This document shows positions 1 through 64,000 of a stretch of DNA of 64,000 nucleotides, in pieces. This stretch comes from Lytechinus pictus. Taxonomy: Eukaryota. How positions within the stretch are numbered: the first letter of the stretch is position 1; each line of letters begins with the position of its first letter. A program made the position numbers and the translations under genes. Under the pieces are notes generated by a model that saw only the letters and a program-made list of their open reading frames with translations, ran no database searches and was not told the origin of the DNA. The DNA is taken from contig NC_087250.1 in NCBI RefSeq assembly GCF_037042905.1, positions 14,262,001-14,326,000 on the forward strand. The letters are read 5' to 3'.

Positions 1-735
1 AACAAAAACACCCATGAAGCAAACCCTCTTTTCACTTTTGTTAAAATTTTGATTTCCTCTCCCATACACATTGTGTACACTATGGGTGCATATGTTTAAT
101 AATAAATAATCCCTTATTCAAAATGGTGACACTTTTTTCAAAACTGTCTTTAGCAATGTCATTTGGCAGTAATGTTGATCAACTGTGGACAGAATTCTGT
201 GCAAAAATGAAATTTATTTGTTTATTTATGGATGAGTGAACACGCATCAAAGGGGGGGGGGTTGACATTTTCAATGTCACAGACTGATTTTGAGGGGTTA
301 TGAAATGAATAATGGGGGCAAATTCAGTTTAAACTGTGACTTAGTTGCTGTTTTTTTTTATCATCCATCATTTTCATCACCACACACGAATTTTTTACAC
401 ATTCATGGTTAAGCGAGCACACTTGAAAACTTAGGAATTCATACTTTTTATATTGCATAGTGCATTCTTTTCCTAACAATTTTTAAGGATCAGTTTAATT
501 TATGGACTAATGAGTGGTGAATCCAGAATTTGAAAATGGGGAGGGGGCCGAGGAATTAGGGGAGGGGAGCCACTAACATTTTCCAATTTTTTCATGCTTT
601 CTTAACTTATAGACTATAGAGGATACTACTGTAAACCCCTATGATGATATGTTACAAAAAAAATTCTCACTGAACCATGAACATACTTTAACAAAATTTT
701 GTGTGGAGTGGCTAAATGATGGATTATAAAATTTT
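1..735 (-). mobile_element. Diverged partial copy of the TA-flanked DNA element at 49159-51223
   Basis: 1-~730 is the reverse complement of ~49430-50303 (e.g. gtacactatgggtgcatatgtttaa vs ttaaacatatgcacccataatgtac; gtgtggagtggctaaatgatggat vs atccatcatttagccactccacac). Confidence 0.8.
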
Positions 736-744
736 GATAAACAC

Positions 745-1290
745 CTCCAACATGGCCAAAGTTCATTGACCTTAAATGACCTTTGACTTCGGTCATGTGA
801 CCTGAAACTCGCACAGGATGTTCAGTGATACTGGATTACTCTTATTTCTAAGTAATATGAATCAGATCCATAAACTTTCAAAGTTATGATGGTAATTCAA
901 CTAATACCCCAAACTTGGCCAAAGTTCATTGACCCTAAATGACCTTTGACCTTGGTCATGTGACTTGAATCTCAGGCAGGATGTTCAGTAATATTTGATT
1001 ACCCTTATGGCCAAGTTTCATGAACTAGGTCCACATATTGTTAGTTCCCCCAACATGGTCCAAGTTCATTGAACCTAAATGGCCTTTTATCTTGGTCATG
1101 TGACCTGAAACTAAGGCAGGATGTTCAGTAATACTTGATTCCTTATGTTTAAGTTTCATGAACTAGGTCCATATACTTTCTAAGTTATACTGTCATTTCT
1201 AAAACTTAACCTTAGGTTAAGATTTAATGTTGACGCCGCCGTCGCCGTCGGAAAAGCGGCGCCTGTAGTCTCACTCTGCTATAAAACAAA
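745..1290 (+). repeat. Interspersed repeat with three internal ~140-165-bp units (TGACCTTTGACC type; possibly Helentron-associated)
   Basis: ccaaagttcattgacc..aaatgacctttgac..ggtcatgtgac recurs at ~747, ~909 and ~1048, followed by a GC-rich end (gccgccgtcgccgtcggaaaagcggcg). Confidence 0.55.
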
Positions 1291-1319
1291 AACGTGTAAA
1301 AAAGTCAAAATGTCAAAGA

Positions 1320-2375
1320 TTTTCATCTCGCACTTCGTGCTCGCATCATTCATTGGTACCCTCCTTTTTCTATAATTACCAAAGCTGCAAGGAATAACAA
1401 TTTAAAGTCTAAATCTAAAAATAAAAAAAATAAAAAAATAAATTTACCCCAGCTCGCGCTTCGCGCTCGCAGCATAATATAGTGAAATCCACATCCTCTC
1501 TACACGATTTCGTCATGTTGGACAGTGCTTAAAACGGGCTCTTTGGGGTCAGTAAATCAATTTTTTCAGCTCGCGCTTCACGCTCACATTCTGTTTATAG
1601 GGATACACAGCCTGTCCAATTACAGATGCAGAAACCGAGTTTGTTCTAAATAATAAGAACGTGTAAAAAAATTAAAATATCCAAAATTATCTTAATTAAA
1701 AAAACTGCAATGAATACCCGATTTTAAGTCTGAATTAAAAAAAGTAACCCCAGCTCGCGCTTCGCACTCGCATTTTTTGTTTGATTAGATACCCATCGTG
1801 TCCATGATATCAAAAAGTGTTTGCAATGTTCAATTTTCAGGTAGCAAGAGTCATTTAGTTCTATTCCCACCCTGTCCATGGTTACTCTCAGCTCGCTTGT
1901 TTTTCTGTTTTTTTTTTTTCAAAAACGTGCTTAACCGGTCTTATTCATGAGTCACAGCAAACAGTCATTTACAGGTGTTTTTTTTTTCAAATCGGTTAAT
2001 TAAAACTTTCTGCTCGCACTAGCATGTAATGTTTAGTCATTTACGCATATTATTCATAATTACAACAAATGTTTTGAATGTCCAAATTTCAGCTCGCGCT
2101 TTGCGCTTATTTACTGTGTTCCTTATTAAAAACTTGCTTAACCAGTCGAGTTTTTAAATCGAGTATCTCAAGATTTTATCCGCTTTCATTTCGCGCTCAC
2201 TCTATTTGATTAATGAGAAATATGTTCTATTCATGAGTCACTGCAAAATATCTTTAATATATCATTTTCAGATCACTTTATTAAGTTTTAGTTGATTTAA
2301 ATAAGAGTTTCATGCAAAAAGTTGTTAGAATATTGAGTTTTCTGGTCGGAAGTTTCAGCTCGCGCTCGCATTCAT
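1320..2375 (+). repeat. Repeat element with dispersed GCTCGCGCTTCGCGCTCGCA mini-hairpins
   Basis: Motif recurs at ~1328, 1452, 1569, 1753, 2092 and 2358. The same family is inverted at 34480-35330 and ~29275. Confidence 0.7.
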
Positions 2376-2399
2376 GAATTTTGTTTTGGGGATATTAAC

Positions 2400-2720
2400 T
2401 GAGAGTTTATTAGCTTAAAACCAGTCTATCAAATCAGCAAGATTTATTAGTTTTGAGAGTCTGTGTTACTAACTATTGAGTTTGTGTCATCAAAATATAA
2501 AACAGTGTCCCAATGTGTTTAATAAAAGTTTTAATATCATTCACATATAAAAGAAAAAAAAAACGGGTCACGGATGGATCCTTGCGGAATTCCGCACTTA
2601 ACAGATGACAGAGCAGAGGAATACGTATCAACACAAGTAAATTTTTTCCACCCTTTAAGATAACTTTCTATAAGATCCAAGGCTTTACCTCGAATTTTCA
2701 TGATGTGTAGACTTTGACTA
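2400..2720 (-). pseudogene. Decayed LINE reverse-transcriptase fragment (CR1-group-like)
   Basis: Translation IRGKALDLIESYL...VKCGIPQGSIRDPFFF matches the LINE RT GVPQGSxLGP region; a degenerate FADD-like codon run follows. Confidence 0.7.
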
Positions 2721-2731
2721 AGTGAACCAAA

Positions 2732-3547
2732 TGAAGAGCTCACTTGCAAAAGAGATGAGGTCCATTTTTCATCAAATTTGATTTTTATGTCTCAATGTAA
2801 AGATTTTTAGTAGCCCTTTAAGATAATACCAAATAAAAGTTGAAATCTTATTAAAAAGTGAACTAAAATGGCAAAGAAAAATCACCTTTTATCGAAAGGG
2901 GTTGGTCTATTTCAGTTTAGTTGCAAGAGGGATTAGGGCCACACAATTTTTTTTGGAAAAGAATATCTTAAAAAATATGAAGACAGGTAGATTTCTTTTA
3001 TACCCAATTGTATGTTCTCGTGGTAGGGTATCATGAAAGTTCAGTTTCGCATAAGAATATTGCAATATGGAAGAATTAAAAAATGATTTTCTTGGAGTGT
3101 ACCTAACCCCTTTGCAACCAAACTCTTTTGAAGAACTCATTTGTCAAAAGGGGTGAGGTCCATTTTTCATAAATTTTATTGTTTTCTGTCTCTAAACCTC
3201 AAAATTTTTAGTCATTCTGATGATACCAAAGAAAATTTGAAATTCAAATGAAAACGTGAATGAAAGTGGCAAAGAAAAATAATTTTTTAATCAAAAGAGA
3301 TTGGATTCATTTCAGTTTGCTTGCAAAGGGGATTAGGTCCACAATGATAATTTTTTTTTAAATATATAGAAAAAAATTGAAGACAGGAAGATTTTTTTTT
3401 ATGCCCAATTTTATGTTCACATGATAGGGTAGTACATCATGAAATTTTGTTTCTCATAAGAATATTGCAATAGGTGAGAATAAAAAACATGTTTTTTCTC
3501 GGAATGGTCCAAAGTGGACCTAACCCCTTTTGCAACTAAATTCTTCA
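2732..3547. repeat. Head-to-tail dimer of a ~400-bp TIR element
   Basis: Units ~2732-3127 and ~3130-3547 each start gaagagctca.ttg(t)caaaag.g.tgaggtccat and end (g/t)acctaaccccttttgcaac.aaa, the inverted complement. Confidence 0.65.
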
Positions 3548-4534
3548 TATTTTGACACCGGGAAGAAAAGTTGCATGGTAGGGGAAAATCGCATACTGGT
3601 GACATTTGAGACTTGCGATTGATTTTTTGACTTGTATTTGAACGCAACTCTTTCTGCAACGGACCCCAGAACTTCATTATCTTTTTTTGAAATTCCAGAT
3701 GCTTTACTTTCTTGCAGTTTAACTGCTCCCTTTCATTCATCATTCAGAACTACTATGAACATGCACAGCAACGATGCTTCTTCTTCTTCTTCTTCTTTAG
3801 CTCGATTCATGTTTTGCCTCGGTATCGTCAACGACTTTCCGCAAACTTAACGGGGACGGATTCTACAACATTGAAAATCACAATGAACAGCTGAGAGCTC
3901 TTTGTCGAAAGTTGTTGAACTGGGACAGCCGAACGTCGTGAGATTCTCAGCTGATGGGAAATTGCAAATATGACGTTTGTCGAGAGTGCAGGACGAAACT
4001 GCTATTTGATTCCGCGATTTTCGACAAAGACTGCTTTGTCACGAACCCGTCATGAAACGCTTTTGACAATAGATATTCTATGTTGTAGAACTCGTCCCCG
4101 TCGCGAAATTTCCTTTTTATCTTGATAGGATCATAATATACACCATCCCCGTAATCAATGATTATTGGGTGGAGCTTTGCTCTGACACCTCATTATTTTA
4201 TATTAATTCGTGATAGTGACAGCTGTTGTTTCCTGCAGTGCTTAACAAAAAATATCACACTTTTATTGTTTTCGCATCTGTTTCAAGGTTAGAGGTTGAT
4301 AATTGGAATCAATACACATTGCATTATTCTCACTTTTTCTAAAGGTAAATAAAAGATATACAACACACGCTATGAGGCAAACCTGAAATAGACATGCATG
4401 TATATAAAATATGAACGGCAATTATCATGAACGCAAACTCCGTTTTGGTGTTTTACAATTGTCGTTCATATGTTTCTCTTCCATTTAAACGCCGAATAAG
4501 ATATATACGTATACATACAGGATATTTTAGAGGG

Positions 4535-5933
4535 CAGTGGAGGATCCAGGGGGGGGCACATCCGGCCCGTCTTCCCCCCCCCCCCCCCTTGAGAGTCATA
4601 GCCAATATTTTATATTTTTAATGTAAATATGTTGTTCATTCACAATCATGTTTCTATTTAATACTAAATCATGATTGACGATATTTTGATTTCGTCTTTT
4701 TTCTTCATATCACTCTCTTCATCCTCCGCCATTCTCTTTCTCTCTCTCTCTGTCCCTCTCTCTCTCTCTCACTTACGCACTCTCTCTTTGTCTCTGTCTC
4801 TTATCCCTCTTTTCTATTATTTATGCCAAGAGATATTTACTGAAAGTAGATTTAACCCTGAATAGACTGGGCTATTTCGACGCCGAGGAAGACTGGGGGC
4901 TGATTCAGCCCCCCCCCCCCCCCCCACCTTATGATATCAGCTGTCGATTAGCGCGGTCGCGACCTTTGCGTAAAATTATGAGTTTGTTCTAATTAAGTTA
5001 ATAATGCCCCCCAAATGCTATTTTTTTGTTCACAGACTCTTTATAGGAATCTAATTATATGTACTTTATTTAAGTGTCAACATCACATATTATGTTAATA
5101 TATTGTATTGTTTTCTAAATTTCTTATGTATGTCATTGTTTTTCGACTTTTGCTCTTTATTGTTCTTTCAATGGAAATTGTTGGGGACTTTATTTTAATC
5201 ATGAACAAGATTAAATTAATTGATATCAATCAGTAAAAGGACAAATTATTATACATTTATGAATTTCGGCAAAAAACACTATTTGTATTCGATTACTACA
5301 CGACTTCACGTTTTTGAGCAATTTCGGGTCTTTATGCACTTACGAAATGTGGCGTAATTTCGTAACCGCGAATCGAGGGGTCGCGATTTTGGTCTCAAAA
5401 GTTGCATATGACCTAAAAGTAAATATTCAGCGAGCGACGCGGTCAAAAAAACTGTCGAGGGGGGACCATCCCCCCCCCTCCCCGTCTTCTTAGGGTTAAG
5501 TTTTGAGGTAATACTGTTAGTTTGTGTTTATTTTCTTATGATCCTCAAATTGTATATTTGTTTTGTAAGCCTACTACTTTGTATTTTTGGTTCGAGCAAG
5601 AATACTGACAGCTGCCAATGATGTTCTAATAAATTCATTCATTCACAAGTGTGCCCACCCACCCCCCCCCCCCCCACCCTTATAAGAGTAACATCAAATA
5701 TTTTTTCTAGGAATGTGTCGTTTATAAACAAGTAATATTTCTTTTTATTATAAAAGTTTACGTGAGACAAAACGACCCTGAATTTGTTAGTGAAAACCCT
5801 TTTCTTTTGTTTGTTTTTTCCAATTTTACGTAGGACAATATCACCTTTATTTTTAGAGAAACCCTTCTTTGGCTTGTCAAATTTCCTAGGGAAACGTTGC
5901 CCCTCCCTTTGAAAAATCCTGGATCCGCCCCTG
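4535..5933. mobile_element. hAT-like non-autonomous element
   Basis: TIRs cagtggaggatccagg / cctggatccgcccctg; imperfect 8-bp TSD ttagaggg / ttagatga; carries a nested piggyBac-like MITE. Confidence 0.55.
4856..5495. mobile_element. piggyBac-like MITE
   Basis: TTAA-CCCTGAATAGACTGGG ... CCCCGTCTTCTTAGGG-TTAA. Confidence 0.75.
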
Positions 5934-6364
5934 TTAGATGAAATTATATGATGCCTATCTAAATCTAAAAATATTGTTTGGACACTGATCGTAATCAAGG
6001 GTTCCGTTACATTACACTGAATAATTTAATTATTCACCCCTGTTTTAATGGAAGCGTAGAGAGAAAATCAGTATATAAAATATTAATGTGAGTTACATTG
6101 ACATTCAGTTTCATGCTACTATTGGCAAATAATATCAGAAACAAATTTTCCTTTCTCTCTCTTTCTGTTTCTCCCTTTTGTGGCACTATTTCAAATCTTA
6201 ACTGTTACATGGGTATCCTCATTTCTTAGATGTGGCTGCATTTCGAATAAACATTGCATGCACATTTAACACTGCTCCGATAACAGTAATGAAGTGGATG
6301 CAGTGGTTCCATGCAAGAGAGTTAAGAGCGACTGACCGAGAAAACAATAACCAACTACTGTATA

Positions 6365-7182
6365 CAGTGCGTCCCAGAAAAAACGAAACCGAGATTTAGC
6401 AATGATTTATCATTACATAATCATGAATAAAATAGACAAATGACCTACCAATGTAAAGCTTAAAATCTCCTCTTTCATCTGATATTACTTAGATAATTCC
6501 TCATTCACGCATGAGTGAGCAAAAACAATTTGAAGAAAGGATACCAAAAACTCATTTGGCGGGGGGTATCTGAATTTCAAAGAGAAAATCACATGACTGA
6601 AAAGTTCAATATCTGCTCTTTTATTTGATACCTTAATCACATAAAATGGTCACGAAGTAAAAAAGTTATGATCCCTCGAAACAATGCTTGTATTTCCATA
6701 ATTTCATTAAATAAACGTGTTTTCACTGGATTCCCACAGAAGCTATCGCACGGTAACAAAAGACTTAATGCATGGCTGATCGTCAACAAAACGGAATGTC
6801 GAGAGAGTTTGAACGCTAGCCTGTAAAACCTCTTCATTTTATGAAATTATTGAAATTCAAGCCTTATTTCAAATAACCAGAACTTTCTTATTTCTTGGCC
6901 ATTTTCTGTAATTGAGGTATCAAATTAAAGAGCAGATATTGAACTTTTTAGTCATGTGGTTTTCTTTTTAAAACCCAGATACGGCCCGCCAAATGAGTTT
7001 TTGGTATCCTTTCTTCAAATTGTTTTTGCTCACTCATGCGTGAATGAGGAATTACCTAAGTAATACCAGATGAAAGAGGAGATTCTAAGCTTTAAAATGG
7101 TAGGTCATTTGTCTATTGTATTTGTGATTAAGTTATGATAAATCATCGATAAATCTCGGTTTCGTTTTTGTGGGACGCACTG
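6365..7182. mobile_element. Tc1/mariner-like MITE with ~270-bp TIRs
   Basis: TA-CAGTGCGTCCCAGAAAAAACGAAACCGAGATTT ... AAATCTCGGTTTCGTTTTTGTGGGACGCACTG-TA; long inverted arms. Confidence 0.9.
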
Positions 7183-7399
7183 TATAAATGATGCATTTTA
7201 CAAGTATTGACGGCATGATAAGGTAGATTTCGTAACACCAAACCGTCCATTCTCGATAAAATTTGAGAAATTATCATCAAAATATTATTTTAAAAAGCGG
7301 TAGTTTCTACCGAAATGACAAGTAAAATCGGTAGGTGGTCAAAATGCGTAAAAAGTGGTCGACTACCGCCAAAAGAGGTAGAGTTGGCAACTATGATAG

Positions 7400-8000
7400 T
7401 ATTACAATTTTTATACCATGATATCGAACTCTAGGGTGTCGACTGCTTAGGAGAGATTAAAAAAATTATTGTGCAATTTGCTTTTTTTTTATTCAAGGAA
7501 TCCGATACCCTGGTTTATGAAATATTAAAGTGCATGTTCGATGGAATGATTCTCCGAAAACCAAATTGGCTCGTATGTTATAAATGATTTTTTTTTTAAT
7601 AAAGAGCGAGTCTTTTATAAATACCCCTTTTCAAGTATTTTGTACGAATATGGCAGGATAAATATTGGCCTGTAGTTATTTGATTTATGTTTGTCACCCT
7701 TTGTGAGAATTTGAATAATTTCAGAGACCTTTAATTAATCAGGAAAAATGCCTTTCCTTAAACGTTTGTTGAAAATATAACAACGGATCATCTATGGAAA
7801 ATATTACACGCATTATGACTTTTGAAAAGATATCATCAAAACCATTTGAGTTGCTATTCTTCGTACCTTTCACATATTCATTTTTTGCCTGGAGATAGTA
7901 GGGGAGGGGGATATTGCGTTGGGCAAATTTATATCTAAGTAATCATTAAAACATTTTGGGGGAATTGGAATACTGTAAGTTCTGGACCAATATTCTGAAA
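7400..8000 (-). pseudogene. Decayed LINE ORF2 fragment (N-terminal part of RT)
   Basis: Minus strand gives NYRPIFILP..KILEK, SQFGFR..HSIEHAL and a degenerate LSKAxDT across frameshifts; similar to 27200-27510. Confidence 0.7.
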
Positions 8001-8681
8001 GTGTACATTGCAGAGGCATAAATGGCAGAGGTAAAGATCATGACATGCTACATCAACAAAGAAGACGGAGCTTTTTCGGTTAATATCAGTCATAATTATT
8101 GAACTTGAACGGACTCCTCTTGACGAAATGAGTATTATGAACTGATTAGATATTATATGGATTTTTTTTCATCATTTTAGGTCTATACTCTATCGTTGAT
8201 ATGATTAAACTCAAATATTTTCATGCCAAAATAATTTCAATTGATGAAAGGATTTATCTTGGCCAGTTCGTATAGTAGAACAGCACTTAATCCCATACAT
8301 ACCCAACAAATTTTAATGTAAACACCAATGTGCGCTACCATTGACACACTGAAATAGACAAGTTTGGGATTTCTTTGAACCACTTGCATAACTTGGATAA
8401 CAGAAAAATAACAAAACGCTCTGTAATAAAAGTAATTTTTATATTTCAACATCATAATGGATCCGAATAGATATTGCTATTATACGCATGTAGTTTAATG
8501 TAAATTATATAATGATAGCAACCAGTGTTCAGTTTTTCCGAGCAATACCTCATTGCACCTAGTCCAAGTGGATGTCAGGTTCCTAAACTAGTTTCTATGG
8601 TATGAATTTTGAAATGTGTAGCGAATCAGGGATTTAAATATATAGGTGTTTCTTAGGTACCATTCTATCGACCTATTTTTA

Positions 8682-9160
8682 AGCGGAAATTCACCCTGGG
8701 AAATGGTTTACTGTAAAATTAGCAGAAAAATATATTGGTGGTTTGCGAAAAGTCCCTCAAAGATTAAGAAAGTTATTAGAAGTTTGAGTTTTTGATCTGT
8801 GACGTCATATACTTGGAGCTGCCCCGTATTTTATTCACCAAAATAAATACTTTTCAATTTTTTAATCAGTGGTTCATGATTGCCAAAAAATCTTTCAGAA
8901 GCGGATGTGAAATGATGTGTATGTTGATATACTTAAGGTACAATAAAACCATTTTCATTTTTTTTTTTAAATGACATTTCATTTTTATTTATATTACACC
9001 ACATGTGGGAAAAACTGCTCGGAAATGACGTCACCGTTAAAATGTAAAATTCTAATAGCTTTTTAAATCTTTGATGGATTCCCTAAAACCCCCACCGATA
9101 TCATTTCAATTATTTTCTGCTACTTCTACAATAAACTTTATGTCAGTGTGAATTTCCCCT
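8682..9160. mobile_element. Diverged Kolobok-like MITE
   Basis: Ends (ttt)aagcggaaattcaccctg ... cagtgtgaatttcccct(gtaa); internal tgacgtca motifs in both arms. Confidence 0.5.
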
Positions 9161-9404
9161 GTAATGAATTAAGAATAATACTTGGGATCCAAAGTGTGCT
9201 TCAAATTTGAATATTAGAAGAGCGATTTGACATGAGATGGCCGTGCATATAAGTCCGGGAAAAATAAGAAATACCAGCTCAAGTGTTAACAATTTGGTGC
9301 AGAAGATCTACAGTATCATTTAAAAAATGTTACGCTTTCCATTAGTCAAACATTATAATTCCAATTTTATTCTCAGAACCTTTCTTATTTAATCTGCTGT
9401 TTTT

Positions 9405-9580
9405 GGCATGGGGGTTTAAGACTGACCCGTTATACCTCTGTCATTTTTTACCTCTTCCATTATTATCTCTGCCATTTTTACCTTTGCCATTTTTACCTCT
9501 GCCATTTTGACCTCTGCCATTTTGACCTTTACCATTTTTGCCTTTGCCATTTTTACCTCTGCCATTTTTACCTCTGCCAT
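9405..9580 (-). repeat. 15-bp tandem array (TTTTTACCTCTGCCA)n of an interspersed element
   Basis: About ten units next to gcatgggggtttaagactg; the inverse arrangement occurs at 32915-33130. Confidence 0.85.
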
Positions 9581-10562
9581 GAAACAGCCAACAAAAATCA
9601 AGACCGGGAAACTGTTCCGTCTTTGAATGATCAGATACCCTTGGTAGTCAAGGTAGTTGCTATTGTTACAAACACCTGTATATTCTCATTAAGATGCGCA
9701 TAACCAAGTGACGGTGACTGTCATTGGATCAAAGAAATTATGACCAGAAAAGGACAGGGTGACTTTTGAAATAAACAATATTGAAATTTAATAAATTGAA
9801 ATAATTTCAATATTTTGTGATAAAACAGAGGAATTCGTTTCCACAAGTAGACCAATTGTTTTTTTTTTTAATATATGATTTATATTTCCCGGGTATACGA
9901 TTGACGTACTTTAAGAAATTGGAGAAAAGAAAACAGTTGTGTCTACATTGAAAACAAGGCGCTTCTTTGAATTATTTTCAAGACCTTCATTGTCTGAATA
10001 GCCTATCTTTTGTTAGGTTAAGAAAAATGGGCCAGCATGATCTTTTCATTTTGCAGGAATGAAAATAGTGGAGGCTGACTATGTATGTAAGTTGTAATTC
10101 ATGAAATATCGAAATCAAATGGATTGTAATGACGAACAGCATGTCATTGGTAGGTAAATCTGAGCTGTAAACATCTTATATCTTCCTCGAGCGTAGACTG
10201 GGGGGCGCACTGGATTAACGTGCACCCTCTCGCTGAGGCATAGGAGTTCAGACACTGGCAAGCAAAGCAAAATTTGTACCCCTTCTTCTGCTTTCAACAG
10301 CTGACTTTCCAAACATAAGTTCCCCCTCCCCAAGGTGAGCACCCCTATATTACCCCCCCCCCTCAGTTAAGTAAGTGTAAAAGGAGTTTTCCAGATTGAA
10401 ACCGTGTTCAGTTCGAATAAATAGAGTAAAATAAGATCAACAACGCACTAAAAATTTGATCAAAAATCGGATGATGAATAACAAAGTTATGACAGTTCAA
10501 AGTTTTGAATTGAATTTTTAATTTATTTTTTACCCAATATCACTGTCAGGTACAATTATAAG

Positions 10563-10601
<39 letters not shown>

Positions 10602-10853
10602 TATAGGGTATTTATATTGCGCACATATTCATCTTGTTAGGTGCTCAAGGCGCTCCTATATTACCCGGCTAAGCTAGGCGTTCAGAGCGCACACAGCTAA
10701 TTCTTAAGGAATTACTTCCTACCGGTACCCATTTACCTCACCTGGGTTGAGTGCAGCACATTGTGGATCAGTTTCTTGCTGAAGGAAATTACGCCATGGC
10801 TGGGATTCGAACCCACGACCCTCTGTTTCAAAGTCCGGAGACTAATCCACTAG
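10563..10853 (-). mobile_element. tRNA-derived SINE
   Basis: Minus strand: TAGTGGATTAGTCTCCGGACTTTGAAACAGAGGGTCGTGGGTTCGAATCCC (A/B boxes), body TGCACTCAACCCAGGTGAGGTAAATGGGTACC, (ATT)n tail at 10563-10600. Confidence 0.85.
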
Positions 10854-11084
10854 GAATAGTACATCACATATAAACAAAACATTTGGTAATTGGAGCTAAC
10901 ATAATAGGAAGATGCTAATCGAGGTTAGCCCCAAATAATGTCATTATCATAGTTTAAACAATAATTTTAACTAAATCTCAATATTGTACATCAAATTCAG
11001 TACTAATTCTACTTATTACTGTTGCAGAAAATTTCGATCATTTTAAGTGAACATATTTAAACTACAAGAAAAAAAAAACCTTAA

Positions 11085-11667
11085 AGGAGAATGAAACCCT
11101 TGAAACTAGCTGAATCCATATCAAAGAGAAAAATCAAAGAAACATATTGTTGAAAGTTTGAGGAAGATTGAATGAATAATAAGAAAGTTATGAGCATTTG
11201 AATATTGAGATCACTAGTGCCATGTAGATCCTCCCATCGGCAATGCGACCAAGATCTGTGATATCACACACGTACAACTCCTTCATTACTTTAGTACTTA
11301 TTTCACTTATATTCTCACTTTTATAGAGTCTATCACAAGGTTAGGTGTTTTCTTTATGAGATGACAAGTACAGAGGTTTCACAACATTATATCATTGATG
11401 AATCGTTTGTCATATGATTAGAATGAGCAAAAAGAGATGTTTTTGGGTATATTTTCAGTGTCCGAATGGGAGAGTTGTACGTGTGTGACATCACAGATCT
11501 TGGTCGCATTGCCAATGGGAGGATCTCCATAGCATTAGTGATCTCGACATTCAAATGCTCATAACTCTTTTATTGCTAGTCCTATTTTACTCAAAGTTTT
11601 GTTGATCTTATTCTTTGATTTTTCTGCTTTCACAAAAGCTAACTTGCTCCAAGAGTTTCATTCTCCT
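11085..11667. mobile_element. Kolobok-like MITE
   Basis: TTAA-AGGAGAATGAAACCCTTG ... CAAGAGTTTCATTCTCCT-TTAA with long imperfect arms. Confidence 0.85.
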
Positions 11668-12230
11668 TTAATTATTCACAAAATCTTTATAAAGAGTTAT
11701 TTGTTTTCAGGCAGTATTTACCATACCAAATTAATTATAATCTTCCAGTAGCATTAATTTAAACGATTTGCTAAATATCTTGCGACTGGGGTGTTTCTAA
11801 TAGAGAGAGACGAGTGTACAGAAAAATCACTCGGAGTGTGACGTCACCGGGGGAATTTAGTATAAGAGGTACCCGAATGTGATACAGAAATGCTATGCAG
11901 AGAGAGAAAGATGATTTTACAATTTTTTTTTTCAAAGCAACTCAAATCAAACAAATATGACTCATATGTACAAATCTTTACTTTACCTGTATAAAAAAAC
12001 ATTTTGAATAACTATCATGAACTCTTAAATCATGATGTAAGATTGCAAACAGTGAGTTATTGAATGATATTTTCACTATTTCTCATTTATTTTATTACGA
12101 TGTTCCATCAAGTGAGTAGCTGGAAAGTAATTCCGGCGGCTAGCTCAGCTCTGCGCGCGCTGCACGCCTATACAATACACACACAACACCCAGGCATTGA
12201 GTGTACTGTAGTGGTCTGGTATGTCGACCC

Positions 12231-12274
12231 CATAGAGATGTATACTAATAACGTAATTAGTATACATCTCTATG
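12231..12274. mobile_element. 44-bp hairpin mini-element, P-superfamily-like
   Basis: CATAGAGATGTATACTAAT-aacgta-ATTAGTATACATCTCTATG flanked by a perfect 8-bp direct repeat GTCGACCC (12223-12230 and 12275-12282). Confidence 0.75.
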
Positions 12275-12831
12275 GTCGACCCGCGCCCGCAGTTCATTAC
12301 CATGCAGCGATCCCCTGGCGTCTCTTTCTTTTTTTATTTTGTCTTTGACTCCATTTTTACATCCTCTGGATCATTTCCACTCATAGCTCATTCCACAGAA
12401 CAATCTTGAATCAAACGTACTATTCTTCTCGGCCTTCCGAGTTGTTTTCTAAATTTAATTACGCTAGGGGTCACCGTCACACATACAAACGCAATTCGCA
12501 AGTGAGTTGAAGACAGCAAGAAAGGTATGCGGTATGGTACGGTAGCTCGACAGCTAGCTGCGCCGGAGCGGGCGGCCGGTCGGCACAAAGCAATTCCGCA
12601 ACCAACTGTGTTGTTTTTGCAAGAGCCGCGTCACACGCGGATAAATATGTCATAATAACACGTCTGCTACGTTATCGACTGGTGAAAAGATCTCGATCAA
12701 ATTTTATATTATTCGCCTTGAAATTATTCCTTTAGGGTCTACCCAGGTAACAAGCCAACGTTGGCTCCACGTTGGAAACTTGAAAGTCGTTGGACGTTGG
12801 AAAAACTTGATGGATTAACGTTGAATCGACG

Positions 12832-14336
12832 CACAGTGGGCCAGAATGAACCCAAAGTGCGCCAAAACCCATTATTCACACATTTGTATGATTAAATTTG
12901 GTAGATAGGGGTAATTTCACCCGTAGAATTCAATAAAAGTATTTTCAAATATTGATGACGTCGTTAAAATACTGTTTTCTGATTGGCTGTTAACATTTGA
13001 GCAGAAATTACATGTTTCTAATTCTACAATAAGTTTCAAATTTTCAGAAACTAGTTTTAGATAAATTTCAGCAATAATTAAGCATATCAGCAAACAGCAA
13101 ACACACAAACAGTCAACCAAACCAGAAAAGTCTGTGCTCGGGGTACAAATAATTCAATTGGTGACCTGAGTATCGCTTAAAGAGGGCGTCCTACCATGAA
13201 TCCGGAATTGTAAAATTCAAAGTAAAATTGTTTAAAAAAAATGAAAAGGAGTATTTTTATTCCCTGTGTACAATGATTAACCATACCTACATGAATTAAA
13301 ATGGATTGATACCAGAAGTGGACAGTAAAATCTATAAAATAATGATTCCAGTGATTAGAGGCCGGGTCCTCTGCAGGTTAATCAGTACAAGGCCCTACAA
13401 GGCCTACCAAGAACGGCGTATACAAAGTTATTCCGAATCAGAGTCTCTATCTACTATCTCAACAACTATTGTGTCTTTGGTGAGAAGATCTTTTTAGCAT
13501 ACTTTGAACATCAGGGGGAAGAGGCTGTGATTGTTGTACTCTTAAAAACTTGCTCCTAATCACAATGTCACCTGTTACCATTAGCATGTGGAATACATAT
13601 AAAGTCAATGAGAGTCATAAACCAAACAATCATTGAAATAATAATATACACTTCCTTCTTGATCGATACCAACAATTATAGCAAATTTAGAATGAGCCAA
13701 GAGATAAACGAATTCATACGTGTATGTGAAGTTACAAACCCTTTTGGGGGATAAATACTAATAATGATAATGCAATTTATACATGTAACAGAGGCCACGT
13801 ATATCCCATCTGTGTCCTATACACATTTTCATATTTTGTCAGAAAACTGCGAGAGACCTATCACATCCCTAGTCATGTGTGTTATAGCGATATACAGTAG
13901 CCTCTACTTGGTTTATGAACAACAAACCAAATATATAATCTTACCCGGGAATCTTACCTTAAGAATTAATCTTCTCAGTATGACAGCATATCAAATATGG
14001 AACACGGGATGGTATATTTGAGTTTTGTCAGACGTGTATCAATCAGATATGATTATTTACGTCTGGGACCGACCTTTAACGTCACCATCCGAAAGACGTG
14101 ACCAGGGCTCAAACCTCGAACCTCTACATCAATTTGTAACTTCCCCGCATAGCTTGGATTACAGGCGCACGCCACAACGCCCAGGATGGAACAGTTTGGC
14201 ATCAAAATTAAGTTGCGTTACATGTATTATTATATAGTTAGTAGAATTGGAAATGAAAGCTTGCCTTTACGTATGTTTAACGAAAATATTTTAAAGGTAG
14301 ACACCAGTCACAAGAGCCACACACTTGAGCCAGCTA

Positions 14337-14369
<33 letters not shown>

Positions 14370-15013
14370 CCAGAACACGACGGGGAGTTTGATGTTTAAT
14401 GTCACCCGCAACGTTCGGCATGCACGCGCATATAATGGGACAGTAACTTGGACCGATTTTTGTGATAAATACAGCAAACATGTGGTTGAAAAATTGGTTA
14501 TATCTCCAGAAAATGCACGTATATGCAGCTAAATTTGGTATCAGTGTAAAGCATGAACTATAACAAAGACCGCCATGGTATTTACAGCGCAGCAATCGGC
14601 AGCAATTTGTAAAAGAAATGCTCATGAAAAAAAAATGCTAAAACACCCCCATTGTCAAATGGTTTCGTCCAAAATTGCCTCTGAAGGGATTTTCATTTTA
14701 TCTTGAAAATCTTTGATCACTTAAAACAATTATTCATCAAAGAGCACCGTGAATTAGAAATAAATTATGCAAACTGTTTTGTCAAAACAGTGAAATATCT
14801 AAAACGTGTCATTTACACATGCGGTAGCCGTAAATAGTCATTTTCCGGTAACATTGAATAAAAATGGGCAACTAATATTCAATTTAATGGAGAAATATTG
14901 TACGGAGGCATTCTACAGGTTCTTATCTTTGCTTAGAACAGGAAAAAAACAAAATTTGTTTCATGACCAAAAACCAGTTTTGGCGCACTTTTGCTCTCTC
15001 CTGGCCCACTGTG
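12832..15013. mobile_element. Transib-type non-autonomous element with RSS-like TIRs
   Basis: Both ends start CACAGTGGGCCAG and share AAAGTGCGCCAAAAC; perfect 5-bp GC-rich TSD CGACG (12827-12831 and 15014-15018); no transposase ORF. Confidence 0.85.
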
Positions 15014-16500
15014 CGACGTTGGAAACTAGTTTGATGGAAAGATGTTGGACAATCAACAATGACACGACGTTGGCAACGTTGGAAACTTGTTAGTTGGAGA
15101 GTTGTTGGACAGTCGACAATGTCACAACGTTGGAAACACGTTTGATTGGATAGTTGTTGAACAGCCAGCAAAGGCACAACGTTGGCATCGTTGGAAACTA
15201 GTTCGCTGGAAAGTTGTTGAACAACCGACAATGGCACAACGTTGACAAAGTTGGAAACTAGTTTGTTGGAGATTTGTTGGACGGTCGACAATGTCACAAC
15301 GTTGGAAACACGTTTGATTGGATAGTTGTTGAACAGCCAGCAAAGGCACAACGTTGGCAACGTTGGAAACTAGTTCGCTGGAAAGTTGTTGAACAACCGA
15401 CAATGGCACAACGTTGACAAAGTTGGAAACTAGTTTGTTGGAGATTAGTTGGACGGTCGACAATGGCACAACGTTGGAGACTAGTAAGTTGGAGAGTTGT
15501 TGGACAGTCGACAATGTCACAACGTTGGAGACACGTTTGATTGGATAGTTGTTGACAGCCAGCAAAGGCACAACGTTGGCAACGTTGGAAACTAGTTCGT
15601 TGGAAAGTTGTTGAACAATCAACAATGACACGACGTAGGCAATGTTGGAAACTTGTTAGTTGGAGAGTTGTTGGACAGTCGACAATGGCACAACGATGGA
15701 AACTAGTAGGTTGGAGATTAGTTGAATAGTCGACGATGACACAAGGTTGGCAACGTTGGAAACTAGTTCGATGGAAAGTCATTGAACAACCAACTATGGC
15801 ACAACGTTGTCAAAGCTAGAAACTAGTTCGATGGAGATTTGTAAGATAGTCGACGATGGCACAACATTGGAAACTGGTAGATTGGAGATTAGTTAGATAG
15901 TATACAATGACACAACGTTGATAAAGCTGGAAACTAGTTAGATGGGAGGTTGTTGAACAACTGACACTGGCACAACGTTGGAAACTGGTAGATTGGAGAT
16001 CAGTACGATAGTCGACGATGACACAATGTTGGCAACGTTGGAAAGTTGTTGACAATGGCACAACATTGGAAACTAGTATGTTGGAGATTTGTTGGACACG
16101 GCCAACAACGTCACAACGTTGGAAACGCGTGTTTGATTGGATAGGTGTTGAACAGCCAACAAAGGCACAGCGTTGACTGCGTCGGAAACTAGTTCGATGG
16201 AGAGTTGCTGAACAACCGACAAAGGAACAACGTTGGAAACTATTTTCTTGGAGATTTGTTGGACAGTCGACAATGGCACAACGTTGACAAAGTTGGAAAC
16301 TAGTTTGATGGAGAGTTGTTGAACAACGGACAATGGCACAACGTGGACAGCAGCGTAATTGGAATAGTTTATTGGAGAGTTGCTGACAGTTAACATTGAC
16401 ACAATGTTGGAAACTATAGTTTGTTGGATATTTGTTTGACAGTCAACATAATATCTCGGCATAATATACACAGTGTTGAGAACGTTAGAAACTGGTTCAT
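15014..16500 (+). repeat. Tandem array of ~43-55-bp units (CACAACGTTGGAAACTAGTT...GTCGACAATG)
   Basis: Roughly 30 units with higher-order blocks; source of the repetitive minus-strand ORFs in 14923-16471. Confidence 0.9.
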
Positions 16501-17457
16501 TGGAGAATTGATAATGATATACAGACGACTACTCGCATAATTTCCAATTGGGCCAAGGGGGGGGGGTCGATCAAGTAAGTTTGCTTGTCTATCCATGTCA
16601 CCCTTGGTATCCCCCAGCAATAAGGGGAAAAGAAATCGAGAGAGAAGGAAAATAATGGGAAGGGAAAGAGGAACTAAAACTAAGTCTAAGGGGAAAACAA
16701 AAATAAAGATGGGGTGGAATAGAGAGGCTGCATGCACCAGGGGATGCAAATGCGTCGATTAATGTAAAAATAAAGGAGAAAAACAAGAAAAAAAATGTAG
16801 TTCAAGACCAGAATTTCCAGAAACGCCCTCGTCCTTTGCAGCTGGCTAGGCCTTTCACAGTACGTACGAGATATGTCATAGGCCTACCGCCACATAACTA
16901 GAAGAAATTGAAGAAGGAAATACAAGCATCAAATGTGCCTATTTAAAAATACCATACTATTCTGATGCGCAGAATTAGTCGCGACGTCGGACTCCTTCTG
17001 TCATGTGTGTGTAGTCTGCTTCCTTCAATTTTGAACTTGAAGAATGTGGCAGAATTTGGACTGGATAGTGGATATAGACAATTAAATTCCAGAATATCTA
17101 GTGATCTGGAACAGTACTTATAAGCTGCATATTTAGGACCTACAATCTATAGTGGACTTTTCTTTGCACTTGCAGATAATTGGTAACTGCAACCATTGAT
17201 CCCCTCCGAAAGATCCCGGAGTCAGCTTCTGTGCGCGTACAGTCCGACGCTAGTATATTGATGTAAGTAGTAGTAAAGTAGTACTTAACACCAGTCACTG
17301 CACAGTATAACATACTAACTAACCTCGTAATTAGCTTGTGTGAGTGACTAATACTAACCTCGCAATACGTGTGAGTGGGAACGAGTATGCGATACCAAGG
17401 GCATGGCAACAGTCATTGGATGATTTTCAAGTACAGTGTTGAAATCTGGTGTTGGTG

Positions 17458-18090
17458 TAACCCAGGCCAGGCCCAGGGAGCTCCGGCCCGCACAGCGGGC
17501 CGGAGCCCAGGAGCTTACCGTGTAATTCACCATACCCACGGTAGTAGCGTGAAGTATGGTCTAAATAATTATCCGAATAAATAGTTAAAACAGAAATTAA
17601 GCACTTACCACGATTATATGGATGAAGGTCTAACGAGTGGCAGCTTCCTGACATGGAGGCACAGACTGGAACCTCAAAAAACGAAAAGTTCTGTCGCGGT
17701 AGCTCTCCTCTTTCAGAATTCAAAACAAAATGGCCGATTGAGACCGAGGCTAATAGCACCAGCGCATATAGACTTTGTCAAATTCGCGCATGCGCCCTAC
17801 ACCCTCGGTACCGGTCTCGAACGGCCATTTTGCTATGAATTCTGAAAGAAGGAGAGCTACCGCGACAGAACTTTTAGTTTTTTGAGGTTCCAGTCTGTGC
17901 CTCGATGTCAGGAAGCTGCCACTCGTTAGACCTTCATCCATATAATCGTGGTAAGTGCTTAATTTCTGTTTTAACTATTTATTCGGATAATTATTTAGAC
18001 CATACTTCACGCTACTACCGTGGGTATGGTGAATTACATGGTAAGTCCCTGGGCTCCGGCCTGCTGAGAGGGCCGGAGCTCCCTGGGTTA
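17458..18090. mobile_element. MULE/Foldback-like palindromic MITE
   Basis: TAACCCAGG...CCTGGGTTA, ~285-bp near-perfect arms, 9-bp TSD GTGTTGGTG (17449-17457 and 18091-18099). Confidence 0.85.
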
Positions 18091-20929
18091 GTGTTGGTGT
18101 TGTGACAACACCGTACTTGAATCAGGCTGGTGTTGAGATTGACCTCGGAAAATATGGTGTATTTCCGGCAGTTTGTGTTGAAGGCTGGTGTTGATTGTCA
18201 TCTGCTGAACCCAACACTGCACTGTGGCTGCATGGTGTCGATGATCTACAAGCAATTTCCCCATTCAGCAACACCGACCCCCAGGGATTGGGAGAATCGT
18301 GATTTAAAGTTCAGTGTTGGTGTTGATGAACTGTACCTCACGAACAGGGGGCGAACACGACGAACCATCTCCGTAAAATAATCTTTTACATTTAAGATGA
18401 GAGCAAATCATTAGAGTTTTAATACATTTCAATGAAAAATAATATTACGCTTGGTGTTGGAGCTCAGTTCAGCAGCCCTTTCACGCTCTCAACACCGTAC
18501 ACCATACCTGAAATCACCCAATGACTTGCTACCTGGCATTCCTGCCTTATTTATTATACGCTGCCTTGAATTGACCTGGTCGGTCCTGCCTGACCTAGCC
18601 TGGACCGAGTGTTTTCCAACTGCAGTCAAACCTGTAGTTGCTATGTGAGGCATGCTACACTTGACGCTGAAATATCATTTAATAGTTATGGCACGAGCGA
18701 GACTAGGCCATGGCCATGCATATTGAGATATCAGTTGACTTCTATCTTAATCAAAAAGAGGCACTCTTTAGTTACAGTAGGCAGTAGCTACGTTACTCTG
18801 AGTGAGGCCAAGTTACGCGACCTCCTTTTTAGATTTTGTAAATACTGAGAGACTGCAATTACACATGTGAGTTTTTGTGATGATTACTGACGTTGCAATT
18901 GGCATTGCATACCGAGTCATTAAACAATTGTAGACAGAAACAGAGATTGCAACTCGCAAGAAAATGTAATACATCTTAATTCTTATTACATATGCATATG
19001 TTTTTTGGTATTAGTCTTGTTTGAGAAAAAGAGGATGTCAAAAAAGTTTGAATGCTACAAAGGCCTCAATAAATATCACACGTAATTATCTTGATTCCTC
19101 TTAATTATGTGAAGAGACTTGTAACAGAAAGAATGAAAAGAAATGAATAGCTCTAATAATAGTTGTAATGTTTTTTGATAGAATCATGAACAGGTGACAG
19201 ATGATGATGGCACAGTGCTGAAAACTGTTTGATGGAGATGGCGCATCGTTGGATTTGTTTGAAATTAGACCAACAAAGAATCAACGTTATAACAACATTT
19301 AACCGATATTAGATGAACATTGAATCAACGTTTACGCCAACGTTGGACTAACATTGGACTAAAGTTGAATCAACTTTCCATCAACATTGGACCAACATTA
19401 TACCAACGTTGGATCAACGTCACCCAACGTTGGACCAACATTGGACCAACGCTGCCATACCTGCCTCATCTGGACAATGATTATGCACTCATGAATATTC
19501 ATTACATCAGTAAATGACCAAATTTTTTGGAAATATTGCTATAATAATTAGAGTATTTATGTTAATTCAATATTTCCACCATGAAAAGTTTCAGAAAAGT
19601 ATGTGGCTCCATTACCATATCATTTATAATCAAAACATATTATTCTAAGTGAAATATTCAAGGTTAAGTGTGGAAAATTATATTAACTGTATTCTGCCAA
19701 GTATAGCAAAGTTGCTCTATATATAGGAGTCAATGACGGGATACAGTGGATAGGTGTAGGATGATAGGAATAGGATATAGGATTAGGATGTAGGATTTTA
19801 AGATAGGATAAGACATGATGATAAAGATTAGAATGTAGAGTTGTAATGGTGGACTTCACCTTGAAACCAATTAATGTTTTGTTAATTACTGCCATACGTT
19901 GGAATAACGTTGGAGCAACGTTGTGACAACGTTGTAACAATGTTGGAGCAATGTTACCAGACAACGTTGAAGCATTGTTGCTGGACAGCGTTGAACCAAC
20001 GTTGTAAACATAGTTGGACTGACGATGTATGCAAGTGCACGTCCATCGCTGCTTCAACGTTGCCCATCAACGTTGCAGCAACGCTGTTATTGATGACTCA
20101 GCCGACATTATACCAACGTTGGAGCATTGATGGTGGACAACGTTGAACTGACGTTGGAAATGTTGTTGGTCTGACGATGTATGGACATGCACTTCTATCG
20201 ATGATGCAACGTTGCTTACCAACGTTGTAGCAATGTTGTATTTGACTATTTAGCCAACATTGGATCAACGTTGCCAGACAACGTTGAAACATTGTTGCTG
20301 GACAACGTTGAACTGACGTTGAAAATGTTGTTGGTCTGACGATGTATGCGCGTGCACTTCTATCGATGATGCAACGTTGGCCTGCCAACGTTGAGGCAAC
20401 GTTGGGAAAAAATTTCCCAACGTTGATCCAACGTTGGTCCAACGCTGTATTGTTACCTGGGTATGGTATCATTCTGAGGGATTTACATATTTTGAATAAT
20501 AGTACGGCCATAAATATACTTTTAATCATTTCCTCTTTGCAAGTTCTCCGGCTCGCAGATACAACTTCAACTGCAATTTATTCCATTATGACTTGTTTCG
20601 CCACGGACACAGTCCCGAAAGAAAACAAGACATTAAAGTCGTCTAAAATCGCTACGAAGAAGAACAGTTTTAACAATGTAGGGACATGTTATTGACTATA
20701 TGACTTTGAATACTTTTGTTTTGTCTTGTCTTCTATGTCTTGTCATCCCCTCTCTCTCTTTCTGTTTTTTTTTTCTTTCCTTTCTTCTGTCTTGCGCAAC
20801 ACATCCTTTACTACGAAGACCTCTTTGTGTGAAAAGCTTTGCATTAGTTCAGTAATTATATTTGCATCCGTATGATTCCTTTTGTTCTCTCTTTCTTTCC
20901 TGTAATACATATATGTACGCATATCAGAA

Positions 20930-21165
20930 TAAGTCTACTATACTTTCTTAATTTCCAAGGGGGATCCACACTTTACAAGCTTTGCTTTTTAGTGGATCCC
21001 CTTTATTTCCATTTTTACTCTATATTATACTGTTTTTTTCTGTGTTTTTTTTTTACGAAGTAAGAATGCCCTTCTGTAAAATTGTACTTGATTTGTATTA
21101 CTTTATATTACTTTGTATTATGTTTTGAATGGAAATGAAATAAAAAGAATTGAATTGAATTGAAA
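20930..21165 (+). mobile_element. LINE 3'-end fragment
   Basis: Hairpin ggggatccac...gtggatcccc, AATAAA, then (GAATT)n tail. Confidence 0.5.
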
Positions 21166-22542
21166 AATTGAATAATTATTTCTTCCTTTCAATATCGTTC
21201 ACATAAAATCAATAGCGATAAAATGAAGTTTTGACACAAAAGTAAATATGAAGGCGTACGTGCATAGTACACAAAGCGGCACTGCCTTGTTTACTACACC
21301 GGGGCCGAATACCCCCGGTGACGTCACACTCAGAGAACACCCGTCTCGGTAGGCATTGCAGGAGCGAACTCAGGGAAAATGGGTAGGGATAAATCGTTCA
21401 AATTCACTATTTTGAAAAAAAGAAAATGGGGGGTCTAATCACCTCTTAGTGTTTGGGGGGGGGGGGTTGTAAGGTTGCTATTAATGTAAATATATCAATA
21501 TTTGAAATCGTCTTCTTAATTCAATTTTAAGTGATTTTCCATTACACTTGATCACTGCATGACTGCAATCACCGTCCGTGCCTATGGTGAATATACATGA
21601 AGATCTTTGCAGTACACAACACACATTAAAAACAGTAAAAAATAAATATTTATTCCCATACAGTTGTGATTTATTTCCCTTACTAACCTAGTAAATGCAA
21701 GAAAATTGTCGTTCAACAATCTCTAGACTCTATTTATAATTTAGAAAAAAAAATAATGAAAAGAATTCAATTTACTTAAGAGCAAGGTTATCATCATGAA
21801 TAGTTGTAACTGACAGTGTTAAAAAAAACAAGCATTTGTCCTCAAAAACGTGAGAAAATAAGCCAACCATTGCCACCCTTATTTTACCACACAGGGAGTT
21901 CTAACAGAAAAGGTTACATCATATTGTTCATCATTTAGTGGTTCAATAGACTCTTGACCTACAATTAGGCACTCCCACAAAATAATAAACATCAATTCTA
22001 CAATAATACCGTAAAACATTAGATATATAAACATTATTTTCAAAGACATCCCTCAAAACTTACCAAGAAATTCCCTATATAGTTAAAAGCAACGCTTAAA
22101 TACTCAATAAAAAATGAGCTGGAAATGCATGTAGATGCGCTGTACACTGCTGTGGGCCAGTGGCTAACAAAGGGCACGAGACTACGTTTATGCTGCTTTG
22201 TTACCGGTTTCATGAGCCTTATTACAACAAGAAGGCTACAGATATTCGTTCGACCCAACCAATTCGATTTTTTTTTTTTTTCAATTTGATATTGCTGATT
22301 GACAAAAGTGTATGAATATAATTGAAAATCTAACACTGATTCTAGAAATGGTAACTACTGAACTTCCTTTGCCCACATTGGAAAGACATATCAATGGCTT
22401 TGGAACTATTTTTGACTGGCGGAAGAATTAGGGCTATTTTACTGTTTGAGTTGACAGTTGCGATCCCATCACAGCTATCTTCATAAATGGCGATCTATTT
22501 TTAAAATGAGCTGGCTATGATACCCTTCTCTGGTCAGATATA

Positions 22543-23532
22543 CAGTGCGTATCAAAAAAAGTTTACACTTAGAAAAAATCCTATAAAATTATACATTTGT
22601 AATATCCTGAAAATTTTTCCACATTTTAACATTGGTACAGATCAACTTAAGCAAATGGCGATATAACTGTCGAAAAATATTTCCGCTTGAGTGAGCACCA
22701 ATTACTTTTGAAAAGTTAGTGAAAAATGATTTGCGCAGAGCTTTGAAATAGTTATGCGAATAAAAGTAGACCTTATAAGGTCTAATCATGAAGAACACGA
22801 GGAATTTAGCTAGTAACTTTGATTTAAAGATATCTTTTACATTTTTAACTTGTTTCCTTGCCCAAAACATTTCGAAGAGTGCATTGCGCCCCACCCCACT
22901 CCCCCACACACCGAGGCCATCGTGACGATATTTGCTTTACACTGAGCTGTGATTTACATGAAATGACTTAGGCTTGATTTTCATTTTGTTAATCATTGTC
23001 AAGCTTGGGAAAAGTGTGGAGAAACAAGTATTAAATGAAAAATGAAATTTAAACTCACTTTAAATGATGAAAACGTTATGAAAAAATGCTGGAGATGTCT
23101 GAAATAAAATTTTGTTTAGATTCAGTTATGTCCTCAGATCCAGCTGGCACAAAAAGGGTAAATGTTGTGCTTACTAAGTGTTGAAATTTCAATTTGAGTG
23201 GCAAAAGTTGTTACAAAATGCTTGATTGTATCCGTTTTATTTCAATTGACTAAAAGTGTAAGGGAAATGTATGAGATATGATTCGCAGGGTTTGATTTCG
23301 CCCTTTCCCCTTGACAGAGCGTGAAAACGAGCATTTCTGCGCAAACAGATTTCTGCGAGCTTTACAAAAATGGACAGTGCTCACTCAAGGGTAACAATCT
23401 TACAAAACTTTTACTTTCATTGGATAGATGAGACCCAACTCCAAGATTATATGTGAAAAAAATACCCACATGTTGTATATTTTTTAATTCCCAGGGCTTT
23501 TTCAAAGTGTATACTTTTTTTGATACGCACTG
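22543..23532. mobile_element. Tc1/mariner-like MITE
   Basis: TA-CAGTGCGTATCAAAAAAAGTTTACACTT ... AAGTGTATACTTTTTTTGATACGCACTG-TA; a fragment of the same family lies at ~33163-33285. Confidence 0.9.
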
Positions 23533-24543
23533 TAGAATGTCAGATATATCTCCTATCCAACGGTAGTAAACATTTGACCCTCTAATTTCACGTTTATTTT
23601 TAAAGAATTTTTCAAAAGTGCCATTTTTACACACAAGTCTATGGGGAATGTTTTACGCGTGTGACTAATCCCGCAGAATATCCGTGGAAATATGTCACAT
23701 TGTTAGAAAATCAACTCGGCTGAGAGAAAATGTGAATACGCCCCCAAAAACAATACACTGAAAACGTAAAAGAATAACGTGGGGAAAACCCACGCATTGA
23801 CTAATTGGTTCACAGTTGTGCACGGCAGCACAATCTAGCGTCCGTGGGATTGAGTACCTACTACTAACAGTTAAAATACAATTATACAATACAGTTCAAA
23901 GATAACATAATGTAGAGCAGCTCATCACATACACGTTCCATATAATGCATTAAGATAAAACAAGGTACATGTAAACTTATCATTACAGTGGAAAAATACA
24001 AAAAATGTGTTCTAAAAATAATGAAAAGCTTGTGAGGCACACCTAAAAAAATACTATTTAAAGGCATGTAGGCAAGGTAGCCTCAAGTAGAGAGGATAGC
24101 TATAGATAAATGAGAAGAACGCAAGGTTTGAGCAATAGGCCTGAAAAGGGGGTCAAGTAAAGAGAAGAGTCAGAAGGGATAAAAGGAAAGGAATGGGAAA
24201 GAAAAGAAGAAAATATGAGCAAGGGAGACTGGATAAAATATACAAGCATATAATAAAAGGAGAGATTCCTTAAGGCATGACAAACCCAACAAAAAGAGAA
24301 CTAAATAATGCAGGGATATATCCCTGATAAATGGATACTCCTGATACAATGTACAGTAATTCAGTATAATCGAGTTTGAACAGAGTCTGTTTGATTTCAG
24401 GAATGGGGTGCATAGATCAATGTAGTGAGAATGAACGGCTGTAGAAAACATGTCAAAAATATGTGGTAGAATTTATTCGTGGTAATGGTTCATGAATAAC
24501 GTCGTTTGGTATTTATCAATGTCAGGAAATCCTCAAATATTAA

Positions 24544-25070
24544 AGGACAGTTCCCCCCCCCCAAAAAAAAAAAAATGATTTGAATAAAAAAAAAATCCAA
24601 CAAGCAGAACACTGGAAATGTCATCAAAATCAGATGTAAAATAAGAAAGTTACGACCTTTTAAAGTTTCACTTAATTTCACAAAACAGTATATGCACATC
24701 ATCCACCCAGTATTTCTTTTGTTTTTTATCATATGAAATATTCTACTTTTCTCCTCATTGTCGAGTGAAACTACGATTAATTCCCCCCTGAACATGTGGA
24801 ATCGGCATTCTTAATACTGCATGGTTCAGTCAAGCTGGTCCCATTGTCAAATTAAAAAATGAAATATTGTATAATTCAAACAATAAAAAAAACAAAAATG
24901 AGTGATTGACATCATCAACTGAAATTTTGTATGTCAATGAGTTGTGCATATCTCTTTTTTGTGAATTTTTTTTATTTTACATCCGATTTTGATGAAATTT
25001 TCAGAGTTATGCTAGTTGGATTTTTCTCTATTTATTCAAATCAACATTTTCATGGGCTGGACTTGACCCT
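24544..25070. mobile_element. Kolobok-like MITE
   Basis: TTAA-AGGACAGTTCCCC ... GGCTGGACTTGACCCT(aa); internal aaaatcagatgtaaaa / ttttacatccgatttt arms. Confidence 0.75.
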
Positions 25071-25524
25071 AACGCTAGTTAAATAAAGGGGGTATGTAAA
25101 CATGGAAGTCTGCATGCGTGATTGCGGATGACGTTCTTCCAAGGAGGATCAGTGTATGGTTCAAAGCTGTGGAAAATTCTATTTCCCATAATGTATCCAT
25201 AATAAGTATAACAAAAGCAAAGTAGGCATGGAGTGTTTGCATGAGACAATTTATAAAGAGTGCCACAATATCTAGACAAAACTATATTGTGCCTTTTCTA
25301 ACTTCGGTTCTGATCAATAATCACACCAAGAAATTAGTACAATTGACTGTCTCAACAGGATTCGAGTTAAGATGTATATAATTACTGTTTATTTATTCTT
25401 GATTGAGGCCCGAATTTATGGGGTTTATATTACTTGAGAGTTTTTTTTTTCTTGCAACCATTCTATTAAATTACTAAAATTGCTGTTAATATCTTCTATC
25501 AGTTTTCAGAGTCTTTGTTACTAA

Positions 25525-26748
25525 AGGACAAGTTCACGTCAACAAAACGTTAAATTGAGTAAAATGAGAAAATCAAACTAGCATAATGCTGAAAGTTTCA
25601 TCAAAATCGGATGTAAAATGTAAAATAAGAAAGTTTTGACGTTTTAAACTTCGCTTAATTTCACAAAACAGTTATATGCACATCCTGATCGGTATGCAAA
25701 TGAGGGGACTGATGACAACACTCACACACTATTCTTTTGTAGCTCATTATATGAAATATGAAATATTTGAATTTTTCTCCTGATTGTCATGTTAAATAAA
25801 GTTTTATTCTTCCCTGAACATGCGGAAATGATTGTTTAAACATTTTTTTTTTGTTTAGTCAAATTGGTCATTATTGTCAAATCTGTGAAAATTGAAATAT
25901 TGTATAATTCAAACAATAAAAAACAAAAGAAATAGTGAGTGAGGGACACCATCGACTCTCTCATTTGCATATCACTGAGTTGTGCATATACATTTGAGAC
26001 CAAAAATTTACATACACCCAGGAAATTCAAAGAAAAATTGACACTTGCCAAACATCATAAAATTTACTGTATCTTAAAAATTATTTGTGCTATCATGAAG
26101 AATTTAATATCAAACAAATGAGTATGCCATGCCCCTTCATCACATTGCTTTGTCATCAGGAGCTGAAACAAATTTTGGTGTCATGTTTTCCCCTAAAATC
26201 TTCATATTCTAGAGGAATCAAAAATAAAAACATTTATATTTGCTAGTTACTTCTAAACACAAACATTTCAGATTACACTTTTGTGTTCAGTGGTGACATA
26301 TCATGAATGTTAATGTAATATAAATCATAGATTTAACATTTATATATTTCTATGAAACGATGTTTAAAAACACAATAATAAACAATAGAATACATTTGGC
26401 ACGAATATTACTTTTTTCAAAGAAAATTCCACCTGAAATAAACTTTAATCCCAACGGCATCCCAATCATGTGAAAGAGCTTAATACACTCTTTTATTTGA
26501 TACCAAATTGATACCAAATATGGTTAATTTTACGATTTGGCAAGCGAGCAGATTTCACTTAATTCCATGGGTGTTTGTAACTATTAGCCTCAACTGTAAC
26601 TGTTTTGTAAAATATGTAAAATATAAGCGAAACTTTCAAATGCCATAGCTTATTTCATATCCGATTTCGATGGAATTTGCATAATTATGCTTGCTTTATT
26701 TTTCTCTATTGATTCAAATCAACACTTTTCTGGGGTGGACTTGACCTT
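25525..26748. mobile_element. Kolobok-like MITE (same family as 24544-25070) interrupted by a Tc1-like element
   Basis: aggacaagttcac ... gggtggacttgacct; the family motif gtgcatata|actgttttg is split at 25990/26597. Confidence 0.75.
25991..26596. mobile_element. Tc1-like non-autonomous element
   Basis: TA-CATTTGAGACCAAAAATTTACATACACCC ... GGGTGTTTGTAACTATTAGCCTCAACTG-TA. Confidence 0.75.
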
Positions 26749-27789
26749 AGATATTAAGTTTCTGTCATCAGCAAATAAAACTATGTAATGATGTGTTAAA
26801 TAATTATTAATATCATTAACATAATAAAGACAAAAAATGGGCCAATGATTGAACATTGCGGAATTCCGCGCTTAACAGATGGCAGGGGGGGGGGGGAAAT
26901 AAGAATCAACACAGGCAGGGAAAATGTCTCCTCCTTTTTTTTTATACATTTTTCAAGGCTGTTCCTTGAATACCATAGTAATACAATTTTTAATCATGAT
27001 ATCAAAATCTATGGTGTCGAATGCTTTGGAGAGATCAATAAAAAAAAAAAGGCAAAAAAGTTCTTCAACCTCGTAAGGGGGGGCAAAAAAGTTTTTTTAA
27101 GCTCGTCAGGGGGGGGGGCATGTATACGTTTTTTGCATTGGTTGTGACTCGTCAGGGGGGGCACACTGCCCCCCCCCCGTAGGTACGGTAGTGTTTGTTA
27201 GCCTTTTTTTTAATTGAAATAATTCTAGAGACCTATAATTTATGAGGGAAAATGTCTTTTTTTCTAAACATTTGTTGAAAGTATAACATATAGCATTGGC
27301 TATGGAAAAAATACACGCTTTATGACTTTTGACGAAATATCATCAAAACCACTTGAATTGCTATTATTCTGCTTATCACATATTTATTCATTTCGCCTTG
27401 GCTAGTGCAGGGGAAAGGAATATTGAGTTGGAAAAATTCATATTTGAATAATCAGTAAATCATTTTGGGAGGATTGGAATATTCTTATAAAAAACTGGAT
27501 CAAACTTTCAGGATGAATTGTGTAAAAGGTAAAGCGTGCATTGAATAATTCCGAAATTTATATCTTTTTTTTCATCACTTTCGCACTGTACAACATATGA
27601 ACCTGCATTTTTGTTAAGAGCGTGGTTTATTTTTTTCAAAGTCTTTGTTTCATTGCTACTTGCAATATTTAGTATATTTATGATAATATTGTCGCTATCT
27701 GTTTCGGTAAGTTTCATGGTGGTTGGCATTTTATCTTAGAAATATGCGGTATAATTCATTCTTCTTTGATTCATTCTTCTTCTTCTTTT

Positions 27790-28130
27790 GCATTGCTGAC
27801 AGAATCTCTCAGCCACACAACTTGGGGTGACAGAGCCTTCTACATCTCTGGACCAAAGCTGTGGAATAGCCTTCCCCAATTTATCAGGAGAGCAGAGACC
27901 CAATCAACTTTTGAGTCTTACCTGAAGACTTTTCTGTTCCCCACTCCAACATTATTGCAAGAATAACTCAATTGTAGCATTACTTGGACAGTACTTGAAC
28001 TGAATGATGATCCTAAGCACTGTTTGAAGACATTGAAATTTGTGAGATATTTCCTATTTTTTAGCAAGCGCCATGAGCGCCCAGCTGAGGCGGATACCGG
28101 CGCTATACAAGAACCCATCATCATCATCTT
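27790..28130 (+). mobile_element. L2-clade LINE 3' fragment
   Basis: WGDRAFYISGPKLWNSLPQFIRRAETQSTFESYLKTFLF is the typical L2 ORF2 C-terminus; 3' end gcgctatacaagaaccc(atc)n. Confidence 0.85.
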
Positions 28131-28553
28131 CTTTATCAATTGAATTAAAAATCTCCCTTGTAATCCATGGTTGTCGGGGACATGTTTACGATTACATGTT
28201 CAACATTCTGAAGGGAAAATATTTATTGTTCAGCTCCTGAAAATTACTTTAAAAAAAACATAGCTCCATTTGGGTTCTCAATTTAAAAAATACCGGACCA
28301 GTTATGCATGCACAAAATTTTATCTGATAAATTTCGTTGTTAAAGTCTTTTTAGTTGACCTTGTAAATGGGATTTTGAAATGTGAAATAAAAGTAAAATG
28401 ATCTGATATATCAAATAATAAAACACGATTGTTTGGCTGACAAAAAATGTTGTCAATGCATGAAATTTAATTAGCTGATACACGTGTTGATAGTTTTAAA
28501 TAACTGTTCTGAAAAGGGACATGTTAATTAATTGTTTGCAGTGATTCATTTAA

Positions 28554-29107
28554 AGTGATACCCCGGGCTGAGAATATATATATATAAATAAATAGAGTAA
28601 AAAATAACGAAGTTTATTGAAATTTAAAATTTAGCAGTATTTTGTGAAAACAGTTATAAGCACATCGTCATGAATATTCATTAGGTGGGCTGATGATGTC
28701 ACATCCCCACTTTGCCTTTTCTTATGTTATTACATGCAATCATAATTGTTTCATACATGTGTAAATGATGTGTCTCCATTATAATGAAATGAAGTTGCAG
28801 TAATAATTAATAACTGATGCACTTAATTAGTTGCTACTCCAATTATTTTAGTTCGTGGTAGAAAATTTTTGAATAAACCTAATTTCATATAATAAAATAC
28901 AAAATAAAAAGTGAGGATATGACATCATCAGTTTGTTCATTGAATATTTATAAAGACATAGCTAGAACCTTTTTATCGGAATAATGTAAATCTTTAAAAT
29001 TCAATAACTTTATTTGTTATCCGATTTTGATCAAATTTTCTGCATTTTGCTCAGTAAATATTACTCTATTTATTAGAATATGAATATCTCTAGCCTGGAG
29101 CGTTCCT
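28554..29107. mobile_element. Kolobok-like MITE (family of 30375 and 55860)
   Basis: TTAA-flanked; internal tattcattaggtgggctgatgatgtcacatcccc shared with the other copies. Confidence 0.8.
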
Positions 29108-29366
29108 TTAATAGAATACAATTTTTACCAACTGATAGAATGAGTACAAAGCATGAACTGAAAATGTTGGATATTTTATTTTGAAAACTAAACACGTTTA
29201 CACATTTTTTTACATTAAAACAAAGTCAGTTTCTGCATCTGTAATTGACCAAGCTTGCACCTCAAAATCATAATGCGAGCGCGAAGCGCGAGTTGAAACT
29301 ATTGGTATAGTACTGACCGGAGAAGGAAAATTTTAAGCACTATCCAACAAGAAGGAAAATTGTGGA

Positions 29367-29423
<57 letters not shown>

Positions 29424-30374
29424 TATGATGCCAACTCGAACCAATAATTTACCATTAAATGAAATGTGGTCCGAATGGACTTTGTAACAAACATGTTTCA
29501 GAGAAAGAAGAGAGAATAAGATCGTCATAATCCATTTTTTCCCCTAATGTAGTGAAACTTATTTATATTTTTTTTTGAAAAAGAAGTATGATAAGCTTTA
29601 ACTTCCTCATCATTTATATGAATTCCGTCAAACTCAAAATAAGTTCAGAACACTAGTTAACAAAGAAAAAACTAGAGTAATTTAAAACATAACTGAAATG
29701 TGTGAAGGTAATCGTAAGAAATTATGGAAAGAAATCAATAAATTTACAGGACCAGGGCAGAAACAAAAACATATACCCAAAACTTTTAACGAGGATGGCT
29801 TTCACAAATTTTTTTAATGAATGTTGGCAAAACAAATTCAAACTCATTTTAAAACGATGCTTTTGGTTGGAATCATTCTGACAGCATTTATGCTGACATT
29901 CCCTTGTGTCACCAGGGAAAAGGTAACAAAAATCCTTTTCACATTTGCCGAGTGGCTCTAATCTTGATTGTTTAGATACCAAATCTATTGTGGCCGCCCT
30001 CTGTCTTGGAACCGGTCCTGGAAGCTGGGAGGCCGGTCTGCCCAATTAATGATTACACAGGTTAGAGACGGTAACTTAAATTTAGTTTAGGACAGCGGTC
30101 ATAGCTTACTTGATCATCGTTCAGCATTTGTACATGTTATCACAATTAACACCAACACCAATTACCTGAATTTTTCCGCAGTAGTACAACTTATATTCAT
30201 CCACAGCCTGTTGAAGAGGAGAGCGGGGAGTTTGTCATCCGACCACGACCTCTGCCAGCAGCGCCGAAATGACTAAATCACCGCGATAGTCTAGTCCACT
30301 GCGAGATCTGCATTACGCAATACGTTGCGTCCGTCCAGCTCTCAAGCAACCAAAATAGAGCCATCTGCATTTAA

Positions 30375-30977
30375 AGGGATGGTCCAGGTTGGAGACATTT
30401 TTAGCTCAATAGATAGAGCAAAATTCACAAAGCAAAATGCTTAAAATTTGATCAAAATCGAAAAACAAATAACAGAGTTATTTCATTTTAAATATTTGCA
30501 TTATTCCGGTGAAACAGTTCTAGGCATGTATTTATAAATATTCATCAGGTGGGCTGATGATGTCATATCCCCACTTGATTTTTTGTATTTTATTACATGA
30601 AATTATGTTTATGCCAAATTTTTCTACCAAGAACTAAAACAACTGGATTGACAACTGATTAAGTGCATTACTTATTCATTGCCACAACTTATTTCATCAT
30701 AATGGAGACGCATCATTTACATAAGTATGAAAAAATGAAACATTTATGATTTCATGTAATAACATTTAAAAAAAGGAAAGTGGGGATATGACATCATCAG
30801 CCCACCTAATGAATATTAATGACGATGTGCATATAACTGTTTTCACAAAAATTGATAAACTTTAAAATTCAATAACTTCGTTATCTGATATCCGATTTTG
30901 ATGAAATTTTCAGCATTTTGCTTCCTGAATTTCACTCTATTTATAGATATAAATATCATCAGCCCGGACCATCCATT
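30375..30977. mobile_element. Kolobok-like MITE
   Basis: TTAA-AGGGATGGTCCAGGTTG ... CAGCCCGGACCATCC; same family as 55860-56441. Confidence 0.85.
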
Positions 30978-32909
30978 TCGAGCAAGATAACCAACATCGT
31001 AGCAAACAGGTTCGCTACACAGCCCCTCATTAAGGAATGCGTCCTCACATTAACTCTTTAAGAGCCATTGGCAGCTATACGTGCCCATAGCCCTCTAGTG
31101 CCATTGGCAGCTATACATGCCCAAGTAACTTTTTTTTGTTTAACCAATTTTACAGCCAGAAAATAAACACCATATTCTGTGTTTTTTATGTTGTTATACT
31201 GGCAAGGAATTCACAATTCATTTTATCATATATAAAATAGTGGTTTACATAGACATTTTTTGAGTAAAATTGTATTTTTGCATCATTATTTTGAAGAGTT
31301 GATTTCGGATATTGCCGCGATCTGAATCAAGATTTCCCCTATAGACACGTGTGATATAACGGTTGTGTGTAGCAACACACGTACTTCTATGGGCAGAGCA
31401 AAGGCGATTGTGCGAAGGCATTCAGCTCGGAATTGACCAATGACAGAGCGGTACGATGTTCCTCACCCAACACTACTCGCCCATTCGCTATCGTTACATG
31501 AATATTCATGAGCTATCGATCGGGTCTTTTCCAGGCCGGTATGGTAGTATTCTTGTGTCAAGGATTTTTTTCTGCCTGTAAATGTGCACGGTTTGGGGGA
31601 GATTTTTTTTTTTGGGGGGGGCGGTGGAAAGGTCTTATACTTTTGTTTTTTAGCATTCTCACAAAATTGTTCCCGATATACATATATGAGTAAAGAAGGC
31701 TGTCATTTCCAACTCTCGTCGCACTGCAATCATCACACTCATTATTTATTTATTCATTTATTATTGTTATTATTATTATCATTATTGGTATTACTATTAT
31801 CATAATCATTATTATCATTATTGTTATTGTAATAATTATTATCATTATCATTATTCTTCTTCTTCACCTTCTTCTTATTCTCCATCCTATTGCAGATATC
31901 CATCATAATTCAGAAATTCAAAGTTCAAATTTTATTTTCCACAATTCCATGAAAAACTAAACTATTACATGTGTGATATGAGCTTATCAAGTAACGATGC
32001 CAGTGCTTGTGCTGGTGGTCGTGGTGGCAGAGGTGTGCTTTTTTCCCCTTGATTTCTTGTTATCATTCTCAAAATTATCCATGCTATCTTTACCATCATC
32101 ATCATCATCATCATCATTTAGATTAGTCAATTTGACGCATATTGTCGATGCTAAATGTCTTAAAGTCGAAACAAATATTTAAATAAAAATTATGTATTTT
32201 AATGGCAATAAGTCAATGGAAGGTGTTGGGGAAAGAGACAGAGGAATTTTAATCTTTAATTTAAGGAAAGAAAAGCTATTGTTCGTATCGGAACATTTGA
32301 AAGTATTCAATTGTCAAATCAAAAGACGCGCGCGTGCCCCGATGTCTATGAACATCCTGTGCTAAATTGCTCTCCTCGATAATAGGTCAGGAGGGAGCGC
32401 GGATTAGACATTCCTCATGAAAGAGAGTCTGTGCATCTATTGTTCATGACTTGGTGGCATGAACAATAAAATGAAGTCGCTATCAGACAGGTGGCTACTT
32501 TGGTCGAAGATTATTCTTTTTAATACCGAAGCAGATATAATTAATATTTCACCCCCATTATGAAATGTCCACAGAGTGAATTTTACCTGTAATGTTTATC
32601 TTTCTTTCACTGTTCAGCTACGATTTTATATCAAAAAGAGATCCCGTTGGACTTCCTGGCAGTCGACGAAGACCGTTGCCTTTTTCAAACCGGTTACGAT
32701 TTTTCTAAAACATGTTTTGCAAATCAAATATTCAAATGCATTACGACAATATTGACAAGAATTGAAATGACATAAATTTTACTCTGCAATGATAATTTTG
32801 TTTCCCCCATAGCGTTTGTTGCGGAATACCGCGCATTTTGTAAAATTACAAGGTCTTGTTTTGAAGACTACACGAATGTAAGGGTACGGTTGGCTGCACT
32901 GTGAAGATA

Positions 32910-33161
32910 CGGTGCCAGGTAAAAATGGCAGAGGTAATAATGGCAGAGGTAAAAATGGCAGAGGTAAAAATGGCAGAGGTAATAATGGCAGAGGTAAAAA
33001 TGGCAGAGGTAAAAATGGCAGAGGTAATAATGGCAGAGGTAATAATGGCAGAGGTAAAATGGCAGGGGTTTTAATGGGAGAGGTTAACATGACAGCTCTA
33101 GGTAAAATATGGCCAGTCTTAAACCCCCATGCAATGAATTGTCAAAAAGCCCCCGCATGTA
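32910..33161 (+). repeat. 15-bp tandem array (AAAAATGGCAGAGGT)n plus an element terminus
   Basis: About ten units followed by aaacccccatgcaatgaattgtcaaaaagccccc; that terminus is inverted at 34219-34260. Confidence 0.85.
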
Positions 33162-34295
33162 AAATCCTGAATATTTTTCCACATTTTAACATTGGTACAG
33201 ATCCATTTAAGCAAATGACGATATAACTGTCGAAAAATATTTCCGCTTGAGTGAGCATCACTTACTTTTGAAAAGTTAGTGAAAAGTGAGGTGCTGGTTT
33301 GTTAAAAAACCGAGAAAAAAAGTTTATACTCCAAAATGAAAGGGGGTTTGGTTAAGGGGGAAAATGACACAAAAAATTATTTCAACTAAATGAAGTTCTC
33401 TTAGGTCAGAAAAAGAATTACAATAAAAATAATAACAATTAGATAATAAACAATGTTTTTTCTTTTGTTTGAAAAATAACAGAGATTTGTATCAAATCTC
33501 TACATTTTAGCATACCAAGCTAATTACCAAGAGGGTGCTGCGTATGGTGTACAAAATACCCAACAGTACTTCCGCTTCCAAGGGTTATGACCATCAAGGC
33601 GTTTATATCATATTGGATGCAGTGGTTAAGTTTCAGGGTCTTCTTTTATGCAAAGAATCTGAACCAGACGGTCTCCCTTGATCGACCCCAAATTGGTTTA
33701 CCAGTCAAAACAAGATTATTATTGATTTTCATAATCAGTTACATATTCAGTGCCAAGCCCGGGAATGCATGCTTACTGTCATTCAATTACTTAAAAAGAA
33801 TAGTACAGACGACATTACAAATAAGGACATAATATTTAACCATAATCATTCGTGATAATTTCAACGTCTAAGCTTTCCCCGCTATGTTCTCTATGTTTTT
33901 CCCCGCCCCTTACCCTCTCTGTCTCTCCACCTCTCTTATGTCTACTCTTCCTCATTTTTGCATTGGTAAACCTGGCAAAACTTTAGATATAAAAAAAACA
34001 GCCAGACAAAAAGGAATGTAATAAAATGATGAATGAGAATAGTGTAGTTTTATTTTGCTCCTGATAAATTGAATGAAAAAAAAACTGTTGTTTGATTTCT
34101 TTTTAAAAAGTGTTCACGGTACACCTCCAACGAATTCGTAAATAGCATTGTTAGGCCGATGAAGACATAATGATGATGAAATTCCTAACCGTGACATGCA
34201 CTTGTTATTTAATGTATGTACATGCGGGGGCTTTTTGACAATTCATTGCATGGGGGTTCAGGGGCGCAAATCTCTCCCAAAAGGTAGGGGGGACA

Positions 34296-35604
34296 CAGGG
34301 GCGGATCCAGTCTTCGCCAATAGGGGGGGGGGGGCGGAAATTTGTTTCAGCCATATTTCCCCCGATCGGCAGCTCGAAGATGATTTGTGTTTGTTTCTTT
34401 GAAGGGGTAGTCCTCATTAGTCACTTCTTAGCTTTATATTCATATAAATTCATATATAATATCATAATCCTTATTTATATGATGCGAGCGCGAAGCGCGA
34501 GCTAATTTATTGGAAATTTTATGTATTTTTCCCTAAAATTTGAACATTCTGGGCAATGTTTGTTATCCTGAAAAAAATATGTATGCAACTTAATAATTAC
34601 TACGAACGCAAAGCGCGAGCAGAAATGAACTGATGGAAAAGATACCTATTAAAGACTGCGTGCAGTTAGCATTTAACAATCAAATAATGCGAGCGCGAAG
34701 CGCAATTAGCTGATTTTTTTTTTACATTTTCACCTAAAGAATGGAAATTCTAAGCACTTTATGTAACTCAAGCAGAATATAGGTATATAGCGCGAGCGGA
34801 AAATTTCGAGATTTAGTCCTATAATATTTACTGAACGAGACACTCTATTCATGTTTTGTAAATCATGAGTATTAATCATGCGAGCGCATAGCGCGAGCAG
34901 AAAATTTTTATATACGTACCTGTTGAAAAGGTACCTGTTGAGGACTGCTTGCACTTAGCCATGAAGGTGTTACTTATTTCAACAATCAAAAAATGCGAGC
35001 GTGAAGCGCGAGATGAAACATTTTGAAAATTTCTAAAGAAAGTGGAAAATTTTAATCAATTTTTGTAATCGTGAACAGGATAGCTATATAATTCAATAAT
35101 TGATGCGAGCGCAAAGTGCTAGCAGGAAAAAAAAATCGAGATTTAGACCTTAAAATGGGCCACTCTGTTCATGTTTTGTAAACAGCCATAGGCTGATCGA
35201 GGGCTTTTTACCGTGTTTAAATAAAATAAATCAATCAAAATCAATGTTTTGTAAATCATGAAAAGGATGAGTAATAGGGGGTCTTCCTACATTAATAATG
35301 CGAGCACAAAGCGCGAGTAGAAAAAAAAATGATATTGTGATCTGAAACTGGATAATGATTTAAATAGAGAACAAGTTGAGTATTTGAATAAACATGCGCG
35401 CGTGTGTTTCATATTTAGACCTAGAATCTAGGCATTATAAATACATCTTTAATCATGAAACTTTGATATTCCGATCTGAAAAAAGAGTCAATTACAGCTT
35501 TATATTTCAAGCACTTTGTAGGAAAATTGTAAGGTGGATATGGATTGCACTTAAAAAAAGAGCTAAAATTGTCATTATTATTACTTTGAGTTTTGACATA
35601 GGAC
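34296..35604 (-). mobile_element. Truncated hAT-like element with TGCGAGCGCGAAGCGCGAGC repeats
   Basis: Starts caggggcggatcc; the motif recurs about eight times; it ends abruptly at the left end of the giant foldback. Confidence 0.55.
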
Positions 35605-36653
35605 CGGGACGCGTGTTTCCGTTTTACACCCTGGCGAAGGCATTTTCCGGAAAAATAGCCACAAAGCGACTTGTGAAGAGTCTACGTCTACGTTTGTTTA
35701 CATAATCAGCTGGGCGCGCGATCCAAAAGTCCGCACCGAAGATATCCGCAGAACATACGTGCAAATGCAGCTGAGCTTATAGACCAAAAGCGATCAGTCT
35801 CTGTATTTTGGTTGTTCCGCTGAACTATAATATACGTTGGCTTCATGATTTTTTTTACTTTATCGCACATGATCGTTTATATGAATGAAAACGAATAATA
35901 GCTAAAATATTGAAAAATAAAACACATAATTACTTTTTTTTTCATATTATATCTATCCTTATATCTATCATATCTGTCTATCCACTATCTATGTTATAAA
36001 TCAATCTATGGTACTACATGATATATCTATCTGTTAATTTGTCTATCTACTCTGTCTCTCTCATTCTCTATCTACCTATCTATATGTCTATCTATCTATC
36101 CATCTAACATCTATCTCTCAAATTCTCTATATATCCATCTGTCTCTCTTTTATTTCTCTCTATCCATCTGTTAATCTACTCATGTGCAATATCAACACTG
36201 CTTCGACTTCCTTCGGGAGTCTATTTCCTCAGCTCTACTTTTCCCTTTTTTGTGCTCGATTCGATTCAATTACTACTTTATTTACTTGTTACTATTGTTA
36301 AATGTCTTGTATTGCATAATGAGTTTTTTTTTCTGAAGGTTGCCTCCTATTCTCTTTCAAATTCCACCTCTTGCTTTCCCTTCTCTTTGTCTTATCCCAA
36401 TTTCTTTCCCTTCTCTCACCTCTTTCTTCTTAATCTTTCATTCCGCTTTTTTCTTCTTTGGTGACACTTTACTTTTGGCCTTTTGTATTTATTTATGATA
36501 CATTTATTTTTATCTGTATGAATTTGTATTGTATTTGATATTTATTTATAATGTTTACTTTATATTTTGTTATGATTCTATTTGTATGTAAACATTCACT
36601 TATTTCAGTCTTTGACTGCTTGTGATTTAATTTTGATAGTTTTTATTGCAATA

Positions 36654-36731
<78 letters not shown>

Positions 36732-37550
36732 AAATTCTCTCCATCTGTCTGCCTTTTTCTTTCTCTCTGTTTCTCTCTATCCGTCTATCTATCTCTCGAA
36801 TTCTCTCTATCCATCTGTCTGTCTGTCTGTCTCTCAAATTCTCTCTCTCTCTATCTATCTATCCATCTGTCTGTCTTTTTCTCTCTATCCGTCTATGTAT
36901 CTATCTCTCAAATTATATATCTATCTATCTATCTATCTATCTATGTAACTACATTATCTATCTCTTAATCTTCTTTGTCTCTCTCTCTCTATCTATCCAT
37001 CTGTCTTTCTCTAGTTCTCTCTCTCTCTCTCTATCAATCTATCTATCTATCTTCTATCTATCTATCTATATGTAACTGCAGTATCTATCGATCTGTTAAT
37101 TTGTCGCTCTTCTCTGTCTCTCTCATTCTTTATCTATATATATATCTATATCTATTTATCTATCTATCTATATATCTATCTAACATCTATCTATCTTTCA
37201 AATTCTCTATCTCTCTCTCCCTCTATCTATCTCTCCATCTGTCTTTCTCTATTTCTCTCTATCTATCTATCTTCTATCTATCTATTTATCTATCTATCTA
37301 TGTAACTACAGTATCTATCTATCTGTTAATTTGTCTATCTTCTCTGTCTCTCTCATTCTGTATCTATCTATCTATCTATTTATCTATCTATCTATATATC
37401 TATCTATAACATCTCTCCATCTCTCAAGTTCTCTCCCCCATCTATATATCTATCTATCTATCTTTTATCTATTTATCTATCTATGTAACTACAGTATCTA
37501 TCTATCTGTTAATTTATCTATCTTCTCTGTCTCTCTCATTCTTTATCTAC

Positions 37551-37583
<33 letters not shown>

Positions 37584-38262
37584 CATCTAACATCTACCTA
37601 TCTCTCAAATTCTCTATCTCTCTCTCTCTCTCTCCCTCTCTCTATCTATCTATCCATCTGTCTGTCTTTCTCTATTTCTCTCTATCTATCTATCTTCTAT
37701 CTATCTATTTATCTATCTATCTATGTAACTACAGTATCTATCTATCTGTTAATTTGTCTATCTTCTATGTCTCTCTCATTCTTTATCTATATATCTATCT
37801 AACATCTATCTATCTTTCAAATTCTCTATCTCTCTCTCTCCCTCTATCTATCTCTCCATCTGTCTGTCTTTTTTTTTCTCTCTTTGTCTATTTCTCTTTT
37901 TCCGTCCATATATATATATATATATATATATCTATCTATAACATCTCTCCATCTCTCAAGTTCTCTCCCCCATCTATATATCTATCTATCTATCTTTTAT
38001 CTATGTATCTATCTATGTAACTACAGTTCCTATTTATCTGTTAATTTGTCTATCTTCTCTGTCTCTCTCATTCTTTATCTATCTATCTAACATCTATCTA
38101 TCTCTCAGATTCTCTATCTCTCTCTCCCTCTCTCTCTCTCTCTTTCTCTCTTTATCTATCCATCTGTCTGTCTTTTTTTCTCTCTCTCTATTTCTCTTAA
38201 TCCGTCCATATATCTATCTATCTATCTATAACATCTCTCCATCTCTCAAGTTCTCTCCCCCC

Positions 38263-38316
<54 letters not shown>

Positions 38317-38317
38317 A

Positions 38318-38349
<32 letters not shown>

Positions 38350-38383
38350 CATCTCTCTGTCTTTCTCTCTCTCTCTCTACTTC

Positions 38384-38414
<31 letters not shown>

Positions 38415-39059
38415 GTCTCTATCTATTTATCAGTCTTCTATATCTATCTTTCGGCATCTAATTGTATCAATCCATCAAACTTCAATTTTCTTTCTATTAT
38501 ATGTATCTGTTTATTTTTTTTTTTCTGTCATTCTATTCATTTAGTTAATAATTTATATTTAGAAAAAAAAAACTTTTTCATAACTTTTCATTAAAAAAAC
38601 GTAACTGCAAAAGCATGTTCGGATTTCACTCATATGACTGCTCTCTGTACATGAAGTGCCGAGGAACTCTATGCTCTGATCAGTAACTGTGCAGATTGCA
38701 TGCGGTGGTGTGGGTGTGAGTCTACACACGTCGCTGGTTGCAGCGTGCGACACAGGCGAGCCCCACACCACCGGATGCAATCTGCACAGTTACTGATCAG
38801 GGCATAGAGTTCCTCGGCACTTCATGTACAGAGAGCAGTCATATGAGTAAAATCCGAACATGCTTTTGCAGTTACGTTTTTTTTATGAAAAGTTATGAAA
38901 AAGTTTTTTTTTTTCTAAATATAAATTATCAACTAAATGAATAGAATGACAGACAAAATAAAAATAAACAGATACATATAATAGAAAGAAAATTGAAGTT
39001 TGATGGATTGATACACATGCCGAAAGATAGATATAGAAGACTGATAAATAGATAGAGAC

Positions 39060-39118
<59 letters not shown>

Positions 39119-39195
39119 TATAGATAGATAGATAGATATATGGACGGATAAAGAGAAATAGAGAGAGAGAAAAAAAGACAGACATATGGATAGAT

Positions 39196-39238
<43 letters not shown>

Positions 39239-39561
39239 ATCTGAGAGATATATAGATGTTAGATAGATAGATAAAGAATGAGAGAGACAGAGAAGATAGA
39301 TAAATTAACAGATAAATAGAAACTGTAGTTACATAGATAGCTAGATAAATAGATAGATAGAAGATAGATAGAGAGAAATAGAGAAAGACAGACAGACGGA
39401 TAGATAGATAGAGGGGGGGAGAGAGATAGAGAATTTGAGAGATAGGTACATGTTAGATAGATAGATAGATAGATAGATAAAGAAAGAATGAGAGAGACAG
39501 AGAAGATAGATAAATTAACAGATATATAGATACTGTAGTTACATAGATAGATAAATAGATA

Positions 39562-39619
<58 letters not shown>

Positions 39620-39818
39620 GGGGGAGAGAACTTGAGAGATGGAGAGTTGTTATAGATAGATAGATATATATATATGGACGGAAAAAGAGAAATAGAGAAA
39701 GAGAGAAAAAAAAGACAGACAGAGGGATAGATAGATAGAGGGAGAGAGAGATAGAGAATTTGAAAGATAGATAGATGTTAGATATATATATAGATAGATA
39801 GATAAATAGATAGATAGG

Positions 39819-39853
<35 letters not shown>

Positions 39854-40127
39854 AGAATGAGAGAGACAGAGAAGATAGACAAATTAACAGATAGATAGAT
39901 ACTGTAGTTACATAGATAGATAGATAAATAGATAGATAGAAGATAGATAGATAGATAGAGAGAAATAGAGAAAGACAGACAGATGGATAGATAGAGAGAG
40001 AGAGGGAGAGAGAGAGACATAGAGAATTTGAGAGATACGGTAGATGTTAGATGGATAGATAGATAAAGAATGAGAGAGACAGAGAAGATATACAAATTAA
40101 CAAATAGATAGATACTGTAGTTACATA

Positions 40128-40655
40128 TGTAAGAGTTGAATTTTGCCTCATTTAATATAATTGTTTATTTCACACTTTGCTTTCCATACTTCTCTTCACT
40201 ACCATTTCTATGCCTCTGTCACACACCTGTTTCTCTCATTCCTTAGTTTCTTCATCACATCATTCCATTGCCATTCCAACTCCATACAGCTTCACATGTT
40301 TCTATTGTTATTTTCTCATTTACATTCAGAACATTCTTCTTCATTCATATCATCTTACCTCATCCTCATTGGTTCACCTTTCACCCTTGGTTCCTCCACT
40401 TTTCTGGGTTCTCCCATTCTCTGTTTCTCTATTGGTTGAATTTATCATGTGACATTATTTTTGAATATATTTGAATGTATTATTTGTGAAGGCAATGCCT
40501 AGTGAGGTCTGCATTGCAGACCAATAAACCAGAGCACTACTAGACTTCATTTTAGTCAACATCTTTATTTTTGAGTTTAGTTCAATATAATATGAGTTTG
40601 CTTGTTTCTGACTGATTTGTGAGGTAGACATGTTAGAACTCTCGGCCACACTACA
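40128..40655 (+). repeat. 5' LTR (528 bp)
   Basis: TGTAAGAG...CCACACTACA; AATAAA at ~40524; near-identical to 48261-48785. Confidence 0.95.
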
Positions 40656-40658
40656 AAC

Positions 40659-40672
40659 TGGTAGCAGCGGTG
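40659..40672 (+). promoter_or_regulatory. Primer-binding site
   Basis: TGGTAGCAGCGGTG 3 nt after the LTR; resembles the complement of the 3' end of tRNA-Leu (TGGTGGCAGCGGTG) or, less well, tRNA-iMet (TGGTAGCAGAGG). The primer tRNA is unresolved. Confidence 0.8.
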
Positions 40673-41145
40673 TCTCCCTAACTTCAGGCAGAGTTTGCAG
40701 CCAGTGATAGCCCTACCAAGCTAATTTCACCCTGCTTCAACTGACATGTTAGCTCTTCCTCCTTCAGTAAAGCTATTTGCCTCCTACTTTATGTGCATAG
40801 ACTTCAATATACTACTCATTGTGGGTTTAGTACTTTAAGCATTTTGCAACCTGCTTCAAGTCTTGATTTCTCCCTTCATCTTGAATTTTAGCGGAGTAAA
40901 TTTGTCTACATATTTGAGTAAGTCTACCACCATTTTGTCAGATATCATATATATTTGATGTCATCCTTCATCATTTATTCTCCAGTTATTTATTAGTATG
41001 CAACTTATGAGATAGTATTTTCATCCTTTGCATGATTAGTAAGCTCCCTCCTTCATTAAGACACTTTTATGCTGTTAATGAAAGTTGATCGCCCTTCTTC
41101 ATTTACATGAACTTGTACAGCATTGTCTGGTAGTCTTAATTCATC

Positions 41146-42240
41146 ATGGCAATGTTTCGCCTTGAATTACCAGAGACTTTCACTGGAGAAGGTCAAGATT
41201 TTCACCAATGGGTGAAAAGATTTGAAGTTGCAGTTGACTCAGTAGGCAGTAGTAATGCTCAGAAACATAGCTTGCTTCCTTCCAGACTTTCAGGTTCAGC
41301 ATTTACTGTCTGGGAAAATATTCCTGATTCTGATAAGAAAGACTTTGAGAAAGTAAAGACAATTCTTTCAGAAATATTTGGCAGAAAAACATACCTAACA
41401 AACTTCCGTTCTTGTGTTACTGCACGGACTAGACAGCCCCTAGAACCTATTGAAGTATTTGCAGCAGCTATTTCAACGTTAGTTGGTGAAGCTTTTCCCA
41501 AGTACGATGAGGAAGCTCAAGATGGTGAGAAGTTTCGTCGCTTCATGGCAGGCTTAGACTTACAGCTGAGGAGAAAGCTATATGAATACGGTGTCGAATC
41601 TTTCAAGCAAGCCGTTAATACTGCAGTTCGCATAGAACAAGCAACACTTTTGGGTCAGTCTGATAGTACTCAGATTCAAGTGGCTGCTACATCCAAGTCT
41701 GAGAACTCAAACGATGCACTCATGCAGCGTATTGCCTCCCTAGAGGAAAAGATTGAAACACTCACGATGTCAGGTCGCTCAAGATCTCCTTCCTCCTTCG
41801 AGAAAAGACCACATGACAGAAATTATCATCGGTCACCATATTCAAGTCCAAATAGGTACTCACGTGGTGATGATAGATCATACCATCGTCGGTCAGCATA
41901 CTCGAGTCCGACTAGATACTCCCGTCGCGATGAAAGGCCATATCATGGACATCGTTCACCCTCATCTAGTCCGACAAGATATGGGTACCACCACGATAAG
42001 CATACTTACCAGCAAGAGAGATCACGACATAGATCATATCCCCATTCTTATCATGATTCCTCCCTTCATCGATCAGACTCACCTAGAAGGAAATTCTCGT
42101 CGCCCTCATCCAGTCCGACAAGATACTCGTCGCACTCACAGTCATCCTCCTTCAGACGTCCCCCTACTCCGCCCAGAAGGCAACGGAATGTTCGCTTCAA
42201 CGACCAAGCTGATAGAACTTACCAGGGAAACTACCTCTAG
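41146..42240 (+). CDS. gag: Gag (capsid-like N-terminus, coiled coil, RS/YH-rich C-terminus)
   Basis: 364-aa ATG ORF; PETFTGEGQDFHQWVKRFE, RQPLEPIEVFA and RFMAGL are retrotransposon capsid-like motifs. Confidence 0.93.
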   Translation: MAMFRLELPETFTGEGQDFHQWVKRFEVAVDSVGSSNAQKHSLLPSRLSGSAFTVWENIPDSDKKDFEKVKTILSEIFGRKTYLTNFRSCVTARTRQPLEPIEVFAAAISTLVGEAFPKYDEEAQDGEKFRRFMAGLDLQLRRKLYEYGVESFKQAVNTAVRIEQATLLGQSDSTQIQVAATSKSENSNDALMQRIASLEEKIETLTMSGRSRSPSSFEKRPHDRNYHRSPYSSPNRYSRGDDRSYHRRSAYSSPTRYSRRDERPYHGHRSPSSSPTRYGYHHDKHTYQQERSRHRSYPHSYHDSSLHRSDSPRRKFSSPSSSPTRYSSHSQSSSFRRPPTPPRRQRNVRFNDQADRTYQGNYL

Positions 42241-45200
42241 TTGGTGATGCGGGTCACTCATCAACTCCCACAACTACGGCCCAAGTAAACAAAGAAAATG
42301 AATCCGAGTGTTTGCCGCAACAACCACCCTTCATCCCTGTAATCCTAGACAACACATATGTCTTGGCGTATTTAGACTGCGGATCATACACCTCCCTTGT
42401 CAGCAGTGATTTCTATGACTCAATACCAAAGTCTCAGAGAAGCCCTCTAGTGAAATCCACTATTGCAGCAACGTCTGTCACCAAACAGCTTCTAGACATC
42501 ATCGGTACCATTGACATCATCCTACATCTTGGTAATACTTCACGACGACATACGTTCATGGTTGCCAGAGGAATAAGCCACCCTGTCATCATAGGTTGGG
42601 ATTTCTTTTGGAGAAACGACGCAGTACTCTCCACTACTACGTTCACCATGCCAGGTGTAACGATACCTCTAGTCGACAAGCACCGTTACCAAGCCCCTTT
42701 CAAGTGCAATGTTACACTGGTAGGACAAGTCTCTATACCAGCAATGAGTGAGATACATGTCCAAGGCAGACTAGAACCTCAACAACCAGACCTTATCCCG
42801 CAAGGATATGATGGTATCTTTGAGCCAACATTACAAGAATATCATCCTGTAGCTGGTGCCAGATCAGTGAACACAGCCCAAGACGGTCTCATCCTTGTTA
42901 GACTGGTCAATACATCTCAAGAAAAGGTTGATCTTACAGTGAACACCACCCTTGGTCACTTCCACTCACTGACCAGTGATCCAGAAGAAGAATACAAGAT
43001 CTTCGATAAGGTGATTGCAGCTACCCAAGAGGCAAAACCAATCTTACCAGTAGATGACATGCTTTCCAAATCAGACCTTACCAAGGAACAGTATGACAAG
43101 ACCAAGCAAGTTCTAAATTCCTATGCTGATGTGTTTAGCTCATCTCAAGAAGATATAGGACAGGCTGATGTCTACCACAAGATAACCACAACGAGTGACA
43201 CACCCATCCGTCAAAGAGCTTATCGCACATCACCTACCATGCGATGTGAAATTCAGAGACAGGTAGATAATCTTCTTGAACGTGGAATTATCGAAGAAAG
43301 CCACAGTCCTTGGTCGAGTCCTATAGTGATGGTAAAGAAAAAGGACAACACATACAGATTATGTGTTGATTACAGAGCTCTCAATGCCGTCACCATCAGA
43401 GACTCTCACCCGATACCTCGTCAAGATGATTCTGTTGACGCCCTCTCTTCGTCATCCTACTTCAGTGTCATGGATCTTTCAAGTGGTTATTGGCAGATAA
43501 GACTTGACCCAGAAAGTAAAGAGAAGACAGCCTTCACTACCGGTACTGGCTTATATCATTTTAATGTCATGCCATTCGGCTTAGTAAATGCACCAATGAC
43601 ATTTCAGCGTCTTATGGAATCTGTCTTACATGGTCTGCATTGGTCGACTTGTCTCATATACCTCGACGACTGTATTGTGATGGGTAGAAGCTTCGAAGAA
43701 CATCTCCAAAACCTCCAAGAAGTCCTCCAGCGCTTCAAAGACGCCGGATTGAAGTTGAAACCTACCAAATGCCAATTTCTACAGAAGAAAGTCAACTATC
43801 TAGGCTATGTAATTGGTACACAAGGAGTGCTTCCAGATCCAAACAACACAGCCAAGGTTGCAGCATGGCCAAGACCCAAGAATCCTTCACAAATCAGATC
43901 GTTCTTAGGCCTTGCTTCATTCTATCGTCGATTTATTCCATGCTTTGCCCAAGTTTCCACACCTCTTACCAATCTGACGCACAAAGGAACGCAATTCGTC
44001 TGGAATGCCGACTGTGAAAACGCCTTCATCAAACTGAAAATGGCACCTACCAATCCACCCATATTAGCATTTCCTAACTTCAACAAGACATTCAACATAG
44101 CCACAGATGCTTCTAGTGATGCTGTTGGAGCTATTCTCTCCCAAGTCCAAGATGGAAGAGAACACGTCATAGCCTACTACAGCCACAAACTATCAGAAAG
44201 TCAGAAGAGATGGTCTACATACGATCGAGAATTGTGGGCCATTGTCGCAGCTGTACGACACTTCCGCCACTATCTTAGAGGCCAGCCTTTCTCAGTATAC
44301 ACAGACCACCAACCACTTCTAGGATACATGAAAGTACCAATCCAAGACGATGCAACTGGTAGACGTGCACGCTGGATAGTAGAATTGGATGCCTATTCCT
44401 TCAAGATCATACATCGCAAGGGACGCTCCAATCAGAATGCTGACGCACTCTCTCGACGTCCACACAACCACTCAAGAGATAACCAAACTAATCTCCTACA
44501 TCAAGACCAAACCAGTTGTAATGTAGTTCACACAAGGTCTACTATGAAGTCTTACACTACTCAAGGATCGACTGAACACAAGTCCCAAAGTACTAACCAG
44601 ACGCAACCAGAAAATTTCGTTCTAGCCGATCAGCAATCTGAGTTGCAAGAACGCCAAGAACAAGACCCAGACATCAACCAAGTCATGGAGTATGTCAAGT
44701 TGGGATATCGACCATCTGTCAGAGAAATACGTCGCTTCAATCCCCGTACGAGACGACTACTCTGGGAATACCCTCGTCTGACAATTAAGGGAAACATACT
44801 CTATCGTATGAAATATGATAGACTTGGCACAACAATACTTCAACCAGTCATACCTCAAAAGCTCATTCCTAAAGTACTCGAAGAACTCCATGGACATCCT
44901 TCATCAGGCCATTTCGGAATTCAGCGCACACTTCATCGAGCAGAAGCCACATGTTATTGGCCATTCATGAGACGAGATATTACCAACCATTGTTCTACTT
45001 GTATGGCATGCGAGTCGTTCAGGTCACCAAATCCAAAACACCAAGCCCCATTACGAAGTATAACGACTGATCACCCTTTTCAGATGATCTTCGCCGACAT
45101 CGCTGAAATCCCCATTTCTCGCCGTGGATATCGCTACATACTAGTCATCATCGACCACTTCACAAAATATGTCAACATCTACCCTATGAGGAACCAAACT

Positions 45201-45974
45201 GCCGAGACGGTCGCCAAGCACATCTTCGAAGACTACGTCACAGAGCATGGTGTGCCAGAGACTCTGCACACTGACCAAGGTCGACAGTTTGAGTCAAGGC
45301 TCGTACAACAACTTTGCGAGAAACTTGGAATTCGCAAATCCAGATCTTCGCCTTACCATCCTCAAGGTGCTGGAATGGTCGAACGAGCAAATCGTGTGAT
45401 CAAAGAACAATTAGCACGATATGTCGCTGACAAACGTGGAGATTGGGATTCTCACCTCCCTCAACTACAACTTGCATACAACTCAAGTGTCCACTCCACA
45501 ACAGGACTTAGTCCCTACTTCCTTCTTCACGGAAGAGAAGCTCGAGTTCCAGTGAACATAACATGTCCAGTTCCAGCCCAGCAACATACTACCTCACCAG
45601 AACAGTATGTTATGGATCTCCAACAACGTCTTAAGAAAGCATTTCATTATGCCAAGCACAAATCTGAACTTGCCCAAAAGCAGCAGAAAGTAGGTTACGA
45701 CATGAAGACTCGTACCATCAAGTACTCTGTTGGAGACTTAGTTTGGCTTCATGACCCAGCAAATGCCAGACACAAGCTACAACCAAACTGGACCGGACCA
45801 TTTTCCATTATGTCTTCCTCAGAAGATGGTTTGAACTATCGTATTGAAGACATCCATAATCAGAGAATACAGAAGGTAGTGCATCATAACAGACTGAAGC
45901 TCTTCAGATCGAAACTACCTCAACCACCTGAGTCTAGTAAAGAAGGTGGAACTCATCCAACCATCCCTCCTTAA
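42225..45974 (+). CDS. pol: Pol polyprotein (PR-RT-RNase H-integrase), probably expressed by -1 frameshift
   Basis: LDCGS protease; RT MPFGL and YLDD; RNase H TDAS/DREL/TDH/NADALSR; integrase HHCC, D-D-E (ADIA, TDQG, VERAN) and GPF. The frame is open back to the slip site at 42225. Confidence 0.96.
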   Translation, partial: GKLPLVGDAGHSSTPTTTAQVNKENESECLPQQPPFIPVILDNTYVLAYLDCGSYTSLVSSDFYDSIPKSQRSPLVKSTIAATSVTKQLLDIIGTIDIILHLGNTSRRHTFMVARGISHPVIIGWDFFWRNDAVLSTTTFTMPGVTIPLVDKHRYQAPFKCNVTLVGQVSIPAMSEIHVQGRLEPQQPDLIPQGYDGIFEPTLQEYHPVAGARSVNTAQDGLILVRLVNTSQEKVDLTVNTTLGHFHSLTSDPEEEYKIFDKVIAATQEAKPILPVDDMLSKSDLTKEQYDKTKQVLNSYADVFSSSQEDIGQADVYHKITTTSDTPIRQRAYRTSPTMRCEIQRQVDNLLERGIIEESHSPWSSPIVMVKKKDNTYRLCVDYRALNAVTIRDSHPIPRQDDSVDALSSSSYFSVMDLSSGYWQIRLDPESKEKTAFTTGTGLYHFNVMPFGLVNAPMTFQRLMESVLHGLHWSTCLIYLDDCIVMGRSFEEHLQNLQEVLQRFKDAGLKLKPTKCQFLQKKVNYLGYVIGTQGVLPDPNNTAKVAAWPRPKNPSQIRSFLGLASFYRRFIPCFAQVSTPLTNLTHKGTQFVWNADCENAFIKLKMAPTNPPILAFPNFNKTFNIATDASSDAVGAILSQVQDGREHVIAYYSHKLSESQKRWSTYDRELWAIVAAVRHFRHYLRGQPFSVYTDHQPLLGYMKVPIQDDATGRRARWIVELDAYSFKIIHRKGRSNQNADALSRRPHNHSRDNQTNLLHQDQTSCNVVHTRSTMKSYTTQGSTEHKSQSTNQTQPENFVLADQQSELQERQEQDPDINQVMEYVKLGYRPSVREIRRFNPRTRRLLWEYPRLTIKGNILYRMKYDRLGTTILQPVIPQKLIPKVLEELHGHPSSGHFGIQRTLHRAEATCYWPFMRRDITNHCSTCMACESFRSPNPKHQAPLRSITTDHPFQMIFADIAEIPISRRGYRYILVIIDHFTKYVNIYPMRNQTAETVAKHIFEDYVTEHGVPETLHTDQGRQFESRLVQQLCEKLGIRKSRSSPYHPQGAGMVERANRVIKEQLARYVADKRGDWDSHLPQLQLAYNSSVHSTTGLSPYFLLHGREARVPVNITCPVPAQQHTTSPEQYVMDLQQRLKKAFHYAKHKSELAQKQQKVGYDMKTRTIKYSVGDLVWLHDPANARHKLQPNWTGPFSIMSSSEDGLNYRIEDIHNQRIQKVVHHNRLKLFRSKLPQPPESSKEGGTHPTIPP

Positions 45975-46577
45975 AACTCACAACCTCCTTCAAGTTTTCA
46001 ATCTCATCCTCAAACTTCCTTCATCGAATGGTCAACTACCAAACCACAACTGACGACAGATACTGGCCAACCATCATGGTCAGGGCAGTCTGTCTCTACA
46101 CCTGATGCCCAACGTCCTCCTTCATCTGACCAACCATCATGGTCAGGACAGTCTCGCTCCACACTAGATGTAAAACGTCCTCCTTCATCTGACCAACCTT
46201 CATGGTCAGGGCAGTCTCGCTCTACACCTGATGCCCAACGTCCTCCTTCATCTGACCAACCTTCATGGTCAGAATTGTCATCGCCAGATGTTCACCCCCA
46301 GTCTACATCTGACCAACCATCATGGTCAGAGCCCATCCAGCCGAGGCGAGAAGTTCGTAGAACTGACCGGAATCAGTCAGATGACCAACTACTACCAAAC
46401 CCCTCTGATGAGCGCACACCAGGTCTTCCTAACCAAACCCCAGGTCCATCCGATGTCAGACACCATAATGCCCCTCAAACTCAACCCCATGGACGTCCAC
46501 CAGATGAGAACATCACAACTACGCGTTATGGACGAAGAGTAAAAATACCAAAAAGATTTTGCGACGTTGAAAAATGA
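45975..46577 (+). pseudogene. In-frame continuation of pol beyond a single TAA, with 60-bp repeats
   Basis: Same frame as pol and open to TGA at 46575-46577; repeats DQPSWSGQSRSTPDAQRPPSS; ends TTRYGRRVKIPKRF. Confidence 0.75.
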
Positions 46578-48243
46578 TAATGTGAATTTATTGATTTCAG
46601 CTTTTACATTTACAATTTTAACCTTTCAAAGAAATAGCAACGATGAGAGTAAATTCAACAAAATCATCCAAAATTTAATGATTCCCATGCTTCAATCTTC
46701 GAACTGGAACATTTTAAACTTTTTTGAAGAAATTTCAAGCACCAAAATATTCAAGAGACTGAACTTATTTGAAAACGTAATCTTCAACAGTCAACATCGC
46801 GATGATATAGAAATTTGAACACCAAGGAACTTTTTCCAAGAAGAAGATAGTGAAATGTTGTAACAAGAATCGACAAATATATTCTATTTCTAGAACAACA
46901 TTTAAAAGTAATATAATTTTTAATAGAAAATAATCATCAATTAAAATCAACTACTAAATGAGGAAATATCTCAACCGAACTGTAAGAACATTTGAAGAAA
47001 ATTAACATTCGGAACGTTGAATTCTTTTAAAAAACATTTTGATCGAGCAATCGTTTGAAATTTTTGCTATTTTTCATGTTATATTATGTGACATTTGAAT
47101 TAATTGCATGTGTATCATGTATTTTCATAAATGCCTCAATATTTTCATACTATTACAAAACCATTTTATGCTCTTTTTACACAACGGGCTAATTTTTTCC
47201 CTGCACAGTACGGAAATTAGGTATTTTGCTTGTATACATTGTACCAAGTCATCTGGTACATGTACAAAAATATTGGACGATTTTGATATACAAAGTTTTA
47301 ACAAAAATTATATTTTTTTTCACTTTTATATTAGGTTACCAATTACAGATTGTACAAGTTGATGCAGTTCAATACTTTTAGAAGTTAGTGTTTTTAAAGA
47401 ATCAAGTTATTCAAATTGTAATTTTGCGAACAATAACAAAAACAGTTCAAAAGTTTAATAGAAACTGATATTTTCTTTCATTTTGAAATTTTCCAAATAA
47501 AAGATCATGTGATGTATAGTTTATTTAACAGAAAAGAAAAGTTCAGTATTATGTATGTTTTCTTTTCATATTCAAGCACATTTAAACATATTTCTGAAGT
47601 TTCTTTAAAAAAAAAGAAGAAAAAAAAGAGAAAGTCAATTTAGTGATCTGAGGATTTCATTTTAAATCCGCAAAAGTAAATATTTGTATAAAAATAATAC
47701 TTTGATATTATTCAGTTCTCGTTATTGTACAGATTACTGTATATTGTGCTTTATAGAACACAGGCAAAAAAAAAAAAAGTTTTATTTCTTGCTGTGTTAG
47801 CAACATGTATATTGAAAAGGGACTAAACAACTTTGCCATGTATATATAAATTTATGTTTAAAGATTTGCATTTATTGAAATGAAAGAAATACAGATGTAA
47901 TTCATGTTCTTGTATTTCTATTGCAACTGACAGAAGAACAACATTCATTGATCTTATATTTTGTTCAAATAAACAAGTAAAACGTTTTCATTTGTAAAAA
48001 AAAAAAAAAATGATTAATGTTCTTTCTGGATAATTTCATTTTGGCAAATTTCAAATTATCAACAACAAAAAATTGTTTTACTGACAGATGCAAAAGTTGC
48101 AGATAATGCTTAAAAATATATATATTTATGGATTTCCTCAAAGAAAGTACTCATCCTCAATTTTTGAATCCAAAAGTTTTCGGAAAACTACTTTGGACAA
48201 ATATGTATCAATGTGAAACTTATAAAAATGAGGACATTTTTTA

Positions 48244-48256
48244 GCGAAGAAGGAAG
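48244..48256 (+). promoter_or_regulatory. Polypurine tract
   Basis: gcgaagaaggaag 4 nt before the 3' LTR. Confidence 0.75.
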
Positions 48257-48260
48257 TTTA

Positions 48261-48785
48261 TGTAAGAGTTGAATTTTGCCTTATTTAATATAATTGTTTA
48301 TTTCACACTTTGCTTTCCATACTTCTCTTCACTACCATTTCTATGCCTCTGTCACACACCTGTTTCTCTCATTCCTTAGTTTCTTCATCACATCATTCCA
48401 TTGCCATTCCAACTCCATACAGCTTCACATGTTTCTATTGTTATTTTCTCATTTACATTCAGAACATTCTTCTTCATTCATATCATCTTACCTCATCCTC
48501 ATTGGTTCACCTTTCACCCTTGGTTCCTCCACTTTTCTGGGTTCTCCCATTCTCTGTTTCTCTATTGGTTGAATTTATCATGTGACATTATTTTTGAATA
48601 TATTTGAATGTATTATTTGTGAAGGCAATGCCTAGTGAGGTCTGCATTGCAGACCAATAAACCAGAGCACTACTAGACTTCATTTTAGTCAACATCTTTA
48701 TTTTTTAGTTTAGTTCAATATATGAGTTTGCTTGTTTCTGACTGATTTGTGAGGTAGACATGTTAGAACTCTCGGCCACACTACA
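48261..48785 (+). repeat. 3' LTR (525 bp)
   Basis: By eye it differs from the 5' LTR by two substitutions and one 3-bp indel. Confidence 0.95.
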
Positions 48786-48806
48786 CATAGATAGATAAAT
48801 AGATAG

Positions 48807-48863
<57 letters not shown>

Positions 48864-48960
48864 GGGGGAGAGAATTTGAGAGAGGGAGAGATGTTATAGA
48901 TAGATAGATATATATGGACGGAAAAAGAGAAATAGAGAAAGAGAGAAAACAAGACAGATG

Positions 48961-49010
<50 letters not shown>

Positions 49011-49021
49011 GGGAGAGAGAT

Positions 49022-49052
<31 letters not shown>

Positions 49053-49158
49053 TAGATAGATAAAGAATGAGAGAGACAGAGAAGATTAACAGATAGATAG
49101 ATACTGTAGTTACATAGATAGATAGAGATAGAATTTGAGAAATAGATAAATAAATATA

Positions 49159-51223
49159 CACAACAAAAAAAGTAAGTCCCCCCTAAATCAAATTGTTGTA
49201 ACTTTTGAACGGAGTTATTTTGAGATATGATATTTCGTAGGAGGTTTTCTACACTCATTAAGCAACTCCTGGGGAAAAATGAAAGTGATCGGTTGAGTCA
49301 TGCATGAGTAATTAAAGATTGAATTAAAAATGACCATTTTTGAAAGTCACAAGAGTCGTTTTTCAGATTGTGGAAATACAAAGTTGGGCAAAAGTCGTTT
49401 TTAGGTGAATTTTATGGTGTTATGCTGTTTTACTATCCATCATTTAGCCACTCCACACACAATTTTGATATCGCATGTTCATGGTTGAGTGAGCACAATA
49501 TCGCAGGGGCCGCGGAAGCGGGTTGGGGGCCCACTTTTTTCCAAAAGCATGTACAAAAATGTAAAAATGACCATACGATTGTGATTTTTTGCATGGTCAG
49601 CCCCCCCCCCCCCCACTTTGCCGGCTCAGCCCCTCCCCCCACACTTTTAAAACCGTTCCGCGGCCCCTGTATTGTGATGTATCATCATAGGGGTTTTTGG
49701 TAGTATCCTCTACAACTTGTTAGGTCATATTAGAATTTGAAAATGTTGGTGGCTCCCCCGATTATAGGCCCCTCCCCCATTTTTAAATTATGGATCCACC
49801 ACTGATTTGTCCATAGATTAAACTGATCATGAGAAATTGTTAGGAAAAGAATACATTTATGCAGTATAAAGAGTATTCATTCCTAAGTTTTCGAATGTGC
49901 TCGCTCAACCATGAAAATGATAAAAGTTCAGAAAGTGTGTGGTGATAGAAACAGCAATTAAAGTCACATTTGAAACCGAATTTGCCCCCAATATTCACCT
50001 TATTACCCTTTAAAATGAGTCTGTGACATTGAAAATACCAATTTTCCCACTTTGATGCGTGCTCACTCATCCGTAAATAAACAAATCGATTTCATTTTTG
50101 CACAGAATTCTGCCCATAGGTTGATAAACATTACTGCCAAATGACATTGCTAAAGACAGCCTTGAAAAAAAGTTCCACCATATTGAAAAAGGGGTTACTT
50201 ATTCTTAAACATATGCACCCATAATGTACACAAGTCTATGAGAGAGGAAGTCAAAATTTTAACAAATATGAAATGAGGGTTTGTTTCATGGACGGTTTGT
50301 GTTACTTCTGCCAACAGTTATTTCATGAAACTTCGCACATGGCTTCAGAGTAACACTATCCAAAAGGCGCGCACACCAAAATAACAATTCGATACGGCAC
50401 AGAGTGGGGCCAAGGCCTTGAACTTTCTTCTCATTTGCATAATTTTCGAATATTGTGTGCTCACTGATGCATTAAACATCGGGATTTTCATAAAAATCAA
50501 ATCAAATGAACCATGCAAGGAGGTTTGTGACAGATATCCATAGTTACAAATTGCATTTTTTCCAATAACGTAAAACAGAGCTTATCACATTCCACATGGT
50601 CATTCAAGCGTGAATGTTTAATTAAACACCTTTGAATCATTGAAGCATGTTAATTGGTCATAAACATAACGAAAAAGTTGATAAAAGATCAGTTTCAGTT
50701 ACCAAAATGAAACAATATTTGCCTATGATATTTGAAAATCGTATTTTTTGTTTTCAATAAATGTTCATTGAACCGTGAAACGATGAATATTGTTGAAGAT
50801 GCTCTTCCCAAAAATAACTGTCATCATATTCTTTTATTTTTATTGATGAAAATGTGTAAAAAATCAAATTATAGCAAATTTGGACTTGTGTTTATTCAAC
50901 CGTGAAATTTAGCCAAAAAAATTGTATCGTCTTTTAGAAAGTACCTTTTACAAGCCTTCTTTCTGTTTTTCATGATGAGAATGTGGAATCAGTTCCAATA
51001 AAATGGAATCAAGTCGTGATTTTTGGCTTGTGACTTTTGAAAAGTGACATTTTTGCCTTCTGACGGTGCTCACTGAAGCATGACGTAAAATACATCCATA
51101 ACATTTACTTAGAGGGTAGCTTATAAAATTACCTACACGCTCATGTAAAAATATATCAAAAACTCGCATTGGTTCGGAAATTATTGATGTTTGTTCAAGG
51201 GGGGACTTACTTTTTTTGTTGTG
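49159..51223. mobile_element. 2.06-kb non-autonomous DNA transposon (TA TSD, CAC...GTG ends; Tc1/mariner- or CMC-like)
   Basis: TA-CACAACAAAAAAAGTAAGTCCCCCCT ... AGGGGGGACTTACTTTTTTTGTTGTG-TA; contains a small element caggggccgcggaa...ttccgcggcccctg at 49504-49669. Confidence 0.9.
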
Positions 51224-51724
51224 TATAGATAGAAGATAGATACAGAGAGAAAGACAGAAAGATGGATAGATTGATAGAGAGAGGGGGAGAGAGAGATAGA
51301 GAATTTGAGAGATAGATAGATGTTAGATAGATAAAGAATGAGAGAGACAGAGAAGAGCGACAAATTAACAGATCGATAGATACTGCAGTTACATATAGAT
51401 AGAAGATAGATAGATAGATTGATAGAGTGAGAGAGAACTAGAGAAAGACAGATGGATAGATAGAGAGAGAGAGAGACAGAGAAGATTAATAGATAGATAC
51501 TGTAGTTACATAGATAGACAGATAGATAGATAGATATATAATTTGAGAGATAGATACATAGACGGATAGAGAGAAAAAGACAGACAGATGGATAGATAGA
51601 TAGAGAGAGAGAATTTGAGAGACAGACAGACAGATGGATAGAGAGAATTCGAGAGATAGATAGACGGATAGAGAGAAACAGAGAGAGAGAAAAAGACAGA
51701 CAGATGGATAGATAGAGAGAATCT

Positions 51725-51783
<59 letters not shown>

Positions 51784-51970
51784 TGGATTTTATTGCAATA
51801 AAAACTATCAAAATACAATCACAAGCAGTCAAAGACTGAAATAAGTGAATGTTTACATACAAATAGAATCATAACAAAATATAAAGTAAACATTATAAAT
51901 AAATATCAAATACAATACAAATTCATACAGATAAAAAAGAAATGTATCGTAAATAAATACAAAAGGCCAA

Positions 51971-52225
51971 CATGGGTCGGCCTAATTATTAATGGGTCGG
52001 CCTAATTATTAATGGGTCGGCCTAATTATAATGGGTCGGCCTAATTGTAAGGATTTTTTTCCTTTTTGGCTGCCACCCCTCAGTATGATTCTGAATCATA
52101 ATGCAATTTTTAGACTGTCTTTTACACTGATTTGTAATACATGTATTTTAACTTTGTATTATATTTGTTTTTTATGTAAAGGTTTTACTGAGAGAATAAA
52201 ACAATTTGAAACAATTTGAAATTTG
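51971..52225 (+). mobile_element. 5'-truncated LINE tail inserted in the foldback right arm
   Basis: Absent from the left arm at ~36475; ends AATAAA + (TTTGAA)-type tail; starts with four ~21-bp tandem repeats. Confidence 0.65.
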
Positions 52226-52990
52226 AAAGTAAAGTGTCACCAAAGAAGAAAAAAGCGAAATGAAAGATTAAGAAGAAAGAGGTGAGAGAAGGGAAAGAAA
52301 TTGGGATAACAAAGAGAAGGGAAAGCAAGAGGTGGAATTTGAAAGAGAATAGGAGGCAACCTTCAGAAGAAAAAACTCATCTGCTCATTATGCAATACAA
52401 GACATTTAACAATGGTAACAAGTAAATAAAGTAGTAATTGAATCGAATCGAGCACAAAAAAGGGAAAAGTAGAGCTGAGGAAATAGACTCCCGAAGGAAG
52501 TCGAAGCAGTGTTGATATTGCACATGAGTAGATTAACAGATGGATAGAGAGAAATAAAAGAGAGACAGATGGATAGAGAGAGAATTTGAGAGATAGATGT
52601 TAGATGGATAGACAGATAGATAGGTAGATAGAGAATGAGAGAGACAGAGTAGATAGACAAATTAACAGATATATATATCATGTAGTACCATAGATTGATT
52701 TATAACATAGATAGTGGATAGACAGATATGATAGATATAAGGATAGATATAATATGAAAACAAGTAATTATGTGTTTTATTTTTCAATATTTTAGCTACT
52801 ATTCATTTTCATTCATATAAACGATCATGTGCGATAAAGTAAAAAAAATCATGAAGCCAACGTATATTATAGTTTAGCGGAACAACCAAAATACAGAGAC
52901 TGAAGCTTTTGGTCTATAAGCTCAGCTGCATTTGCACGTATGTTCTGCGGATATCTTCGGTGCGGACTTTTGGATCGCGCGCCCAGCTGA

Positions 52991-53810
52991 CAATGACAAT
53001 GACAATGATTTCATTTCTTTGACGGCCCCTCCTGGGGGCATAGAAGAAATATAACAACTTACAACAATGGCAATAATAGGCATAAGAAAAAAATACCAAG
53101 GTAACAAAAAAAATAGATTAATAAAAAGAAAGAAAAAAAAAGAATCAAACATGATGATAATAAACATATGTACAATACAAGAGCAGTAATAGAAATAGAA
53201 ATAGAAACGGGCACAAATTAACCCACCCACTCCCGACATGCCAGAGAGTATCTGGAGTCCGGTACCCCACTGAGCATGTGCAGGTGCAATCCAACAAAAT
53301 CTGAAATCATGCCCTAATACGAGAAAGTAACCAAGACAGCAACTACACTTAAGATATTAAAATTTTGACATAATGAATTTACTAAATCTTGACAGATTTT
53401 TCAAGTCTTTTGTATTTCGCATATTAAACAGCTTGTGCATTTTAATCACGTTCGGTCTGACAAAATAATACCCTCTAATTAAAGCTTTCCTTTCACTTTC
53501 AAAAGCAGGACAATTAAACACATAATGAAACTCGTCACCTGGCTCATGCGAGTCACATAGAGTACAAGTTTGCAAACCTTGATTAGGCAGGTAACGACCA
53601 TTAGCAATTGGCAATCTATGATTTCCACAACGATATTTACAGAGTTCAATCCTATCTGCAAAATCTAATTTCACTAAATAGTTCTCAAACCCAAAATCTT
53701 GTTTGAATATCCTATAATTCATGCACAAACGGTTTCTATTAATTTCAGTATTCAATTCCTGTTTAGCAATATCATCCAATCTGAGACTCACAGTTGACTT
53801 AACCCACTTA
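52991..53810 (-). mobile_element. 5'-truncated LINE (RTE-X-like) 3' end
   Basis: YRIFK..FENYL..YRCGNHRLPIANGRY..CTLC..DEFHYVFNC C-terminal zinc-binding motif, stop at 53357, 3' UTR and (ATTGTC)n tail; absent from the left arm. Confidence 0.85.
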
Positions 53811-54347
53811 ACGTAAACAAACGTAGACGTAGACTCTTCACTAGTCGCTTTGTGGCTATTTTTGCGGAAAATGCCTTCGCCAGGGTGTAAAACGGAAACG
53901 CGCCTCCCGCGCGCGGGGGGGGGGCACTTCCATTCACGAGTGGATACCATGCGCGACCATGGGGTCTTGAAAAGCACCCTAAACACGTAATTTCCATATT
54001 CTGAAAATGCACCTCTTAACAAGTATTGGCGTGTGAAACCCTACCCTTAACAAGTATTGGAAACAAAACCATACTCTTGGCAAATATTCCCTGAAATGAA
54101 CCCCTAAACAAGTACATGAATGTTTTATTGTTACGGGTCCTTCGGTCGTCGGCTTTAGTCTGGTCTGTTAGCGAAATTATGTGGACACGGTGGACAAAAG
54201 CGTGATTTTTTTCTCCAGACCTTTGTTTACGTATAAGAATTAAGAATGGGGTATGCTCCAAAAAATCTGGCTGCAGGAACAGAGAAAAATGGGTGAAAAT
54301 GTCAGAATTTATGAGTTTAGATTAATTAGTCTGATATATAGACTATG

Positions 54348-55772
54348 TATTATGACTAGGAACTGAACCCCCCCCCCCCGAAAAAATAGGGGGCTGATAT
54401 ATTTTTTGAGCAGAAAATTCCCCCCCCCCCCCCCTTAAAAGGTAAGAAGAGTCCTTTGCACTTCAGACCATTCATTTGAAGTTTAATGCATTCTCATTTG
54501 ATAAAAAAAAATGTTTACGGTACCCAATTAACCATTGTTTATTTATATTCTCCTACTCAGTCTTTTATTCATATTCATATTCCGTTCCTACTCTTTCTTT
54601 TTAACTTTCACATCACTCTTGATTTTGAGCTTCACCATACCATCTCCTTCTGTTTCATCTCTCTATCCAAGTATATTTTTTCTGACATATTTTAAAGTGT
54701 ACCTTTAATCGTGCAACTAATTATAGAAATATAAATATATACAAAAATCTCTGCACTTGTTTTAGAAATTCACTTGCAAATCCATGACTCAATAACATAC
54801 CATATCAAAAATATACATATGTGCACAATAGAATTTAGCCTTATATTTTCTTTCATTTAATTTTCTTCAGTATATTTCTGTGATAGCCCCTGCTTTATAC
54901 ATCATACATCTCCCATTGTCAAAAAATGAATATTATGTTTCAGTAGCAAAATTTTTGGATGCAAACTCTGACTGTCATAAAAACAAATGCAAATAATTTT
55001 CCATTGGAGTAAAGACAAACTTATAAGGGATATGACTAGAATATAATTATATGTCGAGAAACTTTTATTTCTCTACATATAATTATATTCTAGTCATATC
55101 CCTTTCAGATGGTGGTAACAGCAGGAATGGGAAAACTCAGTGATATAATATAAAACTAAAATTTTCACAGAGGATTTTCGGAAAATAACTACATCCATTT
55201 TTGTCAAGCAACAGTTATTCCATTCTGAATGCTGCAACCTTGTTAATATGAATTTGATGTACCTTTACCAAAATATAATATCATGAGTCATTTCTTCAAT
55301 TCTTTAAACTAGAAATTAAATATTGCTAATAGTATCGACAGAGTGTAGCCAAAATGGAGTTTAAAAGATTATGAAGAAAAAAAAATAAATTTCATGGTAT
55401 TATATTTCGGTGTCGGTGTAAGCATTCAAAATGGAATAATTTTTGCTAGAAAATAATGAATTAAAATAGCAAAAAAAATGTACTTAGAAAGGGAGACAAA
55501 GAGGGGGGGGGGAAGAGAGGAAACAAAACAAGAAGGTATGGTAAAGCTCAAAAGTGCAAAGAGTGATGAAAGACAGTCAGAGTAGGAACTGAAATGAACA
55601 AAGACTGAGTAGAAGAAGATATAATAACACATTGATTAATTGGACACCGGAAACCATTTTTTTTAAAGCAGAATGTTTTAGGCTTTAAATTAATACGCTG
55701 AAGTGTAAAGGATTTTTCTCCCCCCCCCCTTTTTTTTTTTTTTGGGGGGGGGTTAAGTTCCTAGTCGTAATA
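54348..55772. repeat. Diverged foldback with a near-perfect central hairpin
   Basis: tattatgactaggaactgaacccccc / ggggggttaagttcctagtcgtaata; ctactcagtcttt / aaagactgagtag; centre hairpin 55025-55104. Confidence 0.65.
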
Positions 55773-55859
55773 ATTTCCTTTTACTCTTTATGTGGCAATT
55801 TTCTAAAGCCCCCCCCCCAAAAAAAAAAAATGGAAGGAGTGTTTTTTTTTAGTGTTTAA

Positions 55860-56441
55860 AGGGATGGTCCGGGCTGAAAATATTTATATCTTAATACATA
55901 GAGTAGAATTCACTGAGCAAAATGCCGAAAATTTCATCAAAATCGGATAACAAATAATAAAGTTATTGAAGTTTAAAGTTTATCAATATTTTGTGAAAAC
56001 AGTCGTCATGAATATTCATTAGGTGGGCTGATGATGTCACATCTCCACTTTCTGTTTTCTTATGTTATTACATAAAATAATAATTTTTTCATTATTTCAT
56101 ACTTGTGCGAATAATATGTCTCCCTTATAATGAAATCAGTTGCAGCAATAAATATCTAATGCACTAAATCAGTTGTCAATCCAATTTTTCTAGTTCTTGG
56201 AGGAAAAAAATTGAATAAACCTAATTTCATATAATAAAATACAAAAGAACAAGTGGAGATGTGACATCATCAACCCACGTAATGAATATTCATGACGACT
56301 GTTTTCACAAAATATTGCTAAACTTTAAAATTCAATAACTTTGTTATTTGTTATCCGATTGCGATGAAATTTTCAGCATTTTGCTCAGTGAATTCTACTC
56401 TATTTATTAAGCTATAAATACTTTCAGCCTGGACCATCCCT
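55860..56441. mobile_element. Kolobok-like MITE
   Basis: TTAA-AGGGATGGTCCGGGCTG ... CAGCCTGGACCATCCCT-TTAA. Confidence 0.9.
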
Positions 56442-56581
56442 TTAAGTTCCTAATGGTCATGGCCTTTAACATTCTATATTATTATGTTGTCAGTTTTTAA
56501 GGACCTTCTCCGCCCCCCCAAAAGAACCTATAAATATTATTGAAGGTGATTAATACCCTGCGCTATTATATGACGTTATAA

Positions 56582-57165
56582 AGGGGTATCCAACCCAAAT
56601 AAACACTTGTTTTAGAGGAAAATGAAAAATCAGACACGTTTACAGGTCAAAGTTTGAACAATATCGGACAAACCATAAGAAAGTTGTGAATATATAAAAG
56701 TTGTCAACATTGGTAATCACTATACCTATGAAGACTTTAAATTGACCGCATATGTGATGTCATAGTGATGTAAGGCAAGGACCACTCTTCCATGTACTGG
56801 AATAATTAATTGGCTAAAATCTCTTTTTTTTCAAAAGTTTTACTTCAAATTATATCTCGCTCATGAGGACATTATACTACCGGGTTTATATTACAGCCCC
56901 AATGGAATAGGGATTTAGGAGAAAACCAAAAATCCTAATAATTAAGTACTAGTCTTATGGGAAAGTTGTCCTTGCGGCCTCACCCCTTGTCATAATTTAC
57001 TTACCCAGTTGCCAATTTGAATTCTACATACTAGTAGCCTTAGGGATCTTAATTTTAAAGCAGCCATAACTTTATTTTGCTTGTCCGATTTCTTTCAAAC
57101 TTTCACCATTCTTATTTTTCTCCTTTTCCAGGCACACAACATTATGACCAAGGCTGGATTCCCTT
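56582..57165 (-). mobile_element. Kolobok-like MITE (inverted copy of the 59636 family)
   Basis: aggggtatccaacccaaataaa ... ggctggattccct; body is the reverse complement of 59636-60228. Confidence 0.8.
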
Positions 57166-57189
57166 TTACCACTGAATATGAATCTTTAC

Positions 57190-57790
57190 ACAAAATGAAT
57201 ATTTGTGTCAACTTTTATGAGCACAGGCTGAAAACTGAGAAGTAGATTGATCCACAATGAGTTTTCCCCATATTTCTGGCTATATGTGGTTACCAAGGCA
57301 ATGCACTCTCTGACAAATGCAAAAAAAAAAGGTTCTTGCACATCTTTACCTCAAGGCCAATGTGTGAGCCATAATTATTTCATGAGAATTGTTTCAAAAC
57401 AAAAAAACTGAAGAAGTAGTTCAAATGCAAGGTTTTTACCTAAATTTTGCCATATGATATGTTGTTCCCATGGCAACACAATTTCTGAAACACACACAAA
57501 AAGTGCCTTGTACATCTTTACTTCAATACCAATGTGTGTGCCAAATTTCATGAGAATTGATAGAAAACTGATGAAGCAGTTTGAATTGTAAGTTTTTTTT
57601 CCCAATTTTCACCAAATGATATGTTGTAACCATGGCAACAAGATTTCTGACAGACACACAAATATGTGTCTTAGACATCTTCACCTCAAGACCAATGTGT
57701 GCGCCAATTTCATGAGAATCGGATGAAAACAGAGGAAGTAATTCTAACTGCAAGATTTTTACCTTATTTTTGCCATAATACAGTTACACC
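57190..57790 (+). repeat. Tandem ~165-bp units (ccaatgtgtgtgccaaatttcatgagaat ... ccatggcaac)
   Basis: Three to four diverged units at ~57200, 57357, 57529 and 57692. Confidence 0.7.
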
Positions 57791-58649
57791 ACGACCAAAA
57801 TATGTACATACACACCAACATTCAACCCCCTCCACCGCCACCCTTGGGCTTGGTTATCATCTGCATTCAGATATTTGGTGCATTGAGATGCGAGGACAAA
57901 CAGAAGATCTGTTCAAAAAGGGTCTGAATTCAAGAACAAATCCAAGTCAAAATAATGCACTGCTGTTGAGTTTTGCACTAGCGCTAGTCTATATATCAGA
58001 CTAATTAATCTAAACTCATAAATTCTGACATTTTCACCCATTTTTTCACTGTTCCTGCAGCCAGATTTTTTGGAGCATACCCCATTTTTAATTCTTATAC
58101 ATGAACAAAGGTCTAGAGAAAAAATCATGCTTTTGTCCACCGTGTCCACAAGTAGGGCATTTTTTACGCTAACAGACCGGACTACTTTACCTTATTTGGT
58201 GTAGTACAACCCAACCTTCTACACCTCGCGCAAATTGGACTCTAAACACGAAGGACATCCTTTATAAAACATTTTAATTTTGTTTTATCATCCCCGCAAA
58301 TTCGACCCTAAACACGTAATTGCCCTAGCGAAATAGACACCCTTTTTTCATTATTTTTGTGTTTTTGACACCCTTATCACGTTACGTACGTAACGTGCCC
58401 TATCGTGAAAAAGACATCCTTTTTACGTGTTTTTTTGGTCGCGCATGGTATCCACTCATCAATGTAAGTGGCCCCCCCAGGTATACAGCACTTTTCCCAT
58501 AACAGCTCAAACCGCTTTATTGCATATCATTACCCCGGTCATTGGATTAATTTCAATCCCACGTGAAAAGTGCACGATTTCCTTTCACTGGAGGGCATTC
58601 CTTGCCTTCATCGCAGCCTCATAATGGCGCTGGCAAATTCAAACATACA

Positions 58650-58870
58650 ATAATTTCCTTCAGCAAGAAATTTATCCTCGTTGTGCTGCACTCAACCCAG
58701 GTGAGGTGAATGAGGAACCCGGTAGGAAGAAATTATTTGAATGCTTGGGCCCCTAGGCAGCCCAGGTAAAGGCAGCCGGAGTAATAATAATAGCAGGGCT
58801 CACTGTGAGAACAGTTTCAGAACTGAAGTCGCTTCTCTGGGTAAATATACCTGTATTATTATTATTATAA
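58650..58870 (+). mobile_element. 5'-truncated SINE related to 10563-10853
   Basis: taatttccttcagcaagaaa...gtgctgcactcaacccaggtgaggt, ending (TAT)n. Confidence 0.7.
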
Positions 58871-59635
58871 ATTTTGCATCCTATCAGGTACGGGTCATTC
58901 CATGCCAATTCACCCAATGAATGTGCAATTTTGCACCCTACCCTCTCGGAATTCGTTGTAAATTGGTACACATAAAATTCACAATGGCCCACGCACAAAA
59001 CAAAACAAAAATAATTCCAATTGGTCCGTCGGTTCTCGCGCTACGGCCCGCCCTTTTCTCCTTGTTTTGACAAAAATGGGCGTGACCTTCAACTTCCAAT
59101 GGCCACTGCGTCGTAACATGTTCACCAATTTTCATGAAACTGGTACCATTTATTAGGAAATTTAGAGAGGAATCCAAAACATGCATCAAATAATGTATTG
59201 GAGCGATTTATAAGGTCGTGACCTTTGACCTTTACTTTTGACCTTGAGTTTGACCCCCGGACAAATAATTTTTTAACTTGATTTTCTTGTATGTCAATTA
59301 TTAGTATGATATTGACAAAATATGTTAAAATCAATGATGATATTTTATTTCTTCACCTTTTAGAACTCTTCCAAAGATACCATGAAATTTCACTCTAGTC
59401 CTACATACTGATATTCATGTTAGTAAAAGTGTTTACCAGTTACATGATTTCTTCCAATCTTAAGTTACAGTATGCATGCACATGAAAGGAAATTAAGCTC
59501 ATCAGTTCACAAATGAAACATGAAACATTAATGCTCATGAATAGGTATCTGTTTAGGCATTTTGATGTTCAGCAATATATATCATATATATATATATTCT
59601 TGTTAGTAAAGTGTTTACTTTTATGGGAGCCTTAA

Positions 59636-60228
59636 AGGGGAATCCAGCCTCGGCCATAAAATGTTGTGTTGGGAAGGAGAAAAATAGATTAAACAGAATG
59701 GTGAAAGTTTGAAAGAAATCGGACAAGCTATAAGAAAGTTATAGCTGCTTTAAAATTGAGATCACTAATACTATGTAGATTTCAAATTGGCAACTGGGTA
59801 AGTAAAATATGACAAGGGGCAAGGACAACTTTCCCATAGGCCATGTACTTTATTATCAGGGATTTGTGGTTTTCTCCTAAGTACCCATTCACCTGGGGCA
59901 GTAATCTAAATATAACCCAGGTAGTATATTGTTTTTATGTCCTCATGAAAGAAAAATATAATTTGAAATAAAACTTTTAGGAAAAATGACATTTTAGCCA
60001 TATGTATTGGAGTACATGGAAGAGTAGTCCTTGCCTTACATCACTATGACATCCCATATGCGGCTAATTTGAAGTCTCCATGGGTATAGTGATTACCAAT
60101 ATTTACAACTTTTAAAAATTCATAACTTTCTTGTTGTTTGTCCAATATTGTTCAAACTTTCACCTATCAACTTGTCTGATTTTTCTTTTCCTTATAAAAA
60201 CAAGTTTTTATTTGGGTTGGATTCCCCT
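59636..60228 (+). mobile_element. Kolobok-like MITE just downstream of the ZNF stop codon
   Basis: TTAA-AGGGGAATCCAGCC ... GGTTGGATTCCCCT-TTAA. Confidence 0.9.
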
Positions 60229-60336
60229 TTAAATAGGCATATACTCAACAATTTGATGATAAAAGTAAACACCTGTGTTGATTTTTTTTATGCTTTGTGA
60301 GATGGTGGGGTCGATTGGATTATTTTACCACATTGA

Positions 60337-62072
60337 TCACATACCTAGGGCGTCTCCCGTTGTATGGATTTGTTTATGTTTTGCGAGATTACTATATTGA
60401 GTAAATGCCTTATAACAATAATGACATACGTACGGTTTCTCCCCTGTATGGATTTGCTTATGTCTAGTGAGATGGCTTAATCGAGTAAATGCTTTACTAC
60501 ATTGATCACATACATACGGCTTCTCACCGGTATGGATCCGTTTATGTTCTGTGAGATGATGTTCTGATTTAAATGCCTTACCACATTGATCACATGCATA
60601 GGGCCTTTCATCGGTATGGATTTGTTTATGTCTTATGAGACTTTGTTTTTTATTAAATGCCTTACCACATTGATCACATACATAAGGTTTCTCACCTGTA
60701 TGGATTCGTTTATGTGCTGTGAGATTAGATTGTCGAGCATATGCCTTACCACATTGATCACACACACAGGGCTTCTCACCGGTATGGATTCGTTTATGTC
60801 TCGTGAGATCACCAGATTGACTAAATGCTTTACTACATTTATCACATACAAAGGGCTTTTCTCCTGTATGGATTAGTTTATGTGCTGTTAGATCATAAGA
60901 TCTCGTAAATGCCCTTCCACATGGATCACATACATAGGGCTTGTCACCTATATGGATATGCTCATGAATTCTGAGATTCCATTTGTATCTAAATGCCTTA
61001 TCACATTGATCACACACATAGGGCTTCTCACCAGTATGGATTAGTTTATGTCTTGTGAGACCATTAGATTTACTAAATGCTTTACTACATTTATCACATA
61101 CAAAGGGCTTTTCACCTGTATGGATCCGTTTATGTTCTATGAGATGATGTTCTAATTTAAACACCTTACCACATTGATCACATATATACGGTTTCTCACC
61201 AGTATGGATTCGTTTATGTATAGTGAGAGCCTTTAATCGAGTAAATGCCTTGCCACATTGATCACACACACAGGGCTTCTCACCGGTATGGATTCGTTTA
61301 TGTCTCGTGAGATCACCAGATTGACTAAATGCTTTACTACATTTATCACATACAAAGGGCTTTTCACCTGTATGGATCCGTTTATGTTCTATGAGATGAT
61401 GTTCTAATTTAAATCCCTTACCACATTGATCGCATACATAGGGCCTTTCACCGGTATGGATTAGTTTATGTCTTGTGAGATCATAAGATAGACTAAATCC
61501 CTTACCACATTGATCGCATACATAGGGCCTTTCACCGGTATGGATTTGTTTATGTCTAGTGAGATGATGTTCTAATTTAAATGCCTCACCGCATTGATCA
61601 CATACATACAGTTTCTCACCTGTATGGATTCGTTTATGTCTTATGAGACTCTGTTTTTTATTAAATGCTTCACCACATTGATCACATACATACGGTTTCT
61701 CACCTGTATGGATTCGTTTATGTCTTATGAGACTCTGTTTTTTATTAAATGCCTTACCACATTGATCACATACAGAGGGCTTCTCATCATCAATTACTTT
61801 ATGGCATGATGCAAAATATGAATCAATACTGGACTTACACTCAAGTATCATATTTACTTCACTTCCTTCTTTTAAAATCCCCATTTCACCAAGTTCAAAG
61901 TCATTAGATTTACAGGGAGGTCTTTGTATTTCTCCATCAACAAACTGTAGAATGCCCTCCTGCGACCGCATGTAGATACCACGTATTCCATGTTTGTACT
62001 TGAGATGCCTTGCTAAGATGAGAGGAATGGCATAGAATGATCCACAGTACTCACATCGGTAGATCCCAGAAT
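60337..62072 (-). CDS. C2H2 zinc-finger protein, terminal coding exon (1 isolated + 17 tandem fingers)
   Basis: CxxC-x12-HxxxH repeats with TGEKPY linkers. The frame extends upstream of the ATG at 61971 through [24 protein letters not shown] to the acceptor tttcttttccaatAG at 62074-62073. Confidence 0.93.
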
Positions 62073-62206
62073 CTATTGGAAAAGAAATTTACATTGTCAT
62101 ATTATCATTAAATGATTCAGAGATTATATTAGGCCCGTAAAGACTGAAACATGATCGAAAAAGAACATGGAAGGCAAAAAAAATGACTTCAGTGTAAAAC
62201 ATACAT

Positions 62207-62516
62207 GGCCCGTATTCTGATAGCAGGTTTAACTTAAACTCTGGTTTAAAGTTGTGGTTTAAGTATGGAGAGCCAATTGTTACATAAATCACTAACAGTA
62301 GAGATATCATACTTCAGCTCATTTGGCTCTCAAATCATTCATAATTGTCTAGGAAGTATAAATAGATGATTGTCTTCACCATCATGAATCAGGAAAGAGC
62401 ACAGTAAACATAAGAAACATACAACTTAATAAAAATTTTGATACTTTTGGCTTCCCATACTTAAACCACAACTTTAAACCTGAGTTTAAGTTAAACCTGC
62501 TATCAGAATACGGGCC
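62207..62516. mobile_element. Intronic MITE (ISL2EU/Harbinger-like)
   Basis: AT-GGCCCGTATTCTGATAGCAGGTTTAACTTAAACTC ... TTAAACCTGCTATCAGAATACGGGCC-AT. Confidence 0.85.
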
Positions 62517-63189
62517 ATGGGGAGTCTTAGGATGACAGTCGCATCGTTTGCATGCAGATACATTGCCAAGTGGCTTGTTCCAAATCAACATATAACTCGG
62601 GATGACATGATATATCATCCATGACTAGACAAGCCTTACATTGTATAACATGTACATGGAAGCAAGGGTTAAAGTTCAGCAACCAAGACAACTGCCCCTA
62701 CCCCTATACTTTTCAAGTAGTGAAAGGGGGGGGGGGTGTGGATAACCAAAAGGAGAGAAGAAAATCAGAGATGTATAGATTATGTCAAGAAAATAAGACC
62801 ATAAGCATTTATAAGTTTTAAAACAGAATGACTGTAGAGCTTTATTCTACATTATCCATCGGCGTAAAATGTGCCTATATTAATATGGACAGATGTTTGT
62901 TGACTGTGTCTGTATGTGGCATTTATGTCCTTCATGTATACACTAGTGTTAGTATATAGATTAACATAAACTTTAAATTCCAGTATACGGTCCTTAAGAG
63001 TGAAGAAAGAAGGTACTATTTCTCTCTTTTTAGGTAGTTTCCAACTATATCAAGATACCCTACAGAATTGAGATGGGAATGTAATTGATGTACAGAATTT
63101 TTAGGGAAGATCTATTTATTTCTTCACTGGTTAAACATAACCACCCATAAAAAAAGAGGTCAAATACATATTGTTTTTTCTTTATTTAC

Positions 63190-63946
63190 CTGAGCCCTTT
63201 CTTTCCTGCCAATCATCTCCTTCCTCCACTTTTGAACAAGATGGTTCGGATTGCTTGGGGGTCTGGTCTCCCCCTGGAGCTACTTCTGTCAAGGTCTGTT
63301 CAGTCTCCAGATCACATGACTTTGTTTTGAGATCACCTGATTGCTTGGGAGTCTGGTCTCCCCCTAGAGCAACTTCTGTCAAGGTCTGTTCAGTCTCCAG
63401 ATCACATGACTTTGTTTTGAGATCACCTGATTGCTTGGGGGTCTGGTCGCCCGCTGAAGCTACTTCTGTCAAGGTTTGTTCTCTCTTCTGATCACATGAC
63501 TGAGTGTTGAGATCCCCTGATTGCTTGGGAATCTGGTCTCCCCCTGGAGCAACTTCTGTCAAAGTTTGTTCAATCTTCAGATCACATGACTGAGTGTTGA
63601 GATCCCCTGATTGCTTGGGAATCTGGTCTCCCCCTAGAGCAACTTCTGTCAAAGTTTGTTCAATCTTCAGATCACATGACTGAGTGTTGAGATCACCTGA
63701 TTGCTTGGGGGTCTGGTTGCCTCCTGGAGCTACTTCTGTCAAGGTTTGTTCAGTCTCCTGATCACATGACTGAGTGTTGAGATCACCTGACCTCTGATCA
63801 CCTGATGATGTTGGATTGATTTGTGTCTGGATAGCCTCATCATAGTCCTCAATTGCAAGGAGTGCAATGATTCCCTCTCCTTCGATTTCATGAGCATTTA
63901 GCAGATTCCCATCATCATCATACTCAATCTCCACTTTAATAGTGAC
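63190..63946 (-). CDS. Internal exon of the ZNF gene: acidic region with six 30-aa repeats
   Basis: Acceptor ccctttttttccaattAG|GTCACT, donor CTCAG|GTAAAT; 757 nt leaves phase 1, matching the acceptor at 62072 (G+AT = Asp). Confidence 0.88.
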
Positions 63947-64000
63947 CTAATTGGAAAAAAAGGGACAAACTTTCACATATAAGTGATGACATGACATACA

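Follow-up and report, generated by a model that had tools for sequence, protein, structure and literature searches.

The data strongly suggest that positions 12832-15013 of the 64-kb stretch of sea urchin DNA analysed here (hereafter the window) represent a copy of a non-autonomous DNA transposon, roughly 2.0 kb long, that very probably belongs to the Transib superfamily ('Transib-N' family), as the original prediction had proposed. The identification draws on the ends of the element, its TSDs, the CGNCG target, the number and similarity of its copies, its lack of coding capacity and the near-identity of its ends to the scaffold of a catalogued family, TransibN1_SP. The element has the following parts:

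12832..15013, forward strand: whole element, probably non-autonomous and Transib-type, 2182 bp, as against about 2.0 kb usual for the family
12827..12831, no strand: left TSD copy, CGACG (same 5 nt again at 15014-15018)
15014..15018, no strand: right TSD copy, CGACG, read directly from the sequence
12832..12868, forward strand: left TIR, 37 nt (outer, variable and inner blocks, then C)
12832-12844, forward strand: left TIR outer block, CACAGTGGGCCAG
12845-12853, forward strand: left TIR variable stretch, AATGAACCC
12854-12867, forward strand: left TIR inner block, AAAGTGCGCCAAAA, then C
14977..15013, reverse strand: right TIR, 37 nt read inward (the three blocks, then C at 14977)
15013-15001, reverse strand: right TIR outer block
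15000-14992, reverse strand: right TIR variable stretch, GAGAGAGCA
14991-14978, reverse strand: right TIR inner block
14012..14184, no strand: nested interspersed repeat, 173 bp, missing from other family copies

From 12832 the left end reads CACAGTG, GGCCAGAATGAACCCAAAGTGCG and CCAAAACCC, and the right end, inward from 15013, reads CACAGTG, GGCCAGGAGAGAGCAAAAGTGCG and CCAAAACTG; these ends and the CGACG TSD had been described beforehand and are all present, correct to the base. Each 37-nt inverted end consists of CACAGTGGGCCAG, nine variable nucleotides and AAAGTGCGCCAAAAC, with the perfect CGACG TSD outside. Positions 1-13 and 23-37 are identical between the two ends, and mismatches occur at six of the nine positions 14-22 and at positions 38-39. 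A repeat search of the window recovered the pair as arms of 42 nt (including 5 flanking nt), 83% complementary and with 2108 nt between them. Searched for exactly, neither the 13-mer nor the 15-mer turns up in the 64-kb window outside these two ends, and the chance expectation with up to two mismatches is 0.50 for the former and 0.15 for the latter; a third two-mismatch match, at 17491, is a chance hit where the inner block is absent. No ORF longer than 105 aa lies within the element and a Pfam scan of seven ORFs returned nothing above cut-off: the element codes for nothing.

The window element belongs to a real mobile family, whose copies, roughly 2.0 kb long, number about 140-200 in the 812-Mb genome. 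When the genome was searched with the ends, as had been recommended, the left 100 bp gave 139 first-look candidates and the right 100 bp gave 146, the best 40 scored on each side being 98-100% identical (12 of the 40 left-end matches, the window's own copy included, at 100%). HSPs of the window element to 20 other genomic copies have 89-99% identity. Of 30 loci fetched with the left 100 bp, 26 agree fully over the 45 nt from the end and the remaining four have one base changed each, and the heptamer is CACAGTG in 29 of these left ends and CTCAGTG in one; at the right end, the first 39 nt do not vary among the 19 fetched copies that include it. Genome-wide, the pattern of the end scaffold yielded 446+448 matches against 0+0 with the reversed control; when the first 100 of these 894 matches were tallied by hand, the left spacer of the window family was present in 20 and its right spacer, exact or changed at one base, in 22. 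Taken alone, a copy in one window does not prove mobility, and might be read as an inverted repeat formed by chance or as an artefact of assembly. This reading is already refuted by the 894 scaffold matches and the 754 obtained with a second pattern (see below), against none in reversed controls, by the 98-100% identity of 40 of 40 scored matches per end, on many contigs, and by the flanks and TSD that each copy has of its own. Among the 24 public sequencing runs listed, 19 contain part of the stretch and none contains as many as half of its words.

Among copies chosen as the best matches to the terminal 100 bp, which therefore lean young, a perfect 5-bp TSD flanks 18 of 20 end pairs (L050 fails and L051 agrees at four of five positions), and CGNCG is found at 38 of 47 distinct end flanks, as compared to 55 of 63,996 positions in the window, whose G+C content is 36%. 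The original prediction had staked itself on 5-bp TSDs in other copies, and on this point it holds. The strict CGNCG target is a descriptive addition of this analysis.

The consensus heptamer of Transib elements is CACAATG, with CACAGTG in some families, and the window element has the CAC heptamer CACAGTG at both ends. A 5-bp TSD separates the Transib superfamily from all others and Transib targets are GC-rich (Kapitonov & Jurka 2005, PMC1131882); the TSDs of the window element and its family, and the preference of the family for CGNCG, agree with both features. The same paper divides the 38-bp Transib ends into heptamer, 23-bp spacer and A-rich nonamer (PMC1131882); the ends of the window element are of about this length and likewise run from a conserved outer part through a variable middle to an inner part rich in A. 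They also resemble those of a catalogued family. The consensus end of TransibN1_SP, from the purple sea urchin, is printed as CACAGTGGGCCAG GGAGGAACC AAAGTGCGCCAAAA (supplementary Fig. S4g, PMC1131882) and matches either end of the window element at 31 of 36 positions with equal spacing, positions 1-13 and 23-36 being identical. Both elements are non-coding and both have CGNCG-type 5-bp TSDs, CGGCG or CGACG for the copies of that figure. Compared by their ends, they differ at the nine middle positions (GGAGGAACC vs AATGAACCC and GAGAGAGCA in the window element), which are the same at both ends of the printed consensus whereas left and right are unlike in the window family; they differ also in length, the copies of the figure spanning, from their coordinates, about 0.56-0.91 kb as against about 2.0 kb.

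Other published systems share some of these features and differ in others. Transib1_SP is an autonomous sea urchin Transib of 4132 bp with a CGGCG TSD and a 676-aa transposase encoded in two exons (PMC1131882). It comes from the same host group, has a 5-bp TSD and represents the expected kind of partner enzyme for the window element, the comparison being one of host, TSD and coding rather than of end sequence; it differs by its transposase, which the window element does not encode and of which no equivalent was found in the assembly. Hztransib, from Helicoverpa zea, cleaves by a nick-hairpin reaction and produces invariable 5-bp TSDs (Carmona et al. 2016, PMC4840297). It is similar in its CAC-heptamer ends and GC-leaning 5-bp TSDs, but the nonamer similarity of its ends is there given as 'little or none', in contrast to the conserved A-rich inner block of the sea urchin scaffold, and its target as slightly GC-enriched, vs the strict CGNCG of the window family (PMC4840297). 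RAGL/ProtoRAG ends comprise a heptamer and a partly conserved A-rich inner TR2, with 5-bp TSDs (Yakovenko et al. 2021, PMC8355894), and thus share heptamer, A-rich inner region and TSD length with the window element; however, they are about 15-17 bp long or 27/31-asymmetric and weakly RSS-like, and the sea urchin RAGL genes are described in that account without them. The symmetric 23/23 ends, which had been put forward as new information on end recognition, are the known norm for Transib and not new, because Kapitonov & Jurka 2005 (PMC1131882) already describe ends of the 23-RSS-like type on both sides for most Transib families and print the same sea urchin scaffold. To this extent the find is ordinary: RSS-like Transib ends, 5-bp GC-rich TSDs and a near-identical sea urchin end scaffold have been in print since 2005.

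A sister family of about 1.2 kb, abundant in the same genome and commoner than the window family, has the common end scaffold; its left-end spacer is AATGAGTTG, and it also has a left/right contrast in the nine variable positions, similar to the window family. Its left ends at first sight seemed unpartnered, suggestive of a 12/23 asymmetry; the right end, established from three fetched copies and a second pattern search (754 matches vs 0 in the reversed control), differs at position 12 and its spacing is equal. Five end types were compared, namely the left and right ends of the window family, those of the sister family and the published TransibN1_SP: all five have the same bases at positions 1-11, 13 and 23-36, the variable positions being 12, 14-22 and 37. 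By this comparison the end scaffold is bipartite, with conserved blocks at positions 1-13 and 23-36, though its limits are 13/9/14 and not a clean 7/23/9 layout. The bipartite, symmetric 23/23 ends of the original prediction are hence retained as regards the two blocks and their equal geometry and amended as regards the block limits; the conservation is also non-uniform, as anticipated, with an inner peak between end types that overlaps the nonamer-like slot. The two-block scaffold and the two families that share it are descriptive additions.

In vertebrates, the 23-RSS is composed of CACAGTG, 23 nt and the nonamer ACAAAAACC. Both ends of the window element match the heptamer at 7/7 and have an A-run where the nonamer would lie, A occupying nonamer positions 5 and 6. 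The nonamer-like stretch that had been noticed matches ACAAAAACC at 7/9 on the left and at 5/9 only on the right, and the latter match alone is not above chance. The inner block AAAGTGCGCCAAAA spans six of the nine 'nonamer' positions and extends 8 nt into the 'spacer', and the block conserved between scaffold end types is 23-36, not 31-39. The perfect heptamer and the A-run 23 nt away at both ends are what could be expected of functional recombination signals serving a V(D)J-like host rearrangement system and not a transposon, yet we consider this very unlikely: (i), the 23 type occurs at both ends with the same spacing, so that there is no 12/23 pair, (ii) the flanking 5-bp TSDs are an insertion mark and not a gene-segment border, (iii) near-identical copies occur by the hundred at CGNCG sites that are unrelated to one another, many within simple repeats of the GCG type, and (iv) the flanks are satellite-like and the ends adjoin no coding segment, neither an abutting V, D or J segment nor a 12-RSS partner being found at the window locus.

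We propose that the element, which encodes nothing, would depend for its mobility on a Transib-type DDE transposase supplied from elsewhere and binding both 37-nt ends. The enzyme would cut at the border between flank and CAC, probably via the nick-hairpin chemistry known from the Transib literature, and the excised element would insert at a staggered 5-bp cut, almost always CGNCG, repair of which would generate the 5-bp TSD. The outer block (1-13) may direct cleavage while the inner block (23-36) may act as a second binding site. Presumably this partner enzyme is of the canonical Transib kind, as is that of the published Transib1_SP.

A transposase encoded elsewhere in the genome, also part of the original prediction, did not come to light. 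The search of the assembly, insensitive to canonical Transib transposases because none served as query, detected no gene for such an enzyme, which may nonetheless be present. The Pfam RAG1 domain (PF12940) gave 22 candidates in the genome, all RAG1-like genes or fragments: they are 41-89% identical (blastp) to an intact RAG1L ORF of 621 aa on contig C4 or, by eye, RAG1L-like C-terminal fragments. The C4 ORF itself matches amphioxus RAG1L (6b40) at 1e-146 and HzTransib (6pqn) at only 4e-6. C182 carries an intact RAG1L core ORF of 612 aa, with a duplicate on C233; this ORF is followed by a convergent one whose end reads like a PHD finger and which we take, by eye only, as RAG2L-like. A cluster on C9 is a 4.09-kb tandem array carrying a RAG1L C-terminal fragment. 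A protein stepping-stone search (phmmer with the C4 RAG1L ORF) produced 560 hits, 150 of them listed; three divergent ones that were compared (P0085, P0116 and P0097) have amphioxus RAG1L as their best match, leave HzTransib unmatched and provide no bridge to Transib. Scaffold ends are absent from C182:9000-25656, around the RAG1L/RAG2L pair, and scaffold-type ends from within 1.5 kb of 12 fetched RAG1-family loci (C4 covered to +/-1.5 kb). The RAG1-family loci were rejected as autonomous partners, all being RAG1L genes or fragments and none lying beside scaffold ends in the stretches inspected; nor was a RAG1L-RAG2L pair flanked by the same ends, the arrangement of a RAGL derivative, seen there.

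Long copies encoding Transib, RAG1L or RAG2L had also been envisaged, and no autonomous copy was present among seven over-long copies of the window and sister families, which contain nested, unrelated elements or no sizeable ORF. L043 (9.3 kb) has no ORF above 142 aa, L044 none of at least 100 aa and L074 none above 168 aa. By eye, the ORF of L066 is reverse-transcriptase and GIY-YIG-like, those of L067 are LINE-like endonuclease/RT and those of L072 Tc1/mariner-like. L073 contains a separate 5.7-kb element, bounded by 15-nt inverted ends and a TTTT duplication.

The intact RAG1L ORFs (C182/C233 and C4) and the RAG2L-like ORF recognised by eye invite the idea that the family is mobilised, or cut and restrained, by the genome's own RAG1-like/RAG2-like pair and not by a canonical Transib transposase. 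The non-detection of the latter points the same way, as weak evidence from an unsuited query; recombination of RSS substrates by sea urchin RAG1L paired with vertebrate RAG2 has been reported (Carmona et al. 2016, PMC4840297), and a role of RAG-like proteins in protecting genomes from Transib-like elements has been proposed (Yakovenko et al. 2021, PMC8355894). We nevertheless consider the idea improbable: the scaffold ends are missing around the C182 pair and the 12 RAG1-family loci, echinoid RAGL genes are described without TIRs (PMC8355894) and an autonomous canonical sea urchin Transib with a CGGCG TSD has been published (PMC1131882). A canonical Transib enzyme thus remains the preferred partner. 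The genome contains roughly 900-1,650 ends of the scaffold, each with the perfect RSS heptamer and the conserved A-rich block at the 23-nt position, and the genomic targets of sea urchin RAG1/2L are called unknown by Yakovenko et al. 2021 (PMC8355894). That these ends are the natural DNA targets of the intact RAG1-like/RAG2-like proteins, for mobilisation or for restraining cleavage, is a shade less probable again; if true, it would identify where in the genome echinoid RAGL acts and offer a present-day case of RAG-like proteins working on Transib ends. With no autonomous partner seen and intact RAG1-like and RAG2-like genes at hand, the recognition of Transib ends by echinoid RAG-like proteins becomes a question that can be tested at the bench.

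The flanks of the window element are satellite-like DNA. A reconstruction of the empty site from the neighbouring satellite was attempted, but the satellite homology begins 3 nt inside the TSD and the upstream flank is degenerate, and the empty site therefore adds no independent evidence. The window copy also carries the nested 173-bp repeat, element positions 1182-1352 being absent in 20 of 20 other copies compared. ARAGORN detects no tRNA in this stretch, and a tRNA origin was discarded. With this stretch as sole query, at least 1637 first-look candidates were obtained genome-wide, and identities of 89-99% were recorded for 43 matches other than its own; this high-copy repeat may have entered the window copy after insertion or may already have been present in its source copy.

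The Transib-type element at 12832-15013 is a copy of a mobile family. Its end sequences and flanking duplication, read directly from the window sequence, are exactly as the original prediction described them:

12832, inward: left end, CACAGTG GGCCAGAATGAACCCAAAGTGCG CCAAAACCC
15013, inward: right end, CACAGTG GGCCAGGAGAGAGCAAAAGTGCG CCAAAACTG
12827-12831 and 15014-15018: 5-bp duplication, CGACG

An inverted-repeat search recovers this pair as 42-nt arms (5 flanking nt included) that are 83% complementary, with 2108 nt between them. Counted inward from the tip, the two ends are identical at positions 1-13 (the outer block) and 23-37 (the inner block, 23-36, lies within these) and differ at six of the nine positions 14-22, and also at 38-39. 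The exact 13-mer and 15-mer of the ends occur nowhere else in the 64-kb window, where 0.50 and 0.15 occurrences, respectively, are expected by chance with up to two mismatches. One more match at the two-mismatch level, at 17491, lacks the inner block and is put down to chance.

The assembly (812 Mb, 368 contigs), in which the window occupies C6:14262001-14326000, yielded 139 first-look candidates for the left 100 bp of the element and 146 for the right 100 bp; the 40 scored for each were 98-100% identical, and 12 of the 40 left-end matches, the window's own copy among them, stood at 100%. All 30 loci fetched by the left end contain the end sequence, with different flanks at each. Pairing left- and right-end match coordinates gave 20 further copies, 19 of them with both ends and thus 20 end pairs with the window copy; because these copies were selected for closest similarity to the terminal 100 bp, the sample leans to young ones. 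As predicted, 5-bp duplications recur in the copies sampled: they are perfect in 18 of the 20 end pairs, one of the remaining two matching at 4/5 positions (L051) and the other failing (L050). The target is constrained, CGNCG being found at 38 of 47 distinct end flanks (CGGCG 13, CGCCG 11, CGACG 7, CGTCG 7) against 55 of the 63,996 positions of the window (36% GC), and GCG-type simple repeats are the site of many insertions. Among public sequencing runs, 19 of the 24 listed contain part of the stretch and none reaches half of its words.

The body of the element aligns with 20 other copies in HSPs that are 89-99% identical, and element positions 1182-1352 are missing from all of them. Copies of the family are normally about 2.0 kb long, and paired ends in the genome-wide scaffold search are mostly 1.95-2.3 kb apart. 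One nested insertion was recognized:

14012-14184: nested interspersed repeat, 173 bp, present among the copies compared in the window copy only

The genome offers at least 1637 first-look candidates for this repeat, with 43 other matches at 89-99% identity, most scored copies being at 97-99%; the repeat is a very young and very abundant short element, a SINE or a MITE, in which ARAGORN finds no tRNA. The longest ORF inside the window element is at most 105 aa, and a Pfam scan of seven of its ORFs gave nothing above cut-off (best E = 0.047, under the gathering score). The element is therefore non-autonomous, and its prior classification as a non-autonomous Transib-type element is right. It borders a satellite array (15016 to about 16363, unit ...ACGTTGGAAACTAGTT...) whose nested periods measure 60, 111 and 171 bp; degenerate units of the array also occur upstream of 12827.

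A genome-wide pattern in which any nine bases separate the outer from the inner block (two mismatches or fewer) gave 446+448 matches, and its reversed control 0+0. In a hand tally of the first 100 of these 894 matches, the spacer was that of the left end of the window's family in 20, that of its right end or a one-base variant in 22, a third type, AATGAGTTG or its one- or two-base variants, in 56, and something else in 2. From three copies fetched, together with a second pattern that matched 373+381 times (control 0+0), this third type is recognized as the left end of a sister family of about 1.2 kb, which on both counts is commoner than the window's family:

C1:2375950-2379151 (L064), with L063 and L065: sister-family copies, one of them 1.7 kb

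The third spacer, seemingly unpartnered, had raised the idea of a 12/23-like asymmetry, which was rejected when the sister-family right end, CACAGTGGGCCGG GGCGAAACA AAAGTGCGCCAAAAG, was found with unchanged spacing and a G at position 12. Because some ends may be counted by both patterns, the genomic total of such ends is put at between 894 and about 1,650. Perfect duplications and hundreds of dispersed copies contradict the view that these ends are a true host recombination signal, which is very improbable, and speak in the same way against chance or artefact, the least credible reading of all. At positions 14-18 both families have AATGA in their left ends; common to their right ends are G at 14 and at 16, A at 19 and CA at 21-22. 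An unseen parent element probably carries ends that can be told apart as left and right but have the same geometry.

The likeness of the ends to a V(D)J 23-RSS is real but loose. We aligned five end types, namely the left and right ends of both families and the published sea urchin TransibN1_SP, and found positions 1-11, 13 and 23-36 invariant and 12, 14-22 and 37 onward variable. Conservation across these types therefore peaks at the nonamer-like position, which the original prediction had set as its test; within the window's family the ends vary too little, and the sample is too selected, for a per-position logo. The predicted 23-RSS likeness shows in a conserved A-rich inner block, AAAGTGCGCCAAAA, that overlaps the nonamer slot. 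The block does not coincide with a nonamer, however, since it spans six of nine "nonamer" positions together with eight "spacer" positions, and against ACAAAAACC the slot scores 7/9 on the left and 5/9 on the right, the right score being by itself unremarkable.

Much of this has precedent. Kapitonov & Jurka (2005, PMC1131882) attribute to Transib 5-bp duplications, unlike every other superfamily, a preference for GC-rich targets, and 38-bp ends in which a CAC heptamer is followed by a variable spacer of 23 bp and then by an A-rich nonamer; in most of the families, according to these authors, both ends are 23-RSS-like. The consensus end that they print for TransibN1_SP (supplementary Fig. S4g), CACAGTGGGCCAG GGAGGAACC AAAGTGCGCCAAAA, from copies flanked by CGGCG or CGACG, matches each end of the window element at 31/36 positions, all mismatches falling within the nine middle positions. 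Their autonomous Transib1_SP is 4132 bp long, with a CGGCG duplication and a 676-aa transposase encoded by two exons. Carmona et al. (2016, PMC4840297) report for Hztransib nick-hairpin cleavage, invariable 5-bp duplications, ends with little nonamer similarity, and sensitivity to nonamer position though most of the nonamer-binding domain is missing. From what these two papers contain, the kind of element, the end symmetry and the very scaffold are already in print, for sea urchin since 2005, and so are not new.

We consider it very likely that the window element, a non-autonomous Transib, depends for its movement on a canonical Transib transposase acting in trans; this enzyme would bind the bipartite ends and make a 5-bp staggered insertion at CGNCG. 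Our data show the ends, the duplications, the target, the number of copies and the lack of coding capacity; how the ends are cleaved, and what each of the two blocks does, would follow what the Hztransib and RAG literature suggests. A transposase encoded elsewhere in the genome, as originally predicted, was not found with our two probes, the Pfam RAG1 profile (PF12940), poor for canonical Transib, and the C4 RAG1-like (RAG1L) ORF. Such a gene may therefore have escaped these searches. PF12940 gave 22 candidates (17 at E <= 0.001), including:

C182:9000-25656 (L031 and L069/L070): intact RAG1-like ORF, 612 aa stop-to-stop; identical copy on C233 (L032), perhaps a haplotig
C4:15673407-15678089 (L033): intact RAG1-like ORF, 621 aa
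C9:18166500-18174500 (L071; hits C9:18143020-18173215): tandem array of 4.09-kb units, 99.9% identical, with a degenerate RAG1-like C-terminal fragment per unit

For the C4 ORF, the match to amphioxus RAG1L (6b40) has an E-value of 1e-146 and that to vertebrate RAG1 one of about 1e-62, against only 4e-6 over 95 residues for HzTransib (6pqn). In 12 fetched RAG1-family loci, ORFs with a blastp match are 41-89% identical to the C4 ORF; the remaining candidates, one set of them in the C9 array, were judged by eye to be RAG1L-like C-terminal fragments, and three divergent hits tested among 560 from phmmer with the C4 ORF were all RAG1L-like. On C182 a 291-aa ORF comes next after the RAG1L ORF, convergent with it; its end resembles a PHD finger, and by eye only it is RAG2-like (RAG2L). 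That resident RAG1L/RAG2L proteins act on these ends is improbable: the genes are intact (RAG2L by eye only) and our searches, with their poor probe, revealed no Transib enzyme, but scaffold-type ends are absent both from the 1.5 kb around each of the 12 RAG1-family loci and from the whole of C182:9000-25656, leaving genes and ends without physical link, and echinoid RAG-like genes are described, in the literature consulted, as lacking such ends.

Seven over-long copies of both families (3.5-9.3 kb) contain, in place of a partner transposase, only nested unrelated elements or no sizeable ORF. One insertion within a sister-family copy is itself a transposon:

C3:68246859-68253861 (L073, about 361-6052): 5.7-kb DNA transposon bounded by 15-nt inverted ends of its own, GGCTCAATCCCACTA, and flanked by a TTTT duplication

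Its intact 874-aa ORF has no Pfam match and no PDB sequence match. The L. pictus genome contains 54 matches to this ORF, many of which keep an open frame and are 36-54% identical; in a protein atlas it falls among eukaryotic clusters without a name, where DUF7869 is a weak lead. Finally, short repeats lie beside RAG1-like fragments on C2 (C2:5167066-5173120, L034/L039), about 140-160 bp apart; each starts CACTGTGA(C/T)CTTGA(C/T)CTTTG, with CTCAAAAT slightly further on, that is, a heptamer-like word and then an A-rich word.

Follow-up and report, generated by a model that had tools for sequence, protein, structure and literature searches.

A microsatellite-armed palindrome in Lytechinus pictus with the look of an inverted self-duplication of a short-TIR transposon

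A real palindrome of about 6,485 bp, interrupted by later insertions, lies within a 64,000-nucleotide stretch of Lytechinus pictus DNA (contig NC_087250.1, positions 14,262,001 to 14,326,000; here called the window, in whose own positions all coordinates are given). In layout it resembles a smaller transposon with short TIRs that was secondarily duplicated onto itself in inverted orientation. Judged from contigs of public sequencing runs, the arm sequence is transposon-like and present in other samples. A preliminary description had offered two readings, a family of microsatellite-armed foldback transposons or a local inverted duplication; we favour a hybrid of these, which keeps the transposon-like sequence of the first and holds its long-armed family to be less likely.

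The palindrome and its arms

Self-BLAST and pairwise alignment recovered the palindrome that, as had been proposed, four insertions on the right side conceal. The inverted pairs are 35605-35700 with 53814-53909, 35705-36475 with 52226-52989, 36476-36661 with 51783-51970, the TATC arrays with one another, and 38453-38714 with 38762-39024. With the four right-arm insertions excluded, the arms (35611-38714 and 38762-53903) measure 3,104 and 3,334 bp; the earlier figure of 3.1 kb per arm thus holds for the left arm and is too small for the right, as is the earlier total of ~6.3 kb. Within the window, additional copies of the unique arm segments amounted to weak matches of 22-63 bp only, and the reading frames in the arms are all of low complexity, in keeping with the original statement that they lack coding capacity. 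Four Rfam matches (E up to 1), to microRNA-precursor families and overlying either the hairpin centre or (TA)n, fell far under the gathering scores and were rejected.

The order of modules agrees with that first described. The left arm, on the forward strand and uninterrupted, opens with a short terminal module of ~75 bp, the probable original TIR (35611-35685; inverted copy at 53829-53903), whose inner edge is marked by an exit point in a contig of run X14 and by read depth in run X1. It continues with a subterminal segment passing from CpG-rich to AT-rich (35686-35945), in which 35794-35826 is common to another abundant repeat, an isolated TATC-type unit, unit 0 (35946-36180), and an AT-rich unique segment (36181-36728) that ends in AATAAA and (TA)34 and may derive from the 3' end of an old retroposon, captured ahead of the duplication. 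A structured (TATC)n/(TC)n array follows (36729-38452), with higher-order units of ~130-290 bp and six anchors against seven in the right arm, and then an inner unique segment (38453-38714) identical to 38762-39024 at 251 of 258 aligned bases. The right arm, on the reverse strand, comprises an inner uninterrupted piece of 1,366 bp (38762-40127), a piece of TATC array (48790-49158), a piece with TATC sequence and (TA)n that also takes in some of the AT-rich segment (51226-51970), an outer middle piece (52226-52989) and a terminal piece with the TIR module (53814-53903).

The two microsatellite halves are not simple mirrors, as they hold 6 and 7 higher-order units with losses specific to each arm. 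The innermost ~1.4 kb had been called uninterrupted; the 1,366-bp right piece is indeed free of insertions, but indels break the pairing, with 481 gap positions over the inner 1.24 and 1.37 kb of the arms and a longest perfect pairing of 86 bp. Given such arms and a 47-bp spacer, the suggested formation of a cruciform or dsRNA is unsupported. Outer-arm depth in one RNA read set was 0-13, the motif common to another repeat excepted, and the absence of any RNA run among the matching runs listed is evidence neither way.

Across unique positions the arms differ at 26 of 1,276 (2.0%). These differences are evenly spread, and the six unique segments do not differ in divergence (chi-square p 0.73), as expected from one copying event, so that the arms are of one age, the pattern looked for in an inverted self-copy. 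Uniform divergence fits two copies from one young family equally well. The array alignment has 104 mismatches in 1,661 positions (6.3%), which were left out of the dating because paralogous units misalign. The same 26 differences make an assembly artefact, which the preliminary description had reckoned with at the centre junction, very unlikely. A hairpin read assembled as a palindrome would give identical arms, and here the arms differ both in unique positions and in array unit number, with four insertions in one arm, two of them bearing clean TSDs. We therefore regard an assembly or library artefact as the most improbable of the explanations considered.

Insertions, ends and flanks

The first and largest insertion is a Gypsy-type LTR retrotransposon on the forward strand (40128-48785), with LTRs at 40128-40655 and 48261-48785 that are identical at 523 of 525 positions, a TSD of CATA, and frames for gag (41140-42240) and pol (42216-45974; RT, RNase H and integrase). 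Arm divergence is older than this insertion (LTRs different at 2/525; Fisher p 0.010). The second (49159-51223) is a 2,065-bp non-coding TIR element, flanked by TA, whose TIR is perfect over 26 bp and matches at 31/34; a small inverted-repeat element is nested inside it (49504-49669). The third, 255 bp on the forward strand (51971-52225), starts with a 20-bp tandem repeat, ends in a short tandem tail and may be a LINE-like 3' end. The fourth (52990-53813, reverse strand) is a LINE-like 3' piece of a non-LTR retroelement, at whose site ~4 bp of the arm are missing. Its 151-aa open frame had no Pfam match, and the nearest named Atlas cluster was zf-RVT (53% of members, score 0.93). That all four insertions sit in the same arm falls short of significance (1 in 8, two-sided).

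The outer boundaries had been set at 35605 and 53909. An inverted match does extend that far, but the true termini are probably 35609-35611 and 53903-53905, with an uncertainty range of 35605-35611. Sequence of the left-flank repeat family extends to 35610 inclusive and is then followed by other letters in at least 60 contigs of run X9; the letters 35605-35610 match the right end inverted at 5/6, yet are part of that same repeat family. The terminus may resemble those of PIF/Harbinger elements. A full-text literature search returned no paper with the 11-nt terminal motif. Exact scans found the terminal pattern in no viral, prokaryote-genome or metagenome contig and the centre pattern in no metagenome contig, both as expected for animal DNA and uninformative.

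The arms abut two unrelated elements, as first described, for the flanks belong to different repeats. On the left is a dispersed repeat on the forward strand (34400-35610), cut off at 35610, whose usual continuation was not found adjoining the right end. On the right is an unrelated MITE (53906-58481), itself interrupted by a 4,029-bp TIR element (54156-58184) with the TSD CTT. The reported lack of a TSD stands, none of at least 3 bp being present at 12 symmetric end positions; comparing the ends yielded nothing beyond 2-bp CG/GC matches and, at asymmetric offsets, CG-rich matches of 3-4 bp.

One deletion would explain at once why the flanks are unrelated, why a TSD is missing and why the left-flank repeat is cut off, if two 3.4-kb monomers had inserted nearby in opposite orientation and the intervening DNA had been removed with both inner ends, leaving the 47-bp asymmetric centre. 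A stub of a TIR at the centre would be expected from such a fusion, and both arms are about equally distant from outside copies, as it would have them. We nevertheless hold it to be unlikely: it needs two near-identical insertions close together from a family of low abundance (interior depth 15-80 in X9 and X14), and leaves unexplained both the 5/6 inverted match past the ends and the reverse complementarity of 38714-38718 and 38725-38729 at the centre.

Outside copies and the central spacer

Evidence for outside copies comes from four of 24 matching runs and covers 35200-35945; the best-matching run had a word share of 0.46, partly due to the flank repeat. The most informative contig, record 15 of X14 (434 nt, depth 25.6), covers 35611-35685 and then enters the spacer, with 30 of 30 visible letters matching 38726-38755. 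It extends 359 letters past 35685, of which those 30 are visible, in a sample that may be of another species; 364 are predicted for a contig that crosses the inner arm as far as 39060, where the first pure GATA tract lies. In X1, depth across 35685 falls from 128 to 72 to 32, and some 112 of 134 depth units exit the reference at ~35684-35685 (bin predicted 70.2-74.6, observed 71.5), so the terminal module is discrete in X1 too. The 75-bp module is followed by the spacer in X14 and by the arm in X1 and the window, and no contig among those listed has both ends. Summed contig depth in X9 was 2-7 x 10^5 over 35600-35724 against 15 at 35850-35874, values that do not convert to a copy number. At the left arm's private letters 35614 and 35672 all four runs carry the right arm's letter, and at 35650 and 35792-35793 the runs are mixed. 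The right arm's private letters lie at 35822, 35892 and 35898, and record 16 of X14 has 0 other letters when set against the left arm.

The X14 contig, with the outer 75 bp joined to the spacer, makes it probable that a short-TIR, non-palindromic form of ~3.4 kb exists and that the spacer retains a stub of its left TIR. Arm segments occurring elsewhere singly and never as inverted pairs had been named in advance as evidence against the first description; this is in part what we see, the one informative contig joining an outer end to the spacer.

The spacer itself (38715-38761) has the coordinates and the 47-bp length originally given. Its first part, 38715-38725, forms a junction similar to the inner end of the TIR, and the remainder, 38726-38761, would be subterminal sequence of the monomer. 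Microhomology and an insertion scar are both found at this inner junction: an 8-bp exact match to 35678-35685 in the TIR, a 3-nt scar complementary to 38726-38728, and a GTG common to both donors; 38714-38718 is moreover the reverse complement of 38725-38729. A shared 8-mer between the first 15 nt of the spacer and the first 100 nt of the arm arose in 0.5% of 20,000 shuffles, and the chance is 2.8% when the whole spacer is used.

When folded, the centre forms a long stem with two small hairpins at its tip, and what we take to be its likeness to a parvovirus-like terminal hairpin raises the idea that a hairpin-replicating element left the palindrome behind as an integrated head-to-head replication dimer. 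Of the two small stems, however, one is present only across the junction, and the mini-hairpin ascribed to the spacer in the preliminary description folds no better than chance (108 of 200 shuffles as good; z 0.10). A functional T-shaped hairpin at the centre was rejected on that value. Where a hairpin-ended ssDNA virus would have an above-chance T/Y hairpin together with Rep and capsid genes, the arms are without coding sequence, and the terminal pattern has no match in viral contigs. This origin is largely refuted and, in our estimate, barely credible.

Proposed origin and comparison with known elements

We give somewhat better than even weight to the view that template switching or fold-back repair placed an inverted copy of the right part of a short-TIR monomer over the monomer's left end; the complete monomer, its precedence over the dimer and the repair pathway are inferred. 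The starting point would be a non-autonomous DNA transposon of ~3.4 kb with TIRs of ~75 bp, in the order left TIR, 36-bp subterminal piece, inner unique segment, TATC array, AT-rich segment, CpG-rich segment, right TIR. Its left end would break or undergo re-synthesis, and the monomer's own right part would then serve as the template for inverted synthesis. Priming would come from a jump of the strand from the left TIR to the right one, or from its folding back at an inverted microhomology of 3-4 bp with a loop of ~50 nt. Rejoining of the new strand at the inner edge of the left TIR would yield a 'right-right' inverted dimer around a 47-bp spacer with its TIR stub. Left-flank DNA would be lost in the same or a later event, hence the lack of a TSD. 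Drift of ~1% per arm, separate gains and losses of array units and the four right-arm insertions would come later, leaving inert repetitive DNA today.

Support for the parent form consists of one contig, with 30 letters visible and a consistent length, in one of the four runs. X14 has no depth at 35700-35774, so the monomer's own right end is unseen there. A TIR switch should leave the TSD in place, and since none is present that version needs a second event. Record 15 of X14 could also be a deletion product at the 8-bp match. That possibility belongs to a further reading, in which a foldback family moves as the long-armed palindrome and the short form arose from that palindrome by deletion at the 8-bp microhomology. 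Both ends share the same terminus, and the architecture is like that of Tetris as given in the part of its description drawn on here (PMC4079207), with a flanking domain, ~200-bp tandem units, an inner domain and a short middle. The microhomology, however, falls at the spacer's edge and at the point of the drop in X1 depth (chance 0.5-2.8%), there is no TSD, and limited sequence searches showed no second palindromic copy; we find this reading improbable.

In foldback terms (FB/Tetris/TU-type), the palindrome has long modular TIRs with internal tandem repeats (3.1- and 3.3-kb arms, 6 and 7 units) and a short non-coding middle (47 bp, no real ORF), but not the TSD, which is 8-10 bp in Tetris. 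In the portion of the Tetris account used (PMC4079207), that Drosophila virilis element, also without an ORF, likewise has modular long TIRs in which tandem units of ~220 bp stand beside a flanking and an inner domain, and has in DAIBAM a shorter related element with the same ends. Tetris differs in having TSDs of 8-10 bp and three complete copies, and DAIBAM is interpreted as derived by deletion, whereas we read the short form here as the parent.

Closer to the self-copying route are the Galileo '2RT' copies of Drosophila mojavensis, in which, according to the sections consulted (PMC3573991), internal sequence was recruited inverted into the TIRs, with repair of one TIR from the other as the proposed route. 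They too are non-autonomous, with TIRs extended by inverted internal sequence and tandem units (~210 bp) varying in number, and chimeric Galileo copies also lack matching TSDs. Galileo TIRs reach ~1.26 kb, against ~3.1-3.3 kb and nearly the whole element here; Galileo belongs to the P superfamily with 7-bp TSDs, whereas the palindrome has no known transposase, TSD or superfamily, and its tandem units, unlike those of Galileo, are microsatellite-derived. For the Goblin MITE, derived from the Tc1/mariner element Ozma in Aedes aegypti, the extract used (PMC3814204) gives both subterminal regions as right-end-derived and proposes a left-to-right TIR switch in gap repair with microhomology end joining and a small insertion scar. 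On the reading favoured here, the palindrome would share the right-end-derived sequence on both sides and the TIR-switch route, along with the microhomology and scar. Goblin is 213 bp with 54-bp TIRs and 15 copies, compared with ~6.5 kb and one palindromic copy known.

Fold-back inverted duplications in human (PMC3907307) and yeast (PMC11724301), to the extent covered by the excerpts used, resemble the palindrome in a single-copy spacer between inverted copies, inverted microhomology of a few bp or a small templated insertion, loss of adjacent DNA, and an opposite end captured through 0-5 bp of homology. Local foldback inversions in yeast have a 41-nt loop and 0-5-bp capture homology (PMC11724301). 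Human events are megabase-scale with spacers of 766-70,466 bp (PMC3907307), and local yeast events span at most ~150 bp (PMC11724301); the palindrome is of ~3 kb and ends at a transposon terminus. The difference in scale between ~150 bp and ~3 kb weighs against the self-copy. In the literature searched, from which most subscription journals and Repbase fall outside, neither this element nor inverted-dimer or right-right elements are described.

The locus gives a dated series of events, the arm copy at ~2% and the Gypsy insertion at ~0.4%, and its two arms, equal in age, show independent turnover of microsatellite-derived units. With the junction scar kept and a candidate parent form in a public sample, the locus allows the origin model to be put to the test over almost an entire element. 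Should the dimer be just one dead copy, the locus is a commonplace scar of DNA repair in a genome full of repeats. More doubtfully, a right-right dimer with two intact ends may itself be mobile, in which case a single repair event would have turned a 3.4-kb short-TIR element into the founder of a 6.5-kb microsatellite-armed foldback family, both forms persisting among related sea urchins. Were this true, it would offer a directly testable before-and-after case of the origin of foldback elements from short-TIR transposons, so far proposed from Galileo and Goblin.

A preserved inverted duplication

The preliminary description proposed an inverted foldback with a 47-bp spacer, and both self-BLAST and pairwise alignment bear this out, placing the centre of the inverted duplication at 38715-38761. 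The left arm (35611-38714) measures 3,104 bp, the right arm (38762-53903) 3,334 bp net of insertions, and the whole palindrome ~6,485 bp. Pairwise alignment of six unique segments gave arm-to-arm mismatches of 4/96, 5/236, 4/223, 3/283, 4/186 and 7/258, an overall divergence of 26/1,276 or 2.0% (95% interval 1.3-3.0%; first six bases left out) that is homogeneous over the segments (p 0.73). The palindrome is real and well preserved. A folded-read assembly artefact at the centre, a concern raised at the outset, is very unlikely because the arms differ by mismatches and one of them carries four insertions.

These four insertions, as already described, all lie in the right arm and comprise a Gypsy-type LTR element (40128-48785; TSD CATA; LTRs identical at 523/525), a TIR element flanked by TA, and two LINE-like 3' pieces. 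By divergence, the arms are older than the Gypsy-type LTR pair (Fisher p 0.010). In this young element the gag and pol frames overlap (42216-42240), and a further frame of 200 codons, which contains 63-bp repeats, continues in phase past the pol stop (45975-46577); beyond it lies ~1.7 kb of non-coding AT-rich DNA, and no env-like frame of at least 120 aa was among the frames listed.

The TATC arrays (36729-38452 in the left arm) consist of higher-order units with a common ~60-bp core, with six higher-order anchors in the left array versus seven in the right and different sub-modules lost in each. The outermost units agree between arms: this holds for an isolated unit at 35946-36180 (unit 0) and for unit 2, diagnostic variants included. 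The array is therefore older than the duplication and later changed independently in each arm. The inner arms, first described as uninterrupted, are indeed free of large insertions, but their alignment holds 1,033 matches, 28 mismatches and 481 gaps, with a longest perfect run of 86 bp. The 47-bp spacer may plausibly have permitted the palindrome's survival, and would count against an active cruciform, because inverted Alu repeats, according to a review, stalled eukaryotic forks with a 12-bp spacer and not with a 52-bp spacer (PMC7999016).

Ends, flanks and a candidate monomer

As the preliminary description had it, no TSD of at least 3 bp was found, here at 12 symmetric end positions. Ends were compared in four of 24 listed public runs matched to 35200-35945. 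In X9 (organism B), the left-flank repeat is represented by at least 60 contigs, which align as far as 35610 and then diverge to other letters; the flank repeat is thus cut there, and 35605-35610 are probably flank rather than arm. A search for its continuation with a 15-nt motif (up to 3 mismatches) gave three matches (28010, 49579 and 55490), none of which adjoins the right end. What lies to the right is instead an unrelated MITE (53906-58481). The two flanks were thus never contiguous, and DNA was lost or exchanged at the site. Inside this MITE lies a TIR element (54156-58184; 4,029 bp; 3-bp TSD CTT) whose TAG...CTA ends may resemble those of the Academ superfamily.

The probable original TIR occupies 35611-35685. 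Among the pieces listed for X14 (organism C, probably DNA and possibly another species), one 434-nt contig spans it, with three differences that each carry the right-arm letter; past 35685 its 30 visible letters are identical to spacer 38726-38755. Its loose letters number 359 versus 364 expected if it ran across the inner arm as far as the first pure GATA tract, and 35700-35774 are without depth in this run. An 8-bp overlap should not be able to cause a misjoin in a 31-letter-word assembly graph. In X1 (organism A) most depth exits near 35684-35685, while one 876-nt contig runs on from 35657 into the arm; X9 has very high summed depth over the terminal 115-160 bp and almost none in the interior. 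Taken together, these data mark the terminus as a discrete module. A form that runs from TIR to spacer to arm probably exists, judging from 30 letters of one contig in one run, possibly of another species. Adding the window's right arm to this form gives a candidate monomer of ~3,445 bp.

Against outside copies, 35611-35940 holds ~4 private letters in the left arm and 3 in the right, as would be expected if both arms began near the family sequence. Such letters are also compatible with two separate monomer copies fused by deletion, which seems unlikely, and with a long-armed family whose deletion product would be the short form, an origin we regard as doubtful.

Centre junction and duplication

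The spacer opens with 11 bases that resemble the inner end of the TIR and match it exactly over 8 of them. Of 20,000 shuffles, 0.5% gave such an 8-mer when the first 15 nt of the spacer were set against the first 100 nt of the arm, and 5.7% when the comparison was with the whole arm. Three junction bases come from neither donor. They complete a stem of 5 bp with 38725-38729, a sign of a small templated insertion; another possibility is that they are the left arm's own TIR letters after a 3-nt slip. The mini-hairpin earlier ascribed to the spacer did not hold up, and the T-shaped fold predicted for the centre is a by-product, since the spacer alone folds no better than shuffles (z 0.10).

The simplest account, which we favour by a modest degree, is a single intramolecular event in which the monomer's right part would have been copied, inverted, onto its left end. 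Priming could have come from a switch from left to right TIR, as proposed for Galileo 2RT copies (PMC3573991) and Goblin (PMC3814204), or from fold-back at a break with the far end captured via a few matching bases, as described for yeast (PMC11724301) and human (PMC3907307) foldback inversions. Both would fit equally well. Fold-back at a break would account in one event for the lack of a TSD, for the cut in the flank repeat and for the 5/6 inverted match beyond the ends; foldbacks in the yeast assay reached ~150 bp, and far longer synthesis would be needed here (PMC11724301).

Surrounding repeats, transcription and classification

The window is repeat-rich animal DNA of 36% GC with 0 N. It holds a C2H2 zinc-finger exon with ~17 tandem fingers (60337-62088, minus strand) and a 90-bp coding-type repeat (63249-63790). 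Two arrays of one 15-bp unit (9433-9580 and 32917-33095), in opposite orientation 23 kb apart and each preceded by the same short lead-in, may be the paired ends of a TU-like foldback or else independent copies. Four elements (6361-7186, 17472-18087, 55856-56445 and 62204-62519) are short, self-palindromic and MITE-like, with related copies at 28590-29111 and 30371-30978. Tandem arrays at 15016-16448 (60/51-bp units) and 19264-20401 (11/24/152-bp periods) have a common short palindromic core, and an inverted pair (56567-57168 and 59633-60243; 81% identical) possibly marks the ends of another element.

Transcription was assessed on the outer arm in ~6% of an rRNA-depleted RNA run (X22, organism A, which may differ from the window's organism). 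Over 35600-35749 the depth in either direction did not exceed 13, and over 35750-35774 and 35850-35945 it was 0-2; a peak at ~35794-35826 consists of reads running on into another repeat. That 33-bp motif (35794-35826) also occurs in another abundant repeat, which gives several hundred X22 reads in both directions.

Of the foldback transposon originally proposed, the architecture stands; a TSD is missing, and the palindrome is not classed in a mobile foldback family. It would work like a TIR-extended, right-right transposon derivative with foldback architecture. The class of mechanism is already known; what makes this case of interest is its scale and a candidate parent that can be seen.
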